Under the pieces are notes generated by a model. The model did not search any database. It had not been told where the DNA came from and saw nothing but the letters and a program-made list of their open reading frames with translations. The position numbers were made by a program, and so were the translations under genes. A DNA stretch of 64,000 bases from Candidatus Obscuribacterales bacterium (lineage in GTDB: Bacteria; Cyanobacteriota; Vampirovibrionia; Obscuribacterales; Obscuribacteraceae), in contig CBDDIJ010000003.1 of assembly GCA_965228855.1 (NCBI GenBank), positions 1,696,001 to 1,760,000 of the forward strand. Reading direction: 5' to 3'. Positions 1 to 64,000 of this stretch are shown here, piece by piece; the first letter of the stretch is position 1, and the number at the start of each line of letters is the position of its first letter.

Positions 1-1
1 T

Positions 2-730
2 ATAGATCCGGAAAAAGAGCTACATGAAAATTTGTGGGGCACCATTAAAGCCACCAAAGCGGAATTCGAACTCAGACAAAAGGATCCACGCGCCAACAAT
101 TTTATTTTTTGGGGAACCGGCATGCCATGGCTTCCTCTGGCCCTTAGCTGTCGCATGTTAAATGACAAGCTACTGGCGAATTTTGAGGACGAGATCGATG
201 GATGGGCTTATCTATTTCACGGAGCGGCAGGTTACGTACTCTGTGATCTAGTTTGCTTTGTATGTCGCAAACCTAAAACGCTTGTACTCAACGATAATGG
301 CCGACCGCATGCGCAGTTCGGACCCGCCGCCACCTGGTCGGACGGATTTGACGTGCACTCCTGGCGCGGAATTGTTGTAGAAGCAGACCTGATCAAACAG
401 GCGCATGCCGTCAGACTCGATCAGATTCTTACCGAAGAAAATGCGGAGAGAAGGAGAGTTCTTCTCGATATGTTCGGTGAGGAGAGATTTGTGCGCGAGT
501 CAGGAGCAGAAGTTATTCACCGGGACAAATACGGAACTCTGTATCGGCATATGTTCAAGATGGACGAACCGCTAACAATAGTGCGCGTTCGCAACTCCAC
601 GCGCGAGTTGGATGGCAGCTATAAAGATTACTTTCTGCGGGTCCCGCCGACGGTGACCACCGCAAAAGAAGCGGTCGCATGGACCTTCGGACTTTCAGCC
701 GACGAGTACGATCCCGGCTACGAGAGTTAG
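2..730 (+). CDS. DUF6745-domain protein, 5'-truncated by the window edge
   Basis: Frame is open from base 2. GRPHAQFGPAATWSDGFDVHSWRG, EENAERRRVLL, VRNSTRELDGSYKDYFLRVPP and AVAWTFGL match my recollection of DUF6745. Confidence 0.8.
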   Translation: MDPEKELHENLWGTIKATKAEFELRQKDPRANNFIFWGTGMPWLPLALSCRMLNDKLLANFEDEIDGWAYLFHGAAGYVLCDLVCFVCRKPKTLVLNDNGRPHAQFGPAATWSDGFDVHSWRGIVVEADLIKQAHAVRLDQILTEENAERRRVLLDMFGEERFVRESGAEVIHRDKYGTLYRHMFKMDEPLTIVRVRNSTRELDGSYKDYFLRVPPTVTTAKEAVAWTFGLSADEYDPGYES

Positions 731-766
731 CGGACGCGGAAATATCTGTGCAAGAAACGGTTTGAA

Positions 767-1480
767 TCAATCACATAGCAGATTCAGTTTGTCTAGCTTT
801 TCTTTTATGTATTCTGTAGTTCGTGGGAATGGTTTCCTCAGATCATTCGGATAAACCATGTCCGACGGTGGCAGGGTAAGGTACATGAACAATTCAGCAA
901 AAGTCTCATCACGGCCTCGTTTTTCTGGTTGCTGGAGGAAGTAGCCCAGTTTCTTGCGGTCAGACTCCGGTATTCGAGAAACATCCTCTCTATACGCGCG
1001 TATAAAGTCATCAGAATCAGATATTCGAGCAGGAACCTGTTGCGGTGAGTCACGTTCCATCGAGCCAGCATGCCAGTTGACGGCATGACCGCCTTCATGA
1101 GGCAAGTCTCCGTTCGGATTGACGAAGATTCTCGTCTTGCCTTTGTCGTGATAATAAAAATTGTTATGAGTGGAAGCTTCCGGCTCGAACTGTCGAAGAG
1201 TTAGATCGCCTTTAGCCGCTGCGGCGATGGAGCTACTTGCCACAACCTCAACTTTATTGTCGGACAACAGTTTTTGTATCGCCTTCGGAAAACGCACCAG
1301 CTCTTCCTTTGCGAACCTCTCAGCGGCATCCACCAGTTTTTTCGATGCTGGATCTTCCTGTGAATTTCTTTGAACAATTTTGTTTGCGTATAGATTGTCT
1401 CTAAATTCAGAAAGAGCGTCTCGCTCAGCCTCTGATGTGGAAGGAATTTTGCAGTCGTTTCTATCTAACGAATTTTCCAT
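767..1480 (-). CDS. Anthrax-lethal-factor-like (ATLF/PPEP-type) zinc metallopeptidase
   Basis: HEGGH (HExxH), then SDSDDFIRAY and GYF...RDETFAELF (third Zn ligand, ExFAE). No signal peptide. Confidence 0.7.
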   Translation of the reverse strand: MENSLDRNDCKIPSTSEAERDALSEFRDNLYANKIVQRNSQEDPASKKLVDAAERFAKEELVRFPKAIQKLLSDNKVEVVASSSIAAAAKGDLTLRQFEPEASTHNNFYYHDKGKTRIFVNPNGDLPHEGGHAVNWHAGSMERDSPQQVPARISDSDDFIRAYREDVSRIPESDRKKLGYFLQQPEKRGRDETFAELFMYLTLPPSDMVYPNDLRKPFPRTTEYIKEKLDKLNLLCD

Positions 1481-1584
1481 ACGCCCATCTTCCTAAATGC
1501 GGTTTCAACATTATGCTCATTCATGAACATAACCACAACGTGACTTTCGTAGGACAGATGCGCTAATACCCAGAGTCACATCGC

Positions 1585-2277
1585 TCAGTCATCCGTTCTC
1601 AACGTGTAGCCGACGCGCGGAATTGTCCTTATTATTGAGGTCGAGCCATCTTCGTTGGTATCGTCGATAGTGCGGCGAATTCGCTTTATCGATGTTCTGA
1701 GCGCATCGGCTGTGGCTTCGGATTCTGACTCCCAGACGCGGGCCAGCAATACATCGCTACTAAAAATGCGATTAGGGTTGCGCATGAAAAACTCAAGGAG
1801 GGCAAAATCCTTCGGCTGCAATCGCAACTCCACTCCGGCTTTGGTCAATTCATGCTTATTTGGATCTAGCTTGATGTCACCTCTTATAAGAACTTCCGAT
1901 AGTATTTCCGGTGGGCGGCGCAAAATGGCTCGGATACGAGCGGCCAGTTCCTTTACTGCAAATGGTTTTGTGACATAATCGTCTGCGCCGACGTCGAGCC
2001 CCCTCTCTTTATCGGAAAGACCATCTTTTGCTGTCAGCATGATGACGGGTGTCTGACCGCCGCGCTCGCGAAAGTCTTTTAGAAGTTCCAAGCCACTTTT
2101 GAAGGGAAGGTCCCAATCCAGGACGATTAGATCGAAACCGCCGAGCTTGAGCAAGTCATCAGCTTTTCGACCGTCATGCACGGATTCCACGCTATGTCTC
2201 TGTCCGATCAGCCAATCGGACACCAGTGCGCACAAGGTTTTGTCGTCCTCAATTAACAGAATTTTGGCCAACTTCAC
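1585..2277 (-). CDS. OmpR/PhoB-family response regulator
   Basis: ILLIEDD, LIVLDWDLP, GADDYVTKPF, and a winged-helix end IRTIPRVGY. Confidence 0.95.
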   Translation of the reverse strand: MKLAKILLIEDDKTLCALVSDWLIGQRHSVESVHDGRKADDLLKLGGFDLIVLDWDLPFKSGLELLKDFRERGGQTPVIMLTAKDGLSDKERGLDVGADDYVTKPFAVKELAARIRAILRRPPEILSEVLIRGDIKLDPNKHELTKAGVELRLQPKDFALLEFFMRNPNRIFSSDVLLARVWESESEATADALRTSIKRIRRTIDDTNEDGSTSIIRTIPRVGYTLRTDD

Positions 2278-2395
2278 TCCCCGAAAGCTTCTGACTCAAG
2301 GTTCCGAAACTGAATGCAGAAGTGTTATACCCACCGATACTGTGAATTGTCTGTTCTTTGGGACATCGGTTTCCTTACTTGGTTTGGTAGCCTAA

Positions 2396-2419
2396 AGGCA
2401 GACCTTCACAGGTCTGCCT
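2396..2419 (-). terminator. Hairpin, probable terminator of the small gene ending at 2443
   Basis: Perfect 10-bp inverted repeat AGGCAGACCT-tcac-AGGTCTGCCT. The T tract is short. Confidence 0.5.
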
Positions 2420-2442
2420 CTACCAGCACTTTCCTAGTGTGA

Positions 2443-2724
2443 CTAGCGGTCTTCATACCGTAAGTAAGGATCTGGATCGTTAGCAGGAAGGCGCTTGTCG
2501 TGCACTTCGTCATACGGATCCGGACCATGCGGATCCCGTCCGTGTGGATTCGGACCGTGCGGGTTGTCGGTTATGTCTTTACCCGGATCTCGGTCGTCCT
2601 TATTCTCTACCAGCAAAACCTTCGTAGGCACGGTAGCGCTGGCTGCATTGAAAGAGGGCTCGCTTGTTGTTGAAGAGTTGAAAGCGGACAGCACAATTAA
2701 GCCAGCAAGTAGGTGATTGTACAT
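2443..2724 (-). CDS. Small putatively secreted protein with PHG repeats (93 aa)
   Basis: ATG at 2724 with GAGGT RBS, hydrophobic N-terminus LLAGLIVLSAF, and PHGPN-PHGRD-PHGPD-PY repeats. Confidence 0.55.
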   Translation of the reverse strand: MYNHLLAGLIVLSAFNSSTTSEPSFNAASATVPTKVLLVENKDDRDPGKDITDNPHGPNPHGRDPHGPDPYDEVHDKRLPANDPDPYLRYEDR

Positions 2725-2875
2725 TTGCCAAACCTCGGCGTATGAACCTTGACAAATTGAGGATAGATTTTTTTCGTCGTCCAATCTTCTTGGAGATTGC
2801 GCAGTTTCTACCATCCAACTGTGGCTATTCATGCGGTTTTCATAGAGCCACTTAGCCCAGATTTATTCCATCTTG

Positions 2876-3925
2876 CTATTTTCCGCTTTCTCCCTGAACG
2901 ACAGACTGCCTGAAGTGATTGGGCGAAAGGCCGAAACGCTGAGAGAAACTGCTGCTGAATGATCCCAGACTCTCGAAACCAACATCGCCGCAAATCTCGG
3001 TAACACTTTTTCTTGACACTCTGAGCAGCTGAGACGCCTTCTGCAAGCGGCAATCAGTCAAATACTGGTTTGGGCTGATACCAAACATACGAGTAAAGCA
3101 ACGTTGAAAGTGATAAGGCGAAAGGTCTGCAGTTTTCGCCATATCAGCGAGGCTCCAGGATTCATCCACGGACGACGAGATGTAGTCACGACTTCTCTGG
3201 AGTCGATCGTACATCTGAAATCTCGTCGATGCGCGTCGAAATGGCATGGATTCGGCCTCGAACACATCGCTCCTGTGAACGTGAAGAAGTCTTTGCAGAA
3301 TTACCTTCAGCTCATCGAGCACCAGACCTGCGCTCACCTCTGACTCTTGAATCATCGAGCGCAAAAGCAAGAGTCGTGGGGACACGATGTGGTCGTTCGG
3401 TCTGAGCCTCTGGCAAAATTGAATCGGCAACCTGTTCTTCGAGGAACTATCGAACTGGAGGAGATCGTTTTCGCTGAGGAGAGGAGAGAAAACCTCAGAA
3501 GCGAATTCCAATCCAAAGAATATCGTAAGCGATTCCACGTCCGGGGTGCCCTCTAAAATCCTGGCAGAACTCTCGCTATCATTCAGCACCAAATATGATG
3601 CTTCGTCTAAGGTAATGCGTGGACTGCAACCGACAAAGCAGTCCTCCCGCCCCCGGAAAATGCATCTCAATGATAAAGGAAACAGTTTCTGATCTTCCTC
3701 GAAGATAACACCGTTTCCATCGCGGAATAAGAATATCGACGCTGGTAAACCCGAAAGGTAATCAAAATCGAGACGCTCGTCGAATCTCGAAGTCAAGTCT
3801 CTTACAATCGACAATGAATTGCCGTTTCTGGATTTTCCCTTAAATTGTCGCATTTGCCATCTTACCGCTTGCCAGAGAACGGCGCGCTGCACCTTTCTTC
3901 GCGGTCTCCACTGCCATGTCCCCAT
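2876..3925 (-). CDS. AraC-family transcriptional regulator (start uncertain)
   Basis: C-terminal HTH pair SLADMAKTADLSPYHFQRCF and VTEICGDVGFESLGSFSSSFSQRFGLSP. Confidence 0.9.
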   Translation of the reverse strand: MGTWQWRPRRKVQRAVLWQAVRWQMRQFKGKSRNGNSLSIVRDLTSRFDERLDFDYLSGLPASIFLFRDGNGVIFEEDQKLFPLSLRCIFRGREDCFVGCSPRITLDEASYLVLNDSESSARILEGTPDVESLTIFFGLEFASEVFSPLLSENDLLQFDSSSKNRLPIQFCQRLRPNDHIVSPRLLLLRSMIQESEVSAGLVLDELKVILQRLLHVHRSDVFEAESMPFRRASTRFQMYDRLQRSRDYISSSVDESWSLADMAKTADLSPYHFQRCFTRMFGISPNQYLTDCRLQKASQLLRVSRKSVTEICGDVGFESLGSFSSSFSQRFGLSPNHFRQSVVQGESGK

Positions 3926-3984
3926 GTTATTTCCGGTAGATGGCTGTCGGATGACTATATGTGGCTAATTTGTGGCTGAAGCTG

Positions 3985-5145
3985 TCATGCTTCCGGGTTG
4001 ATGGGCACCGAGAAGCAGAACTTGCTTCCTTTTCCTTCGACGCTTTCAACCCAAATACGCCCCTGGTGTTTCTCCACAAGTGCTTTACAGATGGCCAGAC
4101 CCAGACCGAATCCTTTGCGCTTCAGCTCGCTTGACTGGTCCAGCTGGCGAAAGCGCTCAAAGATCTGGAGTTTCTGTTGATCGGGTATCCCAGGTCCCTG
4201 GTCGATAACTTCAAATCTCGCGTGTACGCCTGCGATGCCGGCAACAACCCTGACCACCGAATTCTCCGGAGAGTATTTGATCGCATTCGAAATCAAGTTT
4301 ATCAATACCTGCACGATACGATTTTGATCCACGGTGATAACATCATTGGTAAACTCCGTTTCAATCGAAACGCGCTTATCGTCAGGTCTTTGAAGAGCCA
4401 AGTTAGCTGTCTTTATAATAGACCCAATAGTGGTATCAGTGTAATCAAGTTGTATGCTTCCACTCTCAACATTTTCAGATTCAAGCAGATTTCCCACCAG
4501 CGAATTTAAATACTCTATATTGGAAACACCTTGTGTAACGAGGTCCACTCCCCTCGCGGACAGTGAACCATAGGTACCCTCGGCCACCAGCTCGAGAGTT
4601 ACGCGCACCGACGTAAGGGGGGCACGCAGGTCGTGGCTAACCATGGATATCAGTTCATGACGAAAGCGTTCCAACCTGTGCCTTTCGTTTATATCTTGAA
4701 CAGTTACAAACAACAAATCTTCTCCGAACATCTCCAGCGAGTTGACAAACACCTCCGCTACGAATGTTTCTCCGCCCTTCCTTTTCGCCAGCAGTCGCAT
4801 TGGTTGACTTGTCACATTCAGCGCCGCAACTTCAGGGAACACAGAGGCAATCTCCTGATTAGCTAACTCAGTTTCACTGCAACGAAAGTATTCCGCGGCA
4901 ATCTTATTTACAGCCTTAATGCGTTGACCTTTTTCAATCATGATAAACCCGAACGGAAAACCGGCGAGAAAACTTCGCATCCAAAACAAGAGCTCCTCTT
5001 GTCTCCTGATTAGTTTTTGTTCCGATTCTTTAAGTCCGGCTATTTCCGTCAACCGCTCTTCTGCTAGGCGACGGAAGTCAGCTAGCGTTTGGACTTCAGG
5101 CTCCTTTCGATCGTTCACTATAGTCTCCAACGCGAAGAAGTCCAA
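3985..5145 (-). CDS. Cytoplasmic PAS sensor histidine kinase
   Basis: PAS-like segment, H-box SHDLRAPL, N-box NLISNAIKYS, G-boxes DQGPGI and GFGLGLAI. Confidence 0.93.
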   Translation of the reverse strand: MDFFALETIVNDRKEPEVQTLADFRRLAEERLTEIAGLKESEQKLIRRQEELLFWMRSFLAGFPFGFIMIEKGQRIKAVNKIAAEYFRCSETELANQEIASVFPEVAALNVTSQPMRLLAKRKGGETFVAEVFVNSLEMFGEDLLFVTVQDINERHRLERFRHELISMVSHDLRAPLTSVRVTLELVAEGTYGSLSARGVDLVTQGVSNIEYLNSLVGNLLESENVESGSIQLDYTDTTIGSIIKTANLALQRPDDKRVSIETEFTNDVITVDQNRIVQVLINLISNAIKYSPENSVVRVVAGIAGVHARFEVIDQGPGIPDQQKLQIFERFRQLDQSSELKRKGFGLGLAICKALVEKHQGRIWVESVEGKGSKFCFSVPINPEA

Positions 5146-5214
5146 AATACGGATTGCAACCCTGGCAGTTCAATATTAGTATGCCCCAAGTGGACGAATC
5201 GGAATAATTAATCG

Positions 5215-7314
5215 ATGAATCTCGAACCGCCGGAAACTTGCCAATTATGCAAAAAAGAAAAGGGCGGCGGCAAGGCGACCGGTTCGCTGACTTCATTTCT
5301 TTTTCAGGAAATGCGTTGTACCTGCCTCGATACTGCAGTTACTCTCAAGGCGGTTAGTGTACCTAAGTTTGACCGCTGCCGGGATTGCGGCAAGATCAAG
5401 GAAGGCAAGGAAGGTAGTTTTACATCCTTTCTTTTCCAAGATCTCAGTTGCAGCTGCCAAAGAAACCGAACGGTGAAAGTCACGTCTCGGATAACAGCGG
5501 ACAATCGCAGAGCATCTTTGCTGACCACTCGCGTTCCCAGAAAACACAGTGCCAGATCGAGATCTACATGGTGCGCCAACGACTCAACAGCGATGGTCGA
5601 ACTTCGGATCGGAGACATAATATCCGGTTATAAACTGCTCGCACAAATTGGTCAAGGTGGCATGGGAATTGTTTTCCTGGCAGAGCATCTTGCACTCAAC
5701 CGAATCTGCGCGCTGAAGTTCTTGGCACCATCCCTGGTATCGAAGACCAGCTGGATGATGTTTCAAAACGAGGTCAAGTTAGTCTCAGGTTTGAGTCATC
5801 CAACCATTTGTCGCATATACGATATGGGTATTTATGAAGGCAAGCTGCCGTTTTACTCCATGGACTACTTGATTGGTGAAACTCTGGATTCCGTTTTGAT
5901 GAGAGAAGGCACGTTGTCGCTGGGTGCCGCAGTAGAAGTGTTTAGTAAAGTCGCGGACGGACTGTCTTACGCACATTCACAGGGCATCGTTCATAAGGAC
6001 ATAAAACCAGCGAACATTATGCTCCTACCTGATAGCAGTGGTAATGTCGGAGTAAACATTCTAGATTTTGGAATCGCGGAACTTGTCGATCAGGACACAC
6101 ATTCCGCCAAGCGTAGTGAAGCTGGTGTCGTAGGAAGCGCCTACTACATGAGTCCAGAACAATTTAAGGGAACTCGACTTGATCATCGCTCGGACATCTA
6201 CAACCTGGGTTGCTCGCTCTTTGAGACACTCACAGGAGAACCGCCCTATGTTGGAGTAACCAGAGAAGAGCTATCCGTACAACACATTACCTGGCCGATT
6301 CCAAGGATTACGGAGATGATTGAATCAAGTCAGGATTTTCCGCAAGAATTGGACGCCATCGTCAGTAAAGCCTTGGCTAAATCTGCCGATGAGCGTTATC
6401 AGGATGCTCGCACCCTGATCGATGACTTCAATCTTCTTTTAGAAAAGCACAGACTCGAGCCTGACCTCTCCGAGGAGGATAGCATACAGTCAGACGTACC
6501 GCAGGAGAAAGAACCAACGCGGACATCTACAAAGCGCGCTCTTTTTCAAGCATTGCTTGTTTCGACTTTTGCCTGCGTCGTGATCATCATGTCTCTTAGA
6601 CTGCCTGCCTTTTTTCAAAAGGAGCTCTATTCGAATTTGGACAATGGAGCAAAGCCTTCAAACAAACAGAAAATGAAGAGCAAGGAAACAGATATTAATG
6701 AAGATAGCTTCGAACACGGGGCAGGAATAGAATCATGGGAACCGAGAGTTAAGGATGCAGTGGCACGAGTTGCTGATCACGTCGAGCGCAATGTGCACAG
6801 CGCCCGATCTTGTATCTCACGTGGAAAGGCTCTATCAGAGGTAGACGAAGCAGAAGGCGCGATCCGCGAGCTCAATAAAGGTTTGAGCGCAAGACCGGAT
6901 CTATGGACAGTAAAAATCTCGGATTGTCTTGTGAAAAGTTATGTTGCTTCGGGCCGATTGGACCACGCTCTTTCTGAGATAAACAGAGGTCTTGGCGTTT
7001 CGCAAACTGTGGAGCGCTATCGAAAAAGAGGCGAAATCCAGCAAGAATTGCTCATGTTCGAAGAAGCCCTGATAAGTTTTGACAATGCTCTGAGACTGGC
7101 TCCCAATGACTATTGGACGTATTATCATCGGGGAGGTTGCTATGGTGCTTTGAGGCACTACGATAAGGCATTGGAGGATTTTTCGAGGTGCATTGTCTTG
7201 CAACCAGGTGTCCCTCAGGGATACGAAGCAAGGGCGAAAGTCTTTAGTCAAATCGGAAAAAAGGATCTGGCAGAACGCGACCTTGAAGAGTCTAGGAGAT
7301 TGACTCATCGATAA
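5215..7314 (+). CDS. Hanks Ser/Thr kinase with duplicated N-terminal Cys-rich module, TM helix and C-terminal TPRs
   Basis: GQGGMG, ALKFL, HKDIKPAN, DFG, YMSPE, TM segment ALLVSTFACVVIIMSL and TPR repeats. Confidence 0.93.
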   Translation: MNLEPPETCQLCKKEKGGGKATGSLTSFLFQEMRCTCLDTAVTLKAVSVPKFDRCRDCGKIKEGKEGSFTSFLFQDLSCSCQRNRTVKVTSRITADNRRASLLTTRVPRKHSARSRSTWCANDSTAMVELRIGDIISGYKLLAQIGQGGMGIVFLAEHLALNRICALKFLAPSLVSKTSWMMFQNEVKLVSGLSHPTICRIYDMGIYEGKLPFYSMDYLIGETLDSVLMREGTLSLGAAVEVFSKVADGLSYAHSQGIVHKDIKPANIMLLPDSSGNVGVNILDFGIAELVDQDTHSAKRSEAGVVGSAYYMSPEQFKGTRLDHRSDIYNLGCSLFETLTGEPPYVGVTREELSVQHITWPIPRITEMIESSQDFPQELDAIVSKALAKSADERYQDARTLIDDFNLLLEKHRLEPDLSEEDSIQSDVPQEKEPTRTSTKRALFQALLVSTFACVVIIMSLRLPAFFQKELYSNLDNGAKPSNKQKMKSKETDINEDSFEHGAGIESWEPRVKDAVARVADHVERNVHSARSCISRGKALSEVDEAEGAIRELNKGLSARPDLWTVKISDCLVKSYVASGRLDHALSEINRGLGVSQTVERYRKRGEIQQELLMFEEALISFDNALRLAPNDYWTYYHRGGCYGALRHYDKALEDFSRCIVLQPGVPQGYEARAKVFSQIGKKDLAERDLEESRRLTHR

Positions 7315-7417
7315 TCGAAAGTTTCACTGAAAAACTTCCCGGCGAAGACGAACTACATGATACGCACACATGTGTCTCTCTAACCAGCGCTTGCATAATT
7401 TGCGTTTATGTCCCGCA

Positions 7418-7887
7418 TTAATAAGGCGACGTCATCTCCAGATGTTGCGGTTGTGCAGATTGATTCGAGTCTAGTGGAGGAGAACCCTGAGGGCGGTTAT
7501 CGAAAACAGGTGGGAAGTGACTTTCTGAAGAGTCTGTTTTGGATGCGTTTTCCGACGGCTTCGGATTATCGTTAACCGATTGTTCCGGAGCCAACTTTGA
7601 CTTGGCAATCTGCTCGTCCAGCAGTTCTGACCGATGTCCATGCTCTGTTGAGGAAGTTGAACTTCGGAACCGACTCCCTCTGACCCAACTCCAAGCGGAG
7701 GACTTTGATCTTTTGATTTAGGCTCTGGCTTCTGCTCATCAGGCTTTGGTTGAGATGGTTTTACGGTGGTAAGCTGTCTCAGATAATCGAAAGTTTCACG
7801 GAAAAGTTTTCCGGCGATTCCCTCTTCGCCTTCGTGGCGACGATCTTCAACATTCGACGAAAGTCGGTCGGATTCTGTGTAGCGCAT
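7418..7887 (-). pseudogene. Frameshifted low-complexity acidic protein of about 156 aa (pseudogene or sequence error)
   Basis: ATG at 7887 with GAAAGGA RBS. After GVGSEGVGSE the alternative frame reads SSTSSTEHGHRSELLDEQIAK...HLEMTSPY* to TAA at 7418, matching the composition of the N-half. Confidence 0.6.
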
Positions 7888-7997
7888 AGTAACGTTCCTT
7901 TCAAAGGAGACGATAACAGCATAAAATCGCGACATCAGGATTACGTGACAAGCATAATGACACGCTTCGACTGGGGTTCCGTAGCTTTAAGTTAGGG

Positions 7998-8771
7998 TTA
8001 AGCGATAGTTTTGATAATCAGCGTGGTGCCATACAATGCATCTTGCTCTGATGGAGAGATGACGATAACCACGCTGTTATTCGATAGAACACCAGTATTC
8101 ACGCGAGCGTCTTGAGAGAACGAGAGACCGGGCTGACTGAAAATTCTCAGAATCACCTGCTGTAACTGTTCATCGCTCTCGAAGGAAACATCGGTACTCT
8201 CGAAACCTGTGTGACTGCGAAGTACATGCACCTGCCGAGGTCCGTAAACATAGATATCTTTGACCGACGGGTCTCGAAGGAGCGGACCAAGCGGACCAAA
8301 ACCAAAGATTTCGTCAAGTATTTTCTGTAGAAGAAAACCTCGCTCCATCATCGTGAGCGGCGAGTCATCGTTGTTTACGATTTCCCTGATAAATTGTCGA
8401 GTTTCAATTTCATCAAGATTTAGGTGATCGCTCTGCCGAATTTTAGCTAGGAGAACCTTCGCTCGCTCATTAATCGAATCAAAGTTAACGGAACAATTTT
8501 GAACCGGCTTAGGCTGCCTGAGCACACGGGGTTTGGGGAAATTCGATTCCGTTGTTCTCGACGATTCTTCGGGTAACTCTGACTGACAATAGCGGCAGCG
8601 AGTTGCCTCCTTTCTCACCATTTCAGCGCAGCCAGGGCACGCCCGGAAATATACAGAAGAAAGTCCGTGTTGACAGAAACGGCAAAGGATCGCGTCAGTC
8701 TCAATTATCTCAGCGCAATTCGGGCAGCGATTTGACTCCGGTTGGAAGGCTAGAGTGGGCATATGCATCAC
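7998..8771 (-). CDS. Double zinc-ribbon protein fused to a CpaF/TadA-like N-terminal domain lacking the ATPase core
   Basis: CPNC/CRFC/CPGC/CRYC, then LDEIFGFGPLGPLLRDPSVKDIYVYGP. No Walker A before the stop. Confidence 0.75.
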   Translation of the reverse strand: MMHMPTLAFQPESNRCPNCAEIIETDAILCRFCQHGLSSVYFRACPGCAEMVRKEATRCRYCQSELPEESSRTTESNFPKPRVLRQPKPVQNCSVNFDSINERAKVLLAKIRQSDHLNLDEIETRQFIREIVNNDDSPLTMMERGFLLQKILDEIFGFGPLGPLLRDPSVKDIYVYGPRQVHVLRSHTGFESTDVSFESDEQLQQVILRIFSQPGLSFSQDARVNTGVLSNNSVVIVISPSEQDALYGTTLIIKTIA

Positions 8772-9050
8772 CTCTCGACATAGTAAACATTATAGCCTGC
8801 TCAACGCCAGTCCAGCGCCCCTCCTGAATCAGCCTACTATGAGGTCGTCGAGATCGTCGACTGTTTGTTTAACACTAACCTCAAGCGTGGGCTGTTTATC
8901 AACATCAAATGCGGTAGCCTCGCTGCCATCTGCGACAACGAGTTCGGGGGACTTTTCCTTAAGTTCGTTGCTCTCCATACCGGATATATTCCCCAAATGC
9001 CGATCGGGGAACCAACGCATCCAGTATCAATAGAGATGAACCAGGAACGA

Positions 9051-9719
9051 CTAAAGCGTTGCAACTCCAGCCGTTAGTAGTTGTCTTTGGGCAACCACAT
9101 TCTCTACTTCAGAAACTGGGAGGAACTGTCCTTCTTCAAGACTGTAGCTGAACACTTCGCCGGTCTGGATCTTGTAGGTCCAACCGTGAATGTGGACATT
9201 GCCACTGAGCAGACGAGATGCCACCATGGGCAGTGTCCTCAAATTCTCGATCTGCGCGAGCACATTCTCCTGGATCGCAACATTGAGTTTCTCTTCTTCA
9301 TCGAGGTCCGAGTAATTATCTTCGATAATCTGTCTGGTAGCTTCCGCGTGGCTTAGCCAGCTTCTAACGGAGGGAAGCTTATTCAGACTTGATGGATTGA
9401 GAAGCGCCTTAATCGCACCACAAGCTGAGTGACCACAGATGATGAGATCCCTCACGCCAAGTACAGCAACCGCAAATTCGATTGTCGCAGCTTCACCACC
9501 GCCACACCCATGAGCTGGAATGATGTTTCCGGCGTTGCGCAAGATAAACAGATCTCCGGGTTCCGTATTCGTGAGCAGATTAGGATTGATACGTGAATCC
9601 GAGCAGGTTATGAATAAGGCATCTGGATTCTGACCCGTCGCCAGGCGCTCAAACAGTTCTTTCCGTGACTCGAACATATTTGACTGGAAGTGATGTAGTC
9701 CCGAGATCAGTTTTCTCAT
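9051..9719 (-). CDS. Beta-class carbonic anhydrase
   Basis: CSDSR, RNAGN and ICGHSACGA zinc-ligand motifs. Confidence 0.96.
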   Translation of the reverse strand: MRKLISGLHHFQSNMFESRKELFERLATGQNPDALFITCSDSRINPNLLTNTEPGDLFILRNAGNIIPAHGCGGGEAATIEFAVAVLGVRDLIICGHSACGAIKALLNPSSLNKLPSVRSWLSHAEATRQIIEDNYSDLDEEEKLNVAIQENVLAQIENLRTLPMVASRLLSGNVHIHGWTYKIQTGEVFSYSLEEGQFLPVSEVENVVAQRQLLTAGVATL

Positions 9720-9927
9720 TTTCGCTCCTCTTCAATTCCACAGCTTGCACGCAGGCACAATGCTGCGGAATCAGGCATCCTTAGCCCTTCCGATATCAAC
9801 AAGGATCATACACGATTCTTCCGAAGAGTGATTGTACTCCGCAGCCTGAGAGAGCCAGAGGCGATCCTATTTATATGGCTGTTCAAACGAAATCAGAAAC
9901 TGAGCGCAACACTGGACAACAACCAGG

Positions 9928-10719
9928 TTAAGCGAGCTCTAGCCCAACTTTATGAGGGGCACCGGTGACAGCGCTCAATTTCTTGACAAACGCACGCGTT
10001 CTTTCTCTGCTGCTCGAACTTTCATCGATGCACTTCGTGACTTTGTACTTCCTCTCACGGGTCGTGAAGCAAACAGAGAAAATTCCGTTTTCAATGTATG
10101 TTATTTGCGAGAGAGGAATTTCTTCTGTTCCGAGTAACGAACGGATCAAAAGCTTGCTTGAATCTATCGAAGCACTGTAGGGCATTAACAGAGTTACGCC
10201 CATATAAATCCACAAGCCCGCGCAGATAAACATTCCGAAGACGGTTTTGACGTAATGACCATTGACTTGTGCTTCGCCTAAAGTCGAATAAAGGAAAGGC
10301 ACAACGCCTGCAAGTACTATCCAGAGACAGCACAGTGCCAACACTTTAAAAGTTGACGGACCCATCTGAGAGTCTGTTTTTTCACGTTCGCGTGGAGAGC
10401 AAGAAGCTAGATGAGCATCTCTTATACCAGTCGAGACCCAGGCGACCACTGCAATTACTAACGATGAGACGGCCACAATGCCAACCACACCTAGAAGACC
10501 CTGCGCCTGGTCGATCGTGCCCAACGCTGGCGATGCCAGGCAGAGCAAGACTGCAAGCATTAGCTTAAAACCACCCGAGAGCGCGAACAACACAGGGTTC
10601 TTCTTGAACAAGGTAGTTCCAGTACGATCGCGGATCTCGCCATTCCAAGCCTCATGAAGAGCAAACATCAATAACAAATAGCCAAAACCGTGAACCACGA
10701 TCATGTTATCGAATTTCAT
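9928..10719 (-). CDS. Multi-pass membrane protein with PH-like C-terminal domain
   Basis: About 5 hydrophobic segments. C-terminal LLIRSLLGTEEIPLSQITYIE resembles bacterial PH domains. GGAGG RBS. Confidence 0.6.
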   Translation of the reverse strand: MKFDNMIVVHGFGYLLLMFALHEAWNGEIRDRTGTTLFKKNPVLFALSGGFKLMLAVLLCLASPALGTIDQAQGLLGVVGIVAVSSLVIAVVAWVSTGIRDAHLASCSPREREKTDSQMGPSTFKVLALCCLWIVLAGVVPFLYSTLGEAQVNGHYVKTVFGMFICAGLWIYMGVTLLMPYSASIDSSKLLIRSLLGTEEIPLSQITYIENGIFSVCFTTRERKYKVTKCIDESSSSRERTRAFVKKLSAVTGAPHKVGLELA

Positions 10720-11202
10720 GTAGAAACCTCCCTCGAGCCGGCACCGGCAGGAGTAGCGGAAGAGTAAATAAAAGCGCAGACGCGAAGCCTTTCAATGATT
10801 ATATTGCCTCGCTTGACAAACTGTTTCAGTTCTTTAGCTCGGATTAATAATTAGGCTAACGCGCCACAGGCTACTCTTTGGACGCCAGAACTGCTGGGAA
10901 CTCACCGCTGGGAACTCTTCACCAGCAAAAACAGACTCCTTTGTTTGAACTGCACCAGATGCGGTGATACAGAGTGACCCAAAACGCTTAACTTACAGAA
11001 GTGTTTCACAGCAACCAGAAGATTTGCCACTAAATACGGTATCAATCGCTGACTTCGGCAATCCATTCCTTTCACCTCGATCCGGCAAAACCGTTTTCCG
11101 CATTGGGGAAACTATCGTTCAGTTCTTGAAGAAAGTCTTGCAAATCACGGCTAACCGAGATAAGCGTTGTAAGATCTGGACCTCTAATATAGGAGCAGGA
11201 CC

Positions 11203-13062
11203 ATGACACCAGTCGACTCGGTTAGCAAGAAATTCGCCCCCGTGGAATCCAGTTACCCCATCGATAACCTCAAGTTGCTTGAGTGGGTTACCGAGGCTGC
11301 GGCACTCTGCCAACCTGATCGCGTTTACTGGTGTGACGGTAGCGACGAAGAATACAACCGCCTTTGCCAGGAAATGGTTGATGCTGGCACTTTTATCCGT
11401 TTAAACCCAGAAAAGCGCCCCAACAGCTATCTGGCTCGCTCTGCGCCTTCCGACGTCGCTCGTGTTGAGGACCGCACATTTGTCTGCACGAAAAACAAAG
11501 AAGACTCCGGTCCGAACAACAACTGGATGGAGCCGGAAACCGCCAAAATCATTTTGAAGGACTTCTTCAAAGGCTCGATGCGCGGTCGCACAATGTACGT
11601 AGTGCCGTTCAGCATGGGACCGCTGGGCTCGCCGCTCGCTCAAATCGGCGTTGAGATCACCGACTCGCCGTATGTTGTTGTCAACATGAAACACATGACG
11701 CGCATGGGCAAGAAGGTTGTTGAAATCTTGGGTAGCGACGGCGCGTTCGTCCCTTGCATGCACAGCGTCGGACATCCACTGGACCCGGGCGAGAAAGACG
11801 ATGCCTGGCCGTGTAATCCGGAGCACAAATACATCTGCCACTTCCCGGAAACAAAAGAGATCTGGTCCTATGGCTCCGGATACGGCGGCAATGCGCTTCT
11901 CGGCAAGAAATGTCTGGCTTTGAGAATTGCCTCCTCGCTCGGAAGAAAAGAAGGATGGCTCGCAGAGCACATGCTCATTCTTGGAGTGAAATCACCTACC
12001 GGCGAAAAATGTTACGTAGCCGCAGCCTTCCCGAGCGCTTGCGGGAAGACGAACTTCGCGATGCTTATACCGCCAAACAGTTTTAAAGGATGGGAAGTCA
12101 CCACCGTCGGTGATGATATTGCCTGGATCAGACCTGGCAAAGATGGCAAGTTCTATGCCATCAACCCTGAAGCTGGTTTCTTCGGCGTGGCGCCTGGCAC
12201 ATCAGCGAAAACCAATCCGAATGCAATCAAAACACTCGACAAAAATTGCATCTTCACGAACGTCGCGCTCACGCCTGACGGTGACGTCTGGTGGGAAGGT
12301 CTGACAGACCAGGCGCCGTCAGAGTTGATCGATTGGCAAGGACGAAACTGGACTCCGGACTGCGGTCGCAAAGCGGCGCACCCGAACAGCCGATTCACAG
12401 TCCCCATCGACCAGTGCCCATCGCTTGACGATCAGTGGGACAACCTGGAAGGAGTGCCGATCAGCGCCTTCGTATTCGGCGGACGCCGTCCGTCTGTCAT
12501 TCCGCTGGCGTTCCAATCAATCAACTGGGACTTCGGCGTGTACATGGCCGCGACAATGGGTTCGGAAACGACCGCTGCTGCAGTCGGCAAAGTCGGCGAA
12601 GTGAGACGCGACCCGATGGCGATGCTGCCCTTCTGCGGCTATCACATGGGCGATTACTTCGACCACTGGCTGCGAATGGGACATATGGTTCAAAACCCAC
12701 CGCGCGTTTTCTGCGTAAATTGGTTCCGCACCGATCACGATGGCAAGATTATTTGGCCAGGATTCGGCGAGAACATGCGCGTTCTCAAGTGGATCTCAGA
12801 TCGCGTACACGGCAAAGCGGGAGCAGCACAGACGTTCCTCGGCTTCATGCCACGCCACAAAGACATCGACTGGACCGGAATCAAAGATTTCAATGCAGAG
12901 CAATTCGACGTGCTGATGCACATCGACAAAGAACTTTGGCATCGAGAGCTTGAATCTCACGACGAACTGTTCAATCGCTTGAAAGAAAGAATGCCAAGAG
13001 AATTGATGTTGATTAGAGAGATGCTCAATTTGAGTCTCGTTCGCGACATGAGTGACCAGTAG
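11203..13062 (+). CDS. pckG: Phosphoenolpyruvate carboxykinase (GTP)
   Basis: [50 protein letters not shown] and AHPNSRF. Confidence 0.98.
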
Positions 13063-13321
13063 GCATCTCAAATTGAATCGCTCAGACCTCATTACCGGCT
13101 CAATCACGCGGCTTGCAACTGGCACCTGCACCACGAGTGGTGTCAAAGCGCAATGCCGCGTGATGAGGGTTCGGCGACAGAATGACAATTACGTCCGAAA
13201 TCTTCTGTTGAGAGAGTCACGCGATACGTTTTCATATGGAACTATTTTCGCAACTAGCAGCTATACTTTTGACGAAGTATCGATGCCGTGAAGTATTTGG
13301 CGTCATTTGGAGGGACTGAGT

Positions 13322-14623
13322 GTGTCTAACGAAACACTGACGATTACTGACAATCGTACCGGACGAAAGTACGATATTCCGATTACTGACAACACTATCC
13401 GAGCGAATGACCTCAGACAAATAAAAACCGCCGACGACGATTTCGGTTTAATGACCTACGATCCGTCCTTCATGAGCACTGCTGCGTGCCGCAGCTCCAT
13501 CACCTATATTGACGGCGACCGAGGAATTCTCCGCTATCGAGGTTATCCAATCGAGCAACTGGCTGAAAAGTCGACTTTCCTCGAAGTTGCTTATCTGCTC
13601 AACAACGGCGAGTTGCCGGACCAGGACCAGCTCAAAGAGTGGGCTGATGTGATCAAGTACCACACCTATGTGCATACGAACATCACAAAGTTTCTCGAAG
13701 GTTTCCGATACGACGCTCACCCGATGGGCATGTTGCTCGGTGCTGTCAGCGCCCTTTCGACGTTCTACCCGGACGCGAAGAATATAACCGATCCGGAAAA
13801 TCGCTATCTGCAACGCGTGCGTCTCCTCGCCAAAGCTCCCACAATTGCAGCCTTTGCGTTCCGCCATTCACGCGGACTTCCGTTCGTGTTCCCGGACAAC
13901 GATCTTGACTACGTCGGCAATTTCGTAAACATGACATTCAGCATCGGCGGCCAACACAAACCCAATAAGGTATTGCAGCGCGCCCTCGAAACTCTTCTCA
14001 TCTTGCATGCCGACCATGAGCAGAATTGCTCAACAAGCGCGGTTCGCGGCGTAGGTTCTTCACGCGTAGATCTGTTCTCCGCTGTTTCAGCCGGCATTGC
14101 CGCCCTCTATGGGCCTTTACACGGCGGAGCAAACGAAGCAGTAATCAAAATGCTCGATGAAATTGGCTCGAAGAAAAACATTCCAGACTTCATCAAAGAT
14201 GTTAAGGATGGGAAGAGACGCCTCATGGGCTTCGGACATAGAGTCTACAAATCGTACGACCCCAGAGCGAAATTGATCAAACAAGTTGCATACGAAGTGT
14301 TCGATCAAACCGGTCTCAATCCGAAGTTGGAAATTGCACTCGAGTTGGAAAAAATTGCGCTTGAAGATGACTACTTCATCTCACGCAAACTTTATCCGAA
14401 CGTCGATTTCTACTCGGGATTGATCTATCAAGCGATGGGATATCCGACCGATTACTTTACAGTGCTGTTCGCTCTGGGCCGCATGCCAGGCTGGTTAGCG
14501 CAATGGGAAGAGATGGTGCTCGACGAGAGCCAGAAGATTGCGCGCCCCAGACAGATCTACACAGGTCCGGAAGAGCGCCCATATGTTCCGATGGAAAAGC
14601 GCAAACCCGCTGTGACCGCGTAA
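13322..14623 (+). CDS. gltA: Citrate synthase
   Basis: GTG start with GGAGGG RBS. ILHADHEQNCSTS, GPLHGGANEAV, LMGFGHRVY and YPNVDFYSG. Confidence 0.97.
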   Translation: MSNETLTITDNRTGRKYDIPITDNTIRANDLRQIKTADDDFGLMTYDPSFMSTAACRSSITYIDGDRGILRYRGYPIEQLAEKSTFLEVAYLLNNGELPDQDQLKEWADVIKYHTYVHTNITKFLEGFRYDAHPMGMLLGAVSALSTFYPDAKNITDPENRYLQRVRLLAKAPTIAAFAFRHSRGLPFVFPDNDLDYVGNFVNMTFSIGGQHKPNKVLQRALETLLILHADHEQNCSTSAVRGVGSSRVDLFSAVSAGIAALYGPLHGGANEAVIKMLDEIGSKKNIPDFIKDVKDGKRRLMGFGHRVYKSYDPRAKLIKQVAYEVFDQTGLNPKLEIALELEKIALEDDYFISRKLYPNVDFYSGLIYQAMGYPTDYFTVLFALGRMPGWLAQWEEMVLDESQKIARPRQIYTGPEERPYVPMEKRKPAVTA

Positions 14624-14891
14624 CTCTCGCTCGTTCTGACAACTGCAAAGGCGAAAAGATCATCCGTTGAGTTGATTTTTGGCTGGCTCGCGAAATCGAG
14701 AGCCAGCTGAACGTTTGTCGCATTCCTCCAGATACAAATCATCCGAAAGGATGAGAAAAACAATCCTATCGGTCGAGATATTTATTAGCCGTACATAGCA
14801 ACATTTACCGAGTCTTCTTTATATGGAGAAGTCCGTACGCACACGAATGGAAAGTTGGCTTTCCATCAAATCTGTGGGGGATCTAACGGCA

Positions 14892-16082
14892 ATGCCTGAC
14901 ACAAAAACTAAATCGAACTCCCGAAATTCCGTCAGCAAAGAGCGGCAGAAAGCACCATCTGCAATACCAGTAGATGCAGCCACAGATGCGAAGCATTTAC
15001 AAGAAATTCCAATTTTGGGTTTTGATTACATCGAGTTTTATGTAGGTAATGCCAAGCAAGCCAGATACTATTACGAGCGTGGATTAGGTTTTGAAGTTGT
15101 TGGATATCGAGGTTTGGAGACCGGTGATCGCAGTCTCACGTCTTACGCTTTGCAGCAGAACAACGTCAAAATCGTCCTCACAAGCTCACTTAGCCCGAAC
15201 CATGAGGTAGCGGAACACGTTAAGCGTCACGGAGATGGTGTTCGATCAATTGGTTTCACAGTTGCGAACGTTGTGGAGTGTTATGAACAGGCATGCGCGC
15301 GCGGCGCTCAATCGGTACAGCCACCGATTTCAGAGACGGATAAGTTTGGAACGTTTGTCTCCGCTTCTGTAAAAACCTATGGAGAAACCATTCATACATT
15401 TATCGATAGGAAAAACTATGGCGCAATGATTCGACCAGGCTACCAGCCGGTCAACTCGTGGGCTGGCGGCGTCGGCTTCGGAAATATCGATCACGTAGTC
15501 GGCAACGTCGAGAAAGACAAAATGATGGACTGGGTTTCTTTCTACGAAAGGATTTTCGGCTTCCACGTATTCCAGGGATTCAACGCGTCTGATATCAACA
15601 CGCAATATTCGGCGCTGACATCACGGGTGATGGCAAATAAAGCAGGCACGATTAAAATGCCCATCAACGAGCCCGCTAGCGGTGAGCGCAAATCGCAGAT
15701 TCAAGAGTATCTCGATTTTTATGAGGCACCCGGAGTCCAACACATCGCGGTCACCACGAATAACATAATTGCAACAGTGACAGAACTTCGCAAACGCGGA
15801 ATAGAATTTCTTTCAGTGCCGCAAGCTTATTACGACACATTGACAGAGCGAGTCGGAACCATCGACGAAGATATCGATGCGCTGGCTAAACTCGGCATCC
15901 TCGTGGACCGAGAATCATCCGGCTATCTCTTGCAGATCTTCACTAAGCCAGTGGAAGATCGACCTACTCTGTTCTTCGAGATCATCCAGCGAAAAAGCGG
16001 CGCGTCCGGTTTTGGTCGCGGAAACTTCATGTCACTGTTCGAGTCGCTTGAACGCGAACAAGATCTGCGAGGAAATCTCTAA
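14892..16082 (+). CDS. hppD: 4-hydroxyphenylpyruvate dioxygenase
   Basis: IDHVVGN, SQIQEYL, GVQHIA, YLLQIFT, FFEIIQR and GFGRGNF. Confidence 0.97.
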   Translation: MPDTKTKSNSRNSVSKERQKAPSAIPVDAATDAKHLQEIPILGFDYIEFYVGNAKQARYYYERGLGFEVVGYRGLETGDRSLTSYALQQNNVKIVLTSSLSPNHEVAEHVKRHGDGVRSIGFTVANVVECYEQACARGAQSVQPPISETDKFGTFVSASVKTYGETIHTFIDRKNYGAMIRPGYQPVNSWAGGVGFGNIDHVVGNVEKDKMMDWVSFYERIFGFHVFQGFNASDINTQYSALTSRVMANKAGTIKMPINEPASGERKSQIQEYLDFYEAPGVQHIAVTTNNIIATVTELRKRGIEFLSVPQAYYDTLTERVGTIDEDIDALAKLGILVDRESSGYLLQIFTKPVEDRPTLFFEIIQRKSGASGFGRGNFMSLFESLEREQDLRGNL

Positions 16083-17275
16083 TGCCAATTTATCAACGCT
16101 CCGGCAATGTCCCGGCGAAGAGACACGTTCAATTCAGAAATGGCACCGGCAAACTCTATCAGGAGGAAGTGTTCGGCAGTCGCGGTTTCGATGGTCGATA
16201 CTCGATTCTCTACCATCTTTATCCTCCGACGGAAGTCCGAGAGCTCGAAGTGCTGAAGGCCAACGAACAGCCCAAACTCGTGCCTTCATCCGAAGGTTTT
16301 CGCCACCGTCACTTGCGACTTGGAGATGCCACTACATTTGGTGACGCAGTTTCAGGTCGCAGGGTTTGCCTCGTAAACAGCGATGTTTCAATCGGCATTT
16401 GCGCGCCGGAAGACGACATGGAATATTTCTATTGCAACGGCAATAGTGATGAACTTATCTTCGTGCAAGAAGGCGCAGGTGTTTTGCACACGCAGTTCGG
16501 CAATCTGCCCTACAGAGAGGGCGATTATATCGTCGTCCCCAAAGGCACCATTTATAAGATGACGAGTGCAACACCAAAAGCAGATCTGTTCCTGGTGATT
16601 GAAACACCGGGTAATCTGGAGCTTCCCCGACGCTATCTCAACGAGTATGGTCAACTGCTTGAACACTCGCCCTTCTACTCGCGCGATCTATTGATTCCCG
16701 AAGCCACGACACCAGAGGATAAGCGGGGCGACTTCGAAGTGCGCGTGAAAACAAGAAGTCATCTCATGTCTTATCATCTCGGTCATCATCCATTCGACGT
16801 CGTCGGCTGGGATGGATATTTATATCCGTTCATTTTCAACATTTTTGATTTTGAGCCAATCACTGGTCGCATACATATGCCACCACCCGTGCACCAGACA
16901 TTCGCCGGACAAAACTTCGTCGTTTGCTCATTCGTTCCGCGGCTTGTAGACTACCATCCCGACGCAATCCCGGCACCCTACAATCATAGTAATTTGCAAA
17001 GCGACGAAGTGCTCTTCTACGTAAGCGGCAACTTTATGAGCAGGAAGGGAATCAATGAAGGTTCAATGACATTTCACCCTGCTGGTATACCGCACGGTCC
17101 GCAACCCGATGCAATGCAGGAAAGCATCGGTATGACCAGAACAACGGAAACAGCAGTGATGATCGATACTTTCCAGCCGCTGAATGTCACAATGGATGCT
17201 CTCGATTTCGACGATAAAAAATACTCGCTAAGTTGGGGCGCTACCAGTGATGTGCCCTCTAAAATGGGAGCTTAA
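16082..17275 (+). CDS. hmgA: Homogentisate 1,2-dioxygenase
   Basis: HHPFDVVGWDG, HMPPPVHQTF, PYNHSN and HPAGIPHGP. Coupled to hppD by a TAATG overlap. Confidence 0.95.
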   Translation: MPIYQRSGNVPAKRHVQFRNGTGKLYQEEVFGSRGFDGRYSILYHLYPPTEVRELEVLKANEQPKLVPSSEGFRHRHLRLGDATTFGDAVSGRRVCLVNSDVSIGICAPEDDMEYFYCNGNSDELIFVQEGAGVLHTQFGNLPYREGDYIVVPKGTIYKMTSATPKADLFLVIETPGNLELPRRYLNEYGQLLEHSPFYSRDLLIPEATTPEDKRGDFEVRVKTRSHLMSYHLGHHPFDVVGWDGYLYPFIFNIFDFEPITGRIHMPPPVHQTFAGQNFVVCSFVPRLVDYHPDAIPAPYNHSNLQSDEVLFYVSGNFMSRKGINEGSMTFHPAGIPHGPQPDAMQESIGMTRTTETAVMIDTFQPLNVTMDALDFDDKKYSLSWGATSDVPSKMGA

Positions 17276-17278
17276 GTA

Positions 17279-17311
17279 AAATCCGCACTCTCCCGAAGAA
17301 GGTGCGGATTT
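17279..17311. terminator. Probable bidirectional terminator between convergent hmgA and sigma factor
   Basis: AAATCCGCAC...GTGCGGATTT inverted repeat with A/T flanks. Confidence 0.65.
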
Positions 17312-17334
17312 AAACTTTGACTATTCGAAAAATC

Positions 17335-18282
17335 TTATGCTGCGAGGTAGTCTTCGAACTCCTCACGGCTAGCAGCTTTCTTCAGCTTACGCATCGCGAG
17401 GCAGGAAATCTTACCAACTTGGTCGCGCGTCAATCCGAGCGCTTCGGAGATTTCACGAAGGCTAGCTTCTTCGCCGTTATCCATGCCGAATCTCATTCTG
17501 ATCACTTTGCGTTCGCGCTCGTTCAAGCATGAAAGCAAGGTCGAGATTTGGGAGCTGAAGTACGGAGCGTCAGCTTGGTCGATTGGAGTGGTGGCGTCTT
17601 CATCGACGATAGTTTCGCCGAGTGAGCAACCATCATCTTCAGTCATCGAAACCTTTTGATCGAGTGACATGCAGGTTTGCGATGCATTCAATGCTTTTTC
17701 TATTTTCTCGACTGTTTCCTCGAGTTCCATCGCGATTTCTTCAACGGTTGCTTGTCTGCCCAATTTCACAGCCAGAGAGCTTCTTACGCGGCGGATCTTG
17801 GTCATTAATTCGTTTAAGTGAACGGGTAATCTGACGATGCGCGATTTATTCGAGAGCGCGCGAGTGATTGCCTCTCTCACCCACCATGCGGCGTAGGTAG
17901 AGAATCTGTGACCCATCTTGATATCGAATTTGTTGACTGCGGACATGAGCCCGATACTACCTTCTTGCATGAGGTCGCTGAGCGGAATGCCGCGGTCTTC
18001 GTACTTTTTCGCGATCGAAGCGACCAGTTTCATGTTAGCCATGGTCAGTTCGTTGCGGGCACGGAGGTCGCCCTTCTTGGCGCGGATGACCAGCTCTCTT
18101 TCTTCGTCCGCTGTGAGTGTTTTACCGGTGAACTCTTGGTTGCTGCCGGATTGACGTTTTGTAGAACGAATCTTGGTTACACGGTTGTCGCCATCTTGGT
18201 GACTACGGAATTGAACTACATTGTCAGATTCATCTTCGAAACTTTCCAGGTTATCTTCGAACATGTTGATTAGCGCTGACAT
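17335..18282 (-). CDS. RpoD/SigA-family sigma-70 factor lacking region 1.1 (group-2-like)
   Basis: ANMKLVASIAKKY, DLMQEGSIGL, RFSTYAAWW, SRIVRLPVH and a region 4 HTH. ATG at 18282 with GAGGA RBS. Confidence 0.92.
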   Translation of the reverse strand: MSALINMFEDNLESFEDESDNVVQFRSHQDGDNRVTKIRSTKRQSGSNQEFTGKTLTADEERELVIRAKKGDLRARNELTMANMKLVASIAKKYEDRGIPLSDLMQEGSIGLMSAVNKFDIKMGHRFSTYAAWWVREAITRALSNKSRIVRLPVHLNELMTKIRRVRSSLAVKLGRQATVEEIAMELEETVEKIEKALNASQTCMSLDQKVSMTEDDGCSLGETIVDEDATTPIDQADAPYFSSQISTLLSCLNERERKVIRMRFGMDNGEEASLREISEALGLTRDQVGKISCLAMRKLKKAASREEFEDYLAA

Positions 18283-18589
18283 CTTTCCTCTCCTAATTAT
18301 TTCCAAGTTGAATCAGGCAAATGGATACGCCCATTTGGCTTATTGATTCGTTTTTTGACTGTCCCCTCGGCGCGGTTCGTTTCAACCGCCGATGTATTCA
18401 ATATACACAATCAGTAGAACAAAATCAACACCTCGGCAGATTAAATCGTACAATTTGTTCTACAAAGCCACCCAAAACCGCCCATTTTACGCAAAATGCT
18501 CCAAATCTGTCGATTATAAACCTCACCCTCCAGTCTACACACGAGACTAAAAGCGACTGCACACTGTCGACTAAAATCGACTATCCTGC

Positions 18590-18699
18590 CAATACTTATA
18601 AGAGTCCCGGCAATACTAATAAGAGTCCTGGCAATTCCTTATAGTCCGGGTACTCTAGATAGTCTGGATAGTCTAGATAGTCTGGATAGTCTGGACAGT
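18590..18699. repeat. Compound tandem repeat: about 3 x 21 bp then 5 x 9 bp
   Basis: CAATACTTATAAGAGTCCCGG / CAATACTAATAAGAGTCCTGG / degenerate third copy (18590-18650), then CT(A/G)GA(T/C)AGT x5 (18655-18699). Confidence 0.85.
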
Positions 18700-18772
18700 T
18701 CAGCTCAGTTCAGCCGGTGCTACATAGTTGCATATAGAAGGTACGGCAGTTTATTTGCAAGCGAGGCGAAAG

Positions 18773-19681
18773 ATGGCGAGAGCGATGTGGTCTGGAGTTG
18801 TAAGTTTCGGGATGGTGACTATTCCGGTAAAGCTGCACTCAGCAACGGAGAGTCATAACGTTTCATTTCACCTCCTGCACGAGAAATGCGATACGCGCAT
18901 AAAGGAACAAAGATGGTGCCCGCACTGTGACGAGCAAGTGGACTGGGAGGATGTGGTCAAAGGCTTTGAGTACAGCAAAGGGAAGTACGTCGAACTCACT
19001 TCCGAGGATTTTGAAAAGCTCCCCCTGCCCAGCAAGCACACGATTGACGTCGCGTCCTTCGTGGCTCTGGAAAAAGTCGATCCTATATATTACGACTCAA
19101 CATATTACATTTCAGTGGACTCAGCCGCTCAGAAGCCTTACAAACTCTTGATCGACGTAATGGAAAAACAGCAGGTCGTCGGCATTGCTACAATCACTTT
19201 TCGCAACAAAGAACGGCTCTGCGCCTTGCGTCCCATGGACGGCAAGCTTGCGCTGCAGACCCTCCTGTACGAAGATGAATTGCGGGAAAATCCAGCAAAA
19301 AAACCGACATCCGTAAAAGTTTCAGCTCAAGAAAAAAAGATGGCGGAGACTCTCATAAATGCACTTACCGAGAAGGAATTTGAGCCTTCGAAATTCAAGG
19401 ACAAGTATCAGAGCGCGCTTAAGAAACTTATCCAGGCGAAACTGAAGGGCAAGGAATTGAAGGAAATTAAACAGAGCGAACCGACGAACGTAACCGATCT
19501 GATGGAGGCGCTACGTGCCAGCCTCGAGAGCGCGAGCAAGGGCGGTAAGAAATCCGCTGCGAAGAGCACGACAAAACGGAAAGCTACAACTAAGTCGGCG
19601 GCAAAGACTTCGAAGTCCGCGAAGGTTCGCAAGAGCAAGAGCGGATCGAAGCGCGGTACGCGCAAAACAAAAGCAGCATAG
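18773..19681 (+). CDS. ku: NHEJ Ku protein with basic C-terminal tail
   Basis: RAMWSGVVSFGMVTIPVKL, VKGFEY, DPIYYD and DLMEALRASL. K/R-rich tail and HxxC...CxxC. Confidence 0.96.
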   Translation: MARAMWSGVVSFGMVTIPVKLHSATESHNVSFHLLHEKCDTRIKEQRWCPHCDEQVDWEDVVKGFEYSKGKYVELTSEDFEKLPLPSKHTIDVASFVALEKVDPIYYDSTYYISVDSAAQKPYKLLIDVMEKQQVVGIATITFRNKERLCALRPMDGKLALQTLLYEDELRENPAKKPTSVKVSAQEKKMAETLINALTEKEFEPSKFKDKYQSALKKLIQAKLKGKELKEIKQSEPTNVTDLMEALRASLESASKGGKKSAAKSTTKRKATTKSAAKTSKSAKVRKSKSGSKRGTRKTKAA

Positions 19682-19736
19682 CTACCAACAGCCCGGTAAT
19701 CGCGCCATCAAAGGTATCTCGCAGCGCAACTAATTT

Positions 19737-20186
19737 CTAAGTATCTTCATTGAGAGGCAACGTCACAACGTTCACGTAAAACGATTTGATACTTTTCGCG
19801 ACTTCTAAGAATTTCTCGAACTCAACCGGTTTGGTGATGAATGAACTCGCGTACAACCTGTAAGCAGTCATAATGTCGCGTTCGTCCTCAGACGTAGTCA
19901 AAATAACAACAGGGATGGACTTCAGATCCGGATCTTTCTTTATCTCTGCAAGAACCTCAAGACCGTCCTTTTTCGGCATGTTTAGATCAAGCAGGATCAC
20001 ATCCGGTCTCTGCACATCCGCGTATTGACCCTCTTTCCGAAGGTAGGCGATAGCTTCCACACCGTCTTTAACGATTGTCAACTCGTTAACTAATCTTCCA
20101 TTCTTAAATGCCAGTCTTGCCAGTTCGGCGTCGGACGGACTGTCCTCAGCCATTAATATTCTTACCGGTCTCTGCTGCTCCGCCAC
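19737..20186 (-). CDS. Single-domain response regulator, Rcp1-like
   Basis: ILMAEDSPSD, PDVILLDLNMP, IPVVILTTS and SFITKPV. Confidence 0.9.
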   Translation of the reverse strand: MAEQQRPVRILMAEDSPSDAELARLAFKNGRLVNELTIVKDGVEAIAYLRKEGQYADVQRPDVILLDLNMPKKDGLEVLAEIKKDPDLKSIPVVILTTSEDERDIMTAYRLYASSFITKPVEFEKFLEVAKSIKSFYVNVVTLPLNEDT

Positions 20187-20487
20187 TCGCTCGCTCCTGG
20201 TTGCGATTATTTGATATCTTAATAAATTATGGTACTACAGCCGGTGCTAGTGGAATAGTAAATTCAGATCGCAGTGTCTGAATAATTTTCGCACCCTTTA
20301 CCAGTATTTTAAACCGCCACATAAACGGCGCCAATAAAATCTTATTTTCTGAACACTCTGCTAAATGGGATTAGCGGAACAGTTCTCTCGCGATTTCAGT
20401 TACGGTCTGAATTCTCCTCAGACACTTCGCAGACGATACGTGGTATGGTCGTTACTCGCAGCAAGGCTATCCAGAGGAAACCCGACC

Positions 20488-20973
20488 ATGACTGAATCCG
20501 TATCGAGACGCAAACGGGAACTCCAATTTCCCGATCCGAATTTCCGTGAAAAGATTAAAAACAGCTTCGCCGTACAGGGGTTCATGCAGGCTCACAATGG
20601 AGAACTTGTTTCCGTAGAGCCAGGATTCGTTGAAGTTCACATACCATTCGGTAAGGCGTTGGCTCAACAACACGGATTTTTCCACGGCGGCATCATTGCG
20701 ACTGCAGCTGACTCAGCTTCCGGTTTTGCGTCGTACACAGTCACCGAGCCAGATGAGGAGTGTCTCTCCGCAGAATTCAAAATTAACTTTCTAAGTCCAG
20801 GCAAGGGCGAAAAGCTTATCTCACGCGGTCGAGTCATTAGAGCGGGTAGAACTCTGATCATCACAGAAGCGTCGGTCTCCGTTCTACGCGATGGCGAGGA
20901 GATTGAGTGCGCGCTTATGTTGCATACTCTTTCGCGCACGAAACAAGTACGGAGCATTTCAAAAATCGAGTAG
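20488..20973 (+). CDS. PaaI-family thioesterase
   Basis: QQHGFFHGGIIATAADSA and EFKINFLSP. ATG at 20488 with GAGGA RBS. Confidence 0.9.
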   Translation: MTESVSRRKRELQFPDPNFREKIKNSFAVQGFMQAHNGELVSVEPGFVEVHIPFGKALAQQHGFFHGGIIATAADSASGFASYTVTEPDEECLSAEFKINFLSPGKGEKLISRGRVIRAGRTLIITEASVSVLRDGEEIECALMLHTLSRTKQVRSISKIE

Positions 20974-21176
20974 CTTTGACACCACTTGCAGTACCATCGT
21001 TTAATTGTGCTCATGAGCCGGTGCCGCTTACCTCCGCGAAAGCGCAAGCTTCCTTGACAATATACAAGTCGACAGAAGAATCGTTTAATCGCTTTTTTGC
21101 AGACTACATATGCAGGGTTATTACTCGATCGTACTGCGCAACCTGATATATACTGGCTTTTGACAGTAAATTTGCG

Positions 21177-22277
21177 ATGCCACGTTTGAACAAGTCCGTC
21201 AACATTGTTTTAGTCGAAGACGACGCGTCATTCTGCACCGCGGTAAAGGCGGCTCTGTCCCAATATAGTGAGTATGCGATCAACAGCACATCGAGCCTAT
21301 CGGAGGCTTTGCGGTTGATTGTTGAACTCAACTCGGCACATAGAGAGCCCAGTAGCAATGTAGTCGTTTTGCTGGATTTAAATTTGCCGGATAGTAGCGG
21401 ACTCTCGACATTCACTACGTTGAAGGAGCACTGTGCAGGTGTCCCTGTTATCATTCTCAGTGGGAGAGACGACGAGAAGCTCGCGCTGCAGGCCATCGAA
21501 CTTGGTGTTCAAGACTATTTAGTAAAAGGCGATATCACAAGTCGTGATCTTGCGCGTTCCATCACTTACGCAATGGAAAGGTCAAAGCTGTTAGCGGATC
21601 GAGAAGATTTTATAGCTACCCTAACTCACGACTTGAAAGGTCCACTGTTCGGAGCTAATAGAATTCTGGCTCTGGTCGCGGACGGGAAGTTTGGACCAAT
21701 CCAAGATGACCAGAAGGAACTACTGAGCAGATTACAGCTAAGCAATGTTCGTTTGCTGGAGATGATAACAAACTTGCTAGAAGTGTATCGCTTTGAGAAT
21801 AACCCGGGTTCATTAGAATTATCCAGAGTACGCCTCTTAGAAATTGCCAGAGCCTGTGTCGACGATCAAATTCCAATCGCGGAAGACAAGGATATTGAGC
21901 TTGTTCTGGATGCTGAACCTGCATCAAGTTATCTGGTGAATGCAGAAGCTTTTTCGATTGCGCGAGTGATACGAAATCTGCTCGATAATGCAATCAAATA
22001 TACGCCGAGACATGGAACAGTTTCACTTCAGTTGAGAGAGAGCAACGGCACCGTGTTAGTAGAAATAAGTGATACCGGTCCTGGTGTCGTTGAAGCGGAC
22101 CAACCGTTTCTCTTTCGCAGATTTTTTAGGGGCACCTCAGGTCTCAGATATTCTAGAAGCACCGGTCTCGGTCTTTATTTATGCAAGCAAATTATGCAAA
22201 ATCACGCAGGTAATGTCTCGTACCGTTCTAATCCCGCTGGTGGCAGTATCTTTACCCTGGAGCTTCCTTCGGCATAA
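21177..22277 (+). CDS. Hybrid receiver-histidine kinase
   Basis: Receiver LLDLNLPD, H-box THDLKGPL, NLLDNAIKY and GLGLYLCK. Confidence 0.93.
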   Translation: MPRLNKSVNIVLVEDDASFCTAVKAALSQYSEYAINSTSSLSEALRLIVELNSAHREPSSNVVVLLDLNLPDSSGLSTFTTLKEHCAGVPVIILSGRDDEKLALQAIELGVQDYLVKGDITSRDLARSITYAMERSKLLADREDFIATLTHDLKGPLFGANRILALVADGKFGPIQDDQKELLSRLQLSNVRLLEMITNLLEVYRFENNPGSLELSRVRLLEIARACVDDQIPIAEDKDIELVLDAEPASSYLVNAEAFSIARVIRNLLDNAIKYTPRHGTVSLQLRESNGTVLVEISDTGPGVVEADQPFLFRRFFRGTSGLRYSRSTGLGLYLCKQIMQNHAGNVSYRSNPAGGSIFTLELPSA

Positions 22278-23166
22278 CACAGAAAACGCGCGCGGTGAAA
22301 GCACCAGGAAACATACAACCTTTCAAGATGAATAGCTGAGACTCAAGGAACGTATTTTAATCTTTCTTGCAGTATGTTTGGCATCAGACGAACAGGTGTG
22401 AGTGATGAGACTCACGACGAATGGAGCTCAGAACTTACCTAGAAGATAGTCCTTGACTAACCTTGCAGAGAATGGCTGTCTTCTGGAATAGCTACTTCTC
22501 TTGAGCATGGAGAAGTAATATGCTTCATTCAATACTCAACTTCTCGGGCGGCACTTGTGATCAGAGACCGTTTTCCGGTGCAATATGAAATCGCATACGA
22601 ATAAACTACTGGACATATTCTTGCTCGCCATACTCGCAATCGGATCCGTCTGCGGATTGCGTGACTTAGACTAGGACAAATTTCCAGAAAGAAAAATCTA
22701 TCTAAGCGCGGCTTCGCCATCCGGATGGGATGTAATCATCGAATGCTCCGGCGTTCTGGACGATGTGGTGTCCTTCTCTCACATTCAATTTATCCGCAAA
22801 TCCTTTAACTCCACGCAGAATCACCATCTGTAGTGCGTGAAGTTCCACTCGATCACGATTAAACTCTTGCAGTCGTCATCATTGCGCCACCTGAAGGCTA
22901 CATTGTTTCCGAGCAGTGTTGTCAGATCCGCTTAATCTGAAAGGAAGAGCAAATGTTGGAGCCATGCTGTGAATTTTCCAGGAATTTTCCTGCTCCAGGC
23001 TCTAGCTGAAATCATTGTTGGTATGTCATGGATGGCAACGTTCGCGCTTACCGCAAGAAGTAGACAAACAGGCGCTTGAGCAACACACCCAACCTTTGTT
23101 TATCAACAACAGATCGATTTCACCAACTTACAAAGAAAGAAAGAAAGAGAGAAGGAAGGAAGAACC

Positions 23167-23748
23167 ATGAAAAAAATGAATTCAACACTCCATGGAATTC
23201 TAGACTACGCGGCCGTAGCTATGTGGGAGACAGTCCCGGCTGTAATGAAACTTTCTGCGCCCCATATCGCTTTTATGCGCGCGTTCGGAGGTGCATTTCT
23301 TGGAGTGAACCTGCTAACGAAATATCCACTTTCGATCAAAAAAGTAGTCCCATTTCCTGTTCATGGTGCGGTTGAAACGGGCTCGGCGTTGCTGTTTTTA
23401 GGACTCAGTTGCAATCCTTTGCTGAAGAAGCGAGAAAGGCTATTTTATCTAGCCAGCGGAGTACAACTTGGAGCAATGGTGCTGTTATCAAATTACAAGG
23501 ACAAAGCGACCACGCTTGAGAAGCCTGGATTTGAAAAGGTTTCGGAAAACGCTGAGGCCGCGAAGGTGCATATTCCATCGCTAGAAACACAGCACGATCA
23601 ACAAATTAGAGAAGAGCAAGAGGCAGTGCAAGGCGTAAAACAGGTGATGGAAACGATGGGAGGCGAGTCGAAAATTACAGACGACGAAACCGATGAAGGA
23701 ATGCCGTATAGAAATGTGTCAGAGACGCAGAGCAGCTTCGCACCATAG
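23167..23748 (+). CDS. Hypothetical membrane protein with acidic tail (SPW-repeat-like)
   Basis: HGILDY...LLTKYPLS...VHGAVE hydrophobic segments, acidic C-terminus and a strong RBS. Confidence 0.6.
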   Translation: MKKMNSTLHGILDYAAVAMWETVPAVMKLSAPHIAFMRAFGGAFLGVNLLTKYPLSIKKVVPFPVHGAVETGSALLFLGLSCNPLLKKRERLFYLASGVQLGAMVLLSNYKDKATTLEKPGFEKVSENAEAAKVHIPSLETQHDQQIREEQEAVQGVKQVMETMGGESKITDDETDEGMPYRNVSETQSSFAP

Positions 23749-23850
23749 TCGTGAGCAGTACCTCTGAACGGTAATGGCACTTACCTGAAGGTCTGTTTCA
23801 CGGTCGCAGAATCAAATGCTACCCATAAGGTAAGAGCACGAGGAGACAAT

Positions 23851-24897
23851 TTGATGCGTCACTTTTTTTTGATTGGAATTACTTTGGGCATCGTAAATAC
23901 CGTAGCTTTATCCGGGTTTCCAGCCTTTGCTCAAGCGGCGACCACTTCGACCGCCTCAAACGAAGCTGCAGCAGAGCGAAGTAACAAAGACGATTCCGAG
24001 ACATCAATGACTTCGGAATCGAAGCAGACGCAAGCAAATTCCTCAGAAGAAATGGACGAAACATCTGCGACGAAGGTAAGCGCCGATTCTCGTTCGGATG
24101 AGAAAGCGAACTCAAATGCTGATGATACCTTGAAGATAACGTCAGGCAAGAAATCGACAGCAAAAAACTTAGAAGGTCATGCTCATGAAGAGAAAGTGGA
24201 GCATGCGGCGAAAAAGCAAGAGAAAGCAGACCAGGCGATGGTCAATGCAGCAAATAAGATTGAAGGTGTTGAAATTGATCCTGATATCTTTAAGGCAGAG
24301 AAAAAAGGTTTTACGCTCGGCAAGCTCAACCCGACCAGATGGATATTCAAACCGATTACGGATATCGGCAAACAGGTTGTTCATCTAGAGAAGGAAATCA
24401 TGCGCCTCCAGGCGCCTATTGCAAGTTTGCACAAGCCAATGGGCGAACTTCGCGACGACATGACCAAAGTAAAATCGGAAATGAATGCTCTTCAAACCGA
24501 CATAAGCGGAGTCGGCGGTGCGATGGGAGACGTAGACGGAAGACTTGCGCGCATCGAAAGTCAGCTGGACAAGATGTACGAGCCGGTGGTCACTTTGAAA
24601 GACCCTGTTGTTGCCCTGAAGGAGCCGGTTGTAGGCGTCAACCAGGAGATGACGACTTTAAAATCCGATTTGAAAGATCTCAAGGATGTTGTCAGTTTGA
24701 CCTCCACCTTAATACTCGTAGCGGTAGTCGCCGTCGGTCTCTTAGTGGTAGTTGGGTTGCCGCTTGGAACTGCTTTGGTTTGGAAACATAGAAGGGCAAT
24801 CGTCAATAAGTTCGAAAAGAAGAAACTGACCAAGTCGACAGATCCAATTAAGGAATCCGAAACGTCAAAACAAGAAGCCCTGGGTGCGCGCCACTAA
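23851..24897 (+). CDS. Secreted coiled-coil protein with C-terminal membrane anchor
   Basis: Signal peptide ending AFA, S/E/T-rich linker, heptads, a C-terminal TM and a basic tail. Confidence 0.7.
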   Translation: MMRHFFLIGITLGIVNTVALSGFPAFAQAATTSTASNEAAAERSNKDDSETSMTSESKQTQANSSEEMDETSATKVSADSRSDEKANSNADDTLKITSGKKSTAKNLEGHAHEEKVEHAAKKQEKADQAMVNAANKIEGVEIDPDIFKAEKKGFTLGKLNPTRWIFKPITDIGKQVVHLEKEIMRLQAPIASLHKPMGELRDDMTKVKSEMNALQTDISGVGGAMGDVDGRLARIESQLDKMYEPVVTLKDPVVALKEPVVGVNQEMTTLKSDLKDLKDVVSLTSTLILVAVVAVGLLVVVGLPLGTALVWKHRRAIVNKFEKKKLTKSTDPIKESETSKQEALGARH

Positions 24898-25017
24898 GTG
24901 TGGTGCGCCACTCGCGTAGAAACCCGTTGGGATGGTGCATTGGTAGTGAAGGCTTAGCACGATTCGCTGCTGATACACAATGCGAAATATTCACAGTGAC
25001 ACATAGGGGGTTGAACC

Positions 25018-26199
25018 ATGAAGGCGACGACATGGCACGGGAAAAGGGACATCCGCGTTGAGGAGGTGCCCGAACCGAACATAGTTTTACCTACCGACGT
25101 AATTATCGAGGTTACAGCTTCGGCGATTTGTGGGTCAGACTTACATATTTACGACGGCTTAGTTCCTACGATGGAGAAGGGTGACATTCTAGGTCACGAA
25201 TTTGTGGGCAAGGTAGTTGAAGTCGGCAGCGCTGTGCAACGGCTCAAGGTTGGAGACCGAATTGTCGTGCCGTTCACAATTGCTTGCGGAAATTGTGTTT
25301 TCTGCAAAGAGGGGAAGACAGCGCTTTGTATCGCAAGCAATCCTGAGTATGAGAAACAGAAAAAAATTATAGGATATCGCACCAGTGGATTGTTCGGATA
25401 CTCTCACATGTACGGCGGTTATGCAGGCGGACAGGCACAAATGGCCCGCGTCCCGTTTGGCGATGTCGGCGGGCTAGTCGTTCCTGAAGAATTGTCCGAC
25501 GAACAAATTCTCTTTTTGACCGATATCTTCCCGACAGGATATATGGCTGCAGAAAATTGCAACATACAGCCCGGTCAAACCGTAGCGATCTGGGGTTGTG
25601 GTCCGGTTGGGCAGTTCGCGATACGAAGTGCTTTCCTCCTCGGCGCGACACAGGTGATTGCGATCGATCGTTTTCCCGAACGTCTGGCAATGGCGCAAAG
25701 CGCAGGAGCTATTCCACTGGATTACACGCAAGTCAACATACTTGATGCGGTAAAGGATTTAACCGGCGGTCTAGGTCCGCATGCTTGCATCGATGCTGTG
25801 GGAATGGAAGCGCATGGAACAACAATTGACGCCAAGCTAGACCAGGTCATGCAAGCGGTTAAGTTGGAAACGGATCGTCCGCATGTTCTTCGAGAAATTT
25901 TTCAGGTGTGCAGAAATGGTGGAGTGGTCTCCGTCCCCGGAGTGTATGTAGGCATACTGCAAAACTTCCCTTTTGGCGTTGCCTTTGCAAAAGGTTTGAG
26001 TATTAAGATGGGTCAGACCCATGTTCATCCATACCTCGAGCCACTTTTGAAGCTGATTCAAGACGGTAAGATTGATCCAACGTTCGTGATCTCGCATCGA
26101 ATTACAATGGACGAAATTCCTGACGCATATCAGACCTTCGTCAAGAAAGAAGATAACGCGATCAAATACGTAATCTCGCCGAATTCGAAAGCCGCCTAG
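25018..26199 (+). CDS. Zn-dependent alcohol/formaldehyde dehydrogenase (MDR, YbdR/FDH-like)
   Basis: ICGSDLH, GHEFVG, CGNCVFC...C, TDIFPTG and GCGPVG. Confidence 0.92.
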   Translation: MKATTWHGKRDIRVEEVPEPNIVLPTDVIIEVTASAICGSDLHIYDGLVPTMEKGDILGHEFVGKVVEVGSAVQRLKVGDRIVVPFTIACGNCVFCKEGKTALCIASNPEYEKQKKIIGYRTSGLFGYSHMYGGYAGGQAQMARVPFGDVGGLVVPEELSDEQILFLTDIFPTGYMAAENCNIQPGQTVAIWGCGPVGQFAIRSAFLLGATQVIAIDRFPERLAMAQSAGAIPLDYTQVNILDAVKDLTGGLGPHACIDAVGMEAHGTTIDAKLDQVMQAVKLETDRPHVLREIFQVCRNGGVVSVPGVYVGILQNFPFGVAFAKGLSIKMGQTHVHPYLEPLLKLIQDGKIDPTFVISHRITMDEIPDAYQTFVKKEDNAIKYVISPNSKAA

Positions 26200-26713
26200 A
26201 CAACAGTTCGGCACGGTTAACACCATGAAGCACAGTAACTGACACTGAGTCGGCTTTTTCACGCATCGCCCTAATGAGAAAGCCAGGCGACGAAGTGCGA
26301 GCAATCGAAAGAGAATCAACGAATCTAAACATTCAACTAACACGATTCACCAACAGTCCAAACTTTTGGTACTCTTTGATCAGAGAGTCAAGTTCGCGCC
26401 GCATGGCGATCATCGTCGCGGATTTGATGTTATACAACAAACTTTCATCTAATAAAACAAAACGACATCTCAGCGGCTGGAGTTGTCCCAATATGCAAAA
26501 TGTCTTTCGATAGACCGCGTCCGTGCGGTTGACGATTGCAGGTTGTTATCGCACCAATTAGCGACGACCTACTTGCAAACGTTAGTACGGCAGACCATTT
26601 TCTCGCGCGGCTATTTTTCGGAAGAATCTAATTGGGTATGAATCACAACTCAGTGCGAATCGAAGCGATGTATCGCGGACTATGCTTTTGATTTGCTTGA
26701 TTGAGGGGACGTA

Positions 26714-27214
26714 ATGGACTCTACAGAAACTTATCGACAATCACAAGCACTAAACACACTGCCGGCCGAGTGGGAATCGCTCGGTCTCATGATCCGAATT
26801 GTCTCTGCTCGATGGATGCTCGCGATAATTCATCAATTAGCCGGAGGAGCTAAACGGCCATCCTACTTTTACAAAATCTTTCCGAACCTGAGCGCAAAAA
26901 CTTTGACCGTGCGATTGCGCGAACTGGAAGAATTCCAACTAGTCAGACGCGAAGCAATTTATCAGAAGAGATTAAAGGTGGAGTATGAGCTGACAGAAAA
27001 GGGTCAAGACCTTTTCGCCCTACTTCAATCTTTAGTCGAGTTCGGCAAGGAACTCAATTCGGATACAGGTTCAGAGCAGCTACAAGAGAGTGCAGCCATA
27101 TCAGAAGAGAAGATTCAGTCCGAATCTAGCGCGCACAAATTCGATCAGACATCGGAGACATCCATTGACTCTTTTGATATTCCTGGATACAAAGGTCCAG
27201 AGCAATTAAATTAG
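26714..27214 (+). CDS. HxlR-family winged-helix regulator
   Basis: RWMLAII, LSAKTLTVRLRELEE and VEYELTEKG. Confidence 0.88.
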   Translation: MDSTETYRQSQALNTLPAEWESLGLMIRIVSARWMLAIIHQLAGGAKRPSYFYKIFPNLSAKTLTVRLRELEEFQLVRREAIYQKRLKVEYELTEKGQDLFALLQSLVEFGKELNSDTGSEQLQESAAISEEKIQSESSAHKFDQTSETSIDSFDIPGYKGPEQLN

Positions 27215-27328
27215 TGGAGCGAAGGTGAGCCACTTACGAAATTGGCTGGTCGCGAACCTCAAAGATTGTCTGCAAATCAGCGATTTCCTATGCTACAAGA
27301 GATACAGTGAGATGGTTTGAATCGAAGA

Positions 27329-27356
27329 AAAGGGATGTGCTTTGACACATCCCTTT
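27329..27356. terminator. Hairpin between the convergent HxlR genes
   Basis: AAAGGGATGTG-ctttga-CACATCCCTTT, an 11-bp stem. Confidence 0.65.
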
Positions 27357-27432
27357 CTGCTTCCATTTCTGTTTCGGTGCGTCAAGGCGAATCACCAATC
27401 GCGTTTGAACTTACACACGCGAAAGTGTACGA

Positions 27433-27831
27433 CTACATATTGGCATCATCAAAATTGTTTTCAGTAGCTTTGGATTCCGCCACGCCCCATGAGTAGCCAA
27501 ATTCGACCATACCTTCTATTAGATAAATAAAATCGCGCCCCGTCGGAGTCAAGCTGTACTCGACGCGAGGCGGAATGACTTCAAATGATTCGCGATTCAC
27601 CAGACCGCACTCCTCAAGCTCGCGAAGCCTCAGAGTCAGGGTCTTCGCGCTAATCCTCTCATGTGCTTTATTAATCTCAGAAGGGCGCTTCGGACCTGCG
27701 AGCAACTCATGGAGAATTGCCAGCATCCACCTGGAGGAGATAATTTTGATAATAGGGAACAACCCCTGCCACTTCGGAGGGATAGTGTCTCCGACTGCCG
27801 ATTGTTTCAGAAAACCTTTTTCCGCTTCCAT
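27433..27831 (-). CDS. HxlR-family winged-helix regulator, paralogue of 26714
   Basis: RWMLAIL, ISAKTLTLRLRELEE and PPRVEYSLT. Confidence 0.9.
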   Translation of the reverse strand: MEAEKGFLKQSAVGDTIPPKWQGLFPIIKIISSRWMLAILHELLAGPKRPSEINKAHERISAKTLTLRLRELEECGLVNRESFEVIPPRVEYSLTPTGRDFIYLIEGMVEFGYSWGVAESKATENNFDDANM

Positions 27832-28318
27832 GTTTCTATAGTTTCGACTTCCAACCAGAAAAATATCATATTGAACTGTCGTAAATATACTGGCAGCAAA
27901 GTAAGTGTGAAAACTCAAACAGCTGCAAGAGATAGCTCTTATCGATCTTCGTTTTTACTCGCGTACAAAACACTTTTGCACAGTCCTTATTATCCGCAGC
28001 CACTACCTGCAGTGGCACTCAGCAATTTACTTTGTGCTGGAGACTCGTTAGAAGTGAACAAAGCGTCTTTGCAAAACATATTAAATAGCAGGTTTCTTTC
28101 TGACCACAGCCTGATTGATTTAGTGCGTCTATCAGAAAAAAAATATTGTAGACGCGTATCATCCTTTTGCGGCTTGAATAGTAACGAGGTCCGGACGAGA
28201 ACTTGTTTGCGATCATCTTCTCAACAAACAGAAAAATCTCTGCCTCGAAATCGAAGCAGGAGCAATGTCGTGTGCCAGAGTAGGTTAGCCTTAAAAGGAT
28301 TCGATGAGATTACAGATG

Positions 28319-28345
28319 AAAAACGGTCCCCTCTTGAGGGGACCG
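28319..28345 (-). terminator. Intrinsic terminator of the first Gly-rich giant gene
   Basis: CGGTCCCCT-cttg-AGGGGACCG stem followed by T tract on the minus strand, about 40 bp after the stop. Confidence 0.75.
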
Positions 28346-28386
28346 CATGACCTATCAGTCGGTGATTGAAGAACCTGAAGTTGGCG

Positions 28387-31300
28387 CTATGGCGAGGATG
28401 TGCCGTTTGCGCCGGCTGTTCCTTCCTGCCCGTCGCCTCCACCGGTCAAGCCACCAGTGCCTCCAGTACCACCATTGCCGCCGCTAACGTCAGCGGGATT
28501 GGTGAGGACATTGGATGTGAAGACCCCGCCACCGGCGCCTCCGTTGCCTCCATTTCCACCGTCACCGCCAATAACGGCGGGGTCGCCTCCCTCACCGCCG
28601 GTACCACCAGTGCCGCCATCGCCGCCAAAGGCACTCGCGAAGCTGGTTACTGTCACGGTAGCTTTGGTGCTCAGATTTACGCTACCTCCGTTGCCACCTG
28701 TGCCTCCGGCTCCACCAACGCCTCCAGTTCCACCGGTCCCCGTCGTCGCGTCCCCGGCTTGACCACCGGTGCCGCCTACACCTCCTGCGCCACCAGAAGC
28801 GTTGACGTTGGTAGCATTGATGTTGCCTTTGAATTTGGTGGCTGTTATCGAACCACCTACACCGCCACCACCACCAGTGCCGCCCAGAGCACCAGCGCCA
28901 CCTGTTCCAGAGGTAGCATCACCGCCACGTCCTCCGGTATTACCGGAGCCGCCGAGACCTCCTTGAGCAGATACATCATTAGCATTCAACAGCGCGGCAG
29001 TGAACTTGACCACACCGCCAGCACCACCTACACCAGCTGAGCCACCCTTTGTAGCCGCTCCCCCGGCTCCAGTCGTGCCGGAGCCGCCATCACCGCCGAC
29101 TCCACCTGTGCCACCTGAGCCGCCACCAGCAGTTACAATGTTGACATCAGTTGTACCTTTCTTGCTTGACAGAGTGATGGAACCACCTGCGCCACCGGTG
29201 GTACCGACTCCTGCATCGCCAGCAGCACCGCCTGTGACACCATCGCCGCCGTCGCCACCGGAGCTTCCAGTCGATGCGTCTCCGCCATTGGCGAGGAAAG
29301 AACCAGTCGAAGAGATTGCTCCCTTCTTTGTCACTAGGGAGATAGTTCCTCCGGCACCACCCGACACACTGTTGCTGCCGAGACCGCCGCTACCCCCGGT
29401 ACCAGTGGAACTCGAACCACCATCGCCACCGGAAGCGAACGATGCGCTACCGCCGGCGACGTCGATACCTGTTATAGAGATGTTGTTGGCACTGCTAATT
29501 TGGACTGTGCCACCGCGAGCAGCAGCACCTTCTACTCCGGAAGCGCCGCCGGCTCCCCCGACACCACTGGCAGCATTTCCGCCAGAGCCACCATCGCCCG
29601 CATTCGAGCCTCCTCCGCCCTGGGCCAGGATATTAGCTATCGAGACATCAGGGCTGGTCTTTCCTTTCGTTGAGACGAAGACGAAACCACCCGCACCTTG
29701 CGCGCCGCTTCTTCCGCCAGAGCCACCATCGCCGCCATCACCTGTACCAATAGACACGGTTCCGCCGTTCCCGCCGTCACCACCTGATCCACCGCCGGCT
29801 CCGTAAGCGACGAGCAAATCAGCGGTAACGCTTGATCCGGAAATTGTAATCGTACCTGCAGAGGAAGCGTTTCCACCGTTACCTGCGTTGCCACCATTTC
29901 CGCCATTCTCGTCGCCGGAGCTGTCACCACCTGCGCCACCACTGCCACCATCGGCACCGCTAACAGCTCTCACGACTATAGCGCCGACGTCGACTTGTCC
30001 ACCTGTGATAGTGACGCTACCACTCAAGGGACCAGCGGCGCCCTGTCCTCCGTCGCCTCCAGTCCCGCCGGTTCCTACCAGACTGGTACCGCCATTGCCT
30101 CCATTGCCCGCTCGAGGGGCACCGCTCAACGAAGTCGTAGACAACCCACCCGCTAGCTGAATGCTTGCGCCACCTATGGAGATTGTGCCGCCGTTGCCAC
30201 TAGCCGCGGTATTACCGCCATCGCCACCCCTGGCGCCGGCAGCTGCATTGTTATTATCGCCACCATCGCCTCCGTCGCCTCCGTCACCGGAAAGTCCGCC
30301 GAAGGAGGAAATTGAAGTCAGAAGATCGCCGGTTATTGAGCCGGCTTTGGACGATGTCTGGAGCGAGACTGTCGAACCGCTTCCGCCAGCCCCTGCCGCG
30401 CCGCCGTTACCTCCGACACCAGGCGCACCGGCATTGTCCGTGGTCCCGCCCGTGCCACCGTCTCCTCCATCTCCGCCGAAGCCACCAAGCGATTGGATGG
30501 AGCTTCCGGTTGTGAGAGCGATGGTACCGCTATCAGTTTGCAATGTCACGCTTCTCGAAGAACCTGCCGCTCCACCGGATCCGGCTAAGCCTCCAGCGCC
30601 ACCGGCACCGGATATCGAGCCGCCGCCACTTCCGGCATTACCACCGTTTCCGCCATCACCGCCTAAGGACTCGACACCATTGACAGTTATATTTCCCGTG
30701 CTCGACGTCTGCAAAAACACTATGCCACCAGCAGCACCGAGCCCTGCCAGACCACCGGCACCGCCAACACCACCATTACCAGTGGTGCCAGCTCCTCCGT
30801 CGCCGCCAGCGCCACCGTCTCCACCTTCGCCACCAGCAGTCCTGATGAGGTCACCGACAATCATGTTTCCGCCGTCGGAAACCAATGAAACTATGCCGCC
30901 CGCGGCTCCATTTCCGCCGGCGCCGCCAGCACCGCCGATGCCACCACCGGCTACCAGGTTCGCACCAGCGCTGCCATCACCAGCAGCTCCACCGTCCCCG
31001 CCCAGAGCACTTAACGGCCCGGCCAGACTAATATCACCGGCGGAGTTAAAGGAAATAGTACCTGCAAATCCACCGTTGCCGCCTGCGCCACCGGTGTTTC
31101 CTGCGCCTGTCGACACCGCACCGTCAAATCCATTCCCTCCGTCACCACCATCGGTGCTGATGCTGAAGCCGTTGGCTAGAGAAATTCCACCTGTCGTCGA
31201 CTCTATCGAGATGGCACCACCGTTTCCACCAGCTCCACCTGCATCTCCATCCGCGACGCCGTCAACGCCGTCGCTGCCTTCCGCTTTTATATCACCATCC

Positions 31301-33375
31301 ATCACGAGGCTGCCGGCAGTGATAAAAATAGAACCGGAATTCTGCCCCGGCGCATCGCCACTGGCGTCGGTGTCAGCGCCGCCGGTTCCAGTATGAGCGG
31401 CCCCGGCCGTGCCGATCTGAATATCACCACCTCTTGCAGTCAGTTCACCGCTGTCAATCCCACCCGTGGAAAGCTTCTTGCTGAACTTGACACTGCCTGT
31501 TCCAACTCCGGCTGTGTCGAAAGTAACCTTCAAATTGGATTGAGTGTTGACCAGGGATATAAAGCCGGCAGCACCACTGCCACCTGACGCGGACACTTCC
31601 GGAGCGATAATGCCCGTAGTATTCTGTGCACCGGCGACGATAGAAACAACACCATTGTCGCCTGTACCGGCACCATCCGCCTTCACGGACTTGACGTCGA
31701 CGACGCCCTTGTCACCATCCTTGTTGGCGAGAGCTATTATAGTGACGTTTCCGGCGTTGCCATTTGCGTTACCGCTAGCATCGACAGAGGTATCGGAGAG
31801 CAATACGCTTCCACCGGTGGTCGATGCTTTGCCGACAGTCACGAACCCTTGTGTGATCTGCCCACCCGGAACAGTGGCTGTAGATTGCGCTTCGGCTCCC
31901 CCGCCTGGTTTGAGCTGGGCGCCGGCAATGATAGTGATATCAAAGGCATCATCACCGGTGTTGCGAGAACTTATGCTTATGGTATTGCCACCGTCTGTGA
32001 TATCACCGCTGGCCAAAATCGCAATCGCTTCATCGAACTGCAGGTTCCCTGTAATCGTAATGTCGCCCGCGTTGTTGAAGAACGTTGGATCGCCGGATAT
32101 CACGCTTTGCCCAATTATCAGGTTATCGGTTGAGGCCCCAATATGAGCAACCCCCGCGGAAACTTTCAGCTCGCCTGTCAGATCGCCGACGATACCGTCA
32201 GCACTTCCGGCTCCAGCATTGACTATAAGTTTGTTAGAGTAGTAGTCACCGCCGCTGAGAAGAACTCCCTCGGATTCACCAAAATTGTTGTTACCGATCG
32301 TGATATCGCCATTGGTGGCAGAGAACGTCCCACCTTGACCATTTATAGCAACAAGTCTTGCAGCGCTTGACGCTTGCAATTGGTCAGCGATGTTTATGTT
32401 ACCTGCCGTTGCACTCATCAAACCGTTATTGATGATGGTGGCACTCTGTAAACTCAGGTTGTTTCCAGCGGTGATTGCCGGCGCGCTACCGTTTTCACTG
32501 ACGTTGAAAATCGTGCCGCCGGCGGTCAGGTTTACATTGCCGGCGCCGGTAATTATCCCGCTGTTTACAATATCCGTGACAGAGTTCAAGTTTAAGTCGA
32601 GCGGATTTGTGCCTGTAGCTATCGAACCCGTAGCGGAGTTGCGGATGTGATTTGCGTTGATCGTTGCAGCAAGAACTGCAGGATCGCTTGCATTCACTAT
32701 CAGATTCCCAGCGTTTCTGAGATTACCGCTGACATTAAGGGTCTGCGCGGAAGTAAAATCTCCCGTCACGGTAACATTTTTAGGGATGTAGAGGCTGCTC
32801 AGGTCTTGAACCGACCCAGCATCCAGGCTCAAACTGCCACCACTAGCGCTACCATTTCTCGCTAGCTTTAGAGTTTGTCCACCCTCCTGCATGACTTGAT
32901 ACACAGCGGCCAGTTCTGCCGCAGTGAGAGTAGAACCGTTCTCAATCTTGACGTTCTGACCACCACGACTAATTGTGACGTTACCTGTCAGATTCGAAAT
33001 AGAGTACGTGTCACGACGTGACCTCAAATTTAAATCAGTTGGAAACTTGGATAAATCGACGGACATTATGCGTCGAGAAGCGCGGTCTGCGGCTTGATTG
33101 GCTTGTAATGCGTTGATTGTACGTGCGGTATCAAACTGCATTCGGTTTTCCATGCGGAGAATCCGGGCTTCGTGCCGAGAAGCCTTATCGCTCATTTGCA
33201 AAACGCGGTCGCTCCGGTCGCGAACTTGTCTATCGCTGTTGAATGCTCTGCGAGTTGCGCCTTGTATAGCGCTCTCGAAGGACTGATTATGGGGAGACGC
33301 AAGAGATGCCTGGGCGGAAAGCGCCAGAGCAGCCAGAATTGCCAAGGCGCCAGCACCCTTCTTGTACTTTTTCAT
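28387..33375 (-). CDS. Giant secreted beta-helix/PGRS-like Gly-rich protein A (1662 aa)
   Basis: ATG at 33375 with GAGGA RBS. Signal peptide MKKYKKGAGALAILAALALSAQASLA, haemagglutinin-like beta repeats and a (GGX)n C-terminal half. Confidence 0.85.
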   Translation of the reverse strand: MKKYKKGAGALAILAALALSAQASLASPHNQSFESAIQGATRRAFNSDRQVRDRSDRVLQMSDKASRHEARILRMENRMQFDTARTINALQANQAADRASRRIMSVDLSKFPTDLNLRSRRDTYSISNLTGNVTISRGGQNVKIENGSTLTAAELAAVYQVMQEGGQTLKLARNGSASGGSLSLDAGSVQDLSSLYIPKNVTVTGDFTSAQTLNVSGNLRNAGNLIVNASDPAVLAATINANHIRNSATGSIATGTNPLDLNLNSVTDIVNSGIITGAGNVNLTAGGTIFNVSENGSAPAITAGNNLSLQSATIINNGLMSATAGNINIADQLQASSAARLVAINGQGGTFSATNGDITIGNNNFGESEGVLLSGGDYYSNKLIVNAGAGSADGIVGDLTGELKVSAGVAHIGASTDNLIIGQSVISGDPTFFNNAGDITITGNLQFDEAIAILASGDITDGGNTISISSRNTGDDAFDITIIAGAQLKPGGGAEAQSTATVPGGQITQGFVTVGKASTTGGSVLLSDTSVDASGNANGNAGNVTIIALANKDGDKGVVDVKSVKADGAGTGDNGVVSIVAGAQNTTGIIAPEVSASGGSGAAGFISLVNTQSNLKVTFDTAGVGTGSVKFSKKLSTGGIDSGELTARGGDIQIGTAGAAHTGTGGADTDASGDAPGQNSGSIFITAGSLVMDGDIKAEGSDGVDGVADGDAGGAGGNGGAISIESTTGGISLANGFSISTDGGDGGNGFDGAVSTGAGNTGGAGGNGGFAGTISFNSAGDISLAGPLSALGGDGGAAGDGSAGANLVAGGGIGGAGGAGGNGAAGGIVSLVSDGGNMIVGDLIRTAGGEGGDGGAGGDGGAGTTGNGGVGGAGGLAGLGAAGGIVFLQTSSTGNITVNGVESLGGDGGNGGNAGSGGGSISGAGGAGGLAGSGGAAGSSRSVTLQTDSGTIALTTGSSIQSLGGFGGDGGDGGTGGTTDNAGAPGVGGNGGAAGAGGSGSTVSLQTSSKAGSITGDLLTSISSFGGLSGDGGDGGDGGDNNNAAAGARGGDGGNTAASGNGGTISIGGASIQLAGGLSTTSLSGAPRAGNGGNGGTSLVGTGGTGGDGGQGAAGPLSGSVTITGGQVDVGAIVVRAVSGADGGSGGAGGDSSGDENGGNGGNAGNGGNASSAGTITISGSSVTADLLVAYGAGGGSGGDGGNGGTVSIGTGDGGDGGSGGRSGAQGAGGFVFVSTKGKTSPDVSIANILAQGGGGSNAGDGGSGGNAASGVGGAGGASGVEGAAARGGTVQISSANNISITGIDVAGGSASFASGGDGGSSSTGTGGSGGLGSNSVSGGAGGTISLVTKKGAISSTGSFLANGGDASTGSSGGDGGDGVTGGAAGDAGVGTTGGAGGSITLSSKKGTTDVNIVTAGGGSGGTGGVGGDGGSGTTGAGGAATKGGSAGVGGAGGVVKFTAALLNANDVSAQGGLGGSGNTGGRGGDATSGTGGAGALGGTGGGGGVGGSITATKFKGNINATNVNASGGAGGVGGTGGQAGDATTGTGGTGGVGGAGGTGGNGGSVNLSTKATVTVTSFASAFGGDGGTGGTGGEGGDPAVIGGDGGNGGNGGAGGGVFTSNVLTNPADVSGGNGGTGGTGGLTGGGDGQEGTAGANGTSSP

Positions 33376-33483
33376 TTCAATTTCCTCGATAGAAAAGTTC
33401 GCTTGGCTCAAAGTACCTCCGCAGTCAGCCCTACGGAGGAGCGACAAAGTCGTGGTTCGAACCAAGAAGTCGATTCGCCTGGT

Positions 33484-33542
33484 AGCTTACTACATAAAAC
33501 ATTTGACTGATCGCAGAGACAATAGGTTGGCTAGGTTTTATC
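33484..33542 (-). promoter_or_regulatory. Putative promoter/operator shared with paralogue B
   Basis: Plus strand AGCTTAC-N16-CTGATCG-N14-TGGCTAGGTTTTATC. The same blocks and spacing recur at 38745-38804. Confidence 0.6.
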
Positions 33543-33658
33543 CTAGGACGAAGGTTTCACGAACCCTTAACAACCGGAAATCTTCGAGCCCGGATTTCAA
33601 GGGAGACGCAGACGGAGAGTCCTCTGGCTCCGTTTCCTTATCCCAAGGTCATCTCGGG

Positions 33659-36600
33659 CTAAGGGGTCACGGTTCCATTGGCGCCATCACTACCGACCGT
33701 TCCGTCCAGTCCATCCGGGTTTCCGATCCCGCCTACACCAAGTGCCCCACCAAGACCACCGCTGGCTTCAACCAAACCGCCGAGCGAATTAGTAGAGGTA
33801 ATGTTGCCGCCGTTTCCGCCGTTGCCACCGTTACCACCATCGCCCGCCGCCGCTGAACCGGATGCGACACCGCCATCACCACCTGTGCCGCCGGTGCCGC
33901 CATCGCCACCCGAAGCCGTCGCGGATCCGCTCACAGTTACGACTGTTTTGCTTCCGAGTTTTAGAGAGCCAGCATTTCCTCCCAGCCCTCCGGTAGCTCC
34001 AGCCGTGCCTTCTGATGGTGCACCACCGGCGTTGCCGCCGTTGCCTCCTGCACCTCCGGCGCCACCAGCGCCGCCGTCAGTTACGATGTTGAAAATCGTG
34101 ATATCACCCTTAAACTTGTCCGCGGTTATTGTCCCGCCGGCTCCACCAGTGCCTCCCTGTGCAGAAGCTCCCGCCTGACCAGCATTGTGATTATTGGAAG
34201 AACCCGCAGCTCCACCAGCGCCGCCGCTTCCGCCAAGACCGCCAATAGCAATCAGGCCTCCCGCGCTTAAACTAGCAGCGGTTACCTTGATAGAACCCGC
34301 GGTACCGCCATTTCCACCAGCACTAGCGTTAGATCCGTTGCCGCCGGTGGCGGAGTCAAACGATGAGCCTCCGGCGCCACCATTGGCGCCGTCACCGCCA
34401 GAACCGCCATTGACATTTGAAGCGTTGATGTTTGCGGTGCCCTTCTTCGCGGAGATCGCCACAGTGCCACCGTCCCCTCCATCGCCGGAAGTTCCAGCGA
34501 GTCCGCCGCTTCCACCAATTGCCGGGAATGCACCAGCGTTGCCACCGTCGCCAGCGCGGCCGGCAGAACCGCCGTATCCACCGTTAGCTCTCGCCACGCC
34601 GGAAACTGTAATACTTCCTGATTTAGAGCTCACCTCGATGACGCCCCCCGCGCCGCCCTGGAGACCGGCAAAACCGTTTCCACCAGCTCCGCCGCTTCCC
34701 AAGCTTGCAGTTCCACCGGCGCCACCACTACCGGTGCCTGAAGCAGCGCTGCCGTCTGCTGCCAGAACCGAGACCGTAACATCGCCTGCGCTTTTTAATT
34801 TGACGGTTCCTCCCTTGGCGGAAGCGCCCACAGTACCGGCATCTCCGCCTCGTCCGCCGGTACCACCGACAGCGTCACCGCCTGTCCCTCCCGTCCCCGC
34901 AGAAGGAATCGAGGTTCCACCGCTTGCCGAAGCAGCAGCTAAAATTGTGATGTCGGGAGCAGTTTTGCCTTTGGTGGAGATGAAGATGAACCCACCGTCG
35001 GCGTTGTTGCCGCTATTGCCACCATTTCCTCCATTGCCTCCATCGATTGATATACCAGCTAGAGCGGAAGAACCATTGCCGCCAGCTCCGCCTGAACCTC
35101 CATTACCACCATCTGCGATGACATTTATCGCTTGAAAGGAGGAAGCGGAAATCTTGATTGTTCCAGCCATTTGAGCATTGCCACCGTTACCCCCCGCGCC
35201 ACCATTACCGGAGCTCGTTGGGTCACCGGAACTATCCGCAGCCGCACCACCCGCACCGCCACTTCCGGCAGATGAACTGGAGGCTAGCACGCTCCCAATG
35301 TTGATTGCGCCACCCGTAATTGTCACCGTGCCGCTAGCGCTAGACGCTCCAGCATTACCGCCGTCACCGCCATTGCCGCTCACGGCACTGTCGCTCACGC
35401 CGCCAGCACCACCGGCGCCACCATTTCCAGACTGTACACCACTGCGCCCCGCGTATAGGACGCCAGGAAGATTTATAGTAGGGCTGGAAAGAATTATAGA
35501 ACCGTTCTGACCACCTTGCAGAGAGTCGCCACCTCTGCCGCCATTCCCGGCGTTACCACTGCCGGCGTCCCCACCTGCGCCACCATCGCCGCCACGTCCG
35601 GAACTGCCGCCGCTCGCGGAAATGGTGCCAACACCAGTTATTGCACCACCCTTCTTGGAGGTCGTTATAGTCACGACGCCGCTTTCAGCACCGGCTCCAC
35701 CGACGCCTCCGGAACCTCCATCACCACCGTCGCCGGAAGGAGAGTTGACTCCGCCCCCTCCGCCAGTGCCGCCCGCACCGCCATCGCCAGCGCTCGAAAG
35801 TAATGCGGTTGCAACATTAATCGTTCCGGTGCCCGCACGCAAATTCAGATCACTAGAAGCTCCACCAGTGCCTCCTGCTCCGCCCTCTCCACCGCCGCGT
35901 CCAGTTCCATTCGCAGAGTCTCCTGAAGTGCCACCGTCACCACCGAGACCTCCGGTGCCTCCTTGTGAGACTACAAGTCCTGAGGAAATATTTCCGGAGC
36001 TGGATGTTTCCAACAGTATGGTGCCGCCTGCACCACCATTCCCACCGTCACCACCAGCGCCACCAGCTCCGCCTGTACTACTTAGACCGACACCACCATT
36101 TCCTCCATGCCCCCCGGCACCGCCAATTGCTCCTTGAGAGATCAAAGTAGAGGTACTGATCGTCCCTCCGCTGGATATAACAGATACCTCAGCGCCTGAA
36201 CCCCCAGCACCACCTGTTCCACCGTTGCCACCATCTGTGCCGGGCACATTGTCTACTCCCGGGCTGCCATTGCCGCCATTCCCACCCTCACCAGCTATAC
36301 TGATTGCGGCTCCGACGGATATGTCGCCAGTGGCGTTCAATATGATGCTACCTGAAGCCCCACCAATCCCACCGTTACCGCCATTTTGAGGACTTGCTCC
36401 GGCTCCGTTGGCGCCATCACCACCTGAACCTCCAATGGCTATGAGTGAACTTGCAGCGGCGTTTATCCCCCCTGAAGTTGCCGTAATAGTGATAGTTCCG
36501 GCATCTTGAGCATCTCCACCTGCGGCACCAGGAATGCTACCAGTCGCTCCGTCGGCGCCATTAGTAACGACAATTCCCGAAATTGAAACGTCGCTTGCGG

Positions 36601-38671
36601 TGATAACAAGATCTCCGCCCTTTTTACCTTCATTTACAGCATTGAGGGATGCCCCACCCCCAGAAATAGCTGCAGATCCGTCGGTCAGCATCGTCAAATC
36701 GCCGCCCAGCGTCACGGTTGTTCCCGTGCTAATACCTCCAGATGCCAGTTTTTTGGATACCTTGATAGCTGAACCGGAGTAGTTACCCGTGCTGTCGAAG
36801 GTGAGCTTGAGTTGCGCCTGGGCATTGATCAGGCTAACAGAGCCTACGGCTCCGGTGCCAGTTCCCTCTATAATGGTGCCCGTTGAGATCGCAACTGCAT
36901 TTTGTCCGCCAGCGATAACGGAAACCGAACCATTGCTTCCGCTGCCAAACCCGAAAGCGTTGATTGTTCCAACATCTACAACACCCTTGTCACCGCTTTT
37001 GTTGGCGAGCGCAATAAGGGTGACGTTGGCGCCAGAACCATTGGCGTTGTTGAAAAGTCCATCATCGCCGCTAGAGTCAATCGTTGAACTCGACAATAGA
37101 ATGCTTCCTCCGGTGGAGGAGACCTTGCCTACCTGGACGAAAGTGCCGCCTGCGATGGGGTTACCAATCGGGACTTGTGAAACAGGGACTGCGCCGTTGA
37201 TTGGTTTCAACGTCGCGCCGGCGATCATCGTTATCGTCTGCCCATCTCCTTCTACAGTTCTAGCAGTAATAGTCTTTGCGGTGCCACCGTCTGTGATATC
37301 ACCACTAGCGAGGATAGCAATCGCTTCTATAAAGGTAAGTGGACCTGTGATCGTGACATCACCACTATCGTTGAAAAATGTCGGGTCGCCAGTAATTACG
37401 CTCTGGCCAAGTTGCAAATTATCAGTAGATGCCCCAATGTGTGCGGTGCCGGCTGAGACTTTGAGCTCACCGGTGAGTTCACCGACAACACCATCAACGC
37501 TACCACTACCGGCGTTGACGATTAACTTCTTCGAAAAGTAATCACCGCCGGAAAGCAAGATGGCGTCGGTAGCACCGAAGCTGTTACTGCCGATTGTAAT
37601 GTCGCCATTGTTGGCCAAGAAAGCTCCGCCCGCTGCATCGATTGTCACCATATGAGGTGCTCCGGCCTGGAGTTGATCGGCAATGTTGATGTTGCCAGTG
37701 GATGCAACAATGGAGCCCGCATTCAAAATAGAGTTAGCTTGCAAGCTCACATTTGAACCCGATATGGAAGCAACAGTCGCTCCAGCCTTTTCAGGCGCAT
37801 TGATTATCGCGCCGCCGGCGATAAGAGTCACAGTGCCACCGCCGGTTATGTTACCGCTGTTAACTATATCTGTCTGAGCTATCAGATTCAAATCTAACGG
37901 ATTGGCTTCGGATGCCGAAGTTGCGATGCTACCTGTCGCCGAATTGCGAATGTGATTCGCACTAACCGTCGCCGCGGCGACCTGAGGGTCATGGGACAGA
38001 ATTACGAGGTTGCCTGCATTACGAAGATTGCCCGAGATGTCGAGTTGGTTCACCGAAGTGAAGTCACCGGTGACAGTGACATTCTTCGGGATATTCAGAC
38101 TACTGAGAGTTCCTACCGTGCCAGCGTCCAGGTTCAATGCGCCACCATTGGCGCTACCATTGTTCTGCAAACTGAGAGTCTGTCCGCCCTGCTGTAAAAC
38201 CTGATAAACAGCAGCCAACTCGGCTGCTGTCAGTTTAGTTCCGTTATCAACCAGGACGTCCTGACCTGCTCTGCTGATCGTGACATTACCGCTTAGATTC
38301 GAAATCGTGTATGAATCGCGCCTCGATCTCAAGTTTAAGTCAGACGGTAAGCGACTGAGATCGACCGATGTAATTCGCCGACTCGCACGCTCCGCGCTCT
38401 GGAAGTTCTGAATTGCTTGAATGGAACGGGCAGTGTCAAACTGCTTGTGGTTCTCCATCCGTATAAGCTTGTTTTCCCGGCGCGACGCTGTTGCACCCAT
38501 GTCCAGAATATTCTGAGCGCGTCCATGTCCACGTTCATTAGAAACTACCTTTCGGCTAGCATTCAGAATTGCGCTGTCAAAGGACTGCGGATGAGCAGAA
38601 GATGATTGAGCGAACAACGCTATGGATGCCAGAACCGCAAAAGTGTACGCACCCTTTTTAAACTTTCTCAT
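33659..38671 (-). CDS. Giant secreted beta-helix/PGRS-like Gly-rich protein B (1670 aa)
   Basis: ATG at 38671 with GGAGAG RBS, signal peptide, and colinear with protein A throughout. Confidence 0.85.
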   Translation of the reverse strand: MRKFKKGAYTFAVLASIALFAQSSSAHPQSFDSAILNASRKVVSNERGHGRAQNILDMGATASRRENKLIRMENHKQFDTARSIQAIQNFQSAERASRRITSVDLSRLPSDLNLRSRRDSYTISNLSGNVTISRAGQDVLVDNGTKLTAAELAAVYQVLQQGGQTLSLQNNGSANGGALNLDAGTVGTLSSLNIPKNVTVTGDFTSVNQLDISGNLRNAGNLVILSHDPQVAAATVSANHIRNSATGSIATSASEANPLDLNLIAQTDIVNSGNITGGGTVTLIAGGAIINAPEKAGATVASISGSNVSLQANSILNAGSIVASTGNINIADQLQAGAPHMVTIDAAGGAFLANNGDITIGSNSFGATDAILLSGGDYFSKKLIVNAGSGSVDGVVGELTGELKVSAGTAHIGASTDNLQLGQSVITGDPTFFNDSGDVTITGPLTFIEAIAILASGDITDGGTAKTITARTVEGDGQTITMIAGATLKPINGAVPVSQVPIGNPIAGGTFVQVGKVSSTGGSILLSSSTIDSSGDDGLFNNANGSGANVTLIALANKSGDKGVVDVGTINAFGFGSGSNGSVSVIAGGQNAVAISTGTIIEGTGTGAVGSVSLINAQAQLKLTFDSTGNYSGSAIKVSKKLASGGISTGTTVTLGGDLTMLTDGSAAISGGGASLNAVNEGKKGGDLVITASDVSISGIVVTNGADGATGSIPGAAGGDAQDAGTITITATSGGINAAASSLIAIGGSGGDGANGAGASPQNGGNGGIGGASGSIILNATGDISVGAAISIAGEGGNGGNGSPGVDNVPGTDGGNGGTGGAGGSGAEVSVISSGGTISTSTLISQGAIGGAGGHGGNGGVGLSSTGGAGGAGGDGGNGGAGGTILLETSSSGNISSGLVVSQGGTGGLGGDGGTSGDSANGTGRGGGEGGAGGTGGASSDLNLRAGTGTINVATALLSSAGDGGAGGTGGGGGVNSPSGDGGDGGSGGVGGAGAESGVVTITTSKKGGAITGVGTISASGGSSGRGGDGGAGGDAGSGNAGNGGRGGDSLQGGQNGSIILSSPTINLPGVLYAGRSGVQSGNGGAGGAGGVSDSAVSGNGGDGGNAGASSASGTVTITGGAINIGSVLASSSSAGSGGAGGAAADSSGDPTSSGNGGAGGNGGNAQMAGTIKISASSFQAINVIADGGNGGSGGAGGNGSSALAGISIDGGNGGNGGNSGNNADGGFIFISTKGKTAPDITILAAASASGGTSIPSAGTGGTGGDAVGGTGGRGGDAGTVGASAKGGTVKLKSAGDVTVSVLAADGSAASGTGSGGAGGTASLGSGGAGGNGFAGLQGGAGGVIEVSSKSGSITVSGVARANGGYGGSAGRAGDGGNAGAFPAIGGSGGLAGTSGDGGDGGTVAISAKKGTANINASNVNGGSGGDGANGGAGGSSFDSATGGNGSNASAGGNGGTAGSIKVTAASLSAGGLIAIGGLGGSGGAGGAAGSSNNHNAGQAGASAQGGTGGAGGTITADKFKGDITIFNIVTDGGAGGAGGAGGNGGNAGGAPSEGTAGATGGLGGNAGSLKLGSKTVVTVSGSATASGGDGGTGGTGGDGGVASGSAAAGDGGNGGNGGNGGNITSTNSLGGLVEASGGLGGALGVGGIGNPDGLDGTVGSDGANGTVTP

Positions 38672-38744
38672 CAATGCTCTCCAGCGTGACAGTCCCAAAT
38701 TTGACGACCGAGCGGACCCGACGCCAACATAAACAAGAATCAGA

Positions 38745-38804
38745 AGCTTACACTAATTTCCGCATGTCTGATCGACTCGCGTCACAAGTGGCTCAGGTTT
38801 TATC
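38745..38804 (-). promoter_or_regulatory. Putative promoter/operator shared with paralogue A
   Basis: Plus strand AGCTTAC-N16-CTGATCG-N14-TGGCTCAGGTTTTATC. Confidence 0.6.
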
Positions 38805-38824
38805 AACTTACGACCGGTCAATGC

Positions 38825-40351
38825 CTAGATCTTGGAACCGGGATCGCGCAGATACTTAGCGCGATCAGAAATTTCCTTCTTCCAACTCTCAGGTTTGCCA
38901 GCCAAGCCTTTCATGATTAGTGCCATTCGATGATTTTGAGAGAAAGCTTCTTCATTGCGGAGGAGGAAATGCCAATATAAGGTGTTGAATGGACAGGCAT
39001 TGTCGCCGGTACTTTCCTTTTGATTGTATTCGCACTTTTTGCAGAAATCCGACATTTTGTTGATGTAATTTGCCGACGCAGCGTAGGGCTTGGTGCCGAT
39101 GTATCCACCATCAGCATGAAGTGCCATTCCTATCACGTTCGGTACCATCACCCAATCGTATCCGTCCACAAACATTTCTTCGAACCACAAGTCTGTTTCC
39201 TGCGGATCGTAACCGGCAATCATCGCAAAATTCCCAAGCAACATCAATCGAACGATATGATGAGCGTATCCATGTTTGAGTACAGTCTCAATCGCGTCCC
39301 GCATGCACCTCATTTTGGTATCACCTGTAGTGAAGAAATCAGGCAGCTTCAACTGCGCATCCTTGAGGTGATTGCGCTGTTTGTATTCAGGCATGAGGCG
39401 CCAGTAGACACGCCACACGAACTCGCGCCAACCAATCAACTGCCGAATAAAACCCTCGACTGAAGCCAATCGCGCCGCATTACCAATATATCTGCGTTCA
39501 GCCTCTTTGCACAGTTCTAGCGGGTGCAGCAAACACGTGTTGACGTATGGAGATAAAACTGAATGGTTGAGAAACGGCTCGCCATGCAACATCGAGTCCT
39601 GGTGCGGTCCGAATTCGTCAAGCCGTTTGTCGAAGAAGTCTTTTGCGGCTTTCAATGCGTCGCCTCGAGTCACCGCATAGATCCAATCACGACTTTCGCC
39701 TGGATGATCGGGGAAATTTTCGTCAACCATTTTTATAACAGCTTGAGTAATTTCGTCCGGAGGAAACGTCCTTAGCGCTTCGAATTTGAAATCTTTCCCT
39801 GGCGGTTGTCGGTTTTCTTTATCGAAATTCCAGTCACCGCCAGTGGGGTTATCGCCGTCCATAAGCAAATTCGTCTTCTTACGCATCAGGCGATAAAACC
39901 GCTCCATAGTGACGCGCGAGTCCTTCGTTTTGTGAAGGTCTTCAAACTCCTTAGCGGTTGAAATGAAATTGCAGTGCGGCGTGATTGTGACTTTACGATC
40001 CGGAAGCAAGCGTTTTAGTTTTTCATTCGCGCCAAATTCGGATTGCTCCATGAAAATGACTTCCGTCGGCTTGTTTTTCTCCAGATGATCTTGAACGGCC
40101 GATTCGAAATCCGGATGCTCTTTGTAGTAATCGACCTGCCATCCTGCATCTCGAAGTTCGTCGGCGAAGTGACGCATGACGGAATAAATCAAAATGAGTT
40201 TCTTCTTGTGATATTTGATTTTGCCACCACGTTTGATTGACTCAATCATCAAAACTCGTGGTTTCGTCTGCGACTCAGCGGCGGCAAGCAATGCAGTGTT
40301 GTTCATGGAACACTGGTCGCCGGTTATCCAGACGGTAACGCTTTCACTCAT
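38825..40351 (-). CDS. FeS-BCP cryptochrome/(6-4) photolyase (PhrB/CryB family)
   Basis: GDQ start, HKKKL, GGDWNFDKENR, EGFIRQLIGWREF, HHIVRLM, KPYAAS, and four Cys (RCM, CKKC, ACPF). Confidence 0.93.
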   Translation of the reverse strand: MSESVTVWITGDQCSMNNTALLAAAESQTKPRVLMIESIKRGGKIKYHKKKLILIYSVMRHFADELRDAGWQVDYYKEHPDFESAVQDHLEKNKPTEVIFMEQSEFGANEKLKRLLPDRKVTITPHCNFISTAKEFEDLHKTKDSRVTMERFYRLMRKKTNLLMDGDNPTGGDWNFDKENRQPPGKDFKFEALRTFPPDEITQAVIKMVDENFPDHPGESRDWIYAVTRGDALKAAKDFFDKRLDEFGPHQDSMLHGEPFLNHSVLSPYVNTCLLHPLELCKEAERRYIGNAARLASVEGFIRQLIGWREFVWRVYWRLMPEYKQRNHLKDAQLKLPDFFTTGDTKMRCMRDAIETVLKHGYAHHIVRLMLLGNFAMIAGYDPQETDLWFEEMFVDGYDWVMVPNVIGMALHADGGYIGTKPYAASANYINKMSDFCKKCEYNQKESTGDNACPFNTLYWHFLLRNEEAFSQNHRMALIMKGLAGKPESWKKEISDRAKYLRDPGSKI

Positions 40352-40393
40352 ATTCCGTATATTGGCAGCCTACCGTGAATTCAAGGTGAACAG

Positions 40394-42268
40394 TTACTGA
40401 GCATCATATTTTCTCTGAAACTCGGCGAGCTTCGCTGGCATGTGAGTTTTAAGAAATTTTGTCGTTTTCTGAACGTCGTTCTTTGTTGCGGAATTATCCG
40501 GACCAAGCACCATCTTCGATACCAGCGTGGCCCTAATGTAGTGTTCGGCAGCCTCCTCGAACTTTCCTTCATGATGCAGGGCGCTACCTAGTTGCCATTC
40601 TGCCGAAGGAACAAACTCCGAGTCAGCATTCGGATAGAGCTTGTTCACGATCTCTAGCGTTTCCCTGCCGACTTTCTCAGCTTCCGAATACTGACCTAAG
40701 CCCTCCAGTGCCTGCGCCAGACGAAAGAGAGAAGTAACGGTGTAATCATGATACTTCCCAAGTACACGCTTCTTTATTGCCACAGCCTCGCGAGCATGTT
40801 CCAGACCCTGTTTAAACTGGTTTCGTTGATTGTAGATATCGCTCAACCACTCGTGAATAGAACCTCTATCAAAATCCTCGCGGTGTTGAAGATTTGCCTC
40901 CAATGCCTTGTTGAAGAATTTTATTGCAGTATCAAAATTTCCGCTTGTGCTGGAGTGTCTGGCAAAGTCCAGATATATCGCTTCTCTTTGAGCGATCGGC
41001 GCATTGTTTTTCTCTGCGGACCTGACCGCTTTCCAATAGAATGATGTAGCACTTGCAAAATTGTTGGGACCAAGAGACTTCTCGGTAGCGGCTTTGCGCG
41101 AAAGCGCTTCCCACTCATTCGGTAGGAATATGGGCCGAGCAATCGGATAGATGACAACGACGACAGCGGCAACAATTGCAAATACGATAGCAACGACTGA
41201 AATTAAAGCGAGTCTGAATACGCCGATCGATTTTTTCTGACGCCGTAAAACGGGCTTGGCCGAGGGATCTTCGATGCACTGCTTAAAGTCCTCAATTTTT
41301 TGCCAGCGGTCTTCCGGTTTCTTTTCCAAACAGCCTTGAACGGCTCGATGCAGGTTAGGAGGCCATTTGAAAGTAGAAAAATCAGGTGCGTCATTGACGT
41401 GAGACATCAAGGTCTGAAGCGCACTTTCAGACACAAAGGGCGGAAGTCCGGTTAAACATTCGAACGTCACACACCCCATTGAATAGATGTCGGAGCGTTT
41501 GTCAGCCCGCTTACCCAGGCATTGTTCAGGGCTCATGTAATTGGGAGTTCCGAAAACCTCACCGGTTTGCGTCAGATTAGCTTCCTTCTCCTCGTCGACT
41601 AATTTAGCAATACCGAAATCGACTATCTTGGCGGTTTCTTCACCGGCAGAATTTCGAGTAATGATGATATTAGCCGGCTTCAAATCGCGATGTATCACAC
41701 CGTTATCATGAGCGTGCTTCAAGCCATCACACACTTGAGTGATCAGCTTCTGCACACGTTCAACCGGAAGTTTTCCTCCAGCATTATCTATTGCATCCTG
41801 CAGCGAAATACCTTCAACGAAATCCATAACCAGGTACGGACGGTTTTGTTCGTCTTGCCCGAATTCGCGAACCGCAGCTATATTCGGATGGTTCAGGGCG
41901 GTAGCGGTTTTCGCTTCTTGCTGAAACCGCTGAATTCCTTTTGCATGAAGTTGACCACCGTGGATAAATTTGACAGCCACCACTCGGTCAAGGAGAACGT
42001 GGCGAGCCTTGTACACGGTGCTCATGCCACCACTGCCTAGTACGGATAAAATTTCGAAACGCCCCGCGATGGTGGTACCAACTAGTGCCTCTGCATCTCC
42101 AGTATCATCGGGTTCAGGGAATGAGAAGTTATCATTAGTCGCGAATGGATCAACAAAAGGGCTGACAGCAGGCGCCGGTTTTTGAACAGGACCATCGTCA
42201 ACATGATGGGGTGAGCCTTCGACGACAAACTTCAGATGTTCCTGCTGCTTAAGATCTTCGTCACTCAC
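40394..42268 (-). CDS. Membrane Hanks Ser/Thr kinase with extracytoplasmic TPRs
   Basis: GSGGMS, HRDLKPAN, DFG, YMSPEQ, TM segment LALISVVAIVFAIVAAVVVVIY and TPR-like repeats. Confidence 0.94.
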   Translation of the reverse strand: MSDEDLKQQEHLKFVVEGSPHHVDDGPVQKPAPAVSPFVDPFATNDNFSFPEPDDTGDAEALVGTTIAGRFEILSVLGSGGMSTVYKARHVLLDRVVAVKFIHGGQLHAKGIQRFQQEAKTATALNHPNIAAVREFGQDEQNRPYLVMDFVEGISLQDAIDNAGGKLPVERVQKLITQVCDGLKHAHDNGVIHRDLKPANIIITRNSAGEETAKIVDFGIAKLVDEEKEANLTQTGEVFGTPNYMSPEQCLGKRADKRSDIYSMGCVTFECLTGLPPFVSESALQTLMSHVNDAPDFSTFKWPPNLHRAVQGCLEKKPEDRWQKIEDFKQCIEDPSAKPVLRRQKKSIGVFRLALISVVAIVFAIVAAVVVVIYPIARPIFLPNEWEALSRKAATEKSLGPNNFASATSFYWKAVRSAEKNNAPIAQREAIYLDFARHSSTSGNFDTAIKFFNKALEANLQHREDFDRGSIHEWLSDIYNQRNQFKQGLEHAREAVAIKKRVLGKYHDYTVTSLFRLAQALEGLGQYSEAEKVGRETLEIVNKLYPNADSEFVPSAEWQLGSALHHEGKFEEAAEHYIRATLVSKMVLGPDNSATKNDVQKTTKFLKTHMPAKLAEFQRKYDAQ

Positions 42269-42353
42269 GATTTGGTCCTGCTCAAAAGAACTTGGTGATT
42301 CCGTGATTCCGTTCGAACTCGTGCAATCTATCTATTCTAGCGCGCGGAGAAAA

Positions 42354-44120
42354 CTAGTTGCCGCGAGACTCCAATTCTCTTAAGTGTTCGCGAGCCTTCT
42401 CTGCGCGCGGATCACTGCTCGCACAAGCGTTCAAGAACTCATGCAGATTGGAAATTGCGCCGTTTCGATCGCCGTTCTGTTCCATCGCACGGCTCAAATA
42501 GAAGCGGGCATTAGCATCCTTAGGATCTATTTTTACCGCTTCTTTATAGGACTCGACAGCCGGTCCGACATAACCCTGGACAAGTAGAATAGAACCAAGC
42601 GTGGTGCGCGCTGTCACAGATTTATTATCTAAGCGCACCGCTTCCTTAGCCTGCGCGACAGCCTGATTGGTATCACCGGCACGCAGAAGTGCTGCGCTCA
42701 ACCGTTCTCGAAACTCCGATTTTTTCGGATAAAGGTCGACCGCTTCCTGCATGTAACGAACAGCCTCGTCAATTTTTCCAGCAGCAAGCGATTTGCTCGA
42801 CAACGTTTTCAATAAAGAAACGTCCTTTGGATTGATTCTATATGCATTTAGCAATTCATCCAAGCTGGCTTGCTTGTCACCGAGTTTATCTAAAATGCGT
42901 GCATGGTTGATGCGAAACAGCTCATCAGTAGGGCGAATAGCAATGGCTTTCTTATACTGTTCCGCAGCTCCTTGCCAATCGTCCTTCATGGTCAGCGCAG
43001 CACCATAGTCCGCAAGTGCATCCGCGTATTTCGAGTCGGCGGCGATGGCGAGTTTATACTGTTCCAGCGCCTCATCCACTTTTCCATCAGCGACCAGGTT
43101 ACTCGCCTTCAGGTAAGCACCTTCTGCAGAGAGAAACGACGTGACAGAACTTGGCAGATTCGCAACGCGCTCCACCGGCGGTGTTCCGAGCACGAGCGGA
43201 GTTCCCGTCCAGTTTGATTTCATTGCAGGAACTTGCTTCTTCTTCCAGCCGGCAGCGGATGTCTCAGCTTCGGTTTTCTGACGTGCAACGGCGAACGCTT
43301 TATCCAGCGAAATCAAACCGCCCTCCTGTCGAAGCGCGCTCGTCAGATTCTTCGAAAATGCACTGCTCCATGTTATTTCGTTGGGCTGGCTCGAAGACAT
43401 GATTATAAATCCATTGCCCAATGCAACTTTGCTTATATCAAGGTTGTAGGTCTGCGTGAGTGATTTTGCTCCAGACTCGAGTTCAGCCGCACCACTATAA
43501 GCAGATTGCAAAACCAATACGATTCTATCGCTCTTAACGTTCTGCTTAAGCGTCGTCATTAAGGTCTGCATCGAAATGCAAGTTCCATAAATATTGTCCA
43601 GCGCACAGTCATAAGCGCAAAGATATGTATTTCCGTCTGTAGTGGGAAACGCGCTTGTCGCCACATAAACGACAACGAGATCGTCCGGACCAACTCCGTT
43701 TCCCAGAAAGTTCGGACCAATCGCACTCATGATGTTCTGCTTGGAAGCATTTCCATCAAGCAACAATTTCACGTGCGATTTGTCGAATCTACCACCATTG
43801 GGGTCGACCAGGTAATCACAAAACTCTTTGGCCGACTGCGCCATGTCGCTGGCTTCAGCACCGCCGGGAGATAATCGACCTTCTTTGAACTTGGAGGCGC
43901 CAATCACGACCGCCCACTTCTGCTTGACGGGTCTGTTTGTACCTTTCGCGTTGGGATTGAGATCTTGGATCTTGGTAAACTCTACACCGCGCACCGTCTT
44001 TGGTGTCTGAATTTTCTCACCCGTAATTTCATCCTCATCGGCTTGCGCGAACGCGTAACTGCCCTGAAGTGCAAACACTGCCGTCAGCATCAATCTAGAC
44101 AGCCACTGAATACGGTGCAT
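42354..44120 (-). CDS. Secreted caspase-fold (C14) plus TPR protein with substituted catalytic dyad
   Basis: Signal peptide, KWAVVIGASKF, DLVVVYVATSA (His site), IVLVLQSAYSG (Cys site), SAFSKNL, KQVP and about 7 TPRs. Confidence 0.8.
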   Translation of the reverse strand: MHRIQWLSRLMLTAVFALQGSYAFAQADEDEITGEKIQTPKTVRGVEFTKIQDLNPNAKGTNRPVKQKWAVVIGASKFKEGRLSPGGAEASDMAQSAKEFCDYLVDPNGGRFDKSHVKLLLDGNASKQNIMSAIGPNFLGNGVGPDDLVVVYVATSAFPTTDGNTYLCAYDCALDNIYGTCISMQTLMTTLKQNVKSDRIVLVLQSAYSGAAELESGAKSLTQTYNLDISKVALGNGFIIMSSSQPNEITWSSAFSKNLTSALRQEGGLISLDKAFAVARQKTEAETSAAGWKKKQVPAMKSNWTGTPLVLGTPPVERVANLPSSVTSFLSAEGAYLKASNLVADGKVDEALEQYKLAIAADSKYADALADYGAALTMKDDWQGAAEQYKKAIAIRPTDELFRINHARILDKLGDKQASLDELLNAYRINPKDVSLLKTLSSKSLAAGKIDEAVRYMQEAVDLYPKKSEFRERLSAALLRAGDTNQAVAQAKEAVRLDNKSVTARTTLGSILLVQGYVGPAVESYKEAVKIDPKDANARFYLSRAMEQNGDRNGAISNLHEFLNACASSDPRAEKAREHLRELESRGN

Positions 44121-44133
44121 TCTTAATCCTCGA

Positions 44134-45858
44134 TTACTTGCCATGGAAAAGTTCGATAGCAGCTGAAACCATTCCGCCTGCGCTTGTCGACGTCAGCCTC
44201 ACGAGGCTGCTATCGGTCGCTTTGTGGACTTGTGCCACCGCAGAAAAATCATCTGGTATCAAAGCTGGTTCGGGATCGTCCCACGACAGTTTCATACGCG
44301 TGGGGCAAAGGTCCTTGGCACCCGATTCATCTGGCGAGACGAACGCGGTGAGCGTACGATCTCTCAGAGAGTCCGGTGTCACGTCCACTTTTTCAGTGGC
44401 GAACACGAGACCAAGCTGTTCCGTCCCCGGATGTTCATCAAACTGCATCCAGCCGACGGCAGGTATCGGGTAGTCCTGCCCTTTTTTTAAATGATTCTGC
44501 GTTCCGTAGTCATTATTAGGAAACAAAACATCGCTTTTTCCGGTGGTTCCCGCCTTCATCACAAGATAGGCATAACCGTCATTTCCTGGGATGAGATGAA
44601 ACCTGATCGAATCTCCGGACTTAAATTGGGTTTTGTTATTGCAGCGATAGGTTTTTCCATCGCGATAAAGCTCAATCCAGAAGTTGATGCCTTGCGGTCC
44701 ATCAGTCGATGCGATCTTGTTTCTAAAGTCTGACGGTGCAGGCACCGCCGGCAGCGCCGCTATTTGCGCTTTGCGTCGGGACTCTTCCAGCTCCGCATCC
44801 GTAGGGAGTTTCGCTGTAGCATACTCCTCTCTGGATGCCACTACAGGCAGTTTCCCACCTGCTATGACTTTCGTATCGAGGGGGGCGACATTTCGGTCGA
44901 TCCAGGTCGTGACGAATTTCAAGTCATCCGGCTTGAATTGCCCCTTCTCAAAAATCAAGTGTTCGGAATTTTTGCTCAAAACCAGCTGCCGATTGGAGGT
45001 GTTCAAGCGCTCGAACAATTTCCATGTACCGGCGGGGCGAATAAGTTTATCGTTTGTTCCCTGCAAGAAAAGAACAGGAGTGTCTTTGACCATGGCTGCG
45101 GCGTTTAAGTTTTTCGACATGAATTCGTCAAACTGTACGAATTCTTTCGGCGCGAAGTCTGTCCTCATCAACGGATCGTTTTTCCACTCGCTGCGAAGTT
45201 CTTCGTTCAAAGAAATCTTTTGCACCGCAGACAGTGCCACATTGTCCATCTTTTTCCCGTAGCCACCAAAGATGGTGCTCAAGCCAGCCTTGAGTGCAAC
45301 CTTGGCTTCATCACCACTCATGCCGAATCTGTCGCGGGCGGGCACCGCCGCGACAAGTCCATTGATCAAGTCTGGGTAAAATGCACAAGCTCTCAATGCA
45401 ATTGCACCACCCATCGATTCGCCTAGAATAACTACCGGCACGCCTGGATGCTGCTTGCGAATGTACTCCAGTGCAGCTTTGATGTCGACAAGGCATCCGT
45501 CGAAATCCATGCTCGAGGTTTCCGCATTCGTCTTCAACTCACCGAAGCCGCGCAAGTCGATGGCATATGTGGCAATTCCGTCCTTCGCCATCTCTTTGCC
45601 AAACTCGGCATAGCAGCCTTTGTGCAAGCTGAAACCGTGAATGCACAGCAGCGCCACTTTCGGCTTATCATTGGGAAGCCACGAAACGCATTTGATGTCT
45701 TGCGGTTTCGCCGCGGGTGGACGCAAGGTTAGCGACTTTGCACCACTGTTTGCTCCGTCTGAAGACTCAGGAGCGTCTGCTTGTGCAAGAATCGGCTGAT
45801 TAAGACTAAAAACTGAAATAGCTGCAAGCGCGAGTTGTGTAGAAATTTGGATTTTCAT
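44134..45858 (-). CDS. Secreted alpha/beta hydrolase (lysophospholipase-like) fused to a DUF4384-like domain
   Basis: Signal peptide, CIHG, DLRGFG, GESMGG, GTNDKL and SEHL. C-terminal FKSGDSIRF...GYAYLV...VLFP...FDEHPGTE. Confidence 0.85.
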   Translation of the reverse strand: MKIQISTQLALAAISVFSLNQPILAQADAPESSDGANSGAKSLTLRPPAAKPQDIKCVSWLPNDKPKVALLCIHGFSLHKGCYAEFGKEMAKDGIATYAIDLRGFGELKTNAETSSMDFDGCLVDIKAALEYIRKQHPGVPVVILGESMGGAIALRACAFYPDLINGLVAAVPARDRFGMSGDEAKVALKAGLSTIFGGYGKKMDNVALSAVQKISLNEELRSEWKNDPLMRTDFAPKEFVQFDEFMSKNLNAAAMVKDTPVLFLQGTNDKLIRPAGTWKLFERLNTSNRQLVLSKNSEHLIFEKGQFKPDDLKFVTTWIDRNVAPLDTKVIAGGKLPVVASREEYATAKLPTDAELEESRRKAQIAALPAVPAPSDFRNKIASTDGPQGINFWIELYRDGKTYRCNNKTQFKSGDSIRFHLIPGNDGYAYLVMKAGTTGKSDVLFPNNDYGTQNHLKKGQDYPIPAVGWMQFDEHPGTEQLGLVFATEKVDVTPDSLRDRTLTAFVSPDESGAKDLCPTRMKLSWDDPEPALIPDDFSAVAQVHKATDSSLVRLTSTSAGGMVSAAIELFHGK

Positions 45859-46032
45859 GTCGCCCCAACTCCTGAGACCGTCGCCCAGAGCCTCCAAGCA
45901 GTCTCAAGTATACATTATAAGCGGCCTCGCTCCCGCATGTGACGAACTCGTGATTTCGCCGATAAAGTTCGTTGCCGCTTGGAAGCCTTATTGGGTATAA
46001 ACTTATAGATATTTTCTGTGGACCTTGACTAG

Positions 46033-47976
46033 ATGGCAAATTCGACGCACTCGATTGGTTTTCGCCGCTTAATGGACGCGGTCTTGAAGAACGTCAGCGA
46101 GCCTTTGCAGGCAAGGCTTTTCGATACCTGGATAGCTGGAGAGGAGACGCCCGACGCCGGACGGCAGATCGCGACAGACCTCCTCCTCATTGCCACTTCG
46201 CTGCATGTCAAGAAGCAAGGTTTGACTCACGGTCAATATGCATTCCTGGGAGATCTATACGACCATTGCCTGCACAAGGAGCCCGGAGGAACGGTCGATC
46301 AACATAAGAAACGCCTGATCGAACTGGTCACAGAAAACGAATTTTACTGGGAACCACCCATATCTTCGCTTAACTTACTGCGTGGTTATGATGCTGTTTC
46401 AAAAACAACCGTCGCGCCGATGTACAAAGACCTGTTGTTGAAGATCGTGACTGTCACATTGACTCACGTGGAAAAACCGACTGCGACAGACAATCAGATT
46501 CTGTCTGACTACGACCAACTTTGGACAGAAATAGTTACAGCCACGAGAACCCCAGCCAAAAGAGTGCATCCGGACAGTAGTCCGTTGATCGCGGATATCA
46601 ATAGAGCGGTTCTTGAACTGGTGGTTCCCGCTCGAGAAGTTATCAAGGCGGTTGATGAACTTCAGCGCATGCCGGGTTTGAAGGACACGGAAGGTTTTAT
46701 TCGTAAGAGCTTCACCAACTACTGTGCACAAGCGATTCTTGCTGACTCGCATGTAGACCAGAAAGAGCTTGAGCTGTTTTACGATCTCGCGCCGACCCTC
46801 ATGTTCTTTGGCAATCAGGGAAGTATTCAGAATTTGCAAGAGGCTTTTCAACGAGCATCGAAAAATATCGAACCTAACGAAACTCCGCTGCTCGTCAGTA
46901 TTCTCGACATGTACGACAGGTCGATGCACACCGAACTTGGTGCGCGCGCTCGCTCGTTGTATTTCAGACTTGCGAACACTGCATTCAAAGCAGACCACAC
47001 CGTCAGTGCAGACGAGCTGGTATGGCTGGAGAAATTCAAAGAAACGCTTTATCCGCACGAAACTTTAGAGCGTGTTGAAAAACTGGTTTCGGAAGACGGG
47101 ATCGAGAAACTACCTGAAAGACCGATCTTCGGCAACATATCGGTCGAACAGAGTCTTGCGGAACTAAATGCCAGTGTTGGAATGGAACGTGTTAAACAGG
47201 ATATGGCTCAGCTCGTGAATTTCATTAAAGTTCAACAGATGCGTGAGCAGAAAGGACTGCCCGGCTCGGGCGTGCCGAAACATTTTGTCTTTTGCGGTAA
47301 TCCTGGAACTGGAAAAACGTCCGTCGCTAGAATTTTGTCGAACATCTACAAAGCCCTCGGCATATTTAAAAAAGGTCAAATCGTCCAAGCCAGTCGCGCA
47401 GATTTGGTCGTAGAAGGGCATCCGGGTAAGAGTGCAGTGAAAGTCAAAGACTCTTCGTTCGCCGCAATCGGCGGCGTACTGTTCATCGACGAGGCAAATG
47501 AATTGCTGCTGGAGGGTGTTCAAGATCCACAAGGCAAAGAGGCTGTCGAGACACTAGTGAAGGCAATAGAAGATCGACCGGAAACGATTGTTGTAATTCT
47601 GGCTGGGCAGCAGGATAAGATGGAGCGATTTTTAAATTCGAATACCGCACTGAAAACCCGCTTCAACAAAGCGTTCTATTTTGACGACTACTCTCCCGAT
47701 CAGATGATCGAAATCTTTCGGTCGTTCTGCGATCGAGCCGCATTTCAGACCAGTCCCGAAGTCATGCGGCTAGTCAAATCTCTATTCGAACGGCTCCATG
47801 CCGAACGAAGCGGTGGATTCGGTAACGCCAAAGAGGTCAGGCGCATCTTCGAAAACATCATTGGCAACCAGGCAAACCGAGTTATTGCGCTTCTGCCGGT
47901 CAATGAAGAAATACTTTCGACAATTACCGAAGACGACGTACAGCCACTTCTAGCGGGTCTGAGCGTCAGGCAGTAA
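46033..47976 (+). CDS. CbbX/SpoVK/EccA-type AAA+ ATPase with long N-terminal helical (TerB-like) region
   Basis: HFVFCGNPGTGKT, GVLFIDEA, SNTALKTRF and GFGNAKEVR. N-terminal ADSHVDQKE and ADHTVSADE. Confidence 0.85.
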   Translation: MANSTHSIGFRRLMDAVLKNVSEPLQARLFDTWIAGEETPDAGRQIATDLLLIATSLHVKKQGLTHGQYAFLGDLYDHCLHKEPGGTVDQHKKRLIELVTENEFYWEPPISSLNLLRGYDAVSKTTVAPMYKDLLLKIVTVTLTHVEKPTATDNQILSDYDQLWTEIVTATRTPAKRVHPDSSPLIADINRAVLELVVPAREVIKAVDELQRMPGLKDTEGFIRKSFTNYCAQAILADSHVDQKELELFYDLAPTLMFFGNQGSIQNLQEAFQRASKNIEPNETPLLVSILDMYDRSMHTELGARARSLYFRLANTAFKADHTVSADELVWLEKFKETLYPHETLERVEKLVSEDGIEKLPERPIFGNISVEQSLAELNASVGMERVKQDMAQLVNFIKVQQMREQKGLPGSGVPKHFVFCGNPGTGKTSVARILSNIYKALGIFKKGQIVQASRADLVVEGHPGKSAVKVKDSSFAAIGGVLFIDEANELLLEGVQDPQGKEAVETLVKAIEDRPETIVVILAGQQDKMERFLNSNTALKTRFNKAFYFDDYSPDQMIEIFRSFCDRAAFQTSPEVMRLVKSLFERLHAERSGGFGNAKEVRRIFENIIGNQANRVIALLPVNEEILSTITEDDVQPLLAGLSVRQ

Positions 47977-48110
47977 AACTTGGTTTGTAGTCTGAACGCC
48001 GCCTCTCTCGAAATTTAATTGAGCAGAGATATGGGACTGCATATATGTCGCGGTCTGATCGACTATATCTGTAAGAGACGAAGCGAAAGAGAGGCGGTAC
48101 AATCGGTGCC

Positions 48111-48947
48111 ATGAGTTACAGCGCGGCACTGACCGAGACACAAATATTCAGATCGCCCCTCAGGTATCCTGGTGGGAAACAGAAAGCGATGCATCAGATC
48201 GCTCCGATGTTACCTGCCAATGCGAATGAATATCGTGAACCAATGGTCGGAGGAGGCAGCGTTTATTTTCACGCAAGAAGTGTTGGCCTTGCGAACTCTT
48301 ATTGGATCAATGACCTCTTCTCTGAACTTGTCGCGTTCTGGCGATCCACCCAGGACCAGGAAACTTGCTTGCGACTCACGCAGGAACTCGAAGCCCTGCG
48401 AGCGTCGTTCAAATCAGTAAAGGACATAAAGCGCTTTTTTCTCAAGGCTCGAAATGAGAAGGTTAGCGATGACTATCGCGCGGCTTTGCTGTTTTTCTTT
48501 TTCAACCGGGTCACTTTCTCCGGCACTACGCGCGCCGGTGGCTTCTCAGCGGCGGCAAGTCTGCAGCGATTCACGCCTTCATCCATTGAGCGTTTGCATC
48601 CGTTGCCTGCCGCATTGAAAGATACGAAAATTACTTCGCTCGATTTTGAAAGCGTTATAGACGCTCCAGGGAAGGACGTATTCATTTTCTTGGACCCACC
48701 TTATTTCACGGCGACAAGACTCTACGGTCGAAGCGGTGAGTTGCACGAATTCGATCATGCGCGCTTAGCGCAAATTTTGCGCGCAAGCAATCATCGCTTT
48801 CTTGTCACTTACGATGACTGCGAAAAGATCCGCGAGCTTTATTCTTGGGCAAATATCAAACCCTGGGCGCTGCAGTATGGAATGAATAATTGCAATCTGG
48901 CAAACACCAGCAAGATTGGTTCCGAGATTTTTATTTCAAACTACTAG
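48111..48947 (+). CDS. Dam/D12-family N6-adenine DNA methyltransferase, specificity unknown
   Basis: SPLRYPGGK, EPMVGGGSV, INDL and FIFLDPPY. Confidence 0.92.
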   Translation: MSYSAALTETQIFRSPLRYPGGKQKAMHQIAPMLPANANEYREPMVGGGSVYFHARSVGLANSYWINDLFSELVAFWRSTQDQETCLRLTQELEALRASFKSVKDIKRFFLKARNEKVSDDYRAALLFFFFNRVTFSGTTRAGGFSAAASLQRFTPSSIERLHPLPAALKDTKITSLDFESVIDAPGKDVFIFLDPPYFTATRLYGRSGELHEFDHARLAQILRASNHRFLVTYDDCEKIRELYSWANIKPWALQYGMNNCNLANTSKIGSEIFISNY

Positions 48948-48957
48948 GCTACACCGC

Positions 48958-49908
48958 CTAATGTTTGCTGATGCTCTTAATCTGCGCCATGATTGCCTGG
49001 GCTTCGTCAGTTCGTCCTTGAAAACGAAGCAAGCGCTCGTAATTAGTTAAGGTGATTAGGCAGCTGCTCGCCGTGACACCGCCTTTTTTCTGGAATGCGA
49101 TTGCTTCCTTCATTAGGGCCTCCGCGTGCTTCACATCCTCCTTGTGTATGCAGTCCGCCGCGTAGTTGTTCAAATAGATGACAAAACTCTCTTTGACCTG
49201 ATCGGAATCAGGTGCGATGGTTAGCGCGTCTCGACAATCCTGCAAACCTTCTTCGTACTTTTTCTGCGCAAATAGATCCGTCGCATTGTTACAGAGCTTG
49301 AAAGCGCGATTGAGTTTCATGTTCGCATTATTTTCAGCGTTTACCGTTTCAACTTCGGCAGCATTTTCAGCAGCATCAGCTACAGGAGGATTTTGAAGCT
49401 CTTGCAGATTTTCCCGCACGATGTCCGCATTCTCACCGGTAGGTTGAAGTTCCAGCGCTTTCATATAGGAGGTGATCGCCAGATCGTTCTGTTTTAGATT
49501 AGCCGACGATTCGCCGAGCAGCGCCCAGCCCCCGAAGAACGTGGGGGCAAGGCCTGTACAAGTTTTCGCTTCTGCTTGAGCTTCGGCATCTTTGCTCAAT
49601 TGGAGCAGAACGAAACCGTATTTGTAATGAGCGGAAGCTAGATTCGGTTCCTTATCGAGAAGTGACTTGAGAACGGTTGCAGCTTCTGAATAATTTCTCG
49701 CATCGATCAACTTCTGCGCGCTGGAGAACGCCTGACCGGCTTCGACACTAACGATATCGTCACCGATCTTGAACATCTGCTTCATTTGCACTTGCTGTTT
49801 AGCTCCACAAGGCTGAACCAGCACAGAGCCTGATAACGCAAGGAGCGCCACCATGAGCGATACCATCTTAGTGCGTCGAAGGACGACGGATTCAATTTGT
49901 TTTTTCAT
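48958..49908 (-). CDS. Secreted TPR protein
   Basis: Hydrophobic N-terminal segment and several TPR motifs (AHYKYG, GWALLGE, KALELQP). Confidence 0.8.
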   Translation of the reverse strand: MKKQIESVVLRRTKMVSLMVALLALSGSVLVQPCGAKQQVQMKQMFKIGDDIVSVEAGQAFSSAQKLIDARNYSEAATVLKSLLDKEPNLASAHYKYGFVLLQLSKDAEAQAEAKTCTGLAPTFFGGWALLGESSANLKQNDLAITSYMKALELQPTGENADIVRENLQELQNPPVADAAENAAEVETVNAENNANMKLNRAFKLCNNATDLFAQKKYEEGLQDCRDALTIAPDSDQVKESFVIYLNNYAADCIHKEDVKHAEALMKEAIAFQKKGGVTASSCLITLTNYERLLRFQGRTDEAQAIMAQIKSISKH

Positions 49909-50076
49909 AGCGACTGCTTTGCAACTATTTAGGGCCGAGGAAATTCTATCTCAACATAAGCTAGATTCGGGATTGAATAGGTTTTATAATCCGACAACGC
50001 CCAGATAAAGCGCTGGGCGTGCTTCGAACTACCTGCACAATGACTATTGAGAACGCGAAACGCGGAAAGGGTTCAA

Positions 50077-50835
50077 ATGAACAGGGAATATCACAAATGG
50101 CACAGTCCAAACCTGAACAGGGACATGGAACTGCTGGTCTTTGGTCATGCGGGGGCGCGCGTCATTGTATTCCCCACCTCATGCGGTAGATTCTATGACT
50201 GGGAAAACCGCGAGATGATCAAAGCGCTCGAATACCATATCGAGCAGGGCTGGATTCAAGTCTTTTGCGTGGACAGCGTCGACCGCGAGAGCTGGTGGAA
50301 TATGGAAGCGCATCCCAAGGATCGTGCCATCCGCCACCTCACGTATCAGAAATATGTCGTCGATGAGGTACTCCCCTGGACGAAAAAATTGAACCAGAAT
50401 GATTTTGTCATTGCTCTAGGAGCAAGCATGGGAGCTTACCATGCGATCAACATCGCGTTGAACTATCCAGACAATTTCAACCGCACCATCGGCATGAGTG
50501 GACCTTACGATTTCGCGCAAATGAGCGGACCATACAGCGTATTCAACTGGGTTTTCGACTATTACGACGACAATGTCCACAAGTGTAATCCGGCGGCCTC
50601 AGTCCGAAGCGCTTCAGAGGAGCAGCTTGCGAAACTCAGAAAACTCGACATCATTTTCGCAATGGGACAAACAGATCCGCTCTTTGGCAGCAACGAGATT
50701 TTCCATCAAGTGCTCGATGAAAAGGAAGTTCCACACGCTTATCGCGTTTGGGATGGTTTCGCACACGACTGGCCGATCTGGCACGAGATGGTGCTTCACT
50801 ACATCGGCGGCGACGGCACTCGTTTAGCTGTTTAG
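50077..50835 (+). CDS. Putative esterase (alpha/beta hydrolase, COG4947-like)
   Basis: MELLVFGHAG, FPTS, GASMG nucleophile and AHDWPIW. Confidence 0.88.
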   Translation: MNREYHKWHSPNLNRDMELLVFGHAGARVIVFPTSCGRFYDWENREMIKALEYHIEQGWIQVFCVDSVDRESWWNMEAHPKDRAIRHLTYQKYVVDEVLPWTKKLNQNDFVIALGASMGAYHAINIALNYPDNFNRTIGMSGPYDFAQMSGPYSVFNWVFDYYDDNVHKCNPAASVRSASEEQLAKLRKLDIIFAMGQTDPLFGSNEIFHQVLDEKEVPHAYRVWDGFAHDWPIWHEMVLHYIGGDGTRLAV

Positions 50836-50901
50836 TAGCGGCTAGCGGTTTGACTGCTGAGCTATTGAGCAGTATAGCAATGAAGGAGCCTTAAGGCGTT
50901 G

Positions 50902-51522
50902 TTAGCTGGTCGATACCGCAGCTTGACTCTTGAGAGCTTCCAAACGTTGCTGGGCAGCGTCCGCTTCTGCATGCAGACCGGCACCACGCATGACACCATC
51001 ATAGGTGTTATAGATCATTTTGCGTGTGACGGGCTCTTGCACATTCGCCCACTCAAGCACTTCTTCAAAAATTTGCTGGCTCTTCTCGAGATCCTTGATG
51101 GTCGTTCCATACGCTTTCGCCAGAGCCATCAAACTCATTTTGCATTCAAACGAATCTCGACCGAACATCTCCATCATTTTTTTAGCGTCCATGTAATGCA
51201 AGGCTTCGACTTCCTGCATGCGGTTTTGCTTCGCAAGAATGCGTTCGAGATCGGTGATTGGAGACACCGGTTCCTTTGCAAGATTTGCATGCACGTAACG
51301 CATATCCGTCGCCTCTTTCAGAAGGCGCTCCGCAGGCGCGTAATCGTCAAGTAGACGCAGTAGTCCAGCGAGACTACAGCGACTGTAGTACGAATTGTTC
51401 GCATCTTTTCTTGCATCGGCGTCTTCCATCGCTCGCTTGTAGCAATCTTTCGCCTCGTCATATTTTCCGCCCCGTGCGGCGGATTCAGCCATGTTTGTGA
51501 GATTCGACCAGGACTCGCTCAT
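50902..51522 (-). CDS. TPR-like helical repeat protein
   Basis: GKYDEAKDCYKRA and SLAGLLRLLDDYAPAERLL. GGAGA RBS. Confidence 0.7.
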   Translation of the reverse strand: MSESWSNLTNMAESAARGGKYDEAKDCYKRAMEDADARKDANNSYYSRCSLAGLLRLLDDYAPAERLLKEATDMRYVHANLAKEPVSPITDLERILAKQNRMQEVEALHYMDAKKMMEMFGRDSFECKMSLMALAKAYGTTIKDLEKSQQIFEEVLEWANVQEPVTRKMIYNTYDGVMRGAGLHAEADAAQQRLEALKSQAAVSTS

Positions 51523-51623
51523 TATGGTTCTCCCTGATTTTAGCGACTAGACGGGTTCAGCGTTTTGCGTTTCTCGGTCCCGAGTTCACCCGTTTCTTAT
51601 GCCCGGTCATCAGAGAAACGATA

Positions 51624-53090
51624 TTAATTTCGCGCCGATTTAACTTGAGCCTCAAACGTATCCAGGTTGCGAAGCCGCTGCTCCAAAATTTGCGTCGGCA
51701 GCAGACCTTGCCTGGCTAGTCGACGCTTGCGAATCAAGCCTTTAGCCACCGTGTACGGCGTATTTAGCAGAGCATATGCTTGACCGGAGCAGTTAGAGAT
51801 CCTTCCGGAAATCGCCAGTTTATTCGCGGTAACAGGTTCACCACGGTAATCGTAAAATGCCACCGCAGATAGTGTTGAGCCTGCAACGCCGGTCAATCCA
51901 ATTAATGGACCTGAAATCGACTGCTGCTGAGCAATCTGTCGATACCGATCAATCTCCCTGGTTTCCCGAACAAGGTGCGAATCTATTCTTTCAGATCTGT
52001 CGTGCAGCATTAGTGCTGTAGCCAGCAGCTGATCGTCGTCGTTGTCGCCTCCGGGATGCTGATGTCTCAGTTCATTCAGTTGGTCTATCAACGGTCCCTG
52101 GAGGGGCGCAGGGCGCTCAATGTTGAATTCCTTCGCAAGCTTTCGCTCCTGATGTTTAGCAACCACTCTGCCCACGACGTTTTTAAAAATCGGGTTTATC
52201 GTAGCCGCGGAGTTCGACACCAGGGCACAAATGATGCCACCGCCTGCAAGGTCAGGCTCCTCAAGCGCCTTACGAGCCAATATCGCAGCTGTCATCCGGG
52301 TAAAACTCTGTAACGCGTCGATTGTGTAGAACGTATTCTCGCGCCAAGCCTGATCGCGAGAGTGACAGCTCCACGTTGCAAATTCGCAAATCAATTGTTG
52401 TCTGATCTGTTTCATCAAAGCTGTCTCGAGTTTACGAATCTTTCTTTGGACCTCGTCTGACATGGACTCGGTCATGCCATCTCGTTCTTCCAACAGCTTA
52501 TCGATGTTATTATTCCTCGCCCTGATGTACTCAATAGAATCCTCCGGTGAATAGCCTTTCTTCTTTGCGTGCCACATTACCCAGGCATTCTGTGCGAGTT
52601 CCAGACTTGATGCAGTTCCGCTCAATGCACTGCCTGTGATACCACAAGCAATGCTGTCCTTGACGGCATTTCGAGAGATCCCGCGTGGATGATTTAAATT
52701 CTTGCCCTGCTGGTAGATATCGGTTACGGTGCCTCCGAATGAGACCGCCGTTCCAGCCTCCCGTCCAAGTGCGTAAGTGAGCACTCGCCATCTCTGGTGA
52801 TAGTTAGCCTCAAGGTGAAACTTGACGTTAAAACGTGACAGTTTTATCAACTCAATGTAGATATCGCGGTCGACGTCATCCAGCTCTCGTTGAATCTTGC
52901 TATTGAGGACGGAGTTAGTAGTTTCTGCGTCTGCTGCTTGACCCTCGGTGTTCAGAAACAGAAAAACGAGACAGCTAAGTACAATCAGCAGCGGCGAAGC
53001 GAAGAAATGAAACCGGTTTGTCTTTTCGATGATATTTCTCACAGTGTCGATATTATCGTACAACTTGAGAATAAGAACCAGGATCTTCAC
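51624..53090 (-). CDS. Hypothetical exported alpha-helical protein (start may be GTG 53042)
   Basis: Long ORF with a signal-like segment LLIVLSCLVFLFL...GQA. Coiled-coil segments alternate with small-residue hairpins. Confidence 0.65.
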   Translation of the reverse strand: MKILVLILKLYDNIDTVRNIIEKTNRFHFFASPLLIVLSCLVFLFLNTEGQAADAETTNSVLNSKIQRELDDVDRDIYIELIKLSRFNVKFHLEANYHQRWRVLTYALGREAGTAVSFGGTVTDIYQQGKNLNHPRGISRNAVKDSIACGITGSALSGTASSLELAQNAWVMWHAKKKGYSPEDSIEYIRARNNNIDKLLEERDGMTESMSDEVQRKIRKLETALMKQIRQQLICEFATWSCHSRDQAWRENTFYTIDALQSFTRMTAAILARKALEEPDLAGGGIICALVSNSAATINPIFKNVVGRVVAKHQERKLAKEFNIERPAPLQGPLIDQLNELRHQHPGGDNDDDQLLATALMLHDRSERIDSHLVRETREIDRYRQIAQQQSISGPLIGLTGVAGSTLSAVAFYDYRGEPVTANKLAISGRISNCSGQAYALLNTPYTVAKGLIRKRRLARQGLLPTQILEQRLRNLDTFEAQVKSARN

Positions 53091-53160
53091 GCAAAGCTAA
53101 GCTCTGACCTGCAAGAGCAAGCCTCTTATCAACCGTTTTCACACAAAGTCTATGACCTGC

Positions 53161-56100
53161 TCAGTTTTTTGCGAACGCCGTGGTGCTCGGGCGCACTAGC
53201 TGTTTGTACTCGCTGCCACTCGGGTCAAGATGCATGTGAATTGCGACCGTCTTCATCAGGTGATTCGCAAGTTGCTTAGTGTGATGATGCTTCGATGCAA
53301 ACAACTGTTTGACCGGCATCACCGCACTGATTGCGTTCGGAATCGAGAATTCACTGGTGAACATCTTGGCATTACTGAAAGAATGTTCCTTCAGATTGCG
53401 GTGACCTATGAATTGAGCAGGATTGATATCGTCCATGGTGCGCACAGAATTGTGTGTAAGTAAAACGTGGTTACCTGGCGCCAACTTCACTTCGCGGTCT
53501 GCCACCGTTACTGATACCGCATTCTTATGAGCGTCGTCGATATCAAAGATAGCAACTCCATCTTTAAATGAAACCACGAAAACTACCGAATTGGCATCGA
53601 TGCGAATGTTACCGTGGGGCGTTTCAACTCTCGTGCTTACCGTTGGTGCAAACAATACTGCGCCCTTGTCTAGCCGGTGTGTGGAAGTCTCTGACTTCGT
53701 AAAATCCACGATTGTCGAAACATCCGACTTGATCTCCAGATCCTGATCGCAATAGACGATGCCTGGAATGTGTCCGCTCGAAAGTTCCGTCTCCGACATC
53801 CATCCGTCCCTCGGCTGTGTGCCGAAGTGAACCTGGCTTTCAGCCATACTGGAAAGAAGCTGACGTTCTAAGCCATTATCTTCTACAACAAGCTCAGCAG
53901 AACTAGTCGGGAACAAGTTCATCGAAGCACTCAAGTTCGCACTGTTCTGATTCGAGAGAATTGCAGCTTGCGGTGCGTCATGCGCAAACAATCCGCTGGA
54001 CAGTTGTGCTTGATTGCTCGTCAGTGCATCAAGGCGAGGGACGAAAGCTTCAAGCACAGTCGCGCCTGCTGTTCCCCGTCCTTCCGGTGTCGTCACCTGG
54101 GCGCTCCTCGAAGATGTCGCGGGTGAAGTCGGAAGTGATTGAATGGTTGAGGAAAAGGATTCGCTTGTCGAAGCAGACTGCGTCGAAGGGGAACTCGTTA
54201 TAGGCGGGTCCGCTGTAATGGAAGTACCACCACCTTCTACAGTGATTGCCTTCGCTGACTGCGTACCGGTGTTGAAGATCACACTCTTACCACCCAATAC
54301 GTTCATATCGATTGTCGGCGTTGATGCGCTGGTATCAGTGACGGTGATTCCGTTGGCACCAAAGAAGAAGGTGTTTGCCGGTAGCGGTGTTGTCACCGGA
54401 ACTCCGTCAACAGTAAACGTAACCCCTGTAGGCGCGGTTCCAGCTGTCGATGTCGTGCCACCTATCAAAATACTCACATCACCGCCTCCGAAACCGCTTG
54501 TGGCGATGTAAGAGCCGGCACCAATAGTGATAGTTCCTTTGGAAGCATTGTTGTTCTGCAGCGTAATGTGACCGTTGTTCGCGGTAATCAAGGCACCAGG
54601 GGCAGTCTCCAGGCTCTTAGCCGAAGTCCCTGTCGTGATGTCGACATCTCCATTGGCGGCACTGACGCTGTTGAGCGTGATCGAAGAAGCAACATCATTG
54701 ATTCGAACCAGAGTCTGTGAATCAGCAGACAGATTCGCTGCGCTCACTTGCAACGCAGCAGTCGTACCGATTCCACCCTGTGCCACCATTTGTAGAGTGG
54801 CGCCGCTAATCAGGCCACTGCCAGCGGTGTTGATATCTCCAAGTGAGTTCAGCGATATAAACGTCTTCTTCCCGCCGATGGCACTGGTGACATTGATGTC
54901 ATCCTGCGCGACAATCGAGATGACCTTGGATTTCGTCGAGGTGCTCGTAACGTTAATCGGCGATAAACCATCGCTGGAGATAACCGCTGTCCCGGCGTCA
55001 ATGGTCAGATTATCGGCATCAATCGAAAGCGGACTATCGCCGTTAAGGTTCTGCGCGACGACTCCCTTAGCAGTTAACACCATATTCGGTGCTGTAATCG
55101 TCCCCGTTGAAATAATATTTCCACCAGTTGCGCTAAACCGATTGGTAGCGCTCGAAAGAAGCGAAAGATTCAAATCTTTCTTCGCCGTGATGTCGACGTT
55201 TACGCCGCGCGCACCGACATTCGTCGCGTTGACGACAATTGGTGCATTCGATGCACCAACATCGCCGTTTATAGCTTGGAATTCAACATTTCGTCCGGTT
55301 ACAGTAGCCTTACTGGTTTGTCCAATCACGTCTCCAGTGCCAAATGTTCTGAATGTGAGATCAAGGGAACTATTACCGAATTTCTTCGGGACAATGACGT
55401 TTCCAATCCCCCCGGCTGCCAGCGTTATGAATCGAATGCCGGTCTTCGGCGTACTGAGCGCCGTCACATCACCACCGAAGTTTGTGATCGTGACACCACC
55501 GTTCACCGCACCAGTCACTATCGGGAAGCCTGCGATACCGTTGACCGGTTGAGTCTTACCTCCGATAGTCATAGTGTTTACCGGATCATTAGAGCCGAGG
55601 AGAATCTGACCACCGATGCCGTTCCCCTTGGCCGCAGCGCTGAGGGTGCCGATAATAGTCAAGTTACCCTGACCGTATGGTCCGCCGGCTACGAACTCAA
55701 GCGCGCCGCCGTTTCCATCGGCTCCAAAAATTTGATTAGAATATCCACTCGTGTCGACTGTGAGGTCGCCACCGTTGACGAATGAAAGAAATCCGGGACT
55801 ACCGGCAGTCGGTCCGCCTGAAATGTTGAAACTGAAGTGTCCGGCACTATTGGTGGTGTCAATGAAAGCGGGCGCGCTTCCTGTCTGCACAACGAATATG
55901 TTGCCACCGTCACCAGACCCCTTTCCACTTACATCGATCGCCAGAGCAGTTCCTGGAGTGGTACTCACCACTGAGCTACCTTGAAGCGCGATACTTGGTC
56001 CTTCGCCATCGGTACCCAGAGGTCCGAGGTTCAACTGAGCCTGATCAACAGCGAGAATGCCTCCCGTGCTGATATTCGTCGTACCACCCACGAGGTTGCC

Positions 56101-59100
56101 CACAGCGGAAACGTTCAACTGCCCCGCGCCCGTACCTGTTTGGAGCTGCGTTGTGTTGCCTTGCCGGAACTGTACGAAACCGCCGGCACCGACCGTTGCT
56201 AGATTCGCGTCTGCATTTAGTGTCAGCGCAGTCGTGCCCTGATTTAGCCACGAGAGATTTTGTGCGCCTACATATATGTTGCCGCCTGCTCCCGTTAGAT
56301 CTGCCGATACCGTGAGTGTACTCACAGGAAGCGCGAAAGTTCCGTTAGCTGCATCAAACTCAGCAGTTATCGCATTCAAACCTTCATTTGTAAAATCGAC
56401 TGTCAGATTATCGTTGGCATAAACAAAAACTAGCCCTTTGTTAGTTCTCAACTCTCCAGTCACGACCGAACCGTTCCCAATCGAGTCGTCGATAATCGGT
56501 TGAGTTGTAATCGGACCAGTGATCGTGATCGGGACATCATTGTTCAAAGCGCCAACTTCAATGTCAATCACGCCCAGGTTTGCGATGTTTTCACCGATGC
56601 TGATATCGCCAACTTGAATGGCGTTACCGGTCCCGCTGGACGGTCCAATCGCATACATTATGACGTTTCCGTTCTCCGACAAGCCGCCGGTTTTGACGTA
56701 ACCGCCGAGCGGTAGAAGAACCCGATTGTTAGCAGTTGTGGGTCCCTGAGCGATCAGGGTTAACTGTCCACCAGAGCCTGACACGCTGGACAGATCGATC
56801 TCGTCGGCAATGTAACCACTGTTTGATCCATCAAGAATTATGCTGCCCCCTGTTGCGCTGGACGGATTTCCAGCCGGCAATGTAATTGCATACGTGGTGT
56901 CATCAATTGAATAAAGCACGCCTGCCGCGGCAATAAAGGAACCGGCATCGCCGGCGGTGCCAGAGGTCGCAATTTTAAAGTTTGTATTGCCACCAGTTGC
57001 GGTGATATTACCACCGGCAACCATGATCAAGGATTGACCAGGGGAGAGAGTCAGCAAACCACCCTGAATCAGTCCACCGAAGTTAATATTGCCCGTGGTG
57101 GAGAGGCTAACGGTCGTCGGAGCGACAAGGCGCCCTGTGCCGGTCAAGCTCAAGTTAGCAGGATAGCCCACTGTGCTGTTATCTACGACCGCTGAGGTTC
57201 GAGTAGCCTCAATGACACCATTGTTGGCTAAACCAGCTGTTTCGATAAACATTGAAGCTGCTCTAACCAGTCCAGCGTTGCCAACTTGGACAGACGCAGC
57301 TCTCAGTTCAACTGTGGAGAATCTCGAATGCGCGCTGATTCCGCCGTCAATAACTATCGATGAAGCGGTTCCGCTCGTAATCAGTTCAATATTGGAACCC
57401 AGCAATGAGGCGTTTTCTGCCAGATTAAATGAGGTCGTGTTACCACCGGTTATCGAAAGAGTCGAGCCTATCGAACCCGTCACACCACTGAATCCGTCCA
57501 GAGTGACCGTTCCATTCCTGGTCGATTGGATGTAGACGTTTCTAGTCGCGGGTACTGTGCCAACATAGAACGCCCTTGCCGTAAGTGTAGGGACATCCGT
57601 TCTTATCGGATTTGACGCCGTGATGTTAGAACCGCCCAAGCTGGTCAAGGTAAGGCTATTTCCGGAAATGGTTCCAGAGGTTTGCCCCATGCCAAGGAAC
57701 GTAAAGATTTCGACATCACCTGCGGTACCAGTCAAAACAGGATTCGCGGTTATATTTCCGGTAATTTTGTTTCCAGGCTGCGTCATTGAGCCAGGCGCCA
57801 AACCATAACCAATCAGATGGACGTCGTAGCCATTGTTTTCGTATGCGAAAGTGCCTCCGACCGTGGCATTATTGGCATTCACACCGCTCACGAAAATGCC
57901 TTCACCGGTAGTTGCGGTGTAGGTCATAAGCGGAACGAGCAGCCTACTGTCGCCTCCAAAGTCTAGCGTGAGGTTAACTGGTGTCGCGAGGGTTCCAATC
58001 GTCTGATACGGTCCAGCGACAATGTTTATGTTTCCTGGCTTCACACTGATGGTAGCAGTCGGACCAGAGACCGTGGCTGCGCTATTGAAGAAGAAGTTTG
58101 CTGCAGGTGTCGTTCCTATCAGTGAGAAGGAACCATATGAGCCGGTGTTCCCATTGCGAGCCCCCAGGAAGATGTTTCCATCTTTCGTGTTACCTACGTC
58201 GCCTGTGGCGGAAGTATTGAAGAACCCGATGTCAGAACTTCCACTTGCCGAAGTTGAGGAAAACACATCGCCGGCAACTGCTTTACCGGCTCCGCTTGTC
58301 GTAGCCGATGCATCAATGCCGCCGTTGAGTACTGTTATACGTCCGGTCGAAACCATCCCGATTGAACCACCCGTAGCGTCGCCGCCGACGGAGGTGGCAG
58401 ATGTGATGATGTCATCTACGATGAAAATGATTTCGTTTGCCGATGCAATCTCGACTGAGCCGCCCTCTGCGGAAAGAGCCGATAGACTGGCTGCGGACGT
58501 ATTGATATCAAAAGTGGTGACAAAGTTGAATCCAATGAGCTTTACGTCTCCGCCTTTTCGAGCGGAGTTGGTATAGATATCCTGTGCTACGATCCAGTAG
58601 CCGCTATATTCTGAGACGGCACCGCCTTCGGTGAAACCGCTCGTGTTGATGTGCCTGGTGTTCAATGAAATCGAAGAATCGTTGCCACCGGCTATCGTTA
58701 CGTCACCGCCCGTGCCACCAATAGCAGTGACTCCAAAGGCGCTGGTATTGATGTCTTTCATAAAGAGGTAATTGCTGGCGCTGATAGTCACGCTGCCACC
58801 ATCACCAGCACCATTGTTATTAGAAGCGCCAGTAAGAATATCGTAACCGGTTATGAAACCGGCTGCTAGATCGACACGTCCGCCGCTTCCATTGCTCGCG
58901 CCAGTGTATCGCGCTGCAGTATCTATGTCTCCTGAGCCCCAACTGATCGAACGCTGAATATCGGTCACAACCTCTACAGTACCACCCTGACCATTTTGAT
59001 TGGTACCACTTGTGGAGGCATCGATAGATGCGAATCGAACATCGCCTGTTGAGCTTATGAACACGTTCCCGGCAGTAAGTCCGTTTGAACTCGTATCAAT

Positions 59101-62100
59101 GTCGCCGGTCAACACACCGGTGCTACCTGATACGATTGAAACACCGCCGCTTGACCCGGTCGCGGATGCCGTTGTGATGTTACCTGTGACAGTCGCGCCA
59201 CCGTTGCCACCAGACCTCAAGCTGACGGTGCTTTCGCTGACAGATCCGGTTGCCGTGTATAAGGAAACGATGTTACCGGTTCTCAACGTCGAGCCACTGT
59301 TGCTCGGATCGTTGTCACTGTTGAGCGAGATTCTGCCGTTACCGGTATCGGTCAAATCTCCAGTCAGGATGACGCCGGAACTTTCCATCAAGATGTTGCC
59401 ACCACCGCTGGCGTTGAAGGTCGTTCCCGTCAGGTAGCTCGAGGCGTTTATGTCGCCGCTTGTCACATGCTTCAACGCTTGCAACGTGACACCACCGCCA
59501 AGCGCACCGACACCGGTGCCGAATGTTGATATATCATTTGTGTAAACAGTCGCAAGCTCGGAAACAAACGCGACGGCACTGCCTGACCCGGCCGCATTCG
59601 AAGCATCGATCTTGCCTGCCACTACAATATCGTCGCCAGCCTTAGCGTTGAACAAAGAAACATCGAAGCCTTGCTGTACAGAAGCAAGCACTATAGCGTT
59701 GCGCGATCCTAAACCTATCTGAACACCACTGTTTGCAATCAGCCCACCGCGAGCATTAATAGCAATTGGTCCGCTGTCTCCACCGCTTATCAGATTCTCA
59801 GTGACGTTGAGCGTTCCCGATGTGACCAAACTGAAACCATTGTTGCCCGTAGCCTGCGTGAGCGCTCCAAGGAACATTGAGTCGCCAGTAGCGCCAACAT
59901 TTATAGGAACTATAAATCTGAAGTCCGGGCTGTTGATCGTGAAATCAATCGGCGTTCCAAGTGTCCCTTGCTGCGCCTGATACCCACCCGGTCTTATATT
60001 GATTGCGCTCGGGCCGGTGAGTGTTGTCGTGATATAGACGGTGGACGGAATAGTCGCCGAAGCACCATTCAAGCTCGCGGAGAGGTTGCTTCCGCTCAGC
60101 GCACCAGTTTGAGTGAAGGCACCATGTGTAATGTTCGTAGGATTAGCAACAGTAGAAGCGCCTGAACTCAAAAGAATAATATTGCCTGGCGCGGTCAGAG
60201 CACTGGTATTGATCGTGCCAACAGTAATCGCGTTTGCTCCGGTGCCACCGCTCGATATAAATACACTTCCTCCTCTTGCTTGCGGACCAATCTGACCGAC
60301 GAGTGAAGTGGCAGAAATGGCTCCCAGACTTATACCGCCGGAACTAACGACGGAAACGGAACCGGCTTGACCATTTTGAGCAATCGTATTAGTAGTCAAA
60401 GCCCCGACGGTTACGTTCGTAGAAGCCGTGGTGGCCGCATTATTTACAATCTCGATGAAACCAGCCGTTACACCGGAGGTGTCGATTCCACCGCTAATAG
60501 AGATGGTGGCTGCATTACCACTATTTCCCGTCACAAGGAAAACGTTTCCAATCGCATCTATCGAAGTAGAACCAAGTGATGTTATTGAAATGCCGTTCGA
60601 GGATCCGAGGACGACGTTGTTCGCCAGGATCGAGTTTGTACTTGCACTATTGATAGTCAGTGTAGTGGCAGCGTCCATCACGACGTCGCCGTTGCTATAA
60701 GAATTATTTGACGTATTTCCTTGCGCATTTACCAGACCAGTTGATATCGCGCCTGTCGTTGCTCTCGCGGTGATTGCACCAGCAGTGGTGGTCGAGTTTC
60801 CGCCTGTGACGAGTTCGTCCACCGTCACAGTGGAACCGCTCAGATAGATACTTCCGCTTGATTGGCCAAGTCCTCCGGACTGTCCGGAGACGGATGTTCG
60901 CACATCACGCCCCGTCAGGTTCAAAGCACCAGCCACCTCAATTCTGACGTTTCCGCCGACTTGACGGGCAGTAGTATTGATGTCACCAGTCGTGTTGGTA
61001 TAAGTCCCGCCGCGTATGAGCACGTTGCCGGCTACGTCAGTGTTCAAACTCTGATTACCGGTGTTGATGCTACCACTAGTGATACCAGCTGTCGCTGAAA
61101 CACTACCGACAGGAACAATATGTCCATCGGAAGCCACGGAGCCATCAGGGTTGAAGGTTATAGAGGTGCCAAAATCCATTCCAGCCTGGGATGCGACAAG
61201 GGAAACATCGCCACTTCCGGAGAAGGAAGACGACGCTGAGCCACCGCCGGAGGTGCTGATATTTCCTACCGTGATCGTACTTGCCAGGTTAGCACCGGCG
61301 ATGACCGACACGTTACCGCCCTTGCCGAAACTACTTGTTGTGATGATATCACCTGTGGTGACAACACCACCGGTAGCACCATTGGCGTACGCGACTATAG
61401 TGACATTGCCACCGTTTTCCTGGTTGAAGTCATTGTTATTGGGAGCAAACGGAAGCGTTGAGCTGGAGTTGATCGTGACATTGCTGAGTGTCACGCTTCC
61501 TCCCGCACCGCCAGTGAAATCCACAGTTGCCGTTCCTGTCGTAATTGAAGTACCGGGAATCGTAGTCGTAGTGGTGCCGGAAGTGCTCACATTTGCGCCG
61601 GCAATGATTGTAATGTTTGTGGAAGGCTTGAATACGCCTCCCTCGGGGGTGACAGAGTTCGCGGTGCTAATCGTGACTCCGGTTCCGGTGATATTTCCGC
61701 CCGCGAGAATTGTTATATCTTCATTGGCAGTGACGTTTCCAGTGATCGAAATATTGCCGGTACTAGCCCACGTCGGGTCCCCGTCCTGGATATTGTCTCC
61801 CATAATCAAGTTTTCAGTGTCGGCCGTGAAGTGAGCTGCATAGCCGCTTGTGTTTAGCGTTCCCGTCACTTGACCAACACTTCCGGTGAGGGCACCACTC
61901 CCGGTGCGTATGTTTAGAGCGCTGGACAGGTAGTCGCCGCCCAGCATGTCAACGTCGCCTGCAAGATCGCAGCTGCGCACATTTATGTTTCCTGCCGCCT
62001 GAATTGTGCCACCGACACCATTGATATCGAGACCGGTTCCAGCAGGCGCATTAATGTTAACGTCCCCACCGGAGGAAACAAGACCAGCGTTGTTCAGTTG

Positions 62101-63153
62101 TCCTGAACCAGTTGAGATGTACAAATTCCCCACAGCGGAAACACGAGCGCCTTGACTATTGGTTACCGCTCCATGGAGCGATGTAAGCGTGAGCGCATCG
62201 GAACTACTTATGGTTCCTGAGTTGTTTATGTCGTTTCCAGCCGTCAATGCCAGGCTAGTTTTAGATTCGACGTCTCCACGCACCATCGTTTCAGGAAGAA
62301 TTGTGGATATCGTTCCAGTACCAGTATTTACTATTTCATCGGCAAGGATAGAAATTTCCCCGCGATTGTTTCTAGTTGAAAAACCATATATGGTGCCATG
62401 GTTAACAAGGTCGCCGTTAATCTCGAAAGTCTTTTTGTCAAATTGACCGATCGCTGAAACTTGTTCCGGTATGACCAGAGAGGAAACCTTTCGAGACACC
62501 GCTTCGTTGAGTGAAAAGTTGCCACCATCTGCGACACCGGAGCTAGTTAACGATATGCTCTGCGAGGAGCCTCCTAAAACCTCTTGAATCGCGACATATT
62601 CCCCAGCAGTTGCTGTCATTCCAGCGGTAAATGTTTTACTCTCACCACCCACGTTGATTGTCACGCTCTCAGCACGTCCAAATAGACGCGAGCCAAGCAC
62701 GACAGTCTGTTTATCCGAAGATAGATCCAGTTCAAATCCGCGGCGATTGAGGCTTGGCTCCCCAAGTTCGCTAGTCGATATTCCAAGGCTTTGACCGCGA
62801 ACATGACTGTTTGAAACAGTCGAGTCTAAAACAGGAAGAGTAGAAGTCTGACTCAGCCGGTGAAGATCACGCGCCTGCCGGGCATTGATCCGGTCAGCAA
62901 TGCGCTCGGCAATTCTATCGTCGACACCTCGAGCGTTGTGCCGAATATCTGAATTACGGGCTTGTTCAACGACGGACCGTCTCTCCGCCATTCGTTCGGC
63001 CCGATTCGCTCTCTGGAGATCGGGCGTGAAACCTGTAATCGCCCGACCGTGCGCACCGTTCGCCAATGCTGGTGTCGCAGAAACGAGCATAGACATGCTT
63101 GTAAGAACCAGCGTGTTGAAGGAAGGTACGCCGACTTTAGCTTGCTTCTTCAT
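53161..63153 (-). CDS. Giant secreted beta-helix repeat protein C (3330 aa), haemagglutinin-like
   Basis: AGGAGG RBS and signal peptide ending PALA. N-terminal module homologous to A and B, G/T/S/N-rich beta repeats, an S/T/P linker and a distinct C-terminal globular domain. Confidence 0.88.
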   Translation of the reverse strand: MKKQAKVGVPSFNTLVLTSMSMLVSATPALANGAHGRAITGFTPDLQRANRAERMAERRSVVEQARNSDIRHNARGVDDRIAERIADRINARQARDLHRLSQTSTLPVLDSTVSNSHVRGQSLGISTSELGEPSLNRRGFELDLSSDKQTVVLGSRLFGRAESVTINVGGESKTFTAGMTATAGEYVAIQEVLGGSSQSISLTSSGVADGGNFSLNEAVSRKVSSLVIPEQVSAIGQFDKKTFEINGDLVNHGTIYGFSTRNNRGEISILADEIVNTGTGTISTILPETMVRGDVESKTSLALTAGNDINNSGTISSSDALTLTSLHGAVTNSQGARVSAVGNLYISTGSGQLNNAGLVSSGGDVNINAPAGTGLDINGVGGTIQAAGNINVRSCDLAGDVDMLGGDYLSSALNIRTGSGALTGSVGQVTGTLNTSGYAAHFTADTENLIMGDNIQDGDPTWASTGNISITGNVTANEDITILAGGNITGTGVTISTANSVTPEGGVFKPSTNITIIAGANVSTSGTTTTTIPGTSITTGTATVDFTGGAGGSVTLSNVTINSSSTLPFAPNNNDFNQENGGNVTIVAYANGATGGVVTTGDIITTSSFGKGGNVSVIAGANLASTITVGNISTSGGGSASSSFSGSGDVSLVASQAGMDFGTSITFNPDGSVASDGHIVPVGSVSATAGITSGSINTGNQSLNTDVAGNVLIRGGTYTNTTGDINTTARQVGGNVRIEVAGALNLTGRDVRTSVSGQSGGLGQSSGSIYLSGSTVTVDELVTGGNSTTTAGAITARATTGAISTGLVNAQGNTSNNSYSNGDVVMDAATTLTINSASTNSILANNVVLGSSNGISITSLGSTSIDAIGNVFLVTGNSGNAATISISGGIDTSGVTAGFIEIVNNAATTASTNVTVGALTTNTIAQNGQAGSVSVVSSGGISLGAISATSLVGQIGPQARGGSVFISSGGTGANAITVGTINTSALTAPGNIILLSSGASTVANPTNITHGAFTQTGALSGSNLSASLNGASATIPSTVYITTTLTGPSAINIRPGGYQAQQGTLGTPIDFTINSPDFRFIVPINVGATGDSMFLGALTQATGNNGFSLVTSGTLNVTENLISGGDSGPIAINARGGLIANSGVQIGLGSRNAIVLASVQQGFDVSLFNAKAGDDIVVAGKIDASNAAGSGSAVAFVSELATVYTNDISTFGTGVGALGGGVTLQALKHVTSGDINASSYLTGTTFNASGGGNILMESSGVILTGDLTDTGNGRISLNSDNDPSNSGSTLRTGNIVSLYTATGSVSESTVSLRSGGNGGATVTGNITTASATGSSGGVSIVSGSTGVLTGDIDTSSNGLTAGNVFISSTGDVRFASIDASTSGTNQNGQGGTVEVVTDIQRSISWGSGDIDTAARYTGASNGSGGRVDLAAGFITGYDILTGASNNNGAGDGGSVTISASNYLFMKDINTSAFGVTAIGGTGGDVTIAGGNDSSISLNTRHINTSGFTEGGAVSEYSGYWIVAQDIYTNSARKGGDVKLIGFNFVTTFDINTSAASLSALSAEGGSVEIASANEIIFIVDDIITSATSVGGDATGGSIGMVSTGRITVLNGGIDASATTSGAGKAVAGDVFSSTSASGSSDIGFFNTSATGDVGNTKDGNIFLGARNGNTGSYGSFSLIGTTPAANFFFNSAATVSGPTATISVKPGNINIVAGPYQTIGTLATPVNLTLDFGGDSRLLVPLMTYTATTGEGIFVSGVNANNATVGGTFAYENNGYDVHLIGYGLAPGSMTQPGNKITGNITANPVLTGTAGDVEIFTFLGMGQTSGTISGNSLTLTSLGGSNITASNPIRTDVPTLTARAFYVGTVPATRNVYIQSTRNGTVTLDGFSGVTGSIGSTLSITGGNTTSFNLAENASLLGSNIELITSGTASSIVIDGGISAHSRFSTVELRAASVQVGNAGLVRAASMFIETAGLANNGVIEATRTSAVVDNSTVGYPANLSLTGTGRLVAPTTVSLSTTGNINFGGLIQGGLLTLSPGQSLIMVAGGNITATGGNTNFKIATSGTAGDAGSFIAAAGVLYSIDDTTYAITLPAGNPSSATGGSIILDGSNSGYIADEIDLSSVSGSGGQLTLIAQGPTTANNRVLLPLGGYVKTGGLSENGNVIMYAIGPSSGTGNAIQVGDISIGENIANLGVIDIEVGALNNDVPITITGPITTQPIIDDSIGNGSVVTGELRTNKGLVFVYANDNLTVDFTNEGLNAITAEFDAANGTFALPVSTLTVSADLTGAGGNIYVGAQNLSWLNQGTTALTLNADANLATVGAGGFVQFRQGNTTQLQTGTGAGQLNVSAVGNLVGGTTNISTGGILAVDQAQLNLGPLGTDGEGPSIALQGSSVVSTTPGTALAIDVSGKGSGDGGNIFVVQTGSAPAFIDTTNSAGHFSFNISGGPTAGSPGFLSFVNGGDLTVDTSGYSNQIFGADGNGGALEFVAGGPYGQGNLTIIGTLSAAAKGNGIGGQILLGSNDPVNTMTIGGKTQPVNGIAGFPIVTGAVNGGVTITNFGGDVTALSTPKTGIRFITLAAGGIGNVIVPKKFGNSSLDLTFRTFGTGDVIGQTSKATVTGRNVEFQAINGDVGASNAPIVVNATNVGARGVNVDITAKKDLNLSLLSSATNRFSATGGNIISTGTITAPNMVLTAKGVVAQNLNGDSPLSIDADNLTIDAGTAVISSDGLSPINVTSTSTKSKVISIVAQDDINVTSAIGGKKTFISLNSLGDINTAGSGLISGATLQMVAQGGIGTTAALQVSAANLSADSQTLVRINDVASSITLNSVSAANGDVDITTGTSAKSLETAPGALITANNGHITLQNNNASKGTITIGAGSYIATSGFGGGDVSILIGGTTSTAGTAPTGVTFTVDGVPVTTPLPANTFFFGANGITVTDTSASTPTIDMNVLGGKSVIFNTGTQSAKAITVEGGGTSITADPPITSSPSTQSASTSESFSSTIQSLPTSPATSSRSAQVTTPEGRGTAGATVLEAFVPRLDALTSNQAQLSSGLFAHDAPQAAILSNQNSANLSASMNLFPTSSAELVVEDNGLERQLLSSMAESQVHFGTQPRDGWMSETELSSGHIPGIVYCDQDLEIKSDVSTIVDFTKSETSTHRLDKGAVLFAPTVSTRVETPHGNIRIDANSVVFVVSFKDGVAIFDIDDAHKNAVSVTVADREVKLAPGNHVLLTHNSVRTMDDINPAQFIGHRNLKEHSFSNAKMFTSEFSIPNAISAVMPVKQLFASKHHHTKQLANHLMKTVAIHMHLDPSGSEYKQLVRPSTTAFAKN

Positions 63154-63572
63154 GGGAAGGAGCCTCCTTAAAATGTGCCCGACAGTGCGCCTGGTTCGCC
63201 AGGTATCGAACCAAACAGTGCTTCCATATTGAACGCAGCGCTTAGAGATGTTTGAGCGTGCGTGCTTTTTAAAAGGTTTCCCGTCCGCGGGCAGGTGTCA
63301 TTGAACACAACCGGCGGCAATCCGAAAAAAGCGTGGACCCCCGACACTTTTTTCGACAAGCACAATGATCGCACAAAGCGACAATTCACTCCTTAGAGTC
63401 CTAAAAACGGTAAACTCCGACCGTTTTTGAAACATGACAGCCTGTCAGGAGTTTGAAACTCTGCTGAAATACTTGCCTCTAAAAAGAACAAACATTAATG
63501 CGAAAATCACCCGTTCGGCGAATAGTCATTATTGATCTTTTTGAGGATGATATGTACTGCGAAGCTTATGTC

Positions 63573-63998
63573 TCAGCTACCTGTGCCTGAGGCTAACTGT
63601 CTTTCGGCCTCGACGGCGTAGACGATATTCTCGTCTGCGAATTTTGAGCAGCGCGTTATCACAGTTTTAGTTACATCAAATTTATCGTGACGGACGAGCG
63701 CGCGCACCAGCCAGGTCAGCTCGGCAGGCAGATATTCGCCCGGCTGTAGTGGCTCAAACTCGTCTAGCTTCTTCGAGACGATTCGGCTTAAGACCTCAGC
63801 GGAATCTTTGCCGGGATTAGCCCAGCACCAGCCGGCTGCAGCGGAAAGAGCGACGGCATCCGGACGCTGCATAAGTTGAGATACTACCTGATTGGCAGAG
63901 TCCGCATCCTGACCCTCGAGGGTTTTCCAAATCACAGGCCAGTAAAGCGGGAATTCATCGGGAGGAGTGATACCACGGGCAGTGTACGCAGTTCTTGC
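63573..63998 (-). CDS. Hypothetical protein, 5'-truncated by the window edge
   Basis: Frame stays open to the window end (ARTAYTARGITPPDEFPLYWPVIWKTL...). Confidence 0.6.
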   Translation of the reverse strand, partial: ARTAYTARGITPPDEFPLYWPVIWKTLEGQDADSANQVVSQLMQRPDAVALSAAAGWCWANPGKDSAEVLSRIVSKKLDEFEPLQPGEYLPAELTWLVRALVRHDKFDVTKTVITRCSKFADENIVYAVEAERQLASGTGS

Positions 63999-64000
63999 TG

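Follow-up and report, generated by a model that had tools for sequence, protein, structure and literature searches.

A conserved hydrolase–pseudo-caspase gene pair in Obscuribacterales carries lysine motifs resembling the loop site of active caspases

INTRODUCTION

Very few bacterial caspases have known natural substrates and sites. In a stretch of 64,000 nucleotides from a Candidatus Obscuribacterales bacterium (contig CBDDIJ010000003.1; hereafter the window), three neighboring genes encode a hydrolase-DUF4384 protein (A), a caspase-like protein with TPRs (B), and a membrane kinase with TPRs, and a peptide of the form SGAK[SD]L occurs twice in A and once in B. The original prediction read this peptide as a shared cleavage or docking site for an active caspase encoded elsewhere, and the three genes as one module with its signal relayed through the kinase. 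Which of these genes belong together, and does the lysine of the peptide mark a site that caspases could read?

RESULTS

Organization of the locus

The three genes are close and co-oriented on the minus strand, as predicted. A 13 bp gap lies between the A stop (44134) and the B ATG (44120), and 85 bp separate the B stop from the kinase GTG. The predicted domains were likewise recovered, namely Hydrolase_4 and DUF4384 in A, TPRs in B, and Pkinase, TM, and TPR in the kinase. Promoter and terminator scans gave counts at chance level (8 versus 7.8 and 12 versus 8.5).

Table 1. Features of the locus. Residue numbers of A are counted from the TTG ORF start at 45897 and those of B from the ORF start at 44144; counted from the ATG at 45858, A has 574 aa.
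Feature	Position	Strand	Description
Gene A (hydrolase-DUF4384)	44134..45858	-	Signal peptide, motif, monoglyceride-lipase-like alpha/beta hydrolase, DUF4384 Ig-like domain
A, likely signal peptide	45784..45858	-	Sequence inspection and crude script rule
A, site 1, SGAKSLT (K54)	45727..45747	-	About 16 residues past the signal peptide
A, Hydrolase_4 domain	44950..45666	-	Triad S161-D283-H313 intact
A, DUF4384 domain	44137..44703	-	Ig-like beta-sandwich in structure model
A, site 2, ESGAKDL (K528)	44308..44328	-	In DUF4384; ordered loop joining two strands
Gene B (pseudo-caspase-TPR)	42354..44120	-	Signal peptide, pseudo-caspase, TPR superhelix
B, degenerate catalytic His site	43641..43661	-	ATSAFPT in place of S[ST]HGSP
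B, degenerate catalytic Cys site and pocket Asp	43491..43511	-	LQSAYSG in place of LDACHSG
B, site 3, ESGAKSLT (K227)	43455..43478	-	Flexible post-Cys loop
Ser/Thr kinase	40394..42268	-	GTG start; one strong TM stretch, TPR ectodomain

Genes A and B are conserved as a pair

The predicted synteny held for two of the three genes. The hydrolase-DUF4384 and pseudo-caspase-TPR genes are paired at 76/80 loci, and B-type proteins occur in 83/104 genomes, whereas an orthologous kinase adjoins the pair at 1/72 loci, that one in a near-identical genome. Where other genomes have matches to both the kinase and the pseudo-caspase, the two are on separate contigs in every case (9/9), and a paralogous A-B pair in the same genome has no adjoining kinase. 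The genome has 178 kinase-like ORFs, this kinase included, and kinases make up 2.9% of its ORFs; the present kinase lacks SGAK[SD]L, and a loose form of the motif matches only 2/178 kinases. The idea that the TPR kinase passes a signal inward once A and B are processed draws on the shared orientation and short gaps, and on other kinases past B: a different, soluble kinase of 320–361 aa directly past B at 9/72 loci, all of one clade, and one of 1,465 aa at one further locus of 72. However, for the other pair-adjacent kinases tested, the best matches in the window's genome are other genes, and the ectodomain of the present kinase is matched in at least 12/104 genomes (24 candidates scored per genome), against 83/104 for B-type proteins. 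Collectively, these results largely refute the relay as a conserved module, and we regard it as extremely unlikely. Neither the three-gene module nor the relay was borne out; the kinase, rejected as a third member, is a bystander.

Gene A encodes a predicted exported hydrolase

A matches Hydrolase_4 (PF12146, 139 bits) and monoglyceride lipase (E 3.8e-17). Its triad residues S161, D283, and H313 are kept in 81, 82, and 82 of 85 rows, respectively, and the remaining rows are gaps. A is predicted to be an exported, lipase/esterase-like hydrolase. The model of its DUF4384 domain has a mean pLDDT of 85.7, and its best fold match by VIA-align (Z 7.4, rmsd 2.6, 94 aligned) is a generic Ig-like one. 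Foldseek returned no match for the domain at E 0.001, sequence search found no solved relative, and PADLOC assigned A to no defence model.

Gene B encodes a caspase fold with a replaced dyad

The caspase fold of B is indicated by NCBIfam NF047832 (E 7.8e-13, under that model's cut-off) and by profile–profile alignment to active paralogues (probability 100 over 254 columns). B itself has no Pfam C14 match, its caspase domain alone has no solved relative by sequence search, and TPR proteins were the only matches to B in a fold search. The catalytic His and Cys positions are occupied by Ser and Ala, and both dyad residues are kept in 0/80 B loci. The residue before the Cys position, Asp in active enzymes, is Gln in 52, Glu in 27, and Asp in 1 of 80 B proteins, and the Asp of KDAxDF is missing. 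Moreover, SWE, assigned to the pocket from a weak alignment, is present in 0/80 B proteins versus 80/80 active caspases. Judged by sequence, B is a pseudo-orthocaspase with a C14 fold, no longer an active ortho/metacaspase: the dyad is replaced and the acidic S1 pocket gone, while the loop lysine is kept. PADLOC returned one weak TPR match for B and nothing else.

The lysines of the internal sites are conserved

The three peptides are present in A and B as predicted, and their codons differ, which rules out a DNA repeat as their source. Across 6,098 ORFs (2.43 M residues), SGAK[SD]L has 3 matches, all in A and B, against an expectation of about 0.8 genome-wide and 0.0004 in A and B, figures that overstate the case because the motif was picked post hoc. 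SGAK stands at all three sites in 4/66 loci, two of them being the window and a near-identical genome; G-x-K stands at all three in 38/66 and at both internal sites in 75/77. The exact letter identity of the three sites is partly luck, upon a family consensus. Proteome-wide, no enrichment in secreted N-termini appeared: 4 matches stand against 6.6 in shuffles, secretion being called by a crude signal-peptide rule that missed B. Motif avoidance was also rejected: G[AS]K[SDG]L occurs 11 times against 22–27 expected and its Arg form 17 times against 26–29, but a shorter form shows no deficit.

The predicted conservation in orthologues is strong at the internal sites and weaker at site 1. At site 2, the Gly and Lys are invariant in 85/85 rows, and the Lys is always followed by Asp or Glu. 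At site 3, K227 is kept in 79/81 rows, while site 1 retains G-x-K-x-hydrophobic in 48/74 relatives. In de-replicated rows, K227 is kept in 34/35 and K528 in 41/41, and the surrounding loop positions drift; K528 ranks best of the 44 Lys in A and K227 third of 44 in B. In the structure models, the site 2 loop is ordered (pLDDT 81–85) and the site 3 loop is disordered (pLDDT under 50). The site 1 region is flexible, judged by a variable linker in the alignment of relatives.

Such conservation could also reflect separate structural reasons, or relics of an active ancestor of B that no protease reads now. In a second set, His and Cys are both present in 5/30 close relatives of an unfused B, which argues for an active ancestor of B. 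Loss of site 1 is common, and the flanking letters of the A and B sites do not match within pairs (Fisher p 0.65–0.76), so that pair-specific co-evolution was dropped. Against this, K227 persists in a disordered loop although 0/80 of these loci retain both catalytic residues, and the same motif sits on two unrelated folds; we consider this explanation distinctly unlikely.

The motif coincides with the loop lysine of active caspases

The predicted position of the motif in the post-Cys loop was confirmed. K[GSA][LMIVF] occurs 9–14 residues past the Cys in 80/80 active Obscuribacterales caspases, and site 3 of B is in register with this loop lysine in a profile alignment. Again as predicted, other loci of the genome encode active caspases; these have an acidic pocket. 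The loop lysine is present in 8 of the 9 His-Cys caspases, and the active paralogues show similarity to Yca1 and AtMC4 (E 1e-7). As a point against a cut site, yeast Yca1 carries STKG at a similar post-Cys place, which is not known to be cut.

Stand-alone DUF4384 proteins have the loop site in 13/13 loci and the N-terminal site in 11/13. The latter reads GAKGLF past the signal, resembling site 1, and five of the 80 active caspases have the same letters in their loop. Since the B copy aligns with the active-caspase loop motif and the A copies match stand-alone DUF4384 sites, the three peptides are not unique to the A-B locus. Additionally, DUF4384-caspase fusions exist, and A, B, a stand-alone DUF4384, and an active caspase occur together at three loci (L126, L323, and L324). 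For the caspases at L323 and L324, the best matches in the window's genome are C2:2127326–2129182 and C3:1599529–1602150. Where the caspase loops of a cluster are mostly Arg, many adjoining DUF4384 sites are also Arg; the agreement is loose, with AKD sites adjoining ARG caspases. Because both A and B keep the lysine motif of the active caspases' own loop, they are probably targets of Obscuribacterales active caspases.

The sites might instead be bound and not cut, or cut slowly, with DUF4384 acting as a canonical-loop inhibitor or bait and B as a decoy, so that the pair would damp caspase activity or tether the lipase to the protease. The ordered loop of site 2 in an Ig-like fold is compatible with a structural or inhibitor role, as is its invariant acidic residue after the Lys. 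Furthermore, caspases in some clusters are accompanied by a serpin and by as many as seven copies of DUF4384, and PCi offers a precedent of a neighbor that both inhibits and is cut. However, no known inhibitor fold stood out among the DUF4384 fold matches, and sites 1 and 3 lie in flexible regions, typical of cut sites. We rate this alternative as rather unlikely. A trypsin-like envelope protease cutting after the same lysines is very unlikely: other DUF4384 genes in the bacterial family lie beside or are fused to Trypsin_2 domains, but these form a separate subfamily with RG[LIV] sites, and the A and B motif matches the caspases' own loop.

DISCUSSION

On balance, and with somewhat better than an even chance in our estimate, the sites belong to one type of caspase site used across the lineage. 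Active caspases encoded at other loci would cut or bind them in trans and so control an exported lipase zymogen that has a dead caspase as its partner. G-[AS]-K-[SDG]-L would be recognized, with Lys at P1, by exported Lys/Arg-type Obscuribacterales caspases, whose own post-Cys-loop motif would serve as a self-processing site. A would be an exported lipase/esterase with two sites, the first preceding the hydrolase and the second within the DUF4384 loop. B, unable to hold a Lys, may still display its loop site. An active caspase encoded elsewhere would engage and cut the A and B sites, removing the N-terminal piece of A and opening DUF4384, and the hydrolase would be switched on or released. B might act as a dedicated adaptor or decoy, bringing or holding off the protease. 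Cleavage, the direction of control, and any A-B contact are what we infer here.

Several observations count against the cleavage model. Site 1 is missing in 26/74 relatives, and site 3 is lost or altered in some, including the B paralogue of the same genome, which reads GGGKAK. Active caspase and DUF4384 or B genes are seldom co-located: a DUF4384 gene lies within 6 kb at 0/80 active-caspase loci, and an active caspase within 6 kb at only 3/80 B loci.

A broader proposal, tentative and on the doubtful side, is an exported caspase network built on one Lys site, in which the family-wide dead caspase docks onto active caspases and directs them toward a lipase zymogen that bears a DUF4384 tag. DUF4384 would be a portable caspase-control tag, and, outside any defence island, the hydrolysis of envelope lipids would be tied to caspase activity. 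If true, caspase-activated hydrolases would no longer be a matter of cytoplasmic phage defence alone, since a conserved exported system, partnered by a dead caspase, would follow the same logic. The A-B pair offers three exact residues (K54, K528, and K227), nine candidate proteases in the same genome, and a lipase read-out, making the roles of pseudo-orthocaspases and DUF4384, and caspase substrates, testable in vitro. Literature searches, with subscription journals mostly outside their reach, showed nothing on this motif among the papers listed and returned none on Obscuribacterales combined with caspases.

In animals, cFLIP-L is catalytically dead yet retains the caspase loop cleavage site, and it modulates an active caspase. 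B resembles it as a dead caspase with a retained loop site, and by analogy might tune an active caspase. Unlike cFLIP-L, which is Asp-specific and cytoplasmic, B is bacterial, has a Lys site, and is predicted to be exported.

The dead C14 domain of B alongside active paralogues recalls the cyanobacterial pseudo-orthocaspases of the YS, YN, and QC types, and DUF4384 is listed there as an accessory domain (PMC6426788, PMC8283722). B differs in its S/A substitutions, TPR tail, fixed hydrolase-DUF4384 pairing, and retained loop site; the available text of these sources makes no mention of a loop motif for the pseudo-orthocaspases. AtMC4 and MaOC1 have an acidic pocket, take Lys/Arg at P1, and are activated by self-cleavage past the p20 domain, and AtMC4 is described as holding its linker Lys225 in the pocket (bioRxiv 10.1101/2020.03.09.983940; PMC5756287). 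By analogy, the active paralogues would share these features. In contrast, the Cys-to-Lys spacing is 9–14 residues here versus Cys139 to Lys225 in AtMC4, and B has neither dyad nor pocket.

In the type III-E CRISPR Csx29–Csx30 system, some Csx30 substrates are described as ending in DUF4384 (bioRxiv 10.1101/2022.08.17.504292), so that DUF4384 is found there in substrates of a caspase-like protease, as it is in the candidate substrate A. The CHAT protease, the cytoplasmic cut freeing a sigma-factor module, and the CRISPR link have no counterpart in A-B. PCi is likened in a preprint to CI-2 inhibitors and is not a DUF4384 protein.

A close parallel is found in Lysobacter capsici, where LcCaspase is described as cutting two R|G sites of a zymogen, the alpha/beta-hydrolase LcHydrolase (Evans et al., bioRxiv 10.1101/2025.11.14.688446). 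As there, an alpha/beta-hydrolase gene adjoins a caspase-fold gene and the hydrolase has two conserved basic-residue sites, K|S and K|D in A. The cuts in the 33 kDa LcHydrolase are internal to the hydrolase and lead to death, whereas the A sites flank the catalytic domain; activation of A by cutting is therefore not obvious. Further differences, compared by description, are that the neighbor is active there and dead here, with an active caspase near B at just those 3/80 loci, that A and B are apparently exported, and that DUF4384 is fused to A. Finally, the A-B pair is family-wide (B-type proteins in 83/104 genomes), with no defence-model match beyond the weak TPR one.

A conserved pair of genes carrying three lysine sites

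The window spans C3:1696001-1760000 of the source genome. The genes considered here, and its other features, are listed in the table below; signal peptides were assigned by sequence alone. The three SGAK(S/D)L peptides of the original prediction were confirmed on the sequence with mutually unlike codons: site 1 (SGAKSLT, K54) and site 2 (ESGAKDL, K528) in gene A, and site 3 (ESGAKSLT, K227) in gene B, numbered from the ORF starts at 45897 (TTG) and 44144. SGAK[SD]L matches three times in 6,098 ORFs, always in A or B, against a genome-wide expectation of about 0.8. SGAK is present at all three sites in only 4/66 loci, and G-x-K at both internal sites in 75/77; the exact six-letter identity is partly chance. 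The catalytic triad of A is intact, and the closest relatives of its hydrolase are monoglyceride lipases.

Features of the window
Feature	Position	Strand	Basis
Gene A: Hydrolase_4 and DUF4384	44134-45858	minus	domain search
Gene B: caspase-fold domain and TPRs	42354-44120	minus	domain search, profile match
Gene K: Ser/Thr kinase, one TM stretch, TPRs	40394-42268	minus	domain search
A tandem pair of Gly-rich exported proteins (~1,690 aa each) and an adhesin-like protein of 3,330 aa	28387-38698 and 53161-63153		
Divergent AAA ATPase gene and D12-class adenine methyltransferase gene	46033-48947		

B-type genes occur in 83/104 family genomes, and the named relatives are mostly Candidatus Obscuribacterales or Melainabacteria. 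Among the best 80 of 295 confirmed B relatives, a DUF4384-bearing gene lies directly upstream of B in 76; three loci end short of that position and one has a different gene. A co-oriented kinase follows B in 11/72 loci: one is an orthologue of K (the locus is 98% identical), nine are short soluble kinases from a single clade, and one has 1,465 aa. The adjacent kinases tested from other loci best match other genes of the source genome, where 178 ORFs (2.9%) are kinase-like. With 24 candidates scored per genome, the K ectodomain was matched in 12/104 genomes; the nine distant genomes with both ectodomain and B-type matches have them on different contigs. Hence the predicted synteny holds for A and B and fails for K, and, as K lacks the motif, adjoins B as an orthologue only in the 98%-identical locus, and has no counterpart beside the paralogous A-B pair (C3:528575-532182), the module comprises two genes, not three. 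A relay through K, its adjacency here notwithstanding, is extremely improbable.

That paralogous pair carries the sites DGAKTM, NGAKDL and GGGKAK and lies just downstream of a dnaK-like gene (identified from N-terminal sequence), a placement recurring in many relatives. In a third, more divergent set (C3:2284086-2287941), the hydrolase lacks DUF4384 and is accompanied by a gene of 258 aa and a pseudo-caspase-TPR whose loop reads GLKTA. Tandem hydrolase-DUF4384 copies precede B at L095, L096, L099, L102, L104, L106, L111 and L155; the second copies inspected have GKKEV or GSKEI in the loop, keeping G and K.

Retention of the motif in orthologues was borne out at the internal sites. K227 is kept in 79/81 rows including the query (34/35 after collapsing at 85% identity) and K528 in 85/85 (41/41), with variable neighbouring loop positions in the same alignments; site 1 is weaker (48/74 relatives). 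The flanking letters show no co-variation within A-B pairs, as expected if the site serves the whole lineage and is read in trans instead of forming a private code; this gives no support for direct A-B pairing.

Origin of the sites in A

In stand-alone DUF4384 proteins, GAK[GA]L lies just past the signal in 11/13 loci (of the others, one is truncated and one lacks it) and G[AS]KDL[IV]P in a late loop in 13/13; both sites recur throughout the best 150 representatives. Sites 1 and 2 of A correspond to these positions, with the hydrolase situated between site 1 and DUF4384. Because hydrolase, DUF4384 and B-type genes are separate at three loci (L069-L071), we infer that A arose by fusion. Pfam DUF4384 occurs in 27/30 family genomes and 1/120 other genomes of the class. 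The domain is modelled as a beta-sandwich (mean pLDDT 85.7) with generic Ig-like matches (best Z 7.4), and site 2 lies in an ordered loop. Such a setting could suit a structural or inhibitory role; that the sites are no more than structural relics we consider quite unlikely.

The stand-alone GAKGLFF gene of the nearest relative (L079:6311-7120) maps exactly onto an assembly gap between the ends of C2 and C3, and is thus probably present in the source genome but unassembled. Directly upstream of it, L079:3916-6285 and relatives encode a conserved ~800 aa DUF4388, zinc-ribbon, TM, DUF4384 protein without the motif. A second DUF4384 subfamily has RG[LIV] past the signal (C3:1046837-1049408, L326, L327, L330, L331); its genes adjoin those for trypsin-like membrane proteins, themselves sometimes bearing DUF4384.

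Site 3 and the active caspases

An active caspase encoded elsewhere had been anticipated, and 9 of the 13 related caspase-fold ORFs in the source genome have His-Gly and Asp-x-Cys. Lys-[GSA]-hydrophobic follows the Cys shortly in 8/9. An active caspase gene also lies directly upstream of a hydrolase (C3:597692-601796). Among 80 active relatives, retrieved with patterns from outside the post-Cys loop, all have a loop Lys 9-14 residues past the Cys. The GAKSL of B is in register with it by profile alignment and falls in a segment with pLDDT under 50. These observations identify site 3 as the post-Cys loop site of the caspase family. A trypsin-like protease might also read lysine sites of this kind, which we regard as very improbable.

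B itself appears dead. His and Cys are retained together in 0/80 B loci, the residue before the Cys position is Asp in 1/80, and none has the SWE segment that the 80 active enzymes all share. Judged by the AtMC4 pocket (Asp137, Ser84, Asp352, Ser350; bioRxiv 10.1101/2020.03.09.983940), B should be unable to hold Lys itself; its site must then be read by another protein, if at all. That the sites are bound but uncut, as inhibitor or bait, is a rather unlikely alternative to cleavage. Of the 30 closest relatives of an unfused B, 5 retain His and Cys, suggesting descent from an active enzyme. The B relatives with His-Gly and Cys (L275-L278, L280) have Gln at the pocket Asp, and are possibly active caspases of altered specificity.

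Most active caspases are encoded apart from these genes: a DUF4384 gene lies within 6 kb of the active caspase at 0/80 active-caspase loci, and an active caspase is present in 3/80 B loci. At L323 and L324, however, an active caspase-TPR and a stand-alone DUF4384 are neighbours of a divergently oriented A-B pair, and at L126 all four genes lie within 12 kb. Large clusters (L066 on G020:C12, L068, L317-L322) combine exported caspases with DUF4384-caspase fusions and as many as seven DUF4384 genes. In these clusters the caspase loops are mostly A-R-[GAD], and A-R-[DSN] is frequent among the DUF4384 sites; Lys forms also occur. These letters loosely fit one shared site shifting between Lys and Arg. 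The clusters also include a serpin with SRDL past its signal (L066) and a kinase whose ectodomain contains GTRSLF.

Collectively, these sequence patterns incline us slightly towards cleavage by active exported caspases, which would cut after K54 and K528 in A and after K227 in B. Cutting would control the putative lipase A, and B would act as adaptor or decoy.

Comparison with known systems

In the literature searched on DUF4384, caspases and Obscuribacterales, we found no paper on the motif or the A-B pair. Pseudo-orthocaspases are already described (PMC6426788, PMC8283722), and Csx30 provides a precedent for DUF4384 on the substrate of a caspase-like protease (bioRxiv 10.1101/2022.08.17.504292). 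A-B may work like the Lysobacter capsici zymogen pair LcHydrolase-LcCaspase (bioRxiv 10.1101/2025.11.14.688446). In contrast to that pair, the neighbour of the hydrolase here is a dead caspase, the sites are lysines outside the catalytic domain, and A and B are, by sequence, apparently exported.
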